Positions 1-64,000 of a stretch of DNA of 64,000 nucleotides are shown piece by piece; position 1 is the stretch's first letter; the number at the start of each line of letters is the position of its first letter. The notes under the pieces were generated by a model. The model was not told where the DNA came from, did not search any database, and worked only from the letters and a program-made list of their open reading frames with translations. The translations under genes and the position numbers were made by a program. Source of the DNA: Sphyrna mokarran (lineage: Eukaryota); NCBI GenBank assembly GCA_024679065.1, contig JAGIQG010000004.1:97650001-97714000 (forward strand), written 5' to 3'.

Positions 1-333
1 TTTGCGGGAGTTCACCTCTTTAATCAGTTGTAATCAACTGATATAGATGTTCAGGATTTAGACAAGGGCAAGTTTCTTTCGTGTAAAGAGTGAGACTATG
101 CAGCGACCTTATCATCTGCCAGAATTCCTTTCAGGAAGTCAAACTGTTCTTTAGAAAATATCCCTAACTTTTGTTGGGAATAGGTTTAAAAATTGAAACT
201 TAGAAAGAATGTGCAATCCTCTATCAGAACTCCAGTCTTTATGTATATGAATTTAAAAAGTACTCTGCTCAGAAGTATCTTTCCCATAACTACCTTGGGC
301 TGAGACCATCGTGGAACCTGAGTAGATTTTGAA

Positions 334-623
334 AGTTTGTTTGTTATTGTCACAAGCAGACTTACGTTAACACTGCAATGAAGTTCTGTGAAAATCCTCT
401 AGTCGCCACACTCCAGGGCCTGTTCAGGTGCACTGTGGGTGAATTTAGCATGGCCAATGCACCTAACCAGCACGTCTTTTTGGAATGTGCGAGCACCCTC
501 CAGAGAAAACCCATAGAGACATGGAAAGAATGTGCAAACTCCACACTGATGGTGCCCCAAGCTGGAAATTGAATCTGAGACTCTGGCATTGAGGCAGCAG
601 TGCTAACCACTGTGCACCATGCC
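334..623 (-). mobile_element. tRNA-derived SINE (HE1/V-SINE type), tail variant A
   Basis: Minus strand: head TGCACAGTGGTTAGCACTGCTGCCTC, core GGAGTTTGCACATTC...CATTGGCCATGCTAAATT, tail ...ACTTCATTGCAGTGTTAA. Confidence 0.85.
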
Positions 624-926
624 ATCTCAAAGTTTTGAAGTGTCAAAGTTTCTCTGTCACTATTTGTAAATTGTGGTTCTCTGTGGTTCTGTGGTTCTCT
701 CCCTGCCGGTCCCTCCTCCCCTCCTCCCCCCCCATAACTGGCATAACGTTAATGAATGAGGCATGTGAACCCCAGAATGCCGTTCGCACAATTCTCCTGG
801 GGCCCCACCATTCTTTCACCAAGGCCTGCAGACATGCAGGAGCTGGGAAACATTCCCCCCTCCCCCCACCACGGATTGGTGAAACTTCAGCAAACTTTGT
901 GACCTCCTTGTTTCTTTATTTTTCAG

Positions 927-1065
927 GCGGAGTTCCTTAACAGAGAGCAGTACGATGAATGAGCTTCCCATTTCCAAACCCGTGAATGCAGGCAGCATGA
1001 CTCTTCCAGCTGTATCGAAGTCACCCATCACAAGCAAAACCAACATACAATCTGACTTAGACAAT
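927..1065 (+). CDS. SYTL4: SYTL4 linker exon (RSSLTESSTMNELP...SDLDN)
   Basis: Polypyrimidine tract plus tttcag acceptor at 926; open frame; GTATGG donor at 1066; ends in phase 0, matching the next exon. This region is poorly conserved, so homology support is weak. Confidence 0.65.
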
Positions 1066-1896
1066 GTATGGCAATACATTTCTTGTTGTGTTTTACGTAT
1101 TGCGAGTGCATGGCTTTGGTTGATCAATTGGCCACTTCCAGTTTTTATAAAGCAGTTGAGTAGCCATTTAGAAGATATTAAGAGTCAACCATAAACTAAC
1201 TGGAATTAATGGCCAATTGCAGGGTGCAGAGATCAACCCTCGTCCTCCCCAGTTCAAACTATTGATAAACGATCTCAGGGTTTAAAATGCTGAGCGACTG
1301 AGATATAATCAAACTACACTACATTGCTTCAAATTGAACAAATCTCAGTCAAAAGAGAAGAATTCTTTTCCACACAGAATAATGGAAATGGGGAACTGAC
1401 TCGTAGGAAAATCAGTTCAGTCAATTAATCCTTCAAAAAAGACCCAAATATATATGATTGGGAATAAATTAAAAGTTGCAAGAATAGATATAGAGCAGTG
1501 TTACTGACTTTTTGTTGAGGGTCATAATCAGAAATAAACTAACATGACTGACTATGAAATATGAGGAAGGAATAACTTTGCCTCCAAGTAACTGTTTCTC
1601 CCTGGAAAGCATGAGAAGGTAAGGGGCAAATGCTGAATCACACAGTTTAATCTGTAGTTCTTTTAGAAGATAAAGTACATGGAAAAAATTGATCAGAAGG
1701 TAAATTGTATATAGGCATTGAGAATGGTCTGGATGTTATTTAATGGACTTTATAATCCACACTTTCCCAATAAACCAGTCATTAAGTGATATAATTTTAT
1801 GTGACAATGATACTGTATTCAATGTAAAAAATGCAATATATAGCACAATCTACTCAGGCATAATCCAAACATTTATGGAATGTTTTAACCTTTCAG

Positions 1897-1993
1897 GAAA
1901 ATAGCGCAAAAAAACACAGTAAAGTTTCTGTGGATGAAAACGTTCCAGAGAATGTATTTAAAAAGAGTTCAAAAATCACTCTGAAACCCACAG
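1897..1993 (+). CDS. SYTL4: SYTL4 linker exon (ENSAKKHSKVSVDENVPENVFKKSSKITLKPT)
   Basis: tttcag acceptor, G|GTGAGC donor, 97 nt, phase 0->1; resembles the human VDEGEMIFKKNTRKILRPS segment. Confidence 0.88.
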
Positions 1994-3090
1994 GTGAGCT
2001 TCAGCACATCAGTGTCTCTTGAGTCAAATTCAATCAAAAGTTTAACACATTTTGAAAATGTTCCACACGTACAAAGGGGAATCTAGAAGCTTCCTGAGAA
2101 GGAGGAAAATTCAGTCTATGCCACATTTGTTCTCATACTAATGTCAGCTTCAGAGAAAACCTCACAGATACTTAAGTGCAGATCGCTTTGTTACATGGTA
2201 AGACATAATGGCACAAGGAGATTAAGGAATTCTCAATCTCTCATTCACGCTGAACTAGCTGTTCTGTGTAAGGCAATGAGTTTTGATCCTTGTATCTTTT
2301 GTCCAATATGGAGAAAAATCAGCCAAGGTTCCTGCTCCTGATTGATATCCAGTGACCCAAATCGTAAATGTTTTTGGTCATCAAGTTTGGCTGTGAGCCT
2401 CCACCATGGTTGAGCTGCCTGCTGATTTCATTCATTAAGAATAGACCATTGATAAGGTATTGTAATAACAGGACCGTGGAACCACAATCAGGCATCAGTC
2501 ATATTAGCATGTCAAGGTATGAAAACTGAGGGGGTCGGGGTCAGTGAGTGTTGAAACAGAATCTTAAAAAGCTAAAGTCTCACTCTCAAAAATATAAATA
2601 AACAAGATCACAATTCTCAAAGCAATTGGTTATGTTTGTATGCTATACCAGAGATTAAAAACTCAATCCAACGTGATGACTTTAGCTGTCATTTGCAATG
2701 TTATGACGATTTGCTAACTTCAGCCAGGCCTTCAATTAGGAATTCACCTTGTTTCTCAACTGACCACAGAATGCTTTTGGCAGAAGCTATTGTTGTTTTA
2801 GAGACATTGATATGATTGCTTGTTTATCTGTGTCTGCATTGTGAAATATGAGATGATGAATAGCTGTATCTAATACATGGATTGTCTTTGTGTGTGGTGT
2901 TTCAGGTATCTGGACTGTTTTTTGCCAAGTTTGGTTTAACATAGAGGCTATTTGGCCAGAGTCTCAAGCAAAATTCAGTGAAACCCTCATTCAAACTCCA
3001 TAAAATTAGGATGAGCAGAAGTACCACCAAGTGCAGTTTTACCCCAGTTATGCTTTGAAATAATTATTTTATATTTATATCCTCTCTTAG

Positions 3091-3194
3091 ATTATAGTAA
3101 ATCTGTGGTGGATCTTCGCATATCGGATTCTACAAACGTAGGTGATTCCATGGGAGACCGTAGTCGTTCAGTTCCAGGTCTCAATGTGGAGCAG
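3091..3194 (+). CDS. SYTL4: SYTL4 exon (DYSKSVVDLR...GDRSRSVPGLNVEQ)
   Basis: ctctcttag acceptor, CAG|GT donor, 104 nt, phase 1->0; contains the conserved Slp RSxSVP motif. Confidence 0.93.
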
Positions 3195-5698
3195 GTCTGT
3201 GTGTGTATGTTTTTGTGTGAAATTTATACTCTGCATCTGGTTCAGCGATCACCACTTTCAGGACATTGCCTATTTGGTCCTATCCCTCTCCTCCACCATT
3301 GCTGAGATCTTATTACCATGAGAAACAAATTTTTAAATACTCTTCATCAATTTTAGTTGTCCTTCAAAATTTAAGTTTATCCAAAACTTTGCAGAGCTCG
3401 TATCCTCTCCTACAGGAAGCCATTGCCACTTAAACCATTCTCATGCTTCCCAATGTCCCTGTGTCCCATAAACTGATTTCAAAATCCTCATTCTCAATTG
3501 CCCCCATTATAATGGTCTAATCTAGCTTCACCATGTATGCGCTCCATCCTTCTGAATCCAGTTTACTCTTCCTGTTCCCTCTGCTCCACACTTAAAGCCA
3601 AGCTTTAAAGGGTTATATTTCTGCTGCCTTTTCCCAAGTCACTTTGACTTATCCGCTGCTTCCCTGCCTTCAAAGCCTAACCCTTTTTTGTATCCATTGC
3701 ATAACCCTCTCCTTCCCTATTTTCCATCCACTGCTCCCTTTTATAAACACATGCAAATTTTTTGTTGCATGTGGATTTACAAATTGTTTTGCTGTTTAAA
3801 CTTGGAGTGGGATGCTAATCAAGACACTTTCTGTGCCCTAGATTATTGTGTCATATATCTCCCACACAAGTCACAGTAACATGCCTGTATTTCACTTATG
3901 AAACAAATAATATAATTGGTAGAATAATGGCATTGAACCAAAAACTGAAATCTCATAACATTTATTATGTAGTTTCCACATACATTATGTCAAATCATTA
4001 TTATGAGGTTTCTCACCGACGACAAATTATTGAACATTTGCCTTTTTATCCACATTATATCAAGACAACAGAAATGTTATTTCATATTATCCAAATAACT
4101 ATTATTTCAACATTTTCTTCATGAAGTAATTTACTGGGTGCATTTCAATGTGTTGGTAGATGTATGGTATACAAAATGACTCTTTATATTAGGGCATTGA
4201 TTAATTTCCATCTACATTTAGACAATTGAAAATCAGACTTTAAACTACAATGAAAGATTTAACTGACTCATTTGGTGGGATTTTCCAAACTTTGTCCCTG
4301 GCAGATGGTTTTAAAGTTCAGCAAGCTGTTGATAGCTCAAATGAGCTTTGCTGAGAGTCTTTAATTCAGCCGTATATTGGTTACCCACATCCAAGTTCCC
4401 TAACTAATCATGACAGATGGGCAGTCCTGAGATTTAACATACTGTACAAGCTAATGGTTAAGTTAATAAAATATATAAAAATAAAATTATATAAACCAGT
4501 GAATAGTATAATTAATTAATTATGGATGGCAGGGTAGATGATGTTAAGGCTGCAGCATGTGGGAGCTCCTGGATAACATGGTCTGCAAACATGTCTGCAG
4601 TGGGTGTTTGTGGCTTGTGAAGCTTCAGTTCAGAGTAATTGAGCTGGAGGTACTGAAACACATTAGGGAGTGAGAAAGTTACCTGCGTGCTTTATACCAG
4701 GAAGCAGTCACACCACTAAGAATAGAGTCTTCTCATTTGATCATTCGTCAGGGACAGGATGGTGGTTCATTGCTGAAACAGATAAGGGGTCTCAGAGGGC
4801 AGGGATGTCAGCCTCTGTAATTGTCCCATATGTTTGTGGTTCTCTCAGCTTGTTTGGATGAGAGTGGGGTCTGCAAGGTAGATGAGCAAACTGACCATGG
4901 CACCATTGTTCTACACAGCAACAAGTGAGGGTCCAGATGGCTGTGTCGCCTGCTCATTCCAGGGTTTAGTTCATCTGCTCAGGGCTGGCGAGAAATCCAC
5001 GTAGGTATCACTGACATAGAAGGAGGTTTTGCCTAGAGTATGAGGAACGAGACGCCAAATTAAAAAGCAGAACCTGAAAAGTTATAATCTCTGGGTTATT
5101 ACCTGAGCTTTGGGCAAATTAGCATAGGATACATAAAATGAAGGAGATGAATATGTGGCTCAAAGATTGGTGTGAGAGAAATGGGTTAAGATTTGTGGGG
5201 CACTGGCACCTGTACTGTGGAAAGTGGGAGCTGTACTATTCGGACAATTGCACCTGAACCACATTGGGACCAATGTTCTTGCAAGCCACATAAGTAGGGA
5301 GCACAGGGAGTTTAAAATTAAATAGTGGTGCGAGGGAACAAAGGTGGGCAGATGTGAAATAAGTGTAAGGAAGAGAGGAAGGTACGAATGTGGGAAATGA
5401 TAAACAGCTCGTATCAGGAAGACAGAGTACAAATCTAACAGTAAATCAACAGATAATGCTAGAGGTTGCAAAAGTAATAAAAGGACAAATCTTAAGGCTC
5501 TGTCTCTGTATGCACGTTTCATTTGAAACAAAATAGATGAATTGATCGTGCAAATAGAGATTAAAAGGAATGATTTAATTGCCATTATAGAAGAATAACT
5601 ACAGGATGGCATTGATTGGGACCTGAATATTGATAGGTATGTAACTTTTAGGAAGGATAGGAAGTCAGGAAAAGGTGGTCCTGTTAATTAAAGACAGT

Positions 5699-6430
5699 GG
5701 ATGGGATCATGAGCCCGCACTGTTTGTTCATAGATCGCCAGTGGAGGCTGAAGATCCAACAAAACCTGGAAATCTCGAATCTCGATGATATTGCAATTTC
5801 TGATCCTCGCTGACGACATAATTAGGTTCAAGCCTTTAGTAAGCAAGAACCTCATTTGCATTAATTTTAATTTTTAATATAATTAAACAATCCCCTCACC
5901 AGATCCACTCCCACCCCAACTAGATTTTTGTTTTACAACAGGTTCACCCAGACGTGAACCTGTCAAGGAGATTCCCCTTCTCAATCAACCCACCCAGGGA
6001 GTTAAGGTAGGTATAGTCTCTGATGGAGAAGGACGTGGGCAGACAGAACCATGGCTGTGGCTCATGGCACTGCAGTGCCATATGTGGAGGTGCCAAATTA
6101 TGCCAGAGGACAATGCCAGGGGCAGACCCTAAGGGGAGCCTCACTTGCAGGGATTTGTGTATTTGTGGGAGCGAGGGGATAACAGTAATGATCAGGGAGA
6201 AGGGGCCCAATGCCAGTGATAATCACAGGAGGGATGGAGTTGTGGGACAGTTACATATGCCTTTGTGGAGGATGGGGGGAGATAAACTTTTGTTCAGTGA
6301 ACCAGTTCCTGACACAACGAGTCCCTTCCCTCAGCAGACTGATGGCACAAACCATGCCCACTTTTTTCCACAGTTAATGTCACATGATCTGAAGAGAAAA
6401 CTGGCCAGTGGAGCTGGAAAATCCCTTGCC
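5699..6430. mobile_element. Non-autonomous PIF/Harbinger-type element (MITE) inserted in CR1
   Basis: Degenerate TIRs (GGATGGGATC / GGAAAATCCCTTGCC); flanked by AGT...AGT (5696-5698, 6431-6433); CR1 endonuclease sequence resumes on both sides. Confidence 0.65.
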
Positions 6431-7789
6431 AGTATTCTCATTAGGACTGATGCTCTGCAAAGTTCTCCTAACATCGGGAGAATCTTAACACACCAGAGAG
6501 AGAGCTGAACTAAGTTCAGGAAACCAGGATATAGAAGTGATTTGGGTAGAGATGAGGAATAACAAAGGCAAAATGCCACTTGTGGAAGTGCTGTATAGGC
6601 CCCCTAACTATAATCACATGTAAGATGGGATATCAAAGAAGAAATAGTAGAATGGCAGTTATCATGGGGGATTTTAATCTATATATAGACTAGAATAACC
6701 AGGTAAACAAAAGTATTTAGATGACAAATTCATAGAATGGTTTCAGGATAATTTCTGAGATCAGCATATTCTGAATCCAACCAGGAAGCCGGCTATACCA
6801 TACTTGGTATTTTGCAATCAGATAAGATTAATGCATGAACTTAGTGAAGGTGTCCCTAGATAACAATAACATCATTGAATTTTACATTCAGTTTGAAGGA
6901 GATGGGTTAAGACTAGCATTGTGAATTTAATTAAAGACAATTATAGGAGCATAAAAGGAGAGCTAGTGGAAGTGAACTGTCAATTTATATTGAGGAGTAG
7001 GTCAATAGAGATGCAGTGGCAGATATTTAAGGGGATATTTCAGAATATACAGAATAGTTATACTCCAGTGAAAAAGAAAAATTCCAAGGGGAGGATGCAC
7101 CATCAGCGGTTAGTTAAAAAAGATAAACATAGTATCAAATATGAAGAAAAACCATGTGAATGTACAAAGATGAGTGACAAATCAGAAAATGGTAGCGGGT
7201 CAGAAGAAATAAAGCAAAGAATAACTAAAAGATTGATAAAAAGGGAAAACTTAGAGTATGAGAGAAAACCAGATGTAAATATAAAGACAGTAAGAGTTTC
7301 TGGAGATATTTTGAAACAAAAAGTTAACAGGAGTGAGTGTTAGCCCCATAGACAGTGAGTCTGGAGAATTAATAATGAAAAAATACAGAGATGGCCGATG
7401 AACTGAACAGGTATTTTGCATCAGTTTTCACTATAGAAGACACAAATGACATCCCAGAAATTACTAAATCAGGAATTGGGAGGGAGCCGAGGATCTCTAG
7501 AAAATTACAATCACCAGGAAAGTGATACTGAACAAATTGATGGAGCTATTTGCTGACAAGATCCCAAATCTTGATGGATTTCATCAAAAGGTCTTTTTAA
7601 AAAAAAAAAATGGCTACTGAGACAGTTGCTGCATTGGTTTTCATTTTCCAAATTTCACTAGATTGAGGAAAGGTTCCATTAGATTGGAACCTAAACACAA
7701 AACTGGGAACACAAAACATAACGTGCCTCATCAGAAGTTATTAAGGAAATAAAAGCTCATGGCGTAGGTGGTAACATATTGGCATCTAT

Positions 7790-8085
7790 TTTAGTTTTAT
7801 TTCTTAGTATTACAAGTAGGCTTATATTAACACTGCAGTGAAGTTGCTGTGAAAATCCCATAGTCACCACACTTCAGTACCTGTAAGAATATATGGAGGG
7901 AAAATTTAACGTGGCCAATGCACTTAACCAGCACGTCTTTCAGACTGAGAGAGGAAACTGGAGCCCCCATAGGAAACCCATGCAGACACTGGGAGAATGT
8001 CTAGACTCTGCACAGTGACCCAAGCCAAAAATCGAACGCAGGTCCCTGGCACTGAGAGGCAGCAGTGCTAATCACTGTGTCACCT
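7790..8085 (-). mobile_element. HE1/V-type SINE (tail variant A) nested in CR1
   Basis: Same head, core and tail as 334-623; it splits the CR1 RT sequence. Confidence 0.85.
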
Positions 8086-10227
8086 GCCTGCTCCGAATAG
8101 AGATTAGTTAGTTAATGGGAAACATTGTAGACATAAATGGATCATTTTCTGCCACATGGATCAATACTGGGACCTCAACTCTTTGCATTTTATATAAATG
8201 ACATGGACTGAAGGGATAGTTGCCAAATTTGCTGACGACACATAGTAGTAAAGTAAATTGTGAAGCAGACATAAGGAGGACACAAAAGAATGTAGCTAGT
8301 TTAGGTGAGTAGGTAAAGATCTGTCAAATGGGTGATGATGTGGGGAAATGTGAGGTTGTCAGAGGTGGCAGGATGAATAATAAAGAAGCACATTATGTGA
8401 ATTGTGAGAGTTTGCAGAGCTCTGAAGTGCAGAAGGATCTGAGTATCTTCGTACATAAATCATAAAAGGTTAGCATACAGGTACTGCAAATAACTAGCAA
8501 AGCTAATAGTATATTGTTGCTATTTGCATGGGGAATTGAATACAAAAGTAGGGAGGTTATGCTTCAATTGTGCACGACTTGGTGAGACCACACCTGGTGT
8601 ATTATGTACAGTGTTGATCTCCTTATTTAAGGAAAGGTATAAATGCGTTGGAAGCAGTTCTGAGAATGTTTACTGGTTTAACACTGAGAATTTGCAAGTT
8701 GCCTTGTTAGGAAAGGTTGGACAGGCTAGGCTTGTGTTCACTGAAATTTAAAAGAGTAAGAAGCAACTTGACTGAAATATATGAGATTGCGAGTCTTAAA
8801 AGGATGGATGTAAATAGGATGTTTCTTCTTATAGGCAAATCTAGAACTAGGGGCTATATAAGGGGTTGCCCATTTTAGACAGATGAAGGGGAAAATGTCA
8901 CATGGGGTTGCGAGATTTTGGAATTATCTTCCTCAAAAGGTGGTTGAGGCAGAGACTATGAATATCTTTAAGGCAGAAGTCAATAGATTCTTGATAAGCA
9001 AGGGAGTTAAAGTTTAATGGGCATAGGCAGAATTATGAAGTTGATAAAATTAAATCAGCCATTATCTTATTGAATGGTGGGGTGTGCTCACGGGCCAAGA
9101 AGTCTACATCTGTTCCTAGTTCATATATTTTAAGGGCTAACTGAAACAAGGAGCACAATTATAAAATTTGAGTTTGGCCTTTCAGGAGTGAAATCCAGAA
9201 ACATATTTTTGCACAGAGTGTTAGAAAGCTGGAATTTTCTCCTCCAAAAATTTAACTGATCAATTGAAATTTTTCATAGGTAAATTGAATTGAGGCGTGA
9301 ATTAGCTGTGATTTGACAGCAAGAACAGGCCTGAATGGATCGAATGGACTAGTCCTGCTTCTATGTAAATGGAATATCCAATTTCAATTTAAGTGTGAAC
9401 AAGAGTTTTCCAAAGCTTTCATTTCCACTTTGACGCTTTAGGTTAGGTTCTGCTCATCAAACTCCTCCACTCTGAATAAGTCAGCAGGATACAAGAAAGA
9501 GGGGCAATAGTATACCATACTACCACATCTTAAGTATAATTTTGTCTGATCTTAGGTTTCAACTCCATATTTCCACCTGTTCCCAACATTCCTTTATCCC
9601 CTGAGATGCTGAACATAGTTAATGATGGAGCATCTATGATACTCTGGCATGGAGAATTCCAAAGATTCACAACACTTGACAGCAATTTCGCCTCATCTCA
9701 GTACAACATGATCTGATCTGATATTCCCCAACCAGCAGAAACAACCTCTGTGCCTACACTGTAAAGCCCCTTCCGAATCTTGTATGTTTCAGTGAGATGC
9801 TCTCTCTATTTCTTCTAAATTTTGGACAATATAGGCCCAATTTGCCCAGCCTTCCACCAAACACAACTCTCATCTGAGGGAACATTGAAGCTATTAAATC
9901 TTTAGCATGTTGGCACAAAAATTGACAAAACAGAGGACGAACAGTTCCAAATGCTAAATTGTGTTTTTCATAAGTGTTATTCCTGAGGGGAAACCAAGCT
10001 TGGTGCTGCATGCTCTCCTAACATGAGATTTGATAGTTCAAGATTGCTCTAGAGCATCCTGAATGCCTAATTGCTAAAAACTGAGAAACAGACAGATAAC
10101 TTTTTTTCTGAATTCAGAAGGGGAAGTTAAAAAGCAATTGCTTCAACAGTTAACCATACTTGCTACAGAAGCAGTCCCCACATTGAACTTTGCTGCTCTA
10201 ATTTTTGTAATTTATACCTTTTGACAG

Positions 10228-10314
10228 GAGGAGGAGGAAGAAGACATTGATAAATTGGTGAAAATCCACCGGCTGACAAGTGCTCGCCACAGCCTCAAGA
10301 GTGGCAATTCTGTC
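10228..10314 (+). CDS. SYTL4: SYTL4 exon (EEEEEDIDKLVKIHRLTSARHSLKSGNSV)
   Basis: ttttgacag acceptor, GTAAGT donor, 87 nt, phase 0->0; acidic run followed by the DIDxLV motif. Confidence 0.93.
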
Positions 10315-10607
10315 GTAAGTGACTCAGCAAAATATTGTAATATAAGATGCATGCACAGAAACCAATATAAGACTAAATTTAATGTCCATTCATAGTCTGA
10401 ATGGAGACTATGTGAACTAAATGCTTCACTAAGATGTTCTACTATTGAGCAGTATTTCCTAGTACAGGCTGATTGTATTGATGCAGGAACTCTTTCCATG
10501 TGTTATAGTGTGATGATAGATACTTGTGTATTTTCTTATTTTGTGTTCTTTCCTTCTCAACGTATTGTTCAGCCTCCCTTAATACCCTATTCCAGCAGAT
10601 CTTTGGG

Positions 10608-13525
10608 TTTTTTTTATTCATTCATGGGATATGGGCATCACTGGCTGGCCAGCATTTATTGCCCATTCCTAGTTGCCCTTGAGAAGGTGATGGTGAGCTG
10701 TCTTCTTGAATCGCTACAGTCCATGTTCTGTGGGTTGTCCCACAATGCTATTAGGTAGGAAATTCCAGGATTTTGACCTAGCAGCTACAAAGAAATGGCA
10801 ATATATTTTCAAGTCAGGATGGTGAGTGGCTTGGAGGACAACTTGCAAGTGGTGGTGTTCCCATTTATCTGCCGCCCTTGACCTTCTAGATGGAAGTGGT
10901 CATGGGTTTGGAAGATGTTGTCTAAGGATCTTTGGTGAATTGCTGCGGTGCATCTTGTAGATAGTATGTATTGCTGTTACTGACCATTGGTGGTGGAGGG
11001 ATTAAATGTATGTAGATGTGGTGTCAATCAAGTGGGCTGTTTTGTCCTGGATGGTGTAAAGCTTTTTGAGCGTTGTTGGAGCTGCACCCATCCAGGTAAG
11101 TGGGGAGTATTCCATCACACTCCTGACTTGTGCCTTCTAGATGGTGGGTGAGCTTTGGGGAGTCAGGAAGTGAATTACTTGCTGCAGTACTCCTAGCCTC
11201 TAACCTGCTGTTGTAGCCATTGTGTTTATGTGGTGAGTACAGTTGAATTTCTGGTCAATTGTAATCCCAAGGATGTTGACAGTGAGGGATCTAGTGAAAG
11301 TTAAGAGGCTGTGGTTATGGTCATTGCTTGGCATCTGTGTGGCACGAATGTTTCTTGCTGCTTGTCAGCTCAAGCTGATTGAGAATAGACTGATTGGGTG
11401 GTAATTGGCTGGGTTGGATTTGTCCTGCTTTTTGTGTACAGGACATACCTGTGCAATTTTTCACAAATTGGGTAAATGCCAGTATTGTAACTGTATTGGA
11501 AGAGCTTGGCTAGAGGAGCGGCAAGTTCTGGAGAACCAAGTCTTCAGTACTATTGCTGGAATGTTATCAGGGCCCAGGGCCTTTGCAGTATCCAGTGCCT
11601 TCACGTGGAGTGAATCAAATTGACTGAAGACTGGCATCTGACATGTCGGGGACCACTGGAAGTAGTTGAGATGAATCATCCATTTGGCACTTCTGACTAA
11701 AGATTGCTTCAGTTTTATTTTTTGCACAGATGTGTTGGGCTTCTCCATCATTGAGGATGGGGATATTTGTGGGGCCTGCTCCTCCAGTAAGTTGTTTAAT
11801 TGTCCACCACCATTCTTGACCGGATGTGGAAGGACTGCAGAGCATAGATCTGATCCGTTGGTTGTAGGATCGCTTAGCTCTGTCTATCACTTACCATTTT
11901 TGCCATTTGGGATGCAAATAGTCCTGTTTTTTAACTTTGCCATGTTGACACTTCATTATTAGTATGCCTAGTGCTGCTCGGGGCATGTCCTCTTGCACTC
12001 TCCATTGAACAAGAGTGGATCCGCTGACTTGATATTAATGGTTGAGTGGGATTATGCTGGAGTATAATTCCACTGCTGTTGATGGCCCACAGCACCTCAT
12101 GGATATCCCATCTTGAGTTGCTTGTTTGGTTTGAAGTCTGTCCTATTTAGTGCCCCACAATTATTCTCATTATTCTCAATGTGAAGGTGGGACTTCATCT
12201 CACAAGGACTGTGCAGTGGTCACTCTTAATGATACCATCATAGGCAGATGCATCTGCAGCCAGCAGATTCATAAGGATGAGGTCAATTATGCTTTTTCCT
12301 CTTGGTTCCTTCACCACCTACAGTAGACCCAATCCAGCAGTCATATCCTTTAGGACATGACCAGTCATGTTGTTGCCAAGCCATTTTTGTGGATATTGAA
12401 ATTCCCCCCCACCCAGAGTACATTTTGTGCCCATGCCACCCTCAGTGCTTCCTCCAAGTGTTGCTCAACATAGAGGAATACTGATTCATCAGCTGAAAGT
12501 GGATGGTACGTGGTAACCAGAAAGAGGATTCCTTGTTTAACCTGAAGCCATGAGACTTCATGGGGTCAGGCGTCGATGTTAAGAACTCCCAGGGCAACTC
12601 CCTCATGACTGTATACCATTGTGCTGCCACCTCTGATGGATCTGTCCTGCCGGTAGGGCGCAACATATCCAGGGATAGTAATGGTGGTGTCTGGGGTATT
12701 ATCTGTAAGGTATGATTCTGTGAGAATGACTATGTCAGGCTGTTGCTTGATTAGTCTCTGATTCCGTTCTCCCAATTTTGGCACTGGCCCCCAGATGTGA
12801 TGTGATCGGCGCAACTCGTGGGCCGAAGAGCCTGTTTGTGCTGTAGTGTTCTATGTTCTATGTCAATACGGAGGACTTTGCAGGGTCAAAAAGACTGTTT
12901 TGCCGTTGACTTTCCTAGTGCCTAGGTCGATGCCAGGTGATCCGTCTGGTTTCATTTCTTTGTTAAGACTTTATAACAATTATTACAACTGAGTGGTTTG
13001 CTAGGGTCACTTCAGAAGGCAGTTGGGAGTCAACCACATTGCTGTGACCCTAAAGTCATATGTAGGCCAGACCAGGTAAGGATGGCAGATTTCCATCCCT
13101 AAAAACCATTTGTGAACCAGATGGGCTTTTCCGACAATGGTTTCATGGTCATCAGTAGATTTTTAATTCCAGATTTTTTTATTGAATTCAAATTCCACCA
13201 TCTACCATGGCGGGCTTCGAACCCAGATCCTCAGAACATTAATTGGATGTCTGGATTAACAGCTGAGCAATAATACAGAGGAGATGTCAGAGATAAGTCT
13301 TTCATTCAGAAGGTGATGAGTGAATGGAATCAGCTGCCATTGGTGGTTGTAGAGGCAAACTCTCGGGTCTTTTATGAGACTTCTGGATGAGTATATCAGA
13401 TTTAATGGGATTGAGGGTTATAGCTAGGCCTGGTAGGTAGGGATATGATCGGCGCAACTTGTGGGCCAAAGACCTGTTTGTGCTGTAGTGTTCTATGTTC
13501 TATAATACCGTGAGACCATCGCCTT
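10608..13525 (-). mobile_element. Non-LTR retrotransposon (APE endonuclease plus RT; a family distinct from the CR1 copies), degenerate, with a tRNA-like 5' head
   Basis: Minus-strand ORF pieces: QQPDIVILTESYL...IPGY...RQDR...GG (endonuclease) and KALGPDNIPAIVLKT (RT start). 3' tail GGGCAATAAATGCTGGCC...ATGAATGAATAAAAAAA. B-box-like GGGTTCGAAGCCC at the 5' end. Confidence 0.85.
13277..13501 (+). mobile_element. 5'-truncated CR1 3' fragment with a 7-bp target-site duplication
   Basis: CR1 terminal WNQLP coding segment plus (GTTCTAT)n tail; ATAATAC flanks at 13270-13276 and 13502-13508. Confidence 0.85.
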
Positions 13526-14574
13526 TCCAACTTCATTTCTTCTGTGTTCTGACCTGTGCTCTTTGTTTCTCCTGAGACTGATGATTATGTAGTGTGGGAA
13601 AAACAAGTGAATCTGTCCATGATAGTTGCTGTTTTATTTCTGTTGGCAACAATAATATAAGTTCTTTTCAAGGTCATTCCAGTTTTTTTTAACATTTTAT
13701 TGAATAGTTCGCTCCAAAGGAAAATGCATATTTCTCTTCTCTCCTGAAAGCACTAATTCTGTGTTAGGGTAAGTCCACTGAGAGTCAGTCAGAGTGCAGT
13801 AACTCATTGCTGTGCCTTCTGACAAATTTGGTCCAGTCCTGTCAAGACATTCATGTATGTGCATCTTCATCAGGAGTCACTGGGTGGCTGTCAGGAACAA
13901 AAGTATTACCAATTCTGCCCTCAGTAGCCTCGGGCAAGTCAACCCAATTGGAGTGGACTTATTCTCCTCAACTAACTTAGCATAGTTTGAGGTTTGAACC
14001 CTGGGATCTCCGTGTTCTGTCAAGTTCAGCTACTCACCGGATAAACTCACTAAACATTACAGGGGAAGAAAAATGTTATTGTTTAAATAAATAATCAACA
14101 TACAGTTCTAAGATAAACCTGTTCCCATTAGCTATCTGATGTATATATCCTTCTAACCAGGCTAATTAACTTAGGAATAACAACACACATTTTGGTATAA
14201 AATTTAATCTATTTTGATGTCTTTCTTATAACGTAGTTCCACGTGTTAAGCTAATTATTTCTGATCATAAATGACACTTCTCTAATGTTTTGCCATTACT
14301 ATACCCAAGGAAATAAGGTGATAGATTTTTTTTTCTATTAAATCTATGCCACCTATAGCTGACTTGAGAGGACTGGCCAGAGGAGATACTACATTAACTC
14401 ACGATATCTGGTCAAGGAGTATTTTATGGTGATACTGAATAACAAAAGTGATAGATGATTTCCCAACCTAGCATTCCTCAGCTCAAAGAGCATAAAACAT
14501 TCCGCTGACTTCCTTACCTGAAGAAAAATAGTTTGAAGCTTCTCAACAAATTTTATTGAATCTTTTACAAAATG

Positions 14575-14875
14575 TTTTATTCATTCAAAGGATGTGGGTT
14601 CATTACCCACCCCTAATTGCCCTTGAGAGGTGGTGGTGAGCCTGCTGTCTTCTTCAACCTGTAATGCAGGTACACCCACAGTGCTTTTCAGAGAAGGAAT
14701 TCCAGGAACTTGACCCAGTGACAGTGAAGGGATGGTGATATATTCTCAAATTAGGATGGTGTGGGACTTGGAGGGGAAATTGTAGGTGGTAGTGTTTCTG
14801 TCTTTCTAAATGGAAGTGGTCGTGGGTTTGAAAGATGCTGTCTAAAGAGCATTGGTGAGTTCCTGCAGTGCATCT
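14575..14875 (-). mobile_element. 3' fragment of the same LINE family as 10608-13525
   Basis: Colinear similarity to 10610-10955. Confidence 0.75.
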
Positions 14876-15014
14876 AGGTAAACGTATAAAGATTATATAA
14901 ATGATATTGAGGATCCCTCATTATAAATTGCAAGAGATAAGTTTAATGAACTGGGATCTGTAGTTTTCTCTGTTAATTTACTTTCAGACTAACATTACAA
15001 TACTTTTATTTCAG

Positions 15015-15193
15015 AGTACAATAGGCAGCATGACTAGCATCTACAGTGAGGCAGGCGATTATGGCAATGTCACAGTTACTGGGGAAATCATCTTCCTTCT
15101 GAATTATGACCAAAAAAGACAAGGACTTAATATACTTGTGAAGGAGTGTCGTAACCTGGCTTATGGAGATGAGAAGAAGAGGAGGTCGAACCC
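15015..15193 (+). CDS. SYTL4: SYTL4 exon, start of C2A (STIGSMTSIYSEAGDYGNVTVTGEI...DEKKRRSNP)
   Basis: tttcag acceptor, CC|GTAAGT donor, 179 nt, phase 0->2. Confidence 0.96.
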
Positions 15194-15786
15194 GTAAGTG
15201 TGTCTGCTTTAAAAAATCAACTGTTTTCTAAAAAAAAACTATCTCTGCTTTGAAGCAAATGCTCCTTGCTTACAGTTAACAGTAAAATGCAAGCCATTGT
15301 TCAGCTGATGGGTTTATCATCAAAGCTTTGAGTTAAGTGATAACTCCTCTGTAGTCTGGAGATAGGTGGATACTATATTGTTCTGGAAATATTCAATGAA
15401 TTCAACATTTTATGATATTTACTTGAAAATTAGCACATATGTTGGATACTGAAATTACAGTCACAATATCTAATATTAGCCACTAACCACTTCCCTGGGT
15501 TCGTGTTACAATGCCATACCCCAATACTGAGATGCATTCTGGCAATCTGCTGAGCTATTCAGAGCATGGTAATGGTCTGCAAAGACTGCGTGATGGTTTT
15601 GTTAATTAGTAAGGTTTTTGCCTCTGCAGAAAAATTAGAACTGAAAATCCATTTTGGATATGCAGACTATATAGTTACTAGAAAAATTTTTATTCCTTCC
15701 TCTTTGTGGATAAATTACGTTGGCTGGCTTGGGTGTGATTGTGTAATAAAATGCTTCTCTTAGTCTGCTCCAAATAGAATCCATAG

Positions 15787-16093
15787 TTTTAAGTTTATTT
15801 ATTAGTGCCACAAATAAACTTAAATTAACACTGTAATGAAGTTACTGTGAAAACCTTTGAGTCAGCACGCTCCAGTGACTGCTCGGGTACACTGTGGGAG
15901 AATTTAGCATGGCCAATGCACCTAACCTGCATGTTTTGCGAGCCGAGGGGAAATCGGAGCACCCAGAGGAAACCCACGCTGACACAGGGAGAACATGCAG
16001 ACTGCACACATATAATGGCCCAAGCCAGGAATTGAAACCGGGTCCCTGACGCTGTGAGGCATCAGTACTAACCACTGTGCCACTGTGTTGCCC
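15787..16093 (-). mobile_element. HE1/V-type SINE (tail variant A)
   Basis: A-box TGGCACAGTGG, B-box-like GTTTCAATTCC, core and tail A all present. Confidence 0.88.
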
Positions 16094-19041
16094 ATAAAAT
16101 CCCTATTGTCTCACAACCCCTGCAACTGCATCAGTCTGACATGTTTTTCAGTTAACCTCTGGCCTCTCTAAGTGTAATTGTATATCCTTTATTTGTAAAT
16201 CTGAAAACTGAACATACATAAAATCTACTTTTTTTGAATCACATCAACCTTTAGCATAGGAAGTCTAGTTGCTTGTTTACACTGTTTACCTTGCAATCTT
16301 TGGGGTGAACGTGTCAAAAAGAAACTCATAGGTACCTTGTATTTATTATTCAGTGATACATCTTACTTTTCTAGTCATTTTATTTACTTTTAACTATAGC
16401 TGGCCTTGATATAGACTTTTATAATGTAAGTTTATATGCAGCATCAGAAAAGCTAAATTATCTGAACTCCAAAATGCAATTGGCCCCAAAAACTTGGGAT
16501 AAAAGATACTCAAATTGCATCATGAAATTAAAGAGAGTTTGATGCTACTGCCCATGTGAGATTCTTAAAACCAGCAGAAAAGTTAGGTTTAATCCTGTCG
16601 ATTTTGGACTGACTGATATCCCAGAACTCAAATAATACTAATACTGTTTAAATTAATTGCCCACGCAGTGCCCACCAAGTTAACTTCTTAAGCATAGATA
16701 TAGATCATAACTTTTGAATTATTAGTTCCATGTTGGCATTAAATGAAAATGGTAAGGGAGGGAATGGAAGGAAAGTAAGTGATGATGAGCAGAAATGTGT
16801 TTTTGATAGTTTTATTTTATTTTGACAAGTGTTGAACTTCTTTCTTGCCAATTTTCTACCAATTCTGTTATCTAAGGTAATTGAATTCTTTCTACCATAC
16901 GATACTATGATTGCCGATTGCCCTCCAATTTTTTGCTAACACCTAATAACTTGTACATGTGTTGTCTGTATAGATAGCTGTTTGGCCATGTGATCAATTG
17001 TATCTGAGCTCTATCATGCCCTCATTCTGAAATTCACTCATGCAGTTTCAATGAGATGATGGTTCATTTCTCCAATTCATCATCCGAGGGTCCCAAGAAC
17101 AATTATTTAGCTTTATAAGGCTTTATATCACGAGGTAGATTAGGAAAATTTGATCATGACCTTCCAGAATACCAACCCTATCATCTTCCGTAATAGGACA
17201 TAGTTGTTTTCTGAAATAAGTGCAATGCTCCAGCAGATGCAATGTTGAGAGCACGGCTGGTGCAAAATGTTAAGAGTATTCTAAAACCCAGAAAGGAACT
17301 CAGGAATGCTGACTCTAAACTGTATTTTTTGCAACTTATACAATGTGAAGGATGTCCCAGATTCTTGTGTAATGATTTTAAACAAAATAGATTTTTATTT
17401 ACTAGTAAAACACAAAAGAAAGTCAATTATAGTTAACTGTATTAATGGCTGACCGCAAAATTTTTAAATTTACCAGTTCCAAAAATCTATTTACCCAGCT
17501 TCAAACTATCTATTTTCCTCACTTTAGAGCTAAACTTACCCAAAACAACATTCCATAGGTTTTAAAATTATAATCAAAATCCAGCGATAGTTACCACATT
17601 GGGCACCTATATCCTTCAAGTTACTTCAGATTTGGAACAAAGACACCAGTTTTTCGAAACAGCATTTCTCCAAACAAACCATGTTGGGAGTGAACACAGT
17701 TTCCTCAATATATAGGCTATGATCTCAAAACAGCTCCATGCATGGAATGAATATGCCTCTGATATTCTGCCTTTCTTTTTGATCCCCTCTTATATGAACA
17801 ACCTTCTCAGAAGTTACTACTCCTTGTCTTTATTACATGAGTTTACTTTTCACAATATTAATTTGAAACTGACCAAACTTGCCTTAGATAAACATTTGTT
17901 CCCACTGTTGCTCTGCTAGGACTGTGATATATCAGTATCTCAAAGCCCTGGTTCCATCAGCTCAGACAATCTGTCTAATTTCCATCTTAAACAAAATATC
18001 CTGTTTTCCCTTCAAACCTACAGCTATCAGAACACATTCCGATTTATTGAATTCCTTATTTTTCCCATTTTATCCTGTGTCCTAACACTGGAATATAACA
18101 GTGCTAGAAACGCTCAGCAAGTCAAGGAGCATCTACAAAGTATTAAACTTTCAGACATAGCTCTTCAATTGGGTTTTGTTGAAGAGAAAACCTGAAACAT
18201 CAAAATGTTTTCAATGTGTAAAAGTTGCTAACGTTCTTGGATAATGCCCATATCTGTGTTTGATCTGATAAATCTAGGAAGTCATTCTAGTGGAATGCAG
18301 ACAAATTCCTCCAGATGTGTAGTAAAGATCCCATTATTTTGAAGTTGTCCTGATACGCTTCCCAAAATTCCTCCTTTAACCAATAGCACCATGACTGGTC
18401 ATTCATTACATGCTGTCTAAAGGATGTTGTTGGGGCAAAATGCCCACATAACAGTTTCTACATTTTATTGTGTAAAATATTTTTGAGATGTTTAAGTATA
18501 GCAAAAACATTTCACAAACTCAAAATTACTCAAAATATTTTATTAGTGTTGTCAGTGCATTATCAGTTTTTGATTAAGTATGCATGTGTGTCGGGGGAGG
18601 GGGAATCAGTAGCTGAAAGCAACCTAAGACTGTTACTTCATGAAACATCAACCTATTTTTTTAAAACTATCTTCACATGCACACACTGTTTTCCCTTTTA
18701 GAGGATAGCAAAGATCGTGTACTAATTATCAGACCACTGAACTGTGTTATGGATGCTTCGTCCATGGCCAACAAGTCCTGGCACTGCACTTGAACCTGGA
18801 GCTTCAGGTTCAGACGTTGGGGCATTACCACTATGCCACAAGACCTCCTTCTCAGTCTCTTTGAACCAAGCTCCCTAGAATGAAATGACACACTACAACT
18901 GGTGGCAAGAAAGGTTAAGTGGGACTCAAGGCAGTGGACAGCACAGATGCTACTCTGGTCCAGTCCGTTCCCAGCAACTGATTCTCCAAATATAATTAAA
19001 TCATAATCTTTCATTTAAAATAAATCTTTTTTTCTCTACAG

Positions 19042-19144
19042 CTATGTGAAATCTTACCTGTTGCCAGATAAATCCCGACAAAGTAAACGGAAGACCACAA
19101 TTAAACAAAACACAACTGACCCAATCTACAATGAAAACTTACGG
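19042..19144 (+). CDS. SYTL4: SYTL4 C2A exon ([34 protein letters not shown])
   Basis: ctctacag acceptor, CGG|GTAAGG donor, 103 nt, phase 2->0; contains the polybasic C2 strand. Confidence 0.96.
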
Positions 19145-19199
19145 GTAAGGCTTAAAAGGCTATAGGTTTGTCTTTGCGATCAGCACTGAAGAAATGGGA

Positions 19200-19700
19200 G
19201 GGCGCAATTCTCCCAACCAACTTTGCTGCTTTTGTAGCACTGTGGCTGGGAGTCTCCAGCAGAAGCTGTTTCATGGGCTGTCTGCTGGGGCCACGGTTCC
19301 CGCTCATCTCCCAGCGCCTGATTTCCAGTGCCATCAACTCTGCACCAGAAATCAGCATGAAACCACCTAATATATTCAAAATGTAATTTCAATACAATTT
19401 AAATAGTATTAGCAGGCCCAGGACTAAAATTTCTGGGTCCGTAAACGGGGACCATTGTACATGCACTGATCTTGGTGCTGGCAGATTGGTGCATGCGCAA
19501 TGGCCCGCTTTGTGCTATGCTGCCAATTTCCTCAGCAGGAGTAAGCCTATCCCCAGCTTTCTGGACAAATTCACACTGGTGCATTCTGCAGTGCACAGAA
19601 CGTGGGAGATACATTTTAAAATGATTGCTGTAAAAACAGCATGATTGCCTCCAGTTTTTACACAAATTCAACACAAAATTTTTTTGGGAGAATCGCTCCC
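19200..19700. mobile_element. MITE with 17-bp terminal inverted repeats (Harbinger-like GGGC termini)
   Basis: GGGCGCAATTCTCCCAA at 19200 and TTGGGAGAATCGCTCCC ending at 19700 (15/17 inverted match). Confidence 0.75.
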
Positions 19701-20392
19701 TTAGAGTTTGTGGGGTTTGTGGAGCGAAGAGGCTCTAATGGCCTCCGGTGCTCTCCATCTATGTTGGAAAATCCCATTCTTTATAGAATTCTCACATCAC
19801 CTACATAGAGGAAGAAACCATTTAATAGAGACAATCCAAGGCAGAGTGAATTGTCAATCATCAGATTTCAGAATTCAAATAGCAAATTTGACCAAGAATT
19901 TCTGGTGTATTTAAAATTTCTAAATGATTTAAAAATAAATGGAATGGTAGCATGCTTTGCATTTTACTTTTGAATGCACAAACCTCTTATCTCATATTCA
20001 TTATGAAGAGACAACAGCCTCAGTTAGACCATCATAACAACATTTAATTTTCTACTTACTTATTATTAGCATCATATTTTCCATCTTTAATTCCTTCCAC
20101 CAAATACCACTTCCTGGCTAAAAGGGTGGTCGGTGACCGGTTCCTATTCTGGTTGGTTGCTTTTTTTTACTTCTGGGATCTGAATTGACAGAAATTAAAG
20201 TGTCTCTTTGATGCAGTGAGGGATATTATTCTGAGGTTCTTTATTGGAACAACAAAGAAATGCTATATCTGACCTAGGACAGGGAAGAGGTTGTTTCTTC
20301 AACAATATACATAATTTTCTCTCATCAATATTCAAAGAAGATAAATCAGTTTTTATGGACCTTGTTTCAACTGTGTTCTTTTTTCTAATTAG

Positions 20393-20608
<216 letters not shown>

Positions 20609-21292
20609 TGATTTTCTGGATTATTTGCTCTCTCGTCTATTCAGTGTAGAATTATAGGTGGCCAGGGAAAGAATTTGAATGTTTTTGGTGCTGCTAATTG
20701 TTGGAGAGAGATGCATTTCTATTTTATTTGAGGGTGGGATTTTCCAGCCTCTCTGTGGTGACACTTATAATGGGCCAGCCAAACGCGCTTTGACTTTTGG
20801 CAGGTCCAGAAGATCCCAGCAGCAAGCCAGGGCCAGATCCACTTCCAAGTCCTCTGGCAACATAAGTAATTTAACTCACACAAGCAAGTCTTGTATTCAA
20901 TGTTCAGGACCATCTCAAAACATTTCTGATAGTTCATAAGCCCAGCTGCCCTTGATATCACCAGGTGATAAAAGAGCAAGAAAGCTTTCTGGGTAAATGA
21001 GGTGAATTCAGACACTTGAAACAGTTTCTCTTTGCTTCTCCATAAACTCCTCCAGCAAATGTCCTCACAACTCCAGTTTCTCCACTCTCTCCAATTTACT
21101 GTAATCCCTCAACCCTGGACTATTCCAATAAATCTCTTCTGGACTGCTGTCTCTAAAACCTTTGGGTGGGATTCTCCAGCCATATGTGCCTCAAAAGCAG
21201 AGAATCCTGCCTGGGGTCACTGAACCTTTGCATGATTCCACGCCCGACACCTCCACTACAATTCCTGTGGTGGGCAGGATGAGAAAATTCCA

Positions 21293-21805
21293 AACGTGCA
21301 AATTAAGTGGATTGGCCATGTTAAATTGCCCCTTAGCGTCAGGGGACTAGCCAGGAAAAATGCATGGGGTTATGGGGATAGGGCCTGCATGGGATTGTGG
21401 TCAGTGCACACTTGATGGGCTGAATGGGCTCCTTCTGCATTGTAGAATTCTATGATTCCAGTCTTCATGTTCTTTCTAATTTCGGAGGGGACAATGGTGG
21501 CACAGTGGTTAGCATTGCTGCCTGACAGCTCCAGGGATCGATGTTAAATTCCTGCTTCAGGTCACTGTCTGTGTGGAGTTTGCATATTCTCCTTGTGTCT
21601 GCATGAGTTTCCTCCAGGTGCTCCTCGCACAGTTCAAAGATGTGCAGGTTAGATGGATTGGCCATGCTAAATTGCCCCTTGGTGTCAGAAGGACTAGCTA
21701 GAATAAATGCATGGGGTTATGGGGATAAGTCCTAATGGGACTGTGGTTGGTGCAGACTTGATGGGTCAAATGGGCTCCTTCTGCACTATAGGATTCTGTG
21801 ATTCT
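21293..21805 (+). mobile_element. Two adjacent HE1/V-type SINEs (5'-truncated copy 21293-21458, full copy 21487-21805), tail variant B (CR1-like)
   Basis: GGTGGCACAGTGGTTAGCA head; tail GATGGGC..AATGG..CCTTCTGCACT..GATTCT(A/G)TGATTC. Confidence 0.85.
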
Positions 21806-22509
21806 AATTTATGGGGGGGATTTCAGTTATATGGATAGACTGGTGGAACTGGAATTGTTCTTAAAGCAGCAAAGGCTAAGAGGAAATTTATTGAAAGTGT
21901 TTAGATAGAATAAATAAAGAGTAATTTTTCCCATTGGTTGAAGAGTCAATACTCAGTGATTTAGGATGATTGATAAAAGTAACCAGGTGGAACAAGTATT
22001 TTTACAGAATTGATGAGGATTTGGAATGCAGTGTGTGTTGCAAACAGATTCAATATCAATATTCAAAAGTGAATTGGTTAAATGCTTCAATGTGAACAAA
22101 ATTGCAAGGATATGGGCAAAGAAAAGGACACTGGGACTTGCTAAATTGCCCTTCAAAGGAGCAGTGCAGACACGATGAAACCAGTTTGAATTCAATATAG
22201 GCCAATTCTTTGAAAGATTATTTTCTGCTAGTTGTAAAGATTGTACACGAAATTATTTTAGATAGCAACAGCATAGCCTAAAGCACAAAACTGTTCATCA
22301 TAAAACCCAACAAATAACTTGATTCAGCAATCGTATATATGGGAAATAAACATATCACCTATGCACAGTGGGAGAATTCTAGGGTACATTGTTGAAACAG
22401 TACAGGAAAGCTTACTCTCAATCTAAACCATTTTACACCAAAAATGATATAAACTATGTGGTGAAAATATAACATTGTTACATTTCGAAGTTAATGTTTT
22501 GAAGTTCTG

Positions 22510-22775
22510 CTTACTAGTCACAAGGCTTACATTAACACCGCAATGAAGTTGCTGTGAAATTTCCCCTAGTCACCACAGTCCGGTGCCTGTTCAGGCCAAT
22601 GCACCTTACCCAATATGTCTTTCAAATTGGGGGAGGAAACTAGAGTACCAGGAGGAAACCCATGCGGTCACAGAGAATGTGCAAACTCCACACAGACAGC
22701 GATCCAAGCTGGGAATTGAACCTAGGTCCCTGGCATTGTGAGGCAGCAGTGCTAACTACTGTGCCACCTTCCCAC
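22510..22775 (-). mobile_element. HE1/V-type SINE (tail variant A)
   Basis: Head, core and tail A on the minus strand. Confidence 0.85.
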
Positions 22776-24974
22776 CCTTGCATCTTTGCACGTATAACTA
22801 TCATCGGTGAAAATAGAAAAGTCAGGCGCAAAAATAAAAATCACAGTGCTGCTTATGTTCTACACAATTTTTTAATATGTCTCTAATGTTTTTTGAGAAG
22901 TTCATATTCGGGTCTTTCATGGGAGAGCTCAGGGAATATCATTCTCTGCTGGAAGAGGTTTGAAGAGAGGAAGAGAAATCCCATGGCTTGGGCACTGCAT
23001 AAACTCGTGTGCCTTTCTGAAAGGGACATTTGTAAAGCCCCTAATGCATTTGTGAGTGGCCATTAAGGAGATGTCATACATGAAAAGGTGGAGATGAGAA
23101 AGGGCAATGCCTGTGATTTTTGGTATCACAGGCTTGGCACTATTTCCCAGTTTGTGTGGCTACAGTAGGTCTCAACTGTTGGTGATGTATTCTGGTATTT
23201 TGTCTCTGTCATTTGCAGGTATCCTCTCTTATAGATCCTGGAGAAAAATACTGCTCGGTGAAGCTGGTATCCCTCTTGAGACACTGCCTGTCATTCTGCC
23301 GCCCAGTTCGGGTCCCTGTTGTTCCTGCTCCTGGGGCTCCCTTCACATTCTCCTCTTTCGGAACACCAAAGGCAATACAGTTGTCTGGTTCAGCTGGCCA
23401 AAGATTGCCAATGGAAGCATTGATCTGTGAATATTTCACAAGAAAGATATAAGTGCTTTTTTCCAGAAGTACCCGCTCATCCCTATTACCTTGTCCTTCC
23501 CGGCCTGTTGATACCTTTGGTGAAAGCCTGTCCTACCATGCTGAGGGCCAAGAACCAGGAACCAAGACTGGGCCTCCTCTCCCTCACGCAACCAGGTGCC
23601 TGGAATCTATCAACTTGAGCATTACGCTGCAGGCCGTGTACGTGCCGACAGAGCTCACTCTGACTCGTGCTAGGTTTCGTTAGCCCCCGTGAAACATCAC
23701 AGCAACCATTAAATCAACAGCACGTAGATCACTACCACCATCCCCATGTCATTCTGAATCATCCGTCTGAGTCAATGAGGGCTCCTTGATGGCTTAGTGT
23801 TGATACAGGCCCTCTCCTGTCCACTCTCTACAAACATTACAGAGTGTGAATTCAGCGCAAACTTCAATGCATTACCCCCCCCCCCCCCCAACCCCCATAC
23901 TGTTTTCTGTTTCATTTTGCATTCATTTGTGAATATGAGCAGCCTAGGAATTTGTGGAATGGATCTGAGGTCCCTCTGATTTCCTCTCATTAGCAAGGGA
24001 CTGCATGAAAATTCTGCTTAATATTTCTATTTCCCACAATGACCATGAGTAGAATGCTGAGAGGAGGTGTTGGTTACTGTTTTATTATTAATCGTTTTGT
24101 GCAATGTAGCCAGGCTGGTGTAGTAATTTTGTGTGGTTCTTTACAACCACCAGAAAATGTCCTTTAAAGGACTACGTTGAATTAAAGTTTGGGTCCTTGA
24201 GGTGAAATTGCTGCCTGTGTTTCTCTGAATGTGAGAAACGTGCACTCAGCAGTCTGTGCTAAATAAATGGCATTTTCAATCATTAGTACTAAGTAGTTCA
24301 ATATGTTTCTTCTTTGTCATCACTAGTTATACTTGAGGCAATATAGACTGGCTCTAATTGAGGGTTTTATTGCCCTATTATTTATAATAAAATGGGGGGG
24401 GATTTAATGTTTGAGGTGTGTTCTCACCCACGGGCTAAAAAATCAGTGGGAACCCTGGATCAATCATCTTTGGGAAATCTGATACCATTTTATGACAATC
24501 AGGTTAGCTGGATAGCATCAGGCCTCCTCTCCCAGTGCAGAGTAGAAGTTCTGTCTGAGAGAGCTATCAGACAGCAAAGACTGATAGCTGTCCAGTACCA
24601 GTAGCATCAAAGGAACCAGTGGCCACTGACAGTACCGCACTTGGACCATCATTACAGAGGGAGTTAAGTTTTGAGTAATGTGTGGATCATGGAGGACGGT
24701 GTCAGTGAGGGAGAGTGGAGTGAAGGGCAAAGGAATAGCTTCCCACAGACCATCTCTTCCCAATGCCAGCTCCCTTAATCAGGCACATTTCTTGATTATG
24801 AAGGGCTCCCTGCTCGGCCATGGGCAAAACCAACAGCTTTCGCTAGATGGTGTCCCCACAGGAGGCTGGTAGAATTCCAGTGGTAGCAGGATGAGGCTCT
24901 TCAGTGGCCCTTAAATGGCCTCAAGTAGTCACCAAGAGGGAAGGCAGACCTCCATCCTTCCCAACCAAAGGGAA

Positions 24975-25510
24975 TCAGGAATATAAGAATTAGGAGCAAG
25001 AAGAGGCAATTTAGCCTCTTGAGCTACTCTGCCATTTAATATGATCATGGCTTGATCTCAAGTCCACTTCACTTGCTGTTTCACCATAGCCCTTCAAATC
25101 CTTACTGATTAAAAATCTGAACACCTCTCTCATCTTTGTTTTGAATCTCTGCCACCCTTTATCATAAAACTACAACTTGTTGTTCTAGATTGCCTATGAG
25201 AAGAAATATCCTCTCCATGCCTACTTTGTCAATCTCCCTTATTATCTTGTACATCTCAATTAAATCACCACGTCTTTCTAAACTCCAGGGAGTATAGGCC
25301 TAAACTGCCCATTTGACTCCATAAGACAAACCTCTCATCTCCAGAATCAATCTATGAACCGCTTCCAATGCAACTACACCCCTCCTCAAGTAAGAGGACC
25401 AAAATTGTGCACAATATTTTTATGTGGTCTCACTAATACTTTGTACAGTAGTAGCAACACTTCATTACTTTTATATCCTATTCCTTTAGCAATAAATGCC
25501 AAGGGTACAT
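24975..25510 (-). mobile_element. CR1 3' fragment
   Basis: Reverse complement of the CR1 ORF2 C-terminus and 3' UTR; degenerate. Confidence 0.7.
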
Positions 25511-27159
25511 GATTCAGTCAGCTTCTCCCACCTCAGTACATGCTTCCAGAGATCGGATTTGGGGGCTGGAGGAGGGCAATAAACTTCCACCCAGTGCTAC
25601 AGATGGGGGTTCCTTTATGAATGATACCAGGTTGCTTGATCTAATAGTTAATCTATAAGGAATACCGTGGCCACTTTTCAAGTTCAAGACGATGTTATTA
25701 TCTTTTAGTTTAATCATCAAACTGTTAATGATGTATTGCAATAGTTTATTGCTGTAAGGCTTTGAAATTTATTGTTAACAAACAATTCAATTGATTGTGA
25801 AGTTACCTTTTTATCTTTTTACATCTATATGACTGAAAAGGGAGTCATATAATCAGGTTTCTGTTGTTCAAATTGGTGTTTTTCAGATACTTTCTCATTA
25901 TACTATTACGCACATGGTTATAAGGATTTGCAAAATGTCTTTTTTGTGTAAAAGCTCTTCATTACAGGCATGTCTTCCAAGTTATGAAAGTTACTGCTAT
26001 ACCAAGGTTAAGGAACTTGCAAGTTTTGCAATGGTTTTGAAGTCTTGGTCAAAAATCAAGTAACATATTATTGTTCTCATTCTGCTATGTACCAATATTG
26101 GCTCTGTGTTTATATCTCTCAAATGTTAATTTACAGCTCCAGTTGAATGATTAAGATCTATCAGTGCCATTTATATTGGCTTTAGAGAGAACAGCAATGA
26201 CAGAATTAACCTAAACTGTACATATCAATAGAAAATAAATTAAATGCATACCCTGTCATGTACACTAAATACGTGTTGTGTAGGAGGTGAAGTTTCTGTT
26301 TGTAGGTGTAAATCACCTATAGAAGTTTATTTTTGCACTGAGCACAAGAAACCGTATAGGGACAGAGCCCCTTTGACAACTATTACTCCTGATATAAGAA
26401 TCACAGATGTATGTTTGTAAAATTTCTCCAGGGTTAAGCTTACAATGTCGATTGGTGTAGTGAGCTAGTAAGCTTGCGAGAGATTCAAAACAAAGGCACC
26501 CGCGAGGCTGATCTTATTATATTAAGTTAATTTAAATATGGTTAGTGAGCCAAGGATGGAATTCTCTGGGCTCACTTGTCTTAACGACCTAACCATTGGA
26601 GGTCCTCACTGGTGAGGATCACACATGGTACTCACCAATGGACAATCTGTCCATGTTGGTACAGACCATATGTGATGGCTTTGCCCATGGCACTGAAGGC
26701 ATTTGAAGCCCTGTGGGTGGTTGAGGGCAGTACTGGAGAAGTGGAGGTGGGGGTTATCGGGCTGATATCGGGGGAGCAGTCAACCAGGGAGGCCAGTAAT
26801 TGGGGTGGGAGGTGGGTGATATCTCAGGTGGGAGAGTATCAGGCTGATATCCAGAAGAGTGAGGGAAGTGACAGATATGTGCATGTGCGATGTCGAACTC
26901 TAGTGTGAGCAGCTGGCTTTCCAACATGAATAAACTCTATCCACTCCCTCTGCTGGCACGAATCACATTGCCTCCTTTTCTGCAAACATTGCATCGGTAA
27001 GCTCGCCAAAACAAATGGGTGCGATCCACTCCTATTTTCATGCTCATTCAGTGCTTCGAATTGTTTTGGTAAGATCACTCCTCCATCTTTATTAAAAACT
27101 AATGTAAAGGTCATTTGAATGTAGGTTTATTTTGTTTTACTTCTGCTTTGATGTTGCAG

Positions 27160-27253
27160 GCAAATGCAGAGTCTGGTGTTATCACTCCATATAAAGGTGA
27201 ATTGGTACTTTCAATAAAATACATTCCAACTGCCCCCACAGACAAGGGTAAAG
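27160..27253 (+). CDS. SYTL4: SYTL4 exon, C2A-C2B link (ANAESGVITPYKGELVLSIKYIPTAPTDKGK)
   Basis: ttgcag acceptor, G|GTAAGA donor, 94 nt, phase 0->1. Confidence 0.93.
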
Positions 27254-27823
27254 GTAAGATTATAACAACTATAAATTGTTTATCCCTAATTAACTCACCA
27301 AGCTAAGAATTTGCTCACCTCGGGCCTCAATCTATGCTGAACAAAATATCCAAGAGGCTGTGTCTATCAAGTAGATAAGACTTAATTATTCACAGGTTCA
27401 TTCTTAACATTACCAGATGTTATTATGATTCAGATTGGTTGCACAAAATTAACACAAAAAAGGGAAAGATAAACATTATAAATCCATTATTCTGATTTCT
27501 GTAATAGTTTGAGATGAACAGGACAATACATAACATTATTTTACTGCCTAGAACCATTTGAATGAAATGAAATAAGCAGACAGTTTACTTCCAACTACCT
27601 TTTCAATACTGATGACTTTGACTTAATTTTCTCCTTCTGTTCCTTCACTCTGGATTCCTGATTAGCCTACAATCTCCATATGCAACACAATTACAGAAGT
27701 ATGAATAATAATCTATTTTCTGTTATCTACTATACCACCAAATCATTCCACAGGTAGTGTCATTCTTTTGAACATAGCTGAGTGATACCCATGAGAATCA
27801 TTATGGATAGGAATTGAAAATAG

Positions 27824-28048
<225 letters not shown>

Positions 28049-28287
28049 TAAGAGTCAGCAGTGTCTCTATACAAGCAACTATAATGAAATATTAGCGTTT
28101 TAATTAGGGGGATCTCTTCATGCCTTCTGTGAATTTATGGACAAGAGAGAAAGTAATTGAAACATAAAGCAGAATATGGAATAATTGCAAAGTGAGGAAA
28201 AAGTCTCCCACTTGTAAACAGTTTCTCAAATTAGGACCTTGGGTTTACTTACCATTTTTGGTGAGTCTGTGGCTTAAAATGACCCAA

Positions 28288-28692
28288 CACAGTGGCACAG
28301 TGGTTAGCACTGTTGGCTCACAGTTCCAAAGATCTGGGTTCAGTTTTCAGCTTGGGTCATTGCCTGTGTGGAGTTTACACATTCTTCCCATGTCTGCATG
28401 AGTTTAAAGTTTATTTATCAGTCACAAGTAGGTTTACCTAAACACTGCAATGACATTACTGTGAAAATCCCTGGGTTTCCTCCAGAGCTCCGATCTCCTC
28501 CCATACTCCGAAAATGTGTGGGTTAGGTGCATTGGCCAAGCTAAATTGCCCCTTAGTCTCCCGGGATGCGTATATTAGAGGGATTAGCGGGGTAAAAATG
28601 TGGCATTACTGGGATTGGGCCTAACTGGGATTGTTGTTAGTGCAAATACGATGGGCCGAATGACCTCCTACACTGCAGGGATTCTATGATTC
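28288..28692 (+). mobile_element. HE1/V-type SINE (tail B) with an inverted tail-A fragment nested inside
   Basis: The core is split at about 28405-28471 by the reverse-oriented tail-A sequence (TCACAAGTAGG...CACTGCAATGA...GTGAAAATCCC). Confidence 0.8.
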
Positions 28693-29014
28693 TCTGACCT
28701 AGACTGATATTACTGAAAATTATTGCTCAAATGAGACTCAGTCTGCTGGGCTTATGCTGCATGAATACTACGATAAATATTGCTAGGCCGGAGGCTGGAA
28801 ATTTTGCAACAAGTAATTCACCCCCTGAATCACTATAAACCCACTGGGATATTTTTGACTTCACTGGATCTATTGCTACATCTCTAGTGCTTATGCTTAA
28901 CAGCCTGTTGACATCTCCTAAATGTTATTTGCAAGCTCTGAGGTGTAAACCTGGATGCCTTGTACCACTATCATAAGAAACAACCTTGTGTAAATGCAAT
29001 CAAGCTATCACCAT

Positions 29015-29270
29015 TCAACTTAAAGAACAAAGAAAATTACAGCACAGGAATTGGCCTTTCAGGCCTTCACCAACACAGATCCCTCTGCCTATCAATATTC
29101 TTAAGGATTCTGCCATTTATTACATATTTCCTATCTGTATTAGACCTTCCAAAATGCATTACCTCACATTTGTCTGGATTAAATTCCATTTGTCACCTCT
29201 CTGCCCAAGCCTGCAATGATCTGTGTTCTCTGATGGTCCTCATCGCTATCCTCAAATCCACCAACCTTTG
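29015..29270 (-). mobile_element. Internally deleted CR1 fragment
   Basis: AAAGAACAAAGAAAATTACAGCACAGG tail joined to RT sequence (reverse complement of QMEFNPDKCEVMHF). Confidence 0.75.
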
Positions 29271-30224
29271 TCCTAGACTTATGTGCCCTTTGACTGCCTA
29301 TTGCTACTCTCAGATCATGATAGCCATAGATGCAGCTGCATGTCAAACTCTAGCAGCTGAAAGCTGATATAAAAGGTTGTTCCTCATTTGCCTCTAACTG
29401 TCACTAGGACAACAGTCTGTGTTTCCATTGAGGCAAAATCGCAACCTAGTTGAAGGCCATCCTTGACTGGGGGATAGAGGGGAAGAGGTGGTTAGCTTCA
29501 GCAGGTTGCAATAAACCCATTGGACAACTATTGATAACTACCATAAAGAAAAAGATGGCAATAAAATAGACTCCTGAGTCACAATCATCAATTACTGCAT
29601 TCTCTGAGCCTGCTTGTATGTTACGTGTTCTTCAGGTGAAGAAAAGCAAAGAATGCTTTTGAATCATGACCCCCTACAACTTCGCTTCCACGGTTAAGAT
29701 GCAATCTCCTCTCCCACTACGCAGGCTGTCATGTGTGGATCACTGGGTGCCATAACCTCATGGTCCAATGCCCCTCGGGTCTTAGTATCTGAGCTAGTGC
29801 ATGTGAATGAGAAAGCAAGTGTTGATACCAAGGAGATTGTGGGGCAGGACGTAGTTCCAGAGATACCTGTGTGATATTCTCTTTAGCATTCTACTCAACA
29901 TCTTCATTAGAAGAAATTTCTGTCTTGCTACATAACATCATCATCATCATCTTCCTCTTCCTCTTCATCAAGTTAATGTGAAGAATCTGGAGGCGTGGAA
30001 AGCAAATCCTATGACTGGCTGATTAAAAATAGAGACAGTGAAAGCTACTAGCTGAAAGCTATTGTGTTTATGTGCACCTTTTACCTGCAGGGTCTTACTG
30101 ATCTAACCACATGCCACAATTGAATGGAGTGTCTATTCCAAAAGATCTATGGCCCTGCTTCTCATATGGCATTAGATCTGATGTCTGAAATTTCCTTTCT
30201 GGTTTCTTGTTCTTTGTATCGAAA

Positions 30225-30455
30225 GGGGTACTTTTTTCACGCAGAGGGTGGTGAATGTCTGGAAAAAGCTGCCAGGAATAGTAGTAGAGGTGGGTACAAT
30301 TTTATCGCTTAAAAGGGATTTAGACAGTTACATGGTTAAGATGGATGTAGAGGGATATGGGCCAAATGTGGACAACTGGGACTAGATTGAGGATTTTAAA
30401 AAAGAGTAGCATGGATAAAGGGCCTGTTTCCATGTATAAACCTCTAAGACGCTAT
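30225..30455 (+). mobile_element. CR1 3' fragment
   Basis: FFTQRVVNVW-type terminus followed by 3' UTR. Confidence 0.75.
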
Positions 30456-30892
30456 AAGTTTGCAAAGGATTTAAACACTAACAAGAAATACTAGAAATAT
30501 TTCAGCAGGTCAGTCGTTGGTGAGAAGAAAATGATTGACTAAATGGCCCCGGTTTTTTGGGAGGGCAGGCAGGATGAGTATGAGGCACCAAACCAATATG
30601 GGAGTCCTGTCATGGGGAAAGCCAACTAACAGAACTTAACAGAAATTACAGAACTGATTTGAGCCAAACCGCACATTTTATTAATTATAAAGGCTTTTTT
30701 ATTTCTATCTCCAAATCCTCGCTTGCTTTCACTCTAAGTTCAGTCTCTCCCCCACTACTGAGGCCCTTACACAAACTTCATTCATCTCAAGACACCATGT
30801 GGGATGGAGCAGATGTCTATCGGATGAGTGATGGGTACGATAACCACCCAAAGGAATCAGCTATCCTGCAATAAACCACAGGACTTAAAAAA

Positions 30893-32055
30893 ATGGAATT
30901 TAATCCGGATAAATGCGAGGTGATGCATTTTGGCCGGAATACTGTAGAGGGGAGTTATAGGATAAAAGGTAAAATTATCCAGAGTATAGAGACGCAGAGA
31001 GACCTGGGGGGTGGAGGTTCACAAGTCTCTGAAGGTGGCAGTACAGGTGGAAAAGGTGATAAAGAAAGCTTATGGTATGTTAGCCTTCATAGGAAGGGGT
31101 ATAGAATACAAGAGTAGGAGTTTGATGTTGCAAGTGTATAGAACTTTGGTTAGGCCTCACTTGGAGTACTGCATCCAGTTCTGGTCGCCGTACTACCGGA
31201 AGGATGTGGAGTTCCTGGAGAGAGTGCGGAGGAGGTTTACCAGGATGCTGCCTGGTATGGAAGGGCTGTCTTACGAGGAAAGGTTGAACGTACTGGGGTT
31301 GTTTTCCCTTGAAAGACGTCAGCTGAGAGGGGATCTATTAGAGGTATATAAGATTATGAGGAGTATAGATAGAGTAAATGGTGGTAAGCTTTTTCCACCA
31401 TTAGATTTAGATAGAACGAGGGGTCACGGCCTTAGGGTGAGGGGGGCTATGTATAAGACTAATATTAGAGGGCATTTTTTCACACAAAGGGTAGTGGGGG
31501 TGTGGAATGCACTACCGAGTAAGATGGTGGGAGCAGGCATGCTAGGGTTGTTTAAGGGTCTCTTGGACAGCCACATGAGCGGTCTGCAGATAGAGGGATA
31601 TATGAGGACTGTTTAAATACTTTAATTGTTTCAACAGGCTATTCGGTCCACCTTGTTGACCAACAAGGTGCATGCATTCGGCAGGTCGTGCGAGGGCTGC
31701 TCCTGGAGGTTACTTCAGGAGTGGCCTAGTGCTTCACGTCGTTAGCGTATGCTTAAACTGGACCATCAGATGGGCAACATGACAGCTCAGAGACTATCGC
31801 TGTTGCTGTGCAGACACATGGAGTTGGGCCTGTGTCTGCGGGAGTTTGCGCGTTCTCCCCGTGGTTGCGTGGGTTTTCTCTGGGTGCTCCGGTTTCCTCC
31901 CACATCCCAAAAATGTGCTCTTAGGCTGATTGGGTAACAAATTGTCCCTTTATTGGTCTCTATATATCATTAAGACGTTAGGATGGCGGCGTGGGCTCGT
32001 TGGGCCGAAGGGCCTGTTTCCCATGCTGTGTTGTTCTTTGTTCTTTGTTGTTCTT
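30893..32055 (+). mobile_element. Young 5'-truncated CR1 LINE with an extended SINE-core-containing 3' UTR
   Basis: ORFs 30893..31117 and 31011..31616 (one frameshift in a G-run): MEFNPDKCEVMHFG...RPHLEYCIQFWSP...FFTQRVVGVWNALP; (TTCTTTG)n tail. Confidence 0.95.
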
Positions 32056-33584
32056 ACCTATTATAGTTATTGTACGTATTTCTCCTGTCACAAAATTTAG
32101 TAAAATAAACAATGGCTATTATCACATGTCTACATGACATTCTAGAATATTTGGTGAGTTGTATTAATTAAGCCACCCAGAATGATGAGCTTTAGATAGG
32201 ATAGGGATGCGTAACAAAACCCAGTGGCTAAAATACATGTGGGTAGAGAGAGAGTCAGTGAGAGAATGCAGTTGGAAGAGCATGTAAGTGCGGGAGAGAG
32301 GGGATTGCAATTGGAGCTGTGGAGAGCTAAGGAGGAAGGAGATGTGTGCAGAAGTGAGTGATGAGTAGGGCACAATGGAAGAGTGGGAGATGAGGTACAG
32401 GACATGGTCTTAGACCTCTGAGAGACGATGGGTTTCAGAAGATGAGTGCTCCAGATTCATCAGAGGCTCGTAGGAGGAAGAGAGATTTGTGAAATTTCCC
32501 CCATAGCAAATCTGTCTTTGGAGTTGATGGGGGATTTCAGACAGACTGAGCAAGATGAAAATATTGGGCCTGCAACTAGTTACTAGTTCTATACGAGAGG
32601 AGGATTCAGGAGTGCTTCCTGTTCAGAAGTTTTCATTGGGATGAAATTCAAGCTGGAGATGAATGGCCCACAACAACTAAAGATCACTAACTGGTGGCAC
32701 AACCTATCGTTATCAGGTAACATATACAATCTGTAGTTAAGCTGAGCAATGGATTATGTCTCAATGAGCATCTAATGTTTTATGACTGGCAGCTTTATGA
32801 TGCAGATTGTGTTAGTGATCATGTACAAGGATCATTGCCAATTAGGGTTAGCTGAGCCATACATTTCAATTTGGAAATTGGAGGTTAATTGAAGTTGTCT
32901 AGGATAATGTATAGAGTATGTGATTTTTTTTTCACTGTTTAGCAAGGTCAATGTCTCTTTCAGCTTGTTAATGATCTAATATCAGATTTTCAAGCTCTGT
33001 GAAAGCTCCCTACTCCTTTCATGTTTCATTTACCCTCTTGAAAGTCTAGCTGGCCAGTTAGTTGTAGATAGTGTAGGAAAATGCAGAATTAGACAGATAT
33101 GAGAAGGGGTAGAATGGAAGATATGAGAAGAGGACAAACACAGTCAATGAGCAGGGAGTAAAGATGGGAATGTGAGAAACAGGAAAAATAGGGAAAGGAG
33201 TAGGCAAATGGAGCTAGTAGTGGAGAAATGAGAGCTGTGAACAACAGCTATGTATTTATATAGTACCTTTAACATCAAACATCCTACAATGTTTCGCAAG
33301 AGCATTTTAAGGCAAGACATGACACCTAGCCACAGAAGAAAATATTGGGATAGACAACCAAAAGCCTAATCATGAAACTAAATTAGGAACTGTCCAATAT
33401 CGTTTTTAGTTACAGTGACATTGCAAACTGAGATTTTCTGTTCAGATTTGTTTACAGATAATTGCTCTATTTTATCAATATTGTTTTTATCTCATTCAAA
33501 GAGAAAGAAAGATCTACAATAAATTTCCTTCAGGAGCATTTATAGTTTATAAGTAAAGGTAATCCCAATCCCTGTGTGTTTCAG

Positions 33585-33793
33585 ATACCTGCTACCATTC
33601 AGAACCAAAACATCCAAACGGAAAACTCCTGTGGTGAAGAAGACATTGAATCCTCACTACAACCACACCTTCGTGTACAATGGTGTGAAGATTGAGGACT
33701 TGCAGCATGTCTGTCTGGAGCTGACCATCTGGGATAGAGAGCCCTTGTCCAGCAACGATTTCCTCGGAGGAGTGCGCCTTGGAGTTGGGAATG
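33585..33793 (+). CDS. SYTL4: SYTL4 C2B exon (YLLPFRTKTSKRKTPVVKKTLNPHYNHTF...NDFLGGVRLGVGN)
   Basis: tttcag acceptor, G|GTAAGA donor, 209 nt, phase 2->1. Confidence 0.97.
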
Positions 33794-34374
33794 GTAAGAA
33801 AAGAAGATGGAAGGGAAAGAGCAAGAAGCTGACCCAAGCTCCAGTAGATGATTTGGACTTTATTGATTTTGGCTGAAATTTTCAGTAGGGGTGGCAGCCA
33901 GAAATTAAGGATGAGGTAAATGGTGATCACCATGTCTGATGTACAAATTTAACAACAACTTCAGATAAGAACATCTGGACATGAAAATCCAAAAGTTGTT
34001 GCACCAGACACAATACTTTTCCATAAACTGCTCTCCATTTGGCTCCCTATTCAAATGCACTGAATGTCATGAAATTCCATGGTAGATGTGAATTAAACCC
34101 ACTACAGAATGTTAGGACTTAGACCATTTTGATCTTTTTTAATAGTGATGAGTCTTGATCACTGCCATTTTGATCTCTAACTTACAGCAACTTCCAAAGC
34201 AAAAGTTCATGGAAATTTATGGGGTAAGGACAAATCTACATTCACAAGCTAGGAAAATGCTGGCCTATGAGCCAGAATCTTAACTGCTAAAATCCATATT
34301 GTAGATCCACTCTGAAGTTTCAGCACTGTAATTTGTGACCCACACATTCACTTCATTTTTATATTTTATTCCAG

Positions 34375-34523
34375 GGGTTAGCAATGGACAAAAAGTGGAC
34401 TGGATGGATTCATTGGAAGAGGAGAGGAACATTTGGCAGAGGATGACCCAGTACCCTGGTTCCTGGGTAGAAGGAACACTGTTGCTACGTTCAAATATGA
34501 CTGGGCACACCAAGATGGGATAG
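34375..34523 (+). CDS. SYTL4: SYTL4 terminal coding exon (GVSNGQKVDWMDS...PGSWVEGTLLLRSNMTGHTKMG*)
   Basis: ttccag acceptor; phase 1 matches the previous exon; TAG stop at 34521-34523; Slp-family VDWMDS...W motif. Confidence 0.97.
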
Positions 34524-36327
34524 AGGAGAGGGGGAGAATGTATAATTTCTATATAGTATATACCAAATTAATATATTGCAACCAGAAAACTGGTTTCTTC
34601 CTTAAAATGCTGGAAGTTCTGTATGTTCGTTGGCACTAAAATCTGCCTCAGGAATAGAGGGAATACTTTCATTAGAATCAAATATGATTGACTCCATGAA
34701 TTCACAAGAACAAGAATGGCAACTTGTAGTAGCTAAATCTCACCATGGCAGAAAGTGAAGGAGAAAATGATATATTAAGAGAATTCTTGTGAGTGCATGT
34801 TAAAAATGCTTCTCTTGCAACCTGTATTCACTCTGCTCATGCTTATTTTCCTTAGTCAGTCCATCACTTATTGGGTTTCCCACTGATTGCATCCCACGCT
34901 GCTGGGAAACCCACAATGGGTGTGTCATCAGTGGGATCAGAAAATCCTGCCACTGTGAACAAATGGATAATTCTAGTTTATATCTTTCAAAAGGTATAAT
35001 TTGATTATAATGAAATGGCTGAAAGACTCAGCAACATTTTTGAAGGCCTAGCAATGAGTCTAAGTATGTTTTCCCTTTTAAGAAATCCTTTAAGATTTGA
35101 AAGGTTCTAAACTCAGAAGAGAGGGTAAGTTTGATAAACCTTGTTCGAGAGAAATCCGTGCAAGTTTCTACCAAGTACAGATTTACATTGTCTCATTGGG
35201 TAAACTAAATATACGTGGATTATGAATATCTTGTTGAACTTACACAATCACACACACCCACACTCCTTCAGAAGAATGGGACAGGCCTTTATTTCTCCCC
35301 ATTTTAGCTTAGTTGAAAATATATTGATTCAACAAATGGCATCTACATTACCTGATACTATCTTCAGTACGTTTCATAGTCAATAGAATTTGTTCAACTC
35401 AGAATTAATCTAATTTTGATTTTTAACATAAAACCTAACCATCATCAAATATTAAACTCAGTGAGTTCAGACTTTGCTTGCCACTTCTTTCTATGGGTTG
35501 GTTGTTAGTTTATTACGTTGGCTGGCTTTTATTGATATCCTTAAAATGGAGTTAACATGAAATTTATAAATAATGATATTGTGCATGAATACTGGTCACT
35601 GTTGAGTGCCAAACTATAAGCATCTATTTCAATTCCATCTAGTAGTTAAACTTACTGGAGAAAGACACCTCACGCTTCAATGCAATGGGAGGTTTCCCAA
35701 CCTAACTTCCAGCAATGGTTCAATTCAGTGAGTAGCTGATCTATAAAGGCCTTTCCTTGGTGAAGACTTCACTTCTGTTAATGAATACCTGGATGTATCT
35801 CATCTTGTATTTCATATAAATTTGTTACTCAGCCTATGTTTTAAAATGTTTAAAATGTAAGTATTGGCTATTGTGCAAGAGTTGTATTGCATAAGCTTTG
35901 AAAGCTGACAGGTAAAACCGAATATGCACATATATCTGAAAACAAATTGCATATTAATAAATTAAAATTTTGTTTGGTGCAGTTGGAGTTGTTTACATCT
36001 GTAGATTCTTCTATCACTTCAAGAAACATTTTAAAACAGCTTCACTTCATCAAGGATCCCTTTTTATCTTCTTTTCTGTCACCTTAGACTTCAAAGAGAC
36101 ACCTCAAACATATAATAGGGAGTTCCACTTTCTCCAGTTTCCAAGATTTAATTACTTAACTACTCTCCATTGTGATATGGCAGAACTTCATTGAAACTAA
36201 AGCACTATTACTTATATAGTTTCTCAAACAATCATGTGGACTCTGGAAAATGACTCTTGGGATTATGATTTTCACGTTGCCCTTAAAAGTTCTGATTTAT
36301 CTTTTTTAACTATATCATTTTACATGC

Positions 36328-36333
36328 AATAAA
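36328..36333 (+). promoter_or_regulatory. Candidate SYTL4 polyadenylation signal AATAAA (alternative at 35956-35961)
   Basis: AATAAA about 1.8 kb after the stop codon, at the end of a largely repeat-poor AT-rich stretch. No transcript evidence. Confidence 0.4.
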
Positions 36334-37904
36334 GTTATTTAATAGTTTTAGCTCAAGTCTGTCAGTGATATTGTCCAAGAATTTATATCTGTAATTGATG
36401 AGTAGACCATGTTATTTCTTGTGCACAGCCCACTGTTCACTCTTTTTCTAGTGACAAACTGGATGGGATTCTTCGCACCATGTCTTTCAGTGGCGGGAAG
36501 TGGCAGAAGACTACTTACAGATTCCTGATGTTGAACAGGAAGAAATTCAGACTCATCCAACACTGTTAGACAGATAGATTGCAAAGAAACTGTTGAGAGG
36601 TCCAGATAGATAGTGGATAGTGAAAGGTGCCATTGGCATCCATTTGAGAGCTAATCACTTAGCTGCAGTGATATGGTAGAGAAGAAGCCAAGACTCTTGG
36701 GGAATTCAGAGATGGCTATGGAAAGGAAGATAGCAATCCCACTCTGAATCTTGCATAAAGTTTCCTCTGTCTGATGCTGGACCTAAAGCTATATTTGATC
36801 TTAGCATTGCAATACATTACATTATGAACAGAATATATGTGTTGCCTTACTGCCTGTGAGCACTGTTTTTATGAAGAAGGTCTTCTTAGCCTTAGATCAT
36901 ATGTCCTAATTAAATGATTGAGTGGAAAACCTTTGAGTTTAAAAATTATTTATTCTTACATATTTACCCACAATTAAATGTGATGTCTTACACACACTCG
37001 TCCACCCATGCACAAACATTAGATACAGGCATGATAATGCATTTTACAGATTATGGTTATTTCTGTTAATTCAGATCTGCCAGCTGGCAGGCAAATAGTC
37101 TTTTACATTTTTTTTATGGATTAAACTTGAAGTTAGGCTCTTACACAATGAAAAGCTCACAGCAGGTTGGGAGATTTCTTGTCAAATTTCTGAAGTTTGT
37201 TTCCATGTGAACTTTAACTGGAGCAGGTTATGTACTTGGGCTGGTATCACACGGCTTACTTCAAGTCTGATTCATAGAACAGGTGAATTGATGTTTTCAG
37301 TAGCTTCAGTAGTTCTGCACTTGCTGATTGTTGAACAGACAAAAACGTCACTCCATGTATTATGGGTTTAGCACCTTTAGGATTCATAGTTTAGTTTAGA
37401 AAGGGAAAACCATCACACTACAAAGAAACGTTGACAGGGTCTATTCATTCCCATCTGCCGCAAATTGAGTTTTCATCTTCCATTTTGTTCTACGAGAGGC
37501 AAAGAGATAGACGTCTGGAATTTCTATAGTCCATTTATATTGGACTATGTTTAAAAAAATGCATGAATTCCCAGAATGTCTGTGAATATCCAGATTTAAT
37601 TAGGTATTCACTTAAGACATGGTACTGTCTACAGCCCAAATGCAATGGGTCATATGTTTTATGGCAGCAATTTTAATAGCCTCGTCTGTCAATTTGAAAG
37701 TATTGACAAAGGTCATAAGACATCTGTATTGGGCATCAGAACCTTAAAGTTGCCTCAATTCTTCATTAAGTTCCCAAGAACCAAAATTCCTAGAGTGTTC
37801 AGGGCAAAGGGCAATAAATTTCATTAGCCATGTGATGCAAACAATTTTAATAATAATTTTGGAATGCAATGACCAACCTGTAGAAGTAGAGACAGATGAC
37901 AGCC

Positions 37905-38045
37905 AAATAAAATTCAGATCAAAAGATCATCTAGACTCAACATTGGCTCTATTCTGCCTCCACAGGTGCTGTCAGACCTGCTGAGATTTTTCCAGCATTT
38001 TCTGTTTTTGTTTCAGATTCCAGCATCTGCAATATTTTGCATTTA
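37905..38045 (+). mobile_element. Penelope-like terminal repeat remnant
   Basis: CCACAGGTGCTGTCAGACCTGCTGAG...CCAGCATTTTCTGTTTTTGTTTCAGATTCCAGCATCTGCA, recognised from memory as a common shark repeat; the hammerhead core is decayed. Confidence 0.5.
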
Positions 38046-38099
38046 CCAAAGAAAGGCACTTTTGATTTGAGAGAAGGTACGGAAAGATACTTGGAAGTG

Positions 38100-39060
38100 C
38101 AAGAACTTGTGTATGTAAGCTTTTAAGAGTGAACACATTTGATAAAATCTACCATCAGAAAGTAATGGAGTACTTAAACTAAAAATTGACAAATGATAAA
38201 AGGATAATTCAGAATTTATATTAGATTCAAGAGTACCCTGTCAAATAGTTTTCCAATCAAAACAGGAGTACACCTAGGAAGGGTAATATCTCCAAAACTG
38301 TTCAAGTTGTACAATGAAGCTATGTTCAGAGACATAAATGATCTCCTAGATCATAACAGCAAAATCAGAAGACAACATGAAATTGTAAATGAAGTGAAAT
38401 CAGAGAGTGGAACATGGATTAAGAATGCATATAAAGATGACCAAGACATTGGTGATATGAAGCCTAACCCAAAAGTGAGCAGTGAAGTAAATAGACATGG
38501 CAAAATGTTGACATACTTTGAGCTGATTATCACAGATAATGGGAGTTGTGGCTATGAGGTCCAAGATAGCCAAAACCAGTTTTGTCAGAATGAAGGACAT
38601 ATTGACACTAAAGAAACTGAATCTAATCTTAGGAAAATAATGCTGGGGTTACTACATCTTTTCATCTATGTTATAAGCTTCAGAAACATGGATAACAAAC
38701 TGTTGAAAAGCTGAGTGCAATTAAAATGTGGACATGTAGGAGAATGATCTGTATAGTCTACACAGCCAGAAAGTCTAATGAGAAAATGCTGGAAAAAACA
38801 AGAAATTAGTACATAATATCAAACATGCAAAAATGCAATATTTTAATCACATCATTATGGCAGATGGTAGGCTGGAACTATTGTTGGAAGGTCAACAGAA
38901 CTTTGAAGGAGAGAGAAGCAGAAGAAAAAAGTGATGATGGTTATTAAGAACTGGATATATCAAAATATGTGAAATGTGCAAGACCAGCATAAGACAACCA
39001 GAGGTGGGAGTCCATGGCAATCAACTTTCTGGGAAAAAGATGACAACAATGAAGAAATTA
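38100..39060 (+). mobile_element. Degenerate RTE-clade LINE 3' region (intergenic)
   Basis: Frameshifted motifs ASETW, IKMWTCRRM...YTARKSNEKML, KMQYFNHII, LLLEGQ are typical of the RTE ORF C-terminus. Confidence 0.7.
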
Positions 39061-39311
39061 AACCAATCCTTACTCCAGATAGTAAAATCTGGAATATTCA
39101 TCTTGAAACCAGGAAGGAAGGAATATTCTGAAAGATATTCAAGAAATTTTGGTCACACTGTGCCAAAGACAGCTACAGTAAAATTTCAAGGTTTTAAGTT
39201 TCTGAATTGCTGAAATTAGAAATTGGCTCAACATTAGAGTAGAGACTTGCCAAATTTGTGCATGGATGTTGAAGATTATAAAACAAAAAAAAGTACAAAA
39301 AAAAATTTGTT

Positions 39312-39317
39312 TTTATT
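39312..39317 (-). promoter_or_regulatory. Candidate polyadenylation signal of the MFF-like gene (about 2.3 kb 3' UTR)
   Basis: The minus strand reads TGTAATAAA followed by a long T/GT-rich downstream tract; it marks the end of a repeat-poor stretch starting at the stop codon. Confidence 0.55.
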
Positions 39318-41587
39318 ACATGGGTCATCAAAAGGTCCTGTAAATATTTTGGCCCAGGGTTTTTGCAAACCAAGGAACTTGACACTTTTTGGGGAAGGGC
39401 TGAAATGCTACAGCTGAAACAACAAACATTCCTTTGTGTGTGAGAGTCCACATTGGGTATATATTTAAAAATACATAAATATATGTACAAATGACAAGAA
39501 CAGACTTCAATGTGCATTCTCATTCCATAAAATGCAAAATGAAACAGTCAACAGTTGGCCAGATTGTAATACAACTGCTAATTTTTAAATCTCTGCACAA
39601 TTCAGTATTCCTGCATACAGATTTGACTTCATAACATACATCTCTATCGATGTTTATACTGTTCTGTGGCCAGAATGCTTTTAAGTTTTCTTTCACCATT
39701 TCTTGGATTTTAAACCTGCACTTAAATCCAGATTTTTTTAAACTCATTTTTGAATGGAATTTACAGGAAGAGATTTCTCCACAAAAACTGTCATTCTGCC
39801 TGTGCACTGGAAGAGAATATTAAAGTATTTTTACATTTTTAAAAATACTTGAAAAAAATATAAAAATACCAAATAATAGAGGCCTATATTTAGATTATCA
39901 AAACTTGGATAGTTTAGTAGGACTTAGATAAATTCAGTTTTGGAAGCTTTAAACTCAAAGGAATAAATTCTTTGACAATTTTTAATTCTGCCAACTAACT
40001 TTGCTCTAAAAGAGAGAACTCCCATAGATTTAGATTCAAAGGAAAAATTGTTTATATTTAAAACATACACAGGAATATCAAATTTCAATTTGGTTATCTT
40101 ATTTTGACCTATTCATTACTCACAATACATGACCTTAGGTTGAACATTAGTCACTAGAATCTTTCTCTCTTGCACCGCTTTGGAATTGTTTCAATCTTTG
40201 TCCCTCATTGTTCATTGGTGAACGCTAACTCACATCTCCCAATTTGTAGGAGTCATTTTAACATTGCACTGTGTGTTATCCATCAGGAAAGAACCTTCTC
40301 TTACGTCACGTTGAAAACCTGCTGGACCCACTATCCCAGCATATCGTTACACTTTTAGGTGTTAATTGTTTAACTAAATGTGCATATTTAAGCTGTCCAA
40401 CTGGAATACTAGATTCTCACAAGAGCTTGTATGTTACATCGGGTATAGTTCAATATCAAGTGAAACAACTTTAATTAAACAGCATATTGCATTTATAAAT
40501 GTTCCTCAAGCACACTGCATTTAATGTTTCTATTCAAACAAAGGTTTTAAACTGCAATGATCAAGCATATATAAAAATCAGAAGAAACATGAATGATCAT
40601 TCTTGTCGTATTGTAATAATGGGCAGCATTGTTTTTCTAATACTTTAAATTTTAGAAAAACAAATAGCTGTGGGTTACTGAGAATTTCGATCTTTCTGAT
40701 TACAACACGTTAGATTGTTGTGTCTCATACAGCACGTACAAAGACAAAGTAAATTAATTAAAATATACCTACTGACAGCAAGTACACAAGTCAGTATTGG
40801 ATTAGATATCTTCAAATTAACTTAAAATATTACACTGAATTAACATGCAACTTTGGGGGAAAATCTCTTTTTGAGTTTGCATGCAGTTTCACCCCCAATC
40901 ATAGAGCAGACAAATATTTTTGCAGCTCTATAATAAAATAATGCGATATCTGAACAGCAGTTCAAGTATAACATGATTATACTACGTTTGCCTATGATTT
41001 CCTACTGAACAACATAATAAATGTACTTTGGGAAGAGGTCGAGTACATTTCCTTTGGAAAGGAAGGGAGGAAAAAAAACCGTCAAACGTCAAACATTCCT
41101 GCACAAATTCTCATGGGGAATTAGGATTGGCCAAAAATTGCAGGCATTGCCAGTGATGAACAAATAGCAGAGGCTGTCTCTAGTGAGGGAACAAAACACA
41201 GAAGCAGTTTTGCTTACCACCAAGTTTTTTTCAAATTTACTGGTTCATCAACTTGTTTGCGGACAAAATTATTCAAAATTCTTATTATTGCAGTAAAGTT
41301 AGATTTGTGGTGTAAATTAAAGAAAAAACTTTGTAAGTTTTAAACCAATTAGGTTTTGAATGCATTGCACTGACACTTGTAATACAATTTCTCCCAAACT
41401 CACATCACAGTGTTATTAAAATAATGTTAGCAAACTGTTCTAAAGGACATCATTCCCTTGTATTTAGTAATGACACCGATTGCTTCACAAAAGAAACAAT
41501 AACACCCGTCATGTTGCATTCAGAAGATGGTCTCATTCTGTCAGTTTGTAGCACTTTTCCAACTCTACATGTGCAGTTAGAACAAAT

Positions 41588-41719
41588 TTACTTCCTCAGC
41601 CAGAGCCAACTGTTGACAAAACAAGCCGCAATGATGATGGAATAGAGGACAAATTCCTTTCGAGCATGGTCTCGACTCTCCTGTTCCAGTAATTGTAGGC
41701 GCCGATTCAACTTGTTCAA
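41588..41719 (-). CDS. MFF-like terminal exon: coiled coil plus transmembrane tail anchor (LNKLNRRLQLLEQESRDHARKEFVLYSIIIAACFVNSWLWLRK*)
   Basis: ctcttacag acceptor; TAA at 41590-41588; strong match to the MFF C-terminus IIKLNRRLQLLEEENKERAKREMVMYSITVAFWLLNSWLWFRR. Confidence 0.96.
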   Translation of the reverse strand: MNKLNRRLQLLEQESRDHARKEFVLYSIIIAACFVNSWLWLRK

Positions 41720-42083
41720 CTGTAAGAGAGAAAAGTTGGACCCATTGTGTAAAGGAGCTCAATGCCAAAATAAAATTAGAACATCTATTGATTTTCTTTT
41801 GATGATTTAAATCAGATGGAAAATATATGTCTATAGACTGAGGCATCTGCAAAAAGGACGAAGTAGTGCTAAAATAAAATGTAATTTTATTTAGTACTTT
41901 GAAGTCTAAGAGTTAGAATCAAATGTCCAACAACTCAACTTCATGCTATGTTACTAAAGGCATTCAGCTTTTCCAGGGAATGATAGGCACTGTTCTGGAA
42001 ATATAACTGAATTCCAACTCCAAAAAAGTTCATTGTACTCACCTTATTTATATATTTAAATGTTGCCAGTGAAAAGCTCTTAC

Positions 42084-42162
42084 CTGACGCCGGAGTGTTA
42101 CAATTTCCATGACACTGAAATTTTCAAGGACTCCCTCGGGTATTGTGTATTCATGGGTTAAG
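42084..42162 (-). CDS. MFF-like coding exon 6 (LTHEYTIPEGVLENFSVMEIVTLRRQ)
   Basis: tttttcag acceptor, CAG|GTAAGA donor, 79 nt, phase 2->0; ends in LRRQ as in MFF. Confidence 0.92.
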
Positions 42163-42949
42163 CTGAAAAATTAAAATCAAATATGACCCTTGTTTTTCAT
42201 CAATACTAGTTTCATAAAAGCACTCTTATTACTGTATAGAACAGACTTCTTTGGACTTTAGCCTTTGGATTAAAGCACCATTTTAGCTACTAGAAAAGCC
42301 CACATCAGTCAGCACTAAAAGATTTCTCCCAGTATAAACTGTTGTCATTAAACCTGCTCAGTAAGAACTCTGCTGCCCATATCCTTATCCACAGCATCCA
42401 TCTCCCGTCTTCGCTAATCTACATTGGGTGAGATTCTCTAATCTCATCCATACCTGTACAGCTGCCAGCAAGAACAGAGAATTTGACGTTAAGCCAAAAC
42501 TTCAATCACTGCAGCAGCATTGAAGAATCCCAGCCACAGACGAGGTTGAAGGCTTTTGGCAACTGACTACCAGTCAGCCAGTGTCTCATTTAAATTTCCC
42601 ATCTATAAAGTCCTTTCGTAGCCTTACTCCAACAGATCTCTGTAATTTCCTCCAGCCATACAGCTAAAAACATTCCAACTCTAAATTCTCCATTTTTTGA
42701 GCATGTTCCATACTCTTTGGCTTCCCCATTGGTTGCTGTGCCTTTTTCTGTCACTTTGTAATCACTCCCTAGACGTCTGAACCTAGCCACATTTTTCCTC
42801 CTTTAAAACCTTTCTTAAAACTCATTTTTTGGCCTAGTTCTGGGTTACACCTCCCAATATATTTTCCTTGGCTTGAGGCCCATTTTTCTCATAATATTGC
42901 CTCAATGAAGCATTTTGGAATGTTTCACTACCTTAAGAAGTACTATAAA

Positions 42950-43875
42950 AACATAAGAAATAAGATCAAGTGCAGGTCATTTTGCCCTTCAAACCTGCAC
43001 TGTCATTCAACAAGAGCATGACTAATCTTCCACTTCAAGCCTATCTTCCCAAATTACTTCCATGTCACTTAATACCCAAAAATCATATGATTTCTGTCCT
43101 GAATATAATCGATAACTAAGCATCTGTAGCTCTCTGATGTAGAGAACTCCAAAGATTCACAACACTTTGCGTGAAGAAATTTCTCATAACCTCAGTCTAA
43201 ATGCTTGATCTTTTATTCTAAAACTGTGGTCTGTACTCTAGATTCCCCTGCCTGGTGAAACATTTTCTCAGCACCTATCCTGTCAAGTCTTTAATAACTT
43301 TATATATGTTTCCATTAGATTATTTGAATTCTAAGGAATACAGGTCCAATCTACTCAATCTCTCCACATCGGCCAATCTCCTCATCCCTGAAGCTAGACT
43401 ACTGAACCTTTGTTGCACTCCCTCTCGGACGAATGTATCCTTCCTTAGGTAAGGAAACCAAAACTCTTTATATCTTCACCAATTCCTTATGGTACTAAAA
43501 TGTCTTTACTCTGTACTCTAATCTCTTTATACCAAAAGCTAACATATAATTAGTATTCCTAATTATTTGCTGTAACTGGATGTCAACTTTCCATAATTCA
43601 TGAGCAAAGGCACTCAGGTTCCTTTGAATGCCAACATTTCCCAATCTTTCAGCATTCAAAAAGTATTCTGTTTTTTATTTTATTTATTTTTTATTTTTTC
43701 CCACCAAAGTGGATAACTTCACACTAGGCTGCATGGCATTCCATTTGTCTTGTTCATGCCCATTAATATCCCTCTGCCACTCTTTTTCATCGTCATCATT
43801 GCTCACTTTCCCAGCTAACTTTGAGTGCTCAACAAACTTGTTGTAACACATATGTAACACTATGTCCCCTCGTCT
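42950..43875 (-). mobile_element. Degenerate CR1 3' part
   Basis: ACATAAGAAATAAGA tail followed by the reverse complement of CR1 ORF2 C-terminal sequence. Confidence 0.75.
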
Positions 43876-43879
43876 AAAT

Positions 43880-45040
43880 GGGCACTGGAGGCCCAGGCTT
43901 TACCACTTGCAGGAGTAGAGGGAGAACAACAACCAGTGGCAGGAGGTGGCCGCTATATTCCCAGAGGGGCGTGCAGGAGGAGGGAGCAGAAAACCCAGCA
44001 GTTCTGTGTGTTATTTGAACAAATGTCGGACACCACGTACTGCCAATGTCTCCGTCTCCAAAATCAGACAGTGCAATACCTGTGCCACCCTATTGCAGGA
44101 CCTGGCACCTCAGAGAATTGGGGGGAGGGTCCCCTCTTAGTGGCAAATTGATGGCCACTCTGGCTTCAAGACCCCTAGCAAAGATGTATGTGGCATTTCC
44201 CAGTCAACTGTGCATACCTATGTCAAGCAGGTCACAGAAGCCCTGTACACCCGGGCTGGACAGTACATCAAATTTAACCTGGACTAGGTCCATCATGAAG
44301 CCTGGGTTGCAGGGTTCACAGCCATTGTGGGGATGCCTAATGTGCAGGGCCATCAACTGCACACACATCACCCTCAAGGTCTCATTGCAGAATTCAGGAA
44401 GATTTGTCAACAGAAAGGGATTCCATTCACTGAACGTCCAACTGGTGCGTGACCACAATATTCACATTGTGGACGTCTGCGCGAGACACCCTGGCAGCTG
44501 CATGACAGCTTCATTCTCAGGAGCTCTGACATACTAGAAGCATGTGAGGAGGAGCCTAGGCTGAAGGGATGGCTTGAGGGTATATGAATTACCCACTTCG
44601 GACATGGTTGATGATGCCTGTGCAGAGGTCTGTAACTGAAGCGCAGACCCGCTGTATTGAGGCGCGATAGTGGAGAGATGCTTTGGGCTCCTCAAAATGC
44701 AGTTCCAGTGCCTGGACCACTCTAGCATGGCCCAATAATGCAGCCCCCTGATCTCTTCCTGCATTGTAGCAATGTGCTATGACCTGCACAACCTGGCACA
44801 GCAGAGATGTGACCTATTGGAGGTAGAGAAGGAAGCTATGGAGGAGGAGGACATGGAGGCTGACCAGCCAAGCATCCCTGGGGCGAAGGCTGCCCAGCAG
44901 GAGGAGGAGGAGGAAGAAGAGGAAGAGCACGCCAAGCAATACTACCTAGGTGCTGGAGGGCTGGCAGCTCAAATGAGGCATGTGAAGATCGCTGGGGAGG
45001 CCCTGATCACCAGGTGGTTCAGTCACGAGGGAGCCTGTGT
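43880..45040 (+). mobile_element. PIF/Harbinger transposase pseudogene (HARBI1-like DDE)
   Basis: Across frames: CGISQSTVHTYVKQVTEAL, AINCTHI, FVNRKGFHSLNVQLV.D, ARHPGS..HDSFIL, YPLRTWLMMP, VERCFGLLKMQFQCL, CYDLHNLA, then an acidic tail; multiple frameshifts and stops. Confidence 0.9.
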
Positions 45041-45094
45041 CTGTGGGTTCCATTTCACTCCTCACCACCCCCCCACCCCACCCCACCCCACCAC

Positions 45095-45218
45095 CCAGCC
45101 CATGCAGACACAAGGAAAACATGCAAACTCCACACAGGCAGTGACCTGAGCTGGGAATCGAACCCAGGACCCTGGAGCTGTGAAGCAGCAGTGCTAACCA
45201 CTGTACTACCATGCTGCC
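45095..45218 (-). mobile_element. HE1/V-type SINE head
   Basis: Minus strand GGGCAGCATGGTAGTACAGTGGTTAGCACTGCTG...GGGTTCGATTCCC. Confidence 0.8.
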
Positions 45219-45940
45219 CATTCTGTCTATAATTCTGGTCACCACACTATCTGAAGAACAAGAACAAAGAACAGCACATATTGATTGCAATCTTCTTTGA
45301 ATGATCAATAATCACATTTTTTTTTCAATCAATGGACATCCTTTCATCATAAACATGTTTCCCTTCCAACGTACACAAAACTATACTCTTCGATTACATT
45401 AAATTAGATTAATTTTTTTTTAAGCTCCCAACTCACCCGCTCCAGCCTCCTTTGATGTTTTTATATTCTTGGTGGCATGAGCAAATTTTATATTACAATT
45501 AATACCATTTATAAGTACAACTTACACATAATATGTTAATGTTATGAAATATGCTAAGGTAATTCAGGGTGTATGGAGAGAAGTTAAACGAGGGGACTAA
45601 AAGCATTGTCATGATAGGTTTTGAGAAAGATTTTGAAGTGGGAAACAATTAACAGGACAGAGGAATTCTCATAGTTCTCCAGAGTACAAGAGTATAATGC
45701 TGGAAACTATAGCATTTATAGAAGAGCATGCACTAAATGTGATAAAGGAAAAGAAAAATCCAAAAAGGAGAAAGTGATCAAAATATGTGTTCTTCACAAG
45801 TCTCCTAATCTGTCTCATGCACAACACTACCAATACATTTTTAGTAAAATTCTTTTTTTTTTTTTACAGCGTATCTTTCCACTCAAATAATTGAAGATTT
45901 ACAGTTTTTTTTTCCTTTCTCAACCATTCACAACACATTA

Positions 45941-46238
45941 TGGGGATGGTAGCACAGTAGTTAGTACTGCAGCTTCATAGCTCCATGCACCTGGTTTCAA
46001 TTCCCCGCTTGGGTCACTTTCTCCCCATGTCTGCGTGGGTTTCCTCCAGGTGTTCTGATTTCCTCCCACAGTCCAAAGATGTATGGGTTAAGTGGATTGG
46101 CCAAGCTAAACTGCCTCTTAATGGCCCGGGGTGTAGGTAAATATGTAAGGTTACGGAGATAGGGCTTAGGTAGGATTGTTGTCAGCGCAGACTCAATGGC
46201 TGAATGGCTTCTTTCTGCACTGTAGGGATTCTATGATT
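45941..46238 (+). mobile_element. HE1/V-type SINE (tail B)
   Basis: Head, core and GGGATTCTATGATTC tail. Confidence 0.85.
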
Positions 46239-46332
46239 CCTGTACAAATTCTATGGGATGACATACATGTATCCTAGAACAATTTTGCTGATTTGAATGG
46301 AAGCAAGCATTTCAGCCCAATCTTGGTGTAGA

Positions 46333-46757
46333 ATATAGAACATAGAACATTACAGCACAGTACAAGCACTTCAGCCCTCAATGTTGCACCAACCACTGGA
46401 ACCTATCTAATGACCCTCTAACCTAAACTATTCCAATGCTATCTATATGCCTATCCACTGACCATTTGCATGCCCTTAAAGTTGGCAAGTCCACAACTGC
46501 TGCAGGCAGGGCATTCCATGCCCTTACTACTCTCTGAATAAAGAATCTACCACTGACATCCATCCTATAACTACCACCCCTTAATTTAAAGCTATGTCCC
46601 CTCATGTTAGCCATCACCATCTGAGGAAAAAGGCTCTCACTTCCACCTTATCTAACCCTGTGACCATCTTACATGCCTCAATTAGGTCACCGCTTAACCT
46701 TCTTTCCTCTATTGAAAATAACTTCAAGTCCCTCAGCCTTTCTTCATAAGACCTTCA
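46333..46757 (-). mobile_element. CR1 3' fragment
   Basis: ORF 46423..46620: RGHSFKLRGG...FFIQRVVRAWNALP; (ATAGAAC)n tail. Confidence 0.9.
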
Positions 46758-47073
46758 AATATGGATGTGAATATTATAATTCATTTTTCATTTACTAAGG
46801 AGGAACCTGGAGCCCATTTTTCCTGAACCTGGGTTAATTCACAATACCCAGAAGGAAGAAGCTTTCTTGCCCTTCCCTTCCCACAGGTGAAAACTGAGCA
46901 TGCACTTTATTGTGACAAGATTGCAACATTACAGCAAGCATTATATACACTTTTTTGAAAGTTATTTCAAACAAAGCATTTACAGCCAGATATAAAAGTT
47001 TGAGAAAGTAAAAATAAAACTAATATCACAGCATGTTATTCAAGTGCTTCAAGAAAATAAACATGACAATCAC

Positions 47074-47145
47074 CTTTGATTCCTTGTTTGATTGATCCCA
47101 TCCGAATATAGGCTGCTAGAAAGGGGCTGGTTATGGAACCGATTC
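47074..47145 (-). CDS. MFF-like coding exon 5 (NRFHNQPLSSSLYSDGINQTRNQ)
   Basis: ttttctacttttaag acceptor, AAG|GTGATT donor, 72 nt, symmetric phase 2, open frame. Weak homology. Confidence 0.65.
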
Positions 47146-47452
47146 CTTAAAAGTAGAAAAATAAAATGAATTGGCTAAAGAAATACCAGATTGAATCAAA
47201 GCAATTTAAATATCAAAGTTCCTGTGGAACTTAGACATTGCTCCTTTTTTTTTTCTGTTTTTGATCTCACAGAATTTCCTGTGCCCCATATAATTCCCCA
47301 GGCAAAACTGTGGCAACTCAGTTTCACTAACATTTGCCAATGCTGCCCTGCGTCTAAAGGTAACAAAAGCTGAGAAGCCAAAGTGTGACTAAGTGTGATT
47401 TGTCCACCCTAACACTTTCTTTAGCAGGCACACATACAACACATGCAGGAAA

Positions 47453-47792
47453 GTTTTTTTTATTCATTCATGGGACATGGACGTCTCTGGCTGGCCAGCA
47501 TTTATTGCCCATCCTTAGTTACCTGAGGGCAATTGACAGCCAACCACATTGCTGTAGCTGTGGGTCACATGTAAGCCAGACCAGGTAAAGAAGGCAGATT
47601 TCCTTCCCTAAAAAAATTAGTTTTTCTGACAATCAACAATGGTTTCATGGTCATTAGATTCTTAATTCCAGATAATTTTTATTGAATTCAAATTTCACAG
47701 TGTGCCATGCCAGAATTCAAGCCTAAGTTCCCAGAACATTAGCTGAGTTTCTGGATTAACAATCTAGTGATATTATCACTAGGCCTTCACCA
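47453..47792 (-). mobile_element. SINE-like short element made of the 5' head and 3' tail of the 10608-13525 LINE family
   Basis: 47453-47525 matches 10608-10680; 47530-47790 matches 13015-13276 plus 13503-13525. Confidence 0.85.
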
Positions 47793-48829
47793 CATGAAAA
47801 ATAACTTTAGCATATGAAACTCAAGCTGGAAAGGTACTTGGCTTAATGTTTATTGAGCATCAATACTGAGAAAACAGATGATCTTACTCAGAAGAGTCCA
47901 TGTTTGACAAAGTTCTAAATATGTATGTGTCACCAGTTTTTCATTCACATTCAAATCTTGCTCTCCATGATCTTTTATTTCATTGCACGTTAATTAAAAT
48001 GGAAAAAGTAACTTTTTAACTGAGAACATGTCCTCAGCATTTTTGGTTTCTCCACAGGAAGGACACAGAAGCTATTTTTCTCTCAGGCTTCTGCTAATGT
48101 AGTGTAGCTCACATCCAAATGTTGAGAAGTATGTAAAGGTTATCTAGGAATGATATACCTTCCAAAAAACTATTTTTGCAAAAATGCATCCATCACTACA
48201 CTAAAATATAGATCCTTATAAAATATGAAGTCGAAATCTCAGCAGAATTGCAGCAATTCAACAGTGTCCTACTCGTTTATGTCACCACGTGGAAAAATCA
48301 GATTACAAATGGATTACATCATACTTTATTACTCAAAGTAATTCAAATATTCCTTATTTTCAGAATATTCACAAAATATGTTTAAAAACGATCATCCAAC
48401 TGAAAGCCCAGATTGTAAAAAACTCTCTAAAAATTTAAGAGGTTGAAACATAAAAACATGTATAAGCAAACCATCACAACTACAACAAAGTTAACATGGA
48501 CAGTTAGTAAGTTCTACATCACACATGCAGAAGAGTCCTTTCACCAATTTCCACAATAGTAACTGCACTGCATAAAGAGCACAAAACACATTGCCGATTT
48601 AAGCAGTTCCAGCACATGATGCCTGCTGCATATTACATTAACTGCCTCAGCCAGGTGCTTTGCTGAGACTGAATTCTATTTTAACTCTGGGTAAGTTTTG
48701 AATTAGTTAATTCTTGTTCAATATTTCCAATTCCTTCCTTTTTCAATTTTCTGCTGATCTGAATTTGTGTAGAAGATTAATTATATTAAGCTACACTTCA
48801 AAAGAATTATAGGGTGATTTTTTTCATTT

Positions 48830-49255
48830 ATATGTTCACTAGAACTTCTCTGCATTCACTGGCTAACCAGAATTTATTACCTATCTCTAATATCCCTTAA
48901 GAAAGTGGTAACCTGTTTCTGTGAATTGCTGCACTCAGAGTGTTTTGTACACCCAGTATTGTCAGAGAGGAAATTCCAGGATCTTGACCTAGTGACAGTA
49001 GAGAAACAAGTCAGGATGGTGTATGATTTGAAGCAGAACTTGAAGATGGTGGTTTTCCCTGCATCTGCTGCCCTTATCCTTCGAGGTAGTAGAGGTCACG
49101 AGTTCGGAAGCTGCAATTAATGCAGCAATTGAGGGTTGCTGCAGTGCATTTTGTAGATGGTACACGTTGCTGCCAATGTAAGAGAGAGAGTGAATGCTTA
49201 AGGGATAGCTGGGGTGCCAATCAAGTGGACTGCTTTGCTTTGGATGTTCACACGA
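48830..49255 (-). mobile_element. 3' fragment of the 10608-type LINE
   Basis: Colinear with 10610-11060. Confidence 0.7.
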
Positions 49256-49914
49256 TATTCCTTTTTTCCACTGAAAAGGAATATATATTTTAACCTCTAC
49301 ACCAGGAAAATTAATCTGTAATGTGTAATAGAAATTTTTATTTTGATTTGTGAGATTGATCATTTCTGAATCATATTATTGCCATTCTGAGTCATGTTAT
49401 ATCTCATAGCATGTCAGTGGTGTTGAGTTCTGTACACTCTAAAGTACACAAAAATTACAGTATGCTAATCCAATGTTTTTAAGTATGGCTAGTGTGAGAA
49501 GTAATTTTGATCTACTAATGTAAAGAAAGGTTAAATGTGCATGCAGCTAGATCATGCAGTGGGGGGGTATTTAATGCTGAAACTAGCATAAAATTATAGT
49601 TTTACTTTAAACGTAGTGCTTAGAAGCACAGAAGTTTCCTCACAAATGATCACGCACTTAAAAACAGGATTATGATAGATATCAATATACAACAGTAACA
49701 GTATGGTTACTTGCAAACAGTCAAGAATAATTTCCTGACTCTAAGTTGTTTCATTAGTCAGATAAGTATTGATGGCAAAGCATGAATCAGATGCATAGTT
49801 ACTGGAAAAATGTTAATATCTAACAAGCTTCAAAGGTGATGCACTTCGAGCATAGTTTGAGAACAAAAGGACATAAAATAAATTTTTGATGTTACATATG
49901 CCAGTTCCGGTCAC

Positions 49915-50070
49915 CTTCTTCGCATTTTCTGATTGACTGTTTCCATTAAGTATTCTGACAGTTTGTGCCCAACATAAATTAATACATTGCACACATTATG
50001 AATTGAAAAGGATGCCTGGCCAGGTCCAGGTGAAGGGAAAGGATGTTTTGGACCACTGGAATGATCAATC
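49915..50070 (-). CDS. MFF-like coding exon 4 (IDHSSGPKHPFPSPGP...VLIYVGHKLSEYLMETVNQKMRR)
   Basis: ttctatag acceptor, AG|GTGACC donor, 156 nt, symmetric phase 2; ends like the MFF amphipathic segment (...QQILDVLDENRR). Confidence 0.8.
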
Positions 50071-50604
50071 CTATAGAATGGATAGAAGCAAAAGCACCGT
50101 TAAAGCAAATGATTGAATAGTACAGGGAAAGAGTTCATATTCCCCAGATATAGTTCAAGTAATTTGTTACAAAGTATTACATGGAGGGGCATATCGAAGC
50201 ATTTCAAATATAAATAGTCTAAAAGATAATTGGTATATATTTAAAACAAATGCCAGAATAGGATAAGGACATTCAAATTGTTCAGTCAATAATTTCTCAG
50301 CTATCTATTTCACATTGTAGCCCTGGAGATGGGTTTAAAATGCTTGTTCTCAGAGAAGATAATTGTTCTGCAGTCAATTTACTCCTTTAAAAAGAATTGA
50401 TATCTATTAGAATGAACTGCAGGTAGTATTATATTTGTAATATTTCTCAAAGCTGCATTAAGTAAACCGTTATATGTATTTTTGTCAACAGACAGGAGAA
50501 CAGAGTTTTGTTGTTAAGTTTATATGGTATTTATTAACAAAACAATGAAGTTGCTCCGAGACTAAGAGGTTACTGTGAATGATAAAGGAACAATAAAAGA
50601 GGTT

Positions 50605-51000
50605 GTTAGCACTCTCCCCTTAAAGTCAGCATATTCTGGGTGCACATCCCACTCCAGGACTCAAGTACACAATGTACAAAATTCAAGGCTGACACTCCAG
50701 TACAGTACTCAGACAGAGCTACTCTGTTTTGGTGCCACCTAACAGATGAGACATTAAACCAAGGCTCTCTTCAGTGGAAGCAAAAGTTCACATGGCACTA
50801 TCTTGAAAAGGTGTAGGGTATCCTAGCCTATATTTATCCCTCAATGAACCACACAAAACCAAAGCATCTAACCATTAACATATGGCAATTTGAGTAAACT
50901 GGCTGCTGTGTTTCCTACGTTACAACAATGACTACACTTCAACAAAACATCAGCTGTAAAGCACTTTGAGACAGCCAGTGATTGTGAAAGTCATGAAACA
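50605..51000 (+). mobile_element. Deu-domain SINE (SacSINE1/AmnSINE1-like)
   Basis: GCTGACACTCCAGTACAGTACT...GATGAGACATTAAACC...CATGGCACTAT...CTGGCTGCTGTGTTTCCTAC...ACTACACTTCAA...GTAAAGCACTTTG, matched to the consensus from memory. Confidence 0.7.
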
Positions 51001-51507
51001 CACAATATAAATGTAATTTTTTATTTTTGCACTTCACACCATGACACAGACTTGTCAATGCATGCACTGTAATATCTATCCAAGTTTCAATTTTGCATTA
51101 GAAAGTATTTATGCTCAATAAAAATTGGATTATGAACATGTGCACAATAGCAGTTGCTTGGGAGTTAAGGCTCCATAGTTATGATGTTAGATAAAGCAGT
51201 TACAAAAAAAAAATGTACAGGGCTTAGCAGAAAGGCATAAAGAGAAGCCTGTTGCAAAAATATGAATTGCTAGAGGAATAAGTTATCAAAGCAGGATTAG
51301 AAGATCATCAGCACACAAAGGAAGGGAAAATTTAGATTGTACTGTTTGATTGCCAGCAGGTAAGTTAGTGACAGATAATGTTATTACAAGTTTACTGGTG
51401 CCTCAAAAGGCTTCCAACTGCCTTTACTTTATATTCCAAACCATGAGTCTTTGGATCTCAAATTGATGGAATTTTCAATGGCCAAATCATCAAATTATTT
51501 TTAAAGG

Positions 51508-51840
51508 ATTAATTCATGAGATGTGGGCTAGTATTTATTGCCTATCAAGACTGCCCTTGAACTGGGTAGCTTGCTTGGCCATTCCAGAAGCCATTACAGA
51601 GTCAAACACAATGTTGTGGATTTGAAGTCATATGTAGGCCAGACCAGGTAAGAATGGTAGATTTCCTTCCCTATTGGACATTAGTGAACCAGATGGGATT
51701 TTATGACAAACGACAATGGTCATCATTAGGCATTTAATTCCAGAGTTTTTAAAAAGTGAATTAAAATTTTATCATCTGCTGGCATTACCCTGGATCTCTC
51801 AATTATTAGACCAATGACAATACCACTATACCATCATCTC
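51508..51840 (-). mobile_element. Second copy of the short LINE-derived SINE-like element
   Basis: Same order of blocks as 47453-47792 (GTAGGCCAGACCAGGTAAG, TGAACCAGATGGG, CAATACCACTATACCATC). Confidence 0.8.
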
Positions 51841-52644
51841 TCCCTATTATTGTTTACCTGCAGAGTTAATTCTGTAGTAAGTGTTCTGTGTTAATAAAAA
51901 GAATTGCCTTTGGTGGAAAATGAGATGTTTTGGGGGTTTTGAGCTGGTTTCATCTCACCGCACTCCATCATATGCCAAAATTCAAGTGTAAATGAGCAGT
52001 TCTTGAATGCAGCATTTTCAAATCCCAAACTAACCGTGCTTTCCAACTCAGATTATCTGTGAAACTTTTATATGGGCCATGCCAATTAGAATCTGGGTCA
52101 AACTCATTTGGTATGTTTACTTACAGTCTAGGCCTGAGGTACAATCCCTGAAGTAAAATGATATTGCACTAAGCTACTTTCACATTCTATAATATTAAGG
52201 AGGTCACAGAAAGTGATCATTCAGCACAGTGACTATATTGACTGAAAAAAACTAACTGCTCATTCCAATTCCAACTTCCAGCACCTGGTCTGTAACCTTG
52301 CAAGTTACAGCACTTCAGCCAATCACCTTTTAAATGAGTTGAGGGTTTCTGCCTCAACCTCAAAAGAGTGAATTCTACTCTTTCTCCACCCTCTTGGTGA
52401 AAATATGTTCCCTAATATCTCTCCAATACTTCTACTAATTACGTTAGATCTGAAGAACAGTAATATTAGTTGAGTGCTAAAAGTTAGTAAATAACTGGTT
52501 GAGGCTATCAAATTTTCCTTTGCATATCAGATTGCTCTCCATTCCAGTCTGAGCATTGTAGATTTCATTATCATTACTAAAACTGTGCAGGTTTGACTGC
52601 ATGACAATGACAACAAACAGACAAGGTCAACATTTTGTACTTAC

Positions 52645-52733
52645 AAATTTCTCTGCCGCTTGGACACACCCGATAGAGAAATTTCATTCTCACTTAATGT
52701 TCGTGGTCTATTACAATGTTGGGAGGCAGCCAT
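52645..52733 (-). CDS. MFF-like coding exon 3 (MAASQHCNRPRTLSENEISLSGVSKRQRN)
   Basis: ttttgtcacag acceptor, TT|GTAAGT donor, 89 nt, phase 0->2; RPRTLSEN aligns with MFF RERSMSEN. Confidence 0.88.
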
Positions 52734-53199
52734 CTGTGACAAAACAACAAATAATGCTAAATGTTTGCTTCTTACAGGGGTGAACTCAATTTAAGAGTCA
52801 AAGTTCCACCAATTTATCTGGGTAACCTGGGATAGGTGATTGCTATTCAGCCAGTGATACCCAACTCCTGTGACAGCTGCAAAATAAGTTCCAGTTATTA
52901 ATTCTAAAAGCTAAATGCTCTTTTTCCTGAAGAAAGTAGTTTTTTCCAAAAAGCTAGACTACATGGATATCTCCAGGTTCAAGTTTTAAGAATAACTCTT
53001 GAACATTTCATTATTTTCTACTCTTTGTAGTCATTGGTCACCATAGAATTTCCTGCACACAGCACGTGCTACACTAACAGGAGTTTACAGAATATTCTTT
53101 CCTCTCCTTCCCACCTCAAAGCTCAATGAATACTTTACCACCAAGAACTTATTCATCTGAATTCAAAAGATTGACAATCTGAACTCAATAGCAATATCT

Positions 53200-53700
53200 T
53201 TGAGTCAGCAGATCATCCATTAAAGCCCCATTTCACAGGTGAGCATATAACCCAAGTTAACACTCCAGTGCAGTACTAACAAAATGGTACACTATTGCAG
53301 ACTCTATCTTTCAGAGACATATAAACAACACAATGGACTTTTCTAGCCACACTCGTCCCAAAACTGAGAAAACCCGCCCAAACTCAACAGATCTTCCCAT
53401 GATCCGTTACAATTCCTATGGTGGGTGGAACAGGAAAATTCGCACTCATATCTCATGTGAACATAGAAGAGCAGAGGAATTCTTCTGTTGTTGCAGCCAA
53501 TTTTGATCCCTCAATCAACATAACTAAAATAAATCATCTGCTCAATTGCCTTGATTGTTATTTGTCAGTCTTTGCTGTGTGAAAACTGGCTGCAATGTTT
53601 CTTTACATATCAGCAGTAAGTACATTTCAAAAGTATTTCATGAGTTAAAAGGCACTTCCTGAGATCTTGAAAGGCACTATAAAAATGCAAGTTCTTTTTT
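53200..53700 (+). mobile_element. Deu-domain SINE interrupted by a ~115-bp MITE (about 53333-53446)
   Basis: ACACTCCAGTGCAGTACT...AAACTGGCTGCAATGTTTC...GAAAGGCACTATAAAAATGCAAG; the insert resembles 21164-21295. Confidence 0.6.
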
Positions 53701-53817
53701 CTATTTTTGAAGTCCTTGCTTTCAACTGGGAAGTTGGAAAAGGGAATAGAATTATAAGGTTAACAGTCAGCTTACTGCTATACTTTATGAAAGGACACAT
53801 TGTTAATATTTGCATAC

Positions 53818-53975
53818 CTGCAACGGACTCTCGGATCGGTCTACACTCAAAGCATGGGCAGGTCCAAATGTTAAGTTGGGAGAGATGCTGAGTGGTGGAG
53901 GATCTGTTATTGATGGGTTGTTGTGGAACCAACCATACAAGTATGGTCTTGCGCCAATATCCTGCATTTCAGTTT
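53818..53975 (-). CDS. MFF-like coding exon 2 (ETEMQDIGARPYLYGW...RSESPLQ)
   Basis: catcttcag acceptor, CAG|GTATGC donor, 158 nt, phase 1->0, which fits both neighbours. Confidence 0.82.
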
Positions 53976-55479
53976 CTGAAGATGAAAATGCATTATTTGA
54001 AATCAACTGACAAATTCTCTAATTTGAAAAAAGAATTGCTCTTGCCTATTTAGTATCCATTTAGCAATATGTTGAAGAGTCTCACATCAATTGCATACTT
54101 GTCATCATTCAAAGTAACAAAAATATTAAACAAGGAAGGCAGTCACTTCCAACCGGTTCATTTTAACAAGGTGAAACATTTTCAAGCCTACCAATCTGCG
54201 AATTTATCTTATTCAGTTATAAGCCTCTAATTGACTTCAAAATTTACTTCAGTTTTGAGATTTGATCTTAAACAAGAATCTTAGCAGCAGAATAAAACTA
54301 TGTTCAAGTCACATAGCAATAGGTTGTTACAGTTATAAACAGTATTTTAATGACATACAAGAAGTTGCATCAGGAAATCTGTAAATTTTCAATGAAAACA
54401 ATTAAAAGTTTCATAAGCCAACATTTCTTTGAGCAGTGTCTTGAGTCCGCATTCACCATCTGCAAGGTTGTTATTGGGGGCTCAAGATTAGAAGATGCAG
54501 TTCTCGCCAGTGAGAATGCAACTTTGGATCTTCCTGGCCCCTCACCGGTGAAGTCATCAGGATCATACCCAAAATGATATACATATATTTCATGAATGTT
54601 AATATATTTAACACAGCCCCTCATCATTGACTCCTCATCATACATTCAAAATGCACTGATGTGATGTCACATCAGCACAGTTTATAACACGTTTACACAG
54701 ATATGAACCTGTTGTGGGATCACCCGAGGGGCTATATTTACCTTCATGCCTCTGGGGAGAGGGACATAGCCAGATAGTGCCTTAGCAATGCCTCCGGACC
54801 CACCCTTTGCACATGTTGGCACTGCCGAGATGGAACCAGGAGGTGGGAGTGGGGCGTATCAGGAATACTGCTAGATTGAATTGGGGGTGGGGAGGGGAGT
54901 TCCAGAGATCTTAGTGGTTGAGTGGAGAGATTTATTGCAATTCCGATTGGAGCAGCCTTTAAAGACGATGCCCCGATCTCTACTACTGAGTTTTCTAGCT
55001 TGTTTAGGCCCGGACCCCACCATACATCCTCCCCCCGCCCCCCAGCGTGGATCATGTTTTTTTGGCACAGTGTGCTGGATCTGAAAAGAAAACCAACTGG
55101 TTTCTATGGAGAGAAACACATTGGGTTTTCTCATCAGAAACAACACTGCCATTTTTTGGTAAGATTAGCTTTCTGTTTATCATTTATCTTCTGCAATTCA
55201 CAAAGATTTCTGTTCCAAAATGGGAAATTTGAATTTGTCATATTTCAACTACAATAATCAGCATTTATATATTGTGTTTAATGTAATAAAAACATTCCAA
55301 GGTACTTTACAGGAGTGCAATTAAATAAACTTTGGTACCGAATCAAACAAGGCAATATTAAGGTAAATGGCTAAAAACTTGGTCAAAGATCTATATCTTC
55401 AGGTGCTTTTTAAATGGGGGAAGAGAAATGGGGCAGTGCTGAAGATTAGGGGGTGAATTAAACAGTTTGGGACCTTTTC

Positions 55480-55866
55480 TTCCCATTCATGGGACCCAGG
55501 CATGGTTAGCAGGACCAACATTTGTTGCCCGTCCCAAATTGTCCTCTAAAAGATTCTAATAAATTGTCTTCTTGAATCATTGCAGCCTACAAGGTTTATG
55601 TACACCCACAGTGGTGGAAGAAGGCAGTAGCAGGATTCTGACTTTCAGCGAAACCATCGAACAACAATGTAATTCCAGGTTTAGATGGACTTGACAGGTG
55701 GTCCTTATTCACCTGCTGTCCTTGTCATTTTAAATGTTGGAAGTCTTGAGCTTGGAAGGTGCTATCAGAGGAGTTGTGGCAAGTTGCTACAGCGTACCTT
55801 GTAGATGGGACACATTGGTGGTGGAGATAGTGGATGTTTAAGATACTGGGTAGGGTACCAACCAAG
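55480..55866 (-). mobile_element. 3' fragment of the 10608-type LINE
   Basis: Degenerate colinear match to 10615-11030. Confidence 0.6.
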
Positions 55867-56232
55867 CAAGTCTTAAAGGTACAGACAATGTATAGGTAAT
55901 CAAGTCTTAAAGAAACTGACAATGTATAGGTAATCAAGTTTTAAAGTTACAGGCAATGTAAACACCTCTTTAATCTGTGCTTGGCTCTCTCTCCACTCAC
56001 ATTGTCTGTACCTTTAAGACTTGATTACCTGTAAAGACTCACATTCCAACCATTATCTTGTAAATTGAGTTTGTGTCTTTATATGCCCTGTTTGTGAACA
56101 CAAATCCTCACTCACCTGAAGAAGGAGCTTGAAACTCCGAAAGCTGGTGCTGCCAAATAAATCTGTTGGACTTTAACTGGTATTGTGAGACTCCTAATTG
56201 TGCTTACCCAGTCCAACACCACTATTTCCACG
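55867..56232 (+). mobile_element. Penelope-like element terminal repeat with a hammerhead motif and an inverted tandem 5' segment
   Basis: CACCTGAAGAAGGAG...CTCCGAAAGC followed by CCAAATAAA.CTGTTGGACT; preceded by about three inverted 34-bp units. Confidence 0.8.
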
Positions 56233-56279
56233 TTATAAATAAAAGTTCTGCAGTAACTCAACTGAATTAAACATTCTAA

Positions 56280-56910
56280 CTTCTTCCTCCACACTCAGCA
56301 GTTCCCTTTCCAACTCCCCTCCTCCTACTCACTTACTCTGCAACCCTTCTTCCCAACTGCCTCCTCCACTCACTCACTAGCCCCTTTTCCCAAACTCTCC
56401 CTCAGCAGCCTCTCTTCCAAAACCCCCCTCCCCTTCATTCACTCAGCACCCCACTTCCCAACTCAGTTCTCCCTACTCATTCAGCAGCCCCTTTTCCAAA
56501 CCCCCCTCACTACTCAGCAGCCTCACTTCCCAACCTACCTCCCACTCACGCATCAATCCTTTTTTTCAATCCCCATCCAGCACTCACTCAGCAGTTCTTC
56601 CCAGCCTCTCTCCCTCATTCAGCGGCCCCTTCCCAACCCATCTCCACCTACTCATTATCCCCTCTTCCCAACTCCCTTCCTTCCCTTACTCACTCAGGAC
56701 TCCCTTTTCCCAAGTCCCTCTTACATCACTCAGAAGCTCCTCTTTACAACTCCTCAACCATTCGGCAGCCCCTCTTTTCAACGCCACTCCCACTCGCTCA
56801 GCCACCCATCTTCCCAACTTGCCTCCCCCATTCACTCAGCAGTTCCTTTTCCCAATTCCCCTCAGCCCTCCACATGTGACATGCACTCACTCAGCAGCTC
56901 TCCTCTCCCT
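56280..56910. repeat. Degenerate CT-rich minisatellite (roughly 29-32 bp unit, approx. CACTCACTCAGCAGCCCCTCTTCCCAACTCCC)
   Basis: The blocks ctcactcagcagc and ttcccaact recur about 20 times. Confidence 0.85.
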
Positions 56911-57982
56911 GGTGTGAAGGCAGCACACAAACATCCTGGGCCAACATAAATTCATAACTAAAGTGGTCTCTGATGTTTAATGATGCTTTGAGCTCAATCT
57001 CCACTCATTGTTGTTCAGCAGCGTCAAACCAGTGGACTCAGGGATGTCCTGCCAGAGCCTTCAGACTGGGTGGTCTTCTCTCCAGTCGCCATTTCTGCCT
57101 GCTATAAGGGCAGTTCACAATGGCAAATGTGACTACTACTACTCTTTTGGGGATGTCTACCCAAGGTTTGGAAATTCCTATCTTAAGCTACCTATAAGGC
57201 TTAAGTCAGGGTGTGATGAAATTCTCAGATAGGTTGGAAATTGTCTCAACATGCAAGAGGATTGCTAACACCTAGGGCAATGCAGTGTTTTTGTTTAATC
57301 AGCATTCATGTCACTGAACTCAATATTTGCCCTTCTTACCACAACTCATCATAGAGACAGTATTCAATACTCACCAAACTTGCTTCAACAGCATATTCCT
57401 CCCTTGCAATGGCTACCAAAAAGGAAGAAAGGGAAAAATGTCTTGGGAATACCCTGACATCTCAACTCCCCAAATCTCACACAAAACAATTTGTACATAT
57501 ATCAGTGTTCATTCATCATCATTGCAGTGTTTCAATTAGAAGTCCACCAATACAGTTTGAAGGCAACTAGGGATGGACAATAAATATAGTCTTGCTCATT
57601 ATTTAAAAAGAAAATGTACTTGAGATATGGATAAAGTCATTCCAGGAGGGGCACTAAAAAAATAAAGTATGCATTCTGGTGGGCCTCACTACCACAAGGT
57701 ATAGCATAGATTATTTAATAGGAAGCTAGATAAATGAGGGTAAAGCAATTAAATTCTATGCTAATACAGTTAGATAGGAGAGTTATGAAGAAGCTTGAAA
57801 GAAGCATAAAAATGGACTGGTTGGGCCAAGTATACTTTTCTATGCTGTAAATTGTATATATAATTGTTCATTTTAATTACAGACTTCTTCAGCTAAACGT
57901 ATAGAGACCTGGATCAATACACAGATATGAATATAGAAACCTGTATTCCTGATGGTGGTTTATTGATATTAACTTAATTTAC

Positions 57983-58190
57983 CTCCCATCGATATTCTTT
58001 CAGGAATTTGCATCTGTAGCGTTGACAGGTGAATATCTTCTACTTTCTCTTCATCCTCTTGCTCCTCGGTCACTTTTAGTCTATTAGGAATTCGCATTTT
58101 CTGACCTATAACCTCCATGAAACCTAGGTCACAAGGAGCTGGACCAGAATCTATCAGATCAGAAGGTGCTGCAAATGCTAGTTCTGTCAT
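57983..58190 (-). CDS. MFF-like first coding exon (MTELAFAAPS...QKMRIPNRLKV...MQIPERISMG)
   Basis: Acceptor cctttag 5 nt before GCC-ATG (ATG at 58190); G|GTAAAT donor; carries both Drp1-binding-type repeats. Confidence 0.92.
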
Positions 58191-58345
58191 GGCAGCTAAA
58201 GGACCAAAATAAAACTTTATTTTACAAAGAAATAAGGACTGATAAATAATTATCATTAATACTTAATTTCAACTCTTCACTTGGTTGAACAATTGTAAAG
58301 CAGTGGTCATGAAACTGAATGTGGGAGATTTGATCTGTTTGTCAA

Positions 58346-61300
58346 AGAATAAAGAACAAAGAACAAAACAGCATGGAAAACAGGCCCTTCGGCCCAACGA
58401 GCCCACACTGCCACCCCGATGTTCCCACCTCTGCCCGTGATCCCTGTCTATGTTTATAGATCTATGGATTAAATACCAAATTTGAGACAATTTACAGAGG
58501 ATTTGTTTTGCCAATTAGCCTAAGAGCACATCTTTGGGATGTGGGAGGAAATCAGAGCACCCGGAGAAAACCCATGCAAGCACAGGGAGAATGCGCAAAC
58601 TCCCACAGACACAGGCCCAAATCCACGTATCTGCACAGCACAGCGATAGTCACTGAGCTGTTGTGTTGCCCATTAAATGGTCCAGGTCAAGCGTACACTA
58701 ACAATGTGAAGCATTAGGATACTCTCGAAAAAAATCCAACAGCAGCCCTCTCACGACCCTTCGCGTGTATGCCCCTTGTTAGACAACAAGGTGGACCAAA
58801 GCACCTGTAGGATAAAAACATCAATATCATCATCTATTTACACACTTCCCAGGGACTCCCAAAGCTCATGATTCCTATTTTTAAATCAGTTTTCTATACC
58901 CCTCCATTCCCATTCTGTTCATGTGCTCATCTAAATATTTCTTAAATAACTCCAGAGTACCTGCCTCTAGCATCCAAATTATACCTTACCCCCCTCACCA
59001 CAAGCCTGTGACCCCTCGTGCTATTCCAGTCCATCCTAGGAAAAAGCTTAACCCTGTTTACTCTATCCATACCCCTCAATCTTGTACACCTCTATTAGAT
59101 CTCCTCTAAGTCTACGTCTTTCTAAGGAAAACAGTCCCAATTTGCCTAACCTCTCCTCGTAACTCAGACCTTCCATACCAGGCAGCATCCTGGTAAACCT
59201 CCTCTGCACTCTCTCCAGAGTCTCCACGTCCTTCCGGTAGTAAGGCGACCAGAACTGGACGCAGTATTCCAAATGAGGTCTAACCAACGTTTTATACAAC
59301 TGCAACATTAAAGGCCAGCTCTTGTACTCTATACTTCTTCCTATAAAGGCTAGCATACCATATGCTTTCTTCACAACCTTCTCCACTTGCTCTGCCACCT
59401 TCAGAGACTTGTTCACCTACACCCCCAAGTCCCTCTGCATTTCTATACTCTTAATAGGTCTACCCTTTATCACATACCTCCCCCCTACATTCTTTCTCCC
59501 GAAATGCATCACCTTGCATTTATCAGGATTGAATTCCATCTGCCATCTGTCTGCCCAAGCTACCAGCCTAGCTATGTCCTGCTGCATCACGTGACAATGC
59601 TCCTCACTATCCGCAAGTCCAGCCACCTTTGTATCATCTGCAAACTTGCTGATTACTCCACTTACTCCCTCTTCCAAGTCATTTATATACATTACAAATA
59701 GAAGAGGTCCCAGTACCAAGCCCTGCGGCACACCATTACTGACCAACCTCCAGCTAGAAAAACACCCTTCCACTATTACTTTGTCTCCTACTACTAAGCC
59801 AGTTACTTATCCATTTAGCTACCTGTCCTTGTATCCCACGAGCCTTGACCTTCTCAACTAACCTCCCATGAGGGACTTTGTGAAACGCCTTACTAAAATC
59901 CATATATACGACATCAACGGCTCGCTCTTCGTCCACTGTTTTCATCACCTCCTCAAAAAATTCTACCAGATTTGTAAGGCATGACCTCCCCTTAACAAAT
60001 CCATGCTGCGTATCCCTAATCAGATTGCAACACTCTAAGCGCCTATACATCCTATCTCTAAGAATCCCCTCCAACAGCTTCCCTAGCACTGATGTCAAAC
60101 TCACCGGCCTATAATTTCCAGGGTTATCCCTACTACCCTTTTTAAACAATGGTACAACATTAGCTATTCTCCAGTCCTCTGGGACCTCATCTGTGTCCAA
60201 AGAAGAGACAAAGATTTGCGTCAGAGGCCCAGCAATTTCACCTCGCATCTCCCTAAGCAGCCTGGGATAAATGCCATCAGGCCCTGGAGACTCATCAGTT
60301 TTAATGCTACCTATAAGCTCTAACACTTCCTCCCTCGGTATGGATATTTCCCTCAACTGGTCCACAGCTCTCTCAGAGACAGGAGCTGTCAACAAGCCCC
60401 TCTCCTTTGTGAATACCGACGCAAAGTATTCATTCAGGATCTCTACCATTCCCTCCGGCTCTAAGCACGGTTCCCCTCCTCTAACCCTAAGAGGTCCGAT
60501 TTTTCCTCTAACCACCCTTTTATCCCTAACATAGGAGTGAAAAGCCTTTGAATTTTCCTTAATTCTATCTGCCAAAATCATTTCATGCCCCTTTTTTGCC
60601 CTTCTAACTTCCCGTTTGAGCTCCCTCCTACTCTCTCTATATTCCTTCAACGCTGTCTCCGTTCCCAGCTGCTTTGACCTATCATATGCCTCTCTTTTCT
60701 TCCTAACCAAGTCCTCAATATCCCTAGTAATCCATGGCTTTCTAATCCTACCTTTCCCATCCTTCCTCTTAGCTGGCACTTATCTATCTTGCAACATTTT
60801 CAGTATTCCCTTGAAAGAGTCCCACATGCCTAGCGTGGACTTACCCTCGAATAACCATTCCCAATCAGTTTCCATAAGTTCCTGCCTAATCCGACCATAG
60901 TTAGTTTTTCCCCAATTCAGCACCCTGCCCCTAAGGCAACAAGCATCCTTTTCCATCTGTACCCTAAAGTAGACAGAATTGTGGTCACTGTTAGCCACAT
61001 GTTCCCCCCTACTACAACATCAACGACCTGCCCTGGCTCATTACTCAGAATTAAATCCAATATAGCCCCTTCTCTAGTCAGGCTAGCCACGTACTACTCC
61101 AGTGATCCTTCCAGTACACATTTTCCAAACCCCCAGCTCTAGGTACTTTCCAATCCACCCTGGGGAGATTAAAATCTTCCACTATAACGACTCTGTTCCT
61201 TCTGCACCTATCCAAAATGTCTTTACACATGCCTTCTTCAACTACCCGCGGGCTGTTGGGTGGCCTATAATACACCCCTAGCATAGTAATTGCCCCCTTT

Positions 61301-61520
61301 CTATTCCTCAATTCCACCCACAGCGACTCTGCTCCTAACTCCTCTGTATTGTCCTCCCTCTGCACCGCCGTGATGCTCTCCTTAATTAACAACGCCACCC
61401 CTCCACCTCTTCTGGACTCTTCTCTGTCACACCTGAAACACTTATACCCAGGAATGTTCAGTTGCCACTGCTCCCCTTCCTTTAATCACGTTTCTGTCAC
61501 CGCAACCACATCCAAGTTCC
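58346..61520 (-). mobile_element. CR1 LINE with near-complete disrupted ORF2 (endonuclease plus RT) and an extended SINE-core 3' UTR
   Basis: ORFs 61078..61398 (GVYYRPPN), 60780..60998 (SDHN), 59754..60779 (SPGPDG, NYRPVSLTS, QHGF, YMDFSKAF), 59417..59773 (GVPQG, KFADDTK) and 59063..59416; separated by stops and frameshifts. Confidence 0.97.
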
Positions 61521-61682
61521 TCACAACCTTTCTTATGCATAGCCCAAGCAAAATTGGTAGCAATCTTTAAGTACATACTAAATTCCCAATCTTTGGCTAC
61601 ATAATACTTCAATTCATTTTATAAGTCAAAGTCACTGTTGATTTTTTGCACAAGGTTTGTTTCATATTTTGAATGTGCTATG

Positions 61683-62875
61683 GAACAAAGAACAAAGAAA
61701 ATTACAGCACAGGAATAGGCCCTTTGGCCCTCAGAGCCTGCACTACCTATCTGCCCGACTTAACTAAAACACTTACCCTTGCAGGGATCATAATCCTCTA
61801 TTCTCATCCTATTCATATATTTGTCAAGACACCCCTTAAAACTCACAACTGAATCTGCTTTCACAATCTGCCCCAGCAATGAGTTCCAGGCACTCACCAC
61901 CATTTGTGTAAAAAATCTGCCTTGTGCATCTTCTTTAAACCTTGTCCCTCGCACCTTAAGCCTGTGCCATTTAGTAACTGACTCTTACATCTGGGAAAAA
62001 GCTTTTGATTATCATTCTTTCCATGCCTCTCATAGTCTTATAGACTTCTATCAAGTCATCCCTCAACCTCCGTTGTTCCAATGGGAACAAATGTTTGTCC
62101 AATCTCTTCTCATAGCTAATGTCCTCCATGCCAGGCAACATCCTGGTAAATCTTTTCTGTACCCTTTCCAAAGCCTCCACATCCTTCTGATACTATGGCA
62201 ACCAGAATTGAACACTATATCCCAAGTGCGGCCTAACTAAGGTTCAATAAAGCTGCAATATGACTTGTCAATTTTTAAACTCGATGCCCCAGCCAATGAA
62301 GGCAAGCATGCCCTTTGCTTTCTTGACTACCTTCTCCACCTGCATTGCCACTTGCAGTGACCTGTGTACCTGTATACCCAGATCCTTTTGGTTATCAATA
62401 CTCTTATTGTATATTTCCTACCTATATTAGATCTTCCAAAATGCATTACCTCACATTTGTCTGGATTAAACTCCATTTGTCATTTCTCCATCCAAGTCTC
62501 TAACCTGTCTATATCCTGCTGTATCCTCTGATGGTCCTCATCACTGTCCACAAATCCACCAATCTTTGTGTTATCCACAAACTTACTAATCAAATCAATT
62601 ACGTTTTCCTTCAAATCATTTATATATATTACAAACAGCAAAGGTCCCAGCACTGATCTCTGAGGAACACCACTTGTCACAGCTTTCCATTCAGAAATGC
62701 ACCCTTGCACTGTTACCCTTTGTCTTCTTTGACCTAACCAGTTTTATAACCACCTTGCCAGCTCACCTCTGATCCCACGCGAGTTCACCTGCTGCACTAG
62801 TCTGCCACTGGGGATGTTGTCAAAGACCTTACTGAAATCCACATAGACAACATCTACTGCCATACCCTCATCAAC
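61683..62875 (-). mobile_element. 5'-truncated CR1 LINE
   Basis: ORFs 62480..62710 (SGVPQRSVLGPLLF, KFVDNTK), 61971..62180 and 61760..61954; (GAACAAA)n tail. Confidence 0.93.
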
Positions 62876-63174
62876 TATAAATTATAAATGATGTGAATAA
62901 CATGCCAGCAATTTCTAGTTCCTTTATTAATTTTGATGTTTTTATTCTAATAATCAATAATAATTTTGGCAAAGTACTGTAGAATTTTCTAAAAAAATGC
63001 CTAATTACAATCCATGACTGATATTTCCATGTCAAGGTATACAGAGAGCCTAGGACTGCATTTGCACTGTAATTTTATTAAATTTTGTATAGTAAATGTG
63101 GAATAATCTGGATATCTCTCACTCTACATTGCCACTGTGACAGGTTAGCTTTAATTCTGGATTCAGTCTATATT

Positions 63175-64000
63175 TATAGAATCATAGAGGTATACCACAT
63201 GGAAACAGGCCCTTCGACCCAAGTTGTCTTTTTTAAAACCTCTAAGCTAATTCCAATTGCCCACATTTGCCCCAAATTCCTTTACACCGATCATACCCAT
63301 GTAACTATCTAAATGCTTTTTAAAAGACAAAATTGTACCCACCTCTACTACTACCTCTGGCAGCTTGTTCCGGACACTCACCACGCTCTGTATGAAAAAA
63401 ATTATCTCTCTGGACATTTTTGTATCTCTCCCCTCTCACCTTAAACCTACGCCCTCTACTTTTAGACTCCCCTACCTTTGGGAAAAGATATTGACTATGT
63501 GGCTGATCTGTGCCCCTCAGTAATTTATAGGCCTCTATAAGATCACCCCTCAGCTTCCTATGCTCCAGAGAAAAAGTCCCAGTCTACCTAGCCTCTCCTT
63601 ATGACTCAATTCATCCAGTCCTAGTAACTAGGTAGTATCCTAGTAAATCTTTTCTGCGCTCTTTCTAGTTTAATAACATCCTTTCTATAATAGGGTGACC
63701 AGAACCGCACATACTATTCCAAGTGTGGCCTTACCAATGTCTTGTATAACTTCAACAAGACCTTCCAAGTCCTGTATTCAATGTTCTGACCAATAAAACC
63801 AAGCATGCCAAATGCCTTCTTCAACATTCTGTCCACCTGTGACTCCACTTTCAAGGAGCTAAGAACACGTACTCCTAGATCTCTTTGTTCTGTAACTCTC
63901 CCTAACGCCCTACCGTTAACTGAGTAAGTCCTGGTTCAATCTACCAAAATACATCATTTCGCATTTGTCTAAATTAAATGCCATCTACCATTCGTCAGCC
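63175..64000 (-). mobile_element. CR1 LINE 3' part (continues beyond the window)
   Basis: ATAGAATCATAGA tail followed by the reverse complement of CR1 ORF2 C-terminal sequence. Confidence 0.9.

Follow-up and report, generated by a model that had tools for sequence, protein, structure and literature searches.

A shark orthologue of FATE1 that retains both MFF-type repeats, and its possible role as a second Drp1 receptor

Vertebrate Drp1 receptors are few in number, and a minus-strand gene in the stretch of the Sphyrna mokarran genome analysed here (the window, 64,000 nt) encodes a protein that resembles one of them, MFF. The locus raises the question of whether this gene is the shark's MFF or another member of the family and, in the latter case, of whether its product could recruit Drp1.

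The gene consists of seven coding exons, all on the minus strand, which join into 894 nt coding for 297 aa with a single terminal stop; the six donors are all GT and the six acceptors all AG. Coding exon 1 (57983..58190, 208 nt, aa 1-69) contains the start codon, a segment preceding the first repeat, repeat R1 (MRIPNRLKV, aa 32-40, 58071..58097), a linker and repeat R2 (MQIPERISM, aa 60-68, 57987..58013), and is 83-99 % identical to 16 shark sequences and 75-79 % identical to seven ray sequences. Exon 2 (53818..53975, 158 nt) lacks the third motif that is carried by exon 2 in MFF. Exon 3 (52645..52733) is 89 nt long in both genes, the RPRTLSEN of the window gene aligning with RERSVSEN in MFF; a claim of an AMPK site was dropped here, only the RxxSEN frame being kept, with T in its first position. 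Exon 4 (49915..50070, 156 nt, phase 2-2) is the best-ranked candidate within its intron, and is followed by exon 5 (47074..47145, 72 nt) and by exon 6 (42084..42162, 79 nt), in which the coiled coil begins. Exon 7 (41588..41719), equal in length to that of MFF (132 nt including the stop), contains the remainder of the coiled coil, followed by the tail anchor and a basic tail ending in WLWLRK. A 5′ untranslated exon with AG/GT ends (61579..61677, minus strand) is predicted from its match to an N-terminal extension present in a RefSeq model. The full-length protein is 64-92 % identical to its shark, ray and chimaera orthologues (six sequences). Re-splicing and these identities uphold the seven GT-AG exons and the stop-free 297-aa MFF-family protein of a preliminary description of this DNA, whose repeats, coiled coil and WLWLRK tail were all found as stated.

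Contigs from one sequencing run, whose RNA nature is only guessed and whose tissue is unrecorded, were compared over 46800-55200, a stretch that holds exons 2-5 and leaves exons 1, 6 and 7 outside. They match these four exons without mismatch: exons 2 and 3 are joined in one contig across their intron (CT..AC, depth 66.6), exon 4 lies in a separate 214-nt contig, and a 3860-nt contig begins with the 72 nt of exon 5. The splicing proposed earlier is hence seen in part, with the listed joints covering one of the six introns. An extra exon at 54533-54457 (model B) was rejected, having a poor acceptor and being missing in 16 aligned orthologues, and the contig continues from exon 2 without it. Since pairs of isoforms of 297 and 245 aa, or equivalent, are annotated in four other chondrichthyans, exon 4 is likely to be optional and alternatively spliced, like the matching exon of MFF.

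Membership of the family was clear from profile comparisons. The Pfam profile Miff (PF05644) matched the 92 %-identical protein of the basking shark (P0002) with 112.9 bits (E=3e-32; cut-off 23), and window exons 1 and 7 each exceed the cut-off of this profile. With an R1-R2 profile built solely from MFF and invertebrate sequences, the window protein scored 44 bits, whereas none of 200 shuffled versions of exon 1 exceeded 5.6. In a profile search, five members of the FATE1 lineage from bony vertebrates ranked above the first canonical MFF. Teleost proteins named MFF homolog B, the next matches in a word-based search, were suspected to be orthologues and were shown by the trees to be canonical MFF. 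A comparison of the family with solved structures gave no match, its three hits (E 0.17-0.25) being attributable to chance.

The window gene shares with MFF the Miff domain, seven coding exons with identical intron phases (1,0,2,2,2,0; 6/6), R1, R2, the coiled coil, the tail anchor, the optional exon 4 and an RxxSEN-type motif in exon 3. Nevertheless, it differs from MFF in the absence of the third motif, in its anchor signature (AC..N in the FATE1 lineage, FW..N in MFF), in its chromosome and neighbours and in its position outside the MFF clade, and its product is only 30 % identical (84/284) to the shark's own MFF. The latter is a separate, canonical and conserved gene on another contig (C882), where a COL4A pair lies at a distance of 17 kb, so that the place beside the COL4A pair and the IRS gene that belongs to the MFF locus is occupied by that gene and not by the window gene. 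Its discovery agrees with the earlier expectation of a separate MFF near COL4A3/4-type genes and, together with the trees, with the earlier view that the window gene is not the MFF orthologue.

The window contig (C993) likewise has a COL4A pair and an IRS gene and, like turkey chromosome 9, carries CNG, COL4A and IRS genes. The COL4A/IRS block lies 30 Mb from the window gene, so the paralogy is at the scale of the chromosome only. The shared exons and phases, and the recurrence of a COL4A pair and an IRS gene on the MFF contig and the window contig, indicate that the window gene is an old DNA-level duplicate of MFF on a paralogous chromosome, as had been proposed; according to the tree, the duplication predates the split of sharks and bony fishes. 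The synteny argument put forward with that proposal stands as far as the COL4A and IRS genes are on the same contig; the telling neighbour is another, a Gla-TM-PPxY gene situated on the same strand 39-46 kb upstream of the window gene. A C2 exon search could not separate SYTL4, the neighbour named earlier, from other C2 proteins. Atlas look-ups gave no name for the Gla-TM-PPxY gene, which we take to be of the PRRG3 type; PRRG3 presumably adjoins FATE1 in human, and both map to Xq28. The window gene thus sits on the X-homologous chromosome beside a PRRG3-type gene. CNGA2 is, we assume, the other neighbour of human FATE1; no CNG gene adjoins the window gene, the sole match on the contig being at 65.46 Mb, 32 Mb away.

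In a 54-row tree, the window gene falls in a clade of 29 rows that includes all eight rows with FATE1 names, taken from RefSeq (birds, reptiles, marsupials and eutherians), with support of 98/93. Support rose to 100/99 in a 37-row tree from which lamprey, lungfish and fragment rows were removed, and was 94/90 using the C-terminal 62 columns alone. One lamprey row lies on the FATE1 side with 97/90 in the 54-row tree, although not in that from the C-terminal 62 columns; a separate AU test gave p=0.051. The direct orthologues of the window gene, recognised by falling in the same clade and by having R1 and R2 and no third motif, are RefSeq proteins called 'mitochondrial fission factor-like', 'homolog A-like' or 'homolog B-like' from sharks, coelacanth, lungfish, bichir, sturgeon, bowfin, teleosts, amphibians, reptiles and birds; the platypus orthologue is a UniRef entry. 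These automatic names are inconsistent: some bird and reptile members are already called FATE1 by RefSeq and, in one bird cluster, this is the name of seven of the 15 listed members, most others being MFF homolog B-like. The gene is therefore already in databases as 'MFF-like', which limits the surprise.

Two readings would deny this identity. That the exons belong to a pseudogene, or were brought together by chance, might be entertained on the grounds that a single intron is seen as a joint in a run of uncertain nature; the open frame, the canonical splice sites, the conservation across sharks, rays and a chimaera and the exon-limited contigs leave this reading with practically no credence. 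It is also very improbable that we are dealing with an MFF duplicate private to cartilaginous fishes and drawn to FATE1 in the trees by fast evolution. Such an origin would fit the long internal branches, the full-length BLAST identity of only about 27-34 % to the members from bony vertebrates, and a coiled coil nearer to that of MFF than to that of bony-vertebrate FATE1. However, AU tests rejected the grouping of the window gene with MFF (p=0.019; p=0.0009 with the 37-row set), the window gene has the AC..N anchor of the FATE1 lineage and, like it, has lost the third motif, and the PRRG3-type gene adjoins the window gene, with the CNG gene, COL4A pair and IRS gene on the same contig. The trees, the rejection of the MFF grouping, the intron phases shared with MFF and the PRRG3-type neighbour together make it almost certain that the window gene is the shark orthologue of FATE1, the lineage in which it had been tentatively placed from the start.

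Conservation within this lineage is concentrated in the repeats. Between the window protein and 17 bony-vertebrate sequences of the FATE1 lineage, identity is 65 % in R1 and 57 % in R2, versus 14 % in the linker; R1 and R2 are the best-conserved parts, with the linker and exons 2-5 at 6-15 %. R1 of the window protein fits the consensus of MFF and invertebrates; R2 is altered throughout the lineage, a polar residue replacing the aliphatic one that is usual in MFF and in invertebrates. Both repeats are retained in all 24 non-therian rows, including platypus, and are eroded in the five therian rows (marsupial and eutherian), the eutherian sample consisting of two afrotherians on a long branch, with human and mouse rows absent. 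The repeat-bearing form is not a speciality of sharks, as had been supposed, but the state common to all sampled non-therian lineages, being found also in coelacanth, lungfish, ray-finned fishes, amphibians, reptiles, birds and platypus. Nor did the gene keep the full architecture of MFF, as claimed at first: the third motif (TPPRVLTL type), present in 12/12 invertebrate and 8/11 MFF rows (the three misses being partial sequences), is missing from the window protein and throughout the FATE1 lineage (29/29 rows). We infer that this motif is the R3 of the mouse Mff study (PMC4666140).

The window protein is like mammalian FATE1 in its clade, in the coiled coil and tail anchor with the AC..N.WLW signature, in the lack of the third motif and in its location on an X-homologous chromosome adjoining a PRRG3-type gene. 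It differs in size and repeats, having 297 aa, intact R1 and R2 and the optional helical exon, whereas the two eutherian FATE1 rows have 177-221 aa and no detectable repeats. R1, intact in the shark, is missing in human FATE1, where an R2-like motif is reported to be all that is left of the repeats and Drp1 is not bound (10.1101/2025.08.18.670752); the earlier description of FATE1 as devoid of repeats holds for the two eutherian rows, but not entirely for the human protein. Human FATE1, the sole member of this lineage studied, is described as restricted to testis in its expression and as binding Mfn2; it is located on the ER and mitochondria and opposes fission, promoting hyperfusion via Mfn2 independently of Drp1. 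A review assigns FATE1 to a network of mammalian origin (PMC10380301), and our literature search retrieved no functional study of the repeat-bearing MFF-like orthologues and no paper on this history of FATE1.

Binding of Drp1 by shark FATE1 is probable on the basis of its repeats, and we favour, with a probability of roughly 0.55, a net pro-fission role in which the protein, anchored in mitochondria by its tail, would be a second and weaker receptor for Drp1. By analogy with MFF, the protein would be held in the outer mitochondrial membrane by its hydrophobic tail and basic end, its N-terminus facing the cytosol; oligomers would form through the coiled coil, in sharks perhaps mixed with MFF (18/28 residues identical); and the clustered R1 and R2 would attach to the stalk of oligomeric Drp1, though more weakly or conditionally for want of the third motif. 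This reading is supported by R1 and R2 being the best-conserved parts of the lineage and by their forming in mouse Mff the minimal unit of interaction with the Drp1 stalk (PMC4666140). It is weakened because, in the same study, yeast two-hybrid assays showed no binding of full-length Drp1 by truncations lacking R3, and R1-R2 fragments bound Drp1 only after removal of insert B; the lineage-wide change in R2 and the behaviour of human FATE1 weaken it further.

Given the same gene identity, shark FATE1 could instead be a brake on fission, binding Drp1 weakly or entering MFF oligomers by way of its coiled coil and, for lack of the third motif, diluting Drp1 activation; on this view, a regulatory role of long standing would have culminated in the anti-fission FATE1 of mammals. 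We consider this unlikely, albeit not negligibly so: it draws on the loss of the third motif in all rows of the lineage and the need for R3 in binding full-length Drp1, on the anti-fission action of human FATE1 and on the identity of the coiled coil to that of MFF (18-19/28 in two chondrichthyans); yet the coil drifts to 7-13/28 in nine bony-vertebrate rows while R1 and R2 stay conserved, which suggests selection on the repeats more than on an MFF-like coil. Less plausible still, the repeats might serve another partner or place, namely a second Drp1-like gene, or Drp1 at peroxisomes or the ER. The genome holds two Drp1-like GED exons, R2 and the tail anchor are changed across the lineage, the window anchor is somewhat more hydrophobic than that of shark MFF (1.94 vs 1.56), and the ER location of human FATE1 points the same way, but the agreement of the window R1 with the MFF and invertebrate consensus argues for the usual partner.

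The tree suggests that the duplication before the split of sharks and bony fishes was followed by an early loss of the third motif in the FATE1 copy, by retention of R1 and R2 in all sampled non-therian lineages and by their erosion in marsupials and placentals; the outcome would be the FATE1 described from human cells, which opposes fission and acts independently of Drp1. The wider proposal, on which we are evenly divided, is that non-therian jawed vertebrates possess, in the ancestral FATE1, a second Drp1 receptor of the MFF family that has gone unrecognised. The human cancer-testis antigen would have been derived from it in two steps, with the third motif disappearing at about the time when vertebrates arose and R1 and R2 later eroding in marsupials and placentals, which would have made an antagonist of fission out of a receptor. 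FATE1, treated as a mammalian cancer-testis gene, now dates back at least to the common ancestor of jawed vertebrates. The family offers a natural series with three motifs (MFF), two (FATE1 from shark to platypus) and none or one (therians), with which natural proteins could be used to probe the contribution of R3 to Drp1 recruitment, and which also addresses how a fission receptor turned into an anti-fission, anti-apoptotic factor. Studies of mff loss of function in fish, amphibians and birds may overlook this paralogue, which, under the proposal above, would partly mask the phenotypes of mff mutants in fish, frog and chicken.

The window gene is a genuine gene. On the minus strand at 41588..58190, its coding exons of 208, 158, 89, 156, 72, 79 and 132 nt, delimited by a splice-site listing and translation, are separated by six introns, all GT-AG, and are spliced into 894 nt encoding 297 aa with a single terminal stop, as the preliminary description had it. 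Transcript evidence comes from one run, whose RNA nature is only guessed and whose tissue is unrecorded, compared over positions 46800–55200 (exons 2–5). Its contigs match these four exons with zero mismatches: one spans the exon 2–exon 3 junction with the intron removed (depth 66.6), exon 4 sits in a separate 214-nt contig, and exon 5 opens a contig of 3860 nt; at least one of the six introns is directly supported, among the joints listed for this interval. The 3860-nt contig implies a 3′ UTR of ~3.6 kb (window about 38000–41588, minus strand), heading towards a convergent SYTL-type gene, recognized by its C2 exons and presumably SYTL4. Intron 5 contains a remnant of a Harbinger-type DDE transposase (44019–44534, plus strand; PF13359, 24.7 bits, cut-off 24.8), and intron 1 holds 2.8 copies of a 34-nt unit (55867–55960) and a C-rich repeat array with a unit length of roughly 40 nt (56306–56508). 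Long ORFs at 59063–61485 (minus strand) and 30990–31616 (plus strand) resemble, by appearance only, pieces of CR1-type LINE reverse transcriptase.

This gene is not MFF. A genome search with the Miff model, in which 10 candidates were scored and 6 matches obtained, identified two loci: the window gene and a gene on contig C882 that possesses the MFF hallmarks absent from the former. Flanked at 17 kb by a COL4A pair, beyond which an IRS gene follows after 0.55 Mb, the C882 gene is the separate, conserved MFF near COL4A that the preliminary description had proposed to look for. The two proteins are 30 % identical (84/284), and the coiled coil of the shark MFF is identical at 18 of 28 residues to that of the window protein, at 19 to that of the chimaera orthologue and at 7–13 to those of nine bony-vertebrate sequences of the FATE1 lineage. 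The coding part of each gene is divided into seven exons, the phases (1,0,2,2,2,0) agree, and so do the lengths of exon 3 (89 nt) and exon 7 (132 nt), indicating that the two are duplicates at the DNA level and that the window gene is not a retrocopy. One database protein (P0139) shows an apparent collagen IV NC1 part fused to the C-terminus of MFF; it is likely a fused gene model or a read-through, and fits the adjacency of COL4A and MFF.

Of 34 candidates obtained with exon 1 as a query, 23 were matching proteins; every one comes from a shark or ray and contains Miff, and 22 bear the name "mitochondrial fission factor" (or its -like and homolog A-like variants). Those aligned have the same exon content as the window gene. 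The annotations of Heterodontus, Heptranchias, Mobula and Callorhinchus pair an isoform that includes exon 4 with one that skips it. The spliced protein is 92 % identical to that of the basking shark and 64 % to that of the chimaera. The RefSeq model from Mustelus (P0001) has an N-terminal extension whose opening peptide (residues 1–9) recurs in numerous LINE-like copies in this region; it is likely an annotation artefact.

Searching cluster representatives with a profile yielded 136 proteins, of which 30 were looked up by name. Five bony-vertebrate proteins, from coelacanth (two), caecilian, bichir and a bird, ranked above the first canonical MFF; the bird protein carries the name "fetal and adult testis-expressed transcript protein". 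Proteins of this type are also present in lungfish, sturgeon, bowfin, teleosts, newt, turtle, lizards and platypus. In a tree of 54 rows, hand-picked from about 255 proteins with omission of fragments and near-duplicates, the window gene is included in a 29-row clade with all eight FATE1-named rows (paired supports 98/93), apart from the 11 MFF rows, which form their own clade (95/93). Seven vertebrate and 10 of 11 "invertebrate" (non-amphioxus) rows were assigned by sequence and tree, not by name, and the sampling is without human, mouse and frog, the eutherians being two afrotherians on a long branch. Forcing the chondrichthyan genes to group with MFF was rejected (AU test, p=0.019), as it was (p=0.0009) with 37 rows, after removal of lamprey, lungfish, fragments and some others, where the FATE1 clade reached 100/99; support was 94/90 over the 62 C-terminal columns common with eutherian FATE1 (51 rows). 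The window gene is a FATE1 orthologue, and both its place in this lineage and its exclusion from MFF, as originally put forward, hold. One lamprey protein falls on the FATE1 side in the 54-row tree (97/90) but not in the 62-column tree, with a borderline test (p=0.051). Petromyzon marinus has two MFF-family genes (proteins P0146 and P0235), one keeping the third, TPPRVLTL-type motif and the other lacking it; the latter tends towards the FATE1 side.

The window gene and its orthologues are already in RefSeq under automatic names, some of those from birds and reptiles as FATE1, so their orthology is partly implicit in databases. No article dealing with how FATE1 arose, or with a repeat-bearing form of it, turned up in a literature search whose scope left out the majority of subscription articles, among them the original descriptions of MFF and FATE1, which may treat the question. 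Two apparent literature matches for non-mammalian FATE1 proved to be false word matches, and one review assigns FATE1 to a network of mammalian origin (PMC10380301).

A gene with a Gla exon lies upstream of the window gene on the same strand: its Gla exon is 46 kb from the start codon of the window gene, and its last exon, at 39 kb, codes for a membrane helix plus two PPxY motifs. It is of the PRRG type and we take it to be PRRG3, and two further PRRG-type genes occur on other contigs; in human, PRRG3 presumably stands immediately before FATE1, on the same strand. Two articles place PRRG3, CNGA2 and FATE1 in Xq28 (PMC5757860; PMC10380301), and a table in a third gives CNGA2 and PRRG3 as consecutive on turkey chromosome 9, which also carries IRS4 and COL4A5/6 (PMC8470100). 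Likewise, the contig containing the window (C993) carries together a CNG gene (65.46 Mb), a COL4A pair (127.9–128.5 Mb) and an IRS gene (128.58 Mb). Each is about 30 Mb from the window gene, so paralogy with C882 exists only at chromosome scale, being compatible with a genome duplication without proving it. Of the proposal of a whole-genome-duplication paralogue, the duplication itself and the presence of COL4A and IRS genes on both contigs stand, and a whole-genome event would fit. The last exon of a gene that we assume to be TMEM47/PERP-like (L029, G000:C993:97904453-97904788, minus strand) is located some 200 kb away from the window gene; a Pfam search with its 56-aa piece gave zero matches.

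When the 54 rows were searched by pattern, both R1 and R2 (MRIPNRLKV and MQIPERISM in the window protein), repeats of the type used by MFF to recruit Drp1, were present in all 24 non-therian rows of the FATE1 lineage (7 chondrichthyan and 17 bony, including platypus); three marsupials had one or none, and two eutherians had none. An R1–R2 profile for which 19 rows from MFF, lampreys and invertebrates served as training set scored these 24 at 31–50 bits, versus at most 8.7 for the five therians and 5.6 for 200 shuffles. Identity of the window protein to the 17 bony rows is 65 % in R1, 57 % in R2, 51 % in the anchor and 40 % in the coiled coil, versus 14 % in the linker and 6–15 % in exons 2–5. 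The TPPRVLTL-type motif occurs in 12/12 invertebrate, 1/2 lamprey and 8/11 MFF rows (misses being partial sequences), and in 0/29 FATE1-lineage rows; of the full MFF architecture originally claimed, R1 and R2 are retained and this motif is lost. The strong conservation of R1 and R2 in every sampled non-therian lineage indicates that they have some function, and their sole partner, to our knowledge, is Drp1.

According to one study, the minimal interaction unit consists of the Drp1 stalk together with R1 and R2, deletion of R3, which we infer to be the TPPRVLTL motif, abolishes binding to full-length Drp1, and shorter fragments bind once insert B is removed from Drp1 (PMC4666140). MFF is described as tail-anchored and as requiring oligomerization to activate Drp1 (PMC9221819). 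Drp1 binding by the window protein is a prediction, and we give a probability of roughly 55 % to its being a second Drp1 receptor whose action is weaker or conditional. It might instead act as a brake on fission, a less likely but live alternative. Human FATE1 is reported to promote hyperfusion via Mfn2 and not to bind Drp1, and to have an R2-like motif without R1 (10.1101/2025.08.18.670752). Less likely again, though also live, is that R1 and R2 would serve a different dynamin or a different organelle. Beside the DNM1L exon at L032 there is a second Drp1-like GED exon (L034:1501-1665; G000:C335:79804075-79804239, minus strand), whose identity to the Drp1 proteins compared does not exceed 85 %, versus 96 % for the L032 exon, and the shark genome seems to have two Drp1 paralogues.

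The idea that sharks show what FATE1 may have looked like before its truncation holds in its main inference, except that the repeat-bearing form extends to jawed vertebrates outside the therians in general; such a FATE1 may serve in them as a second Drp1 receptor, weaker or conditional.
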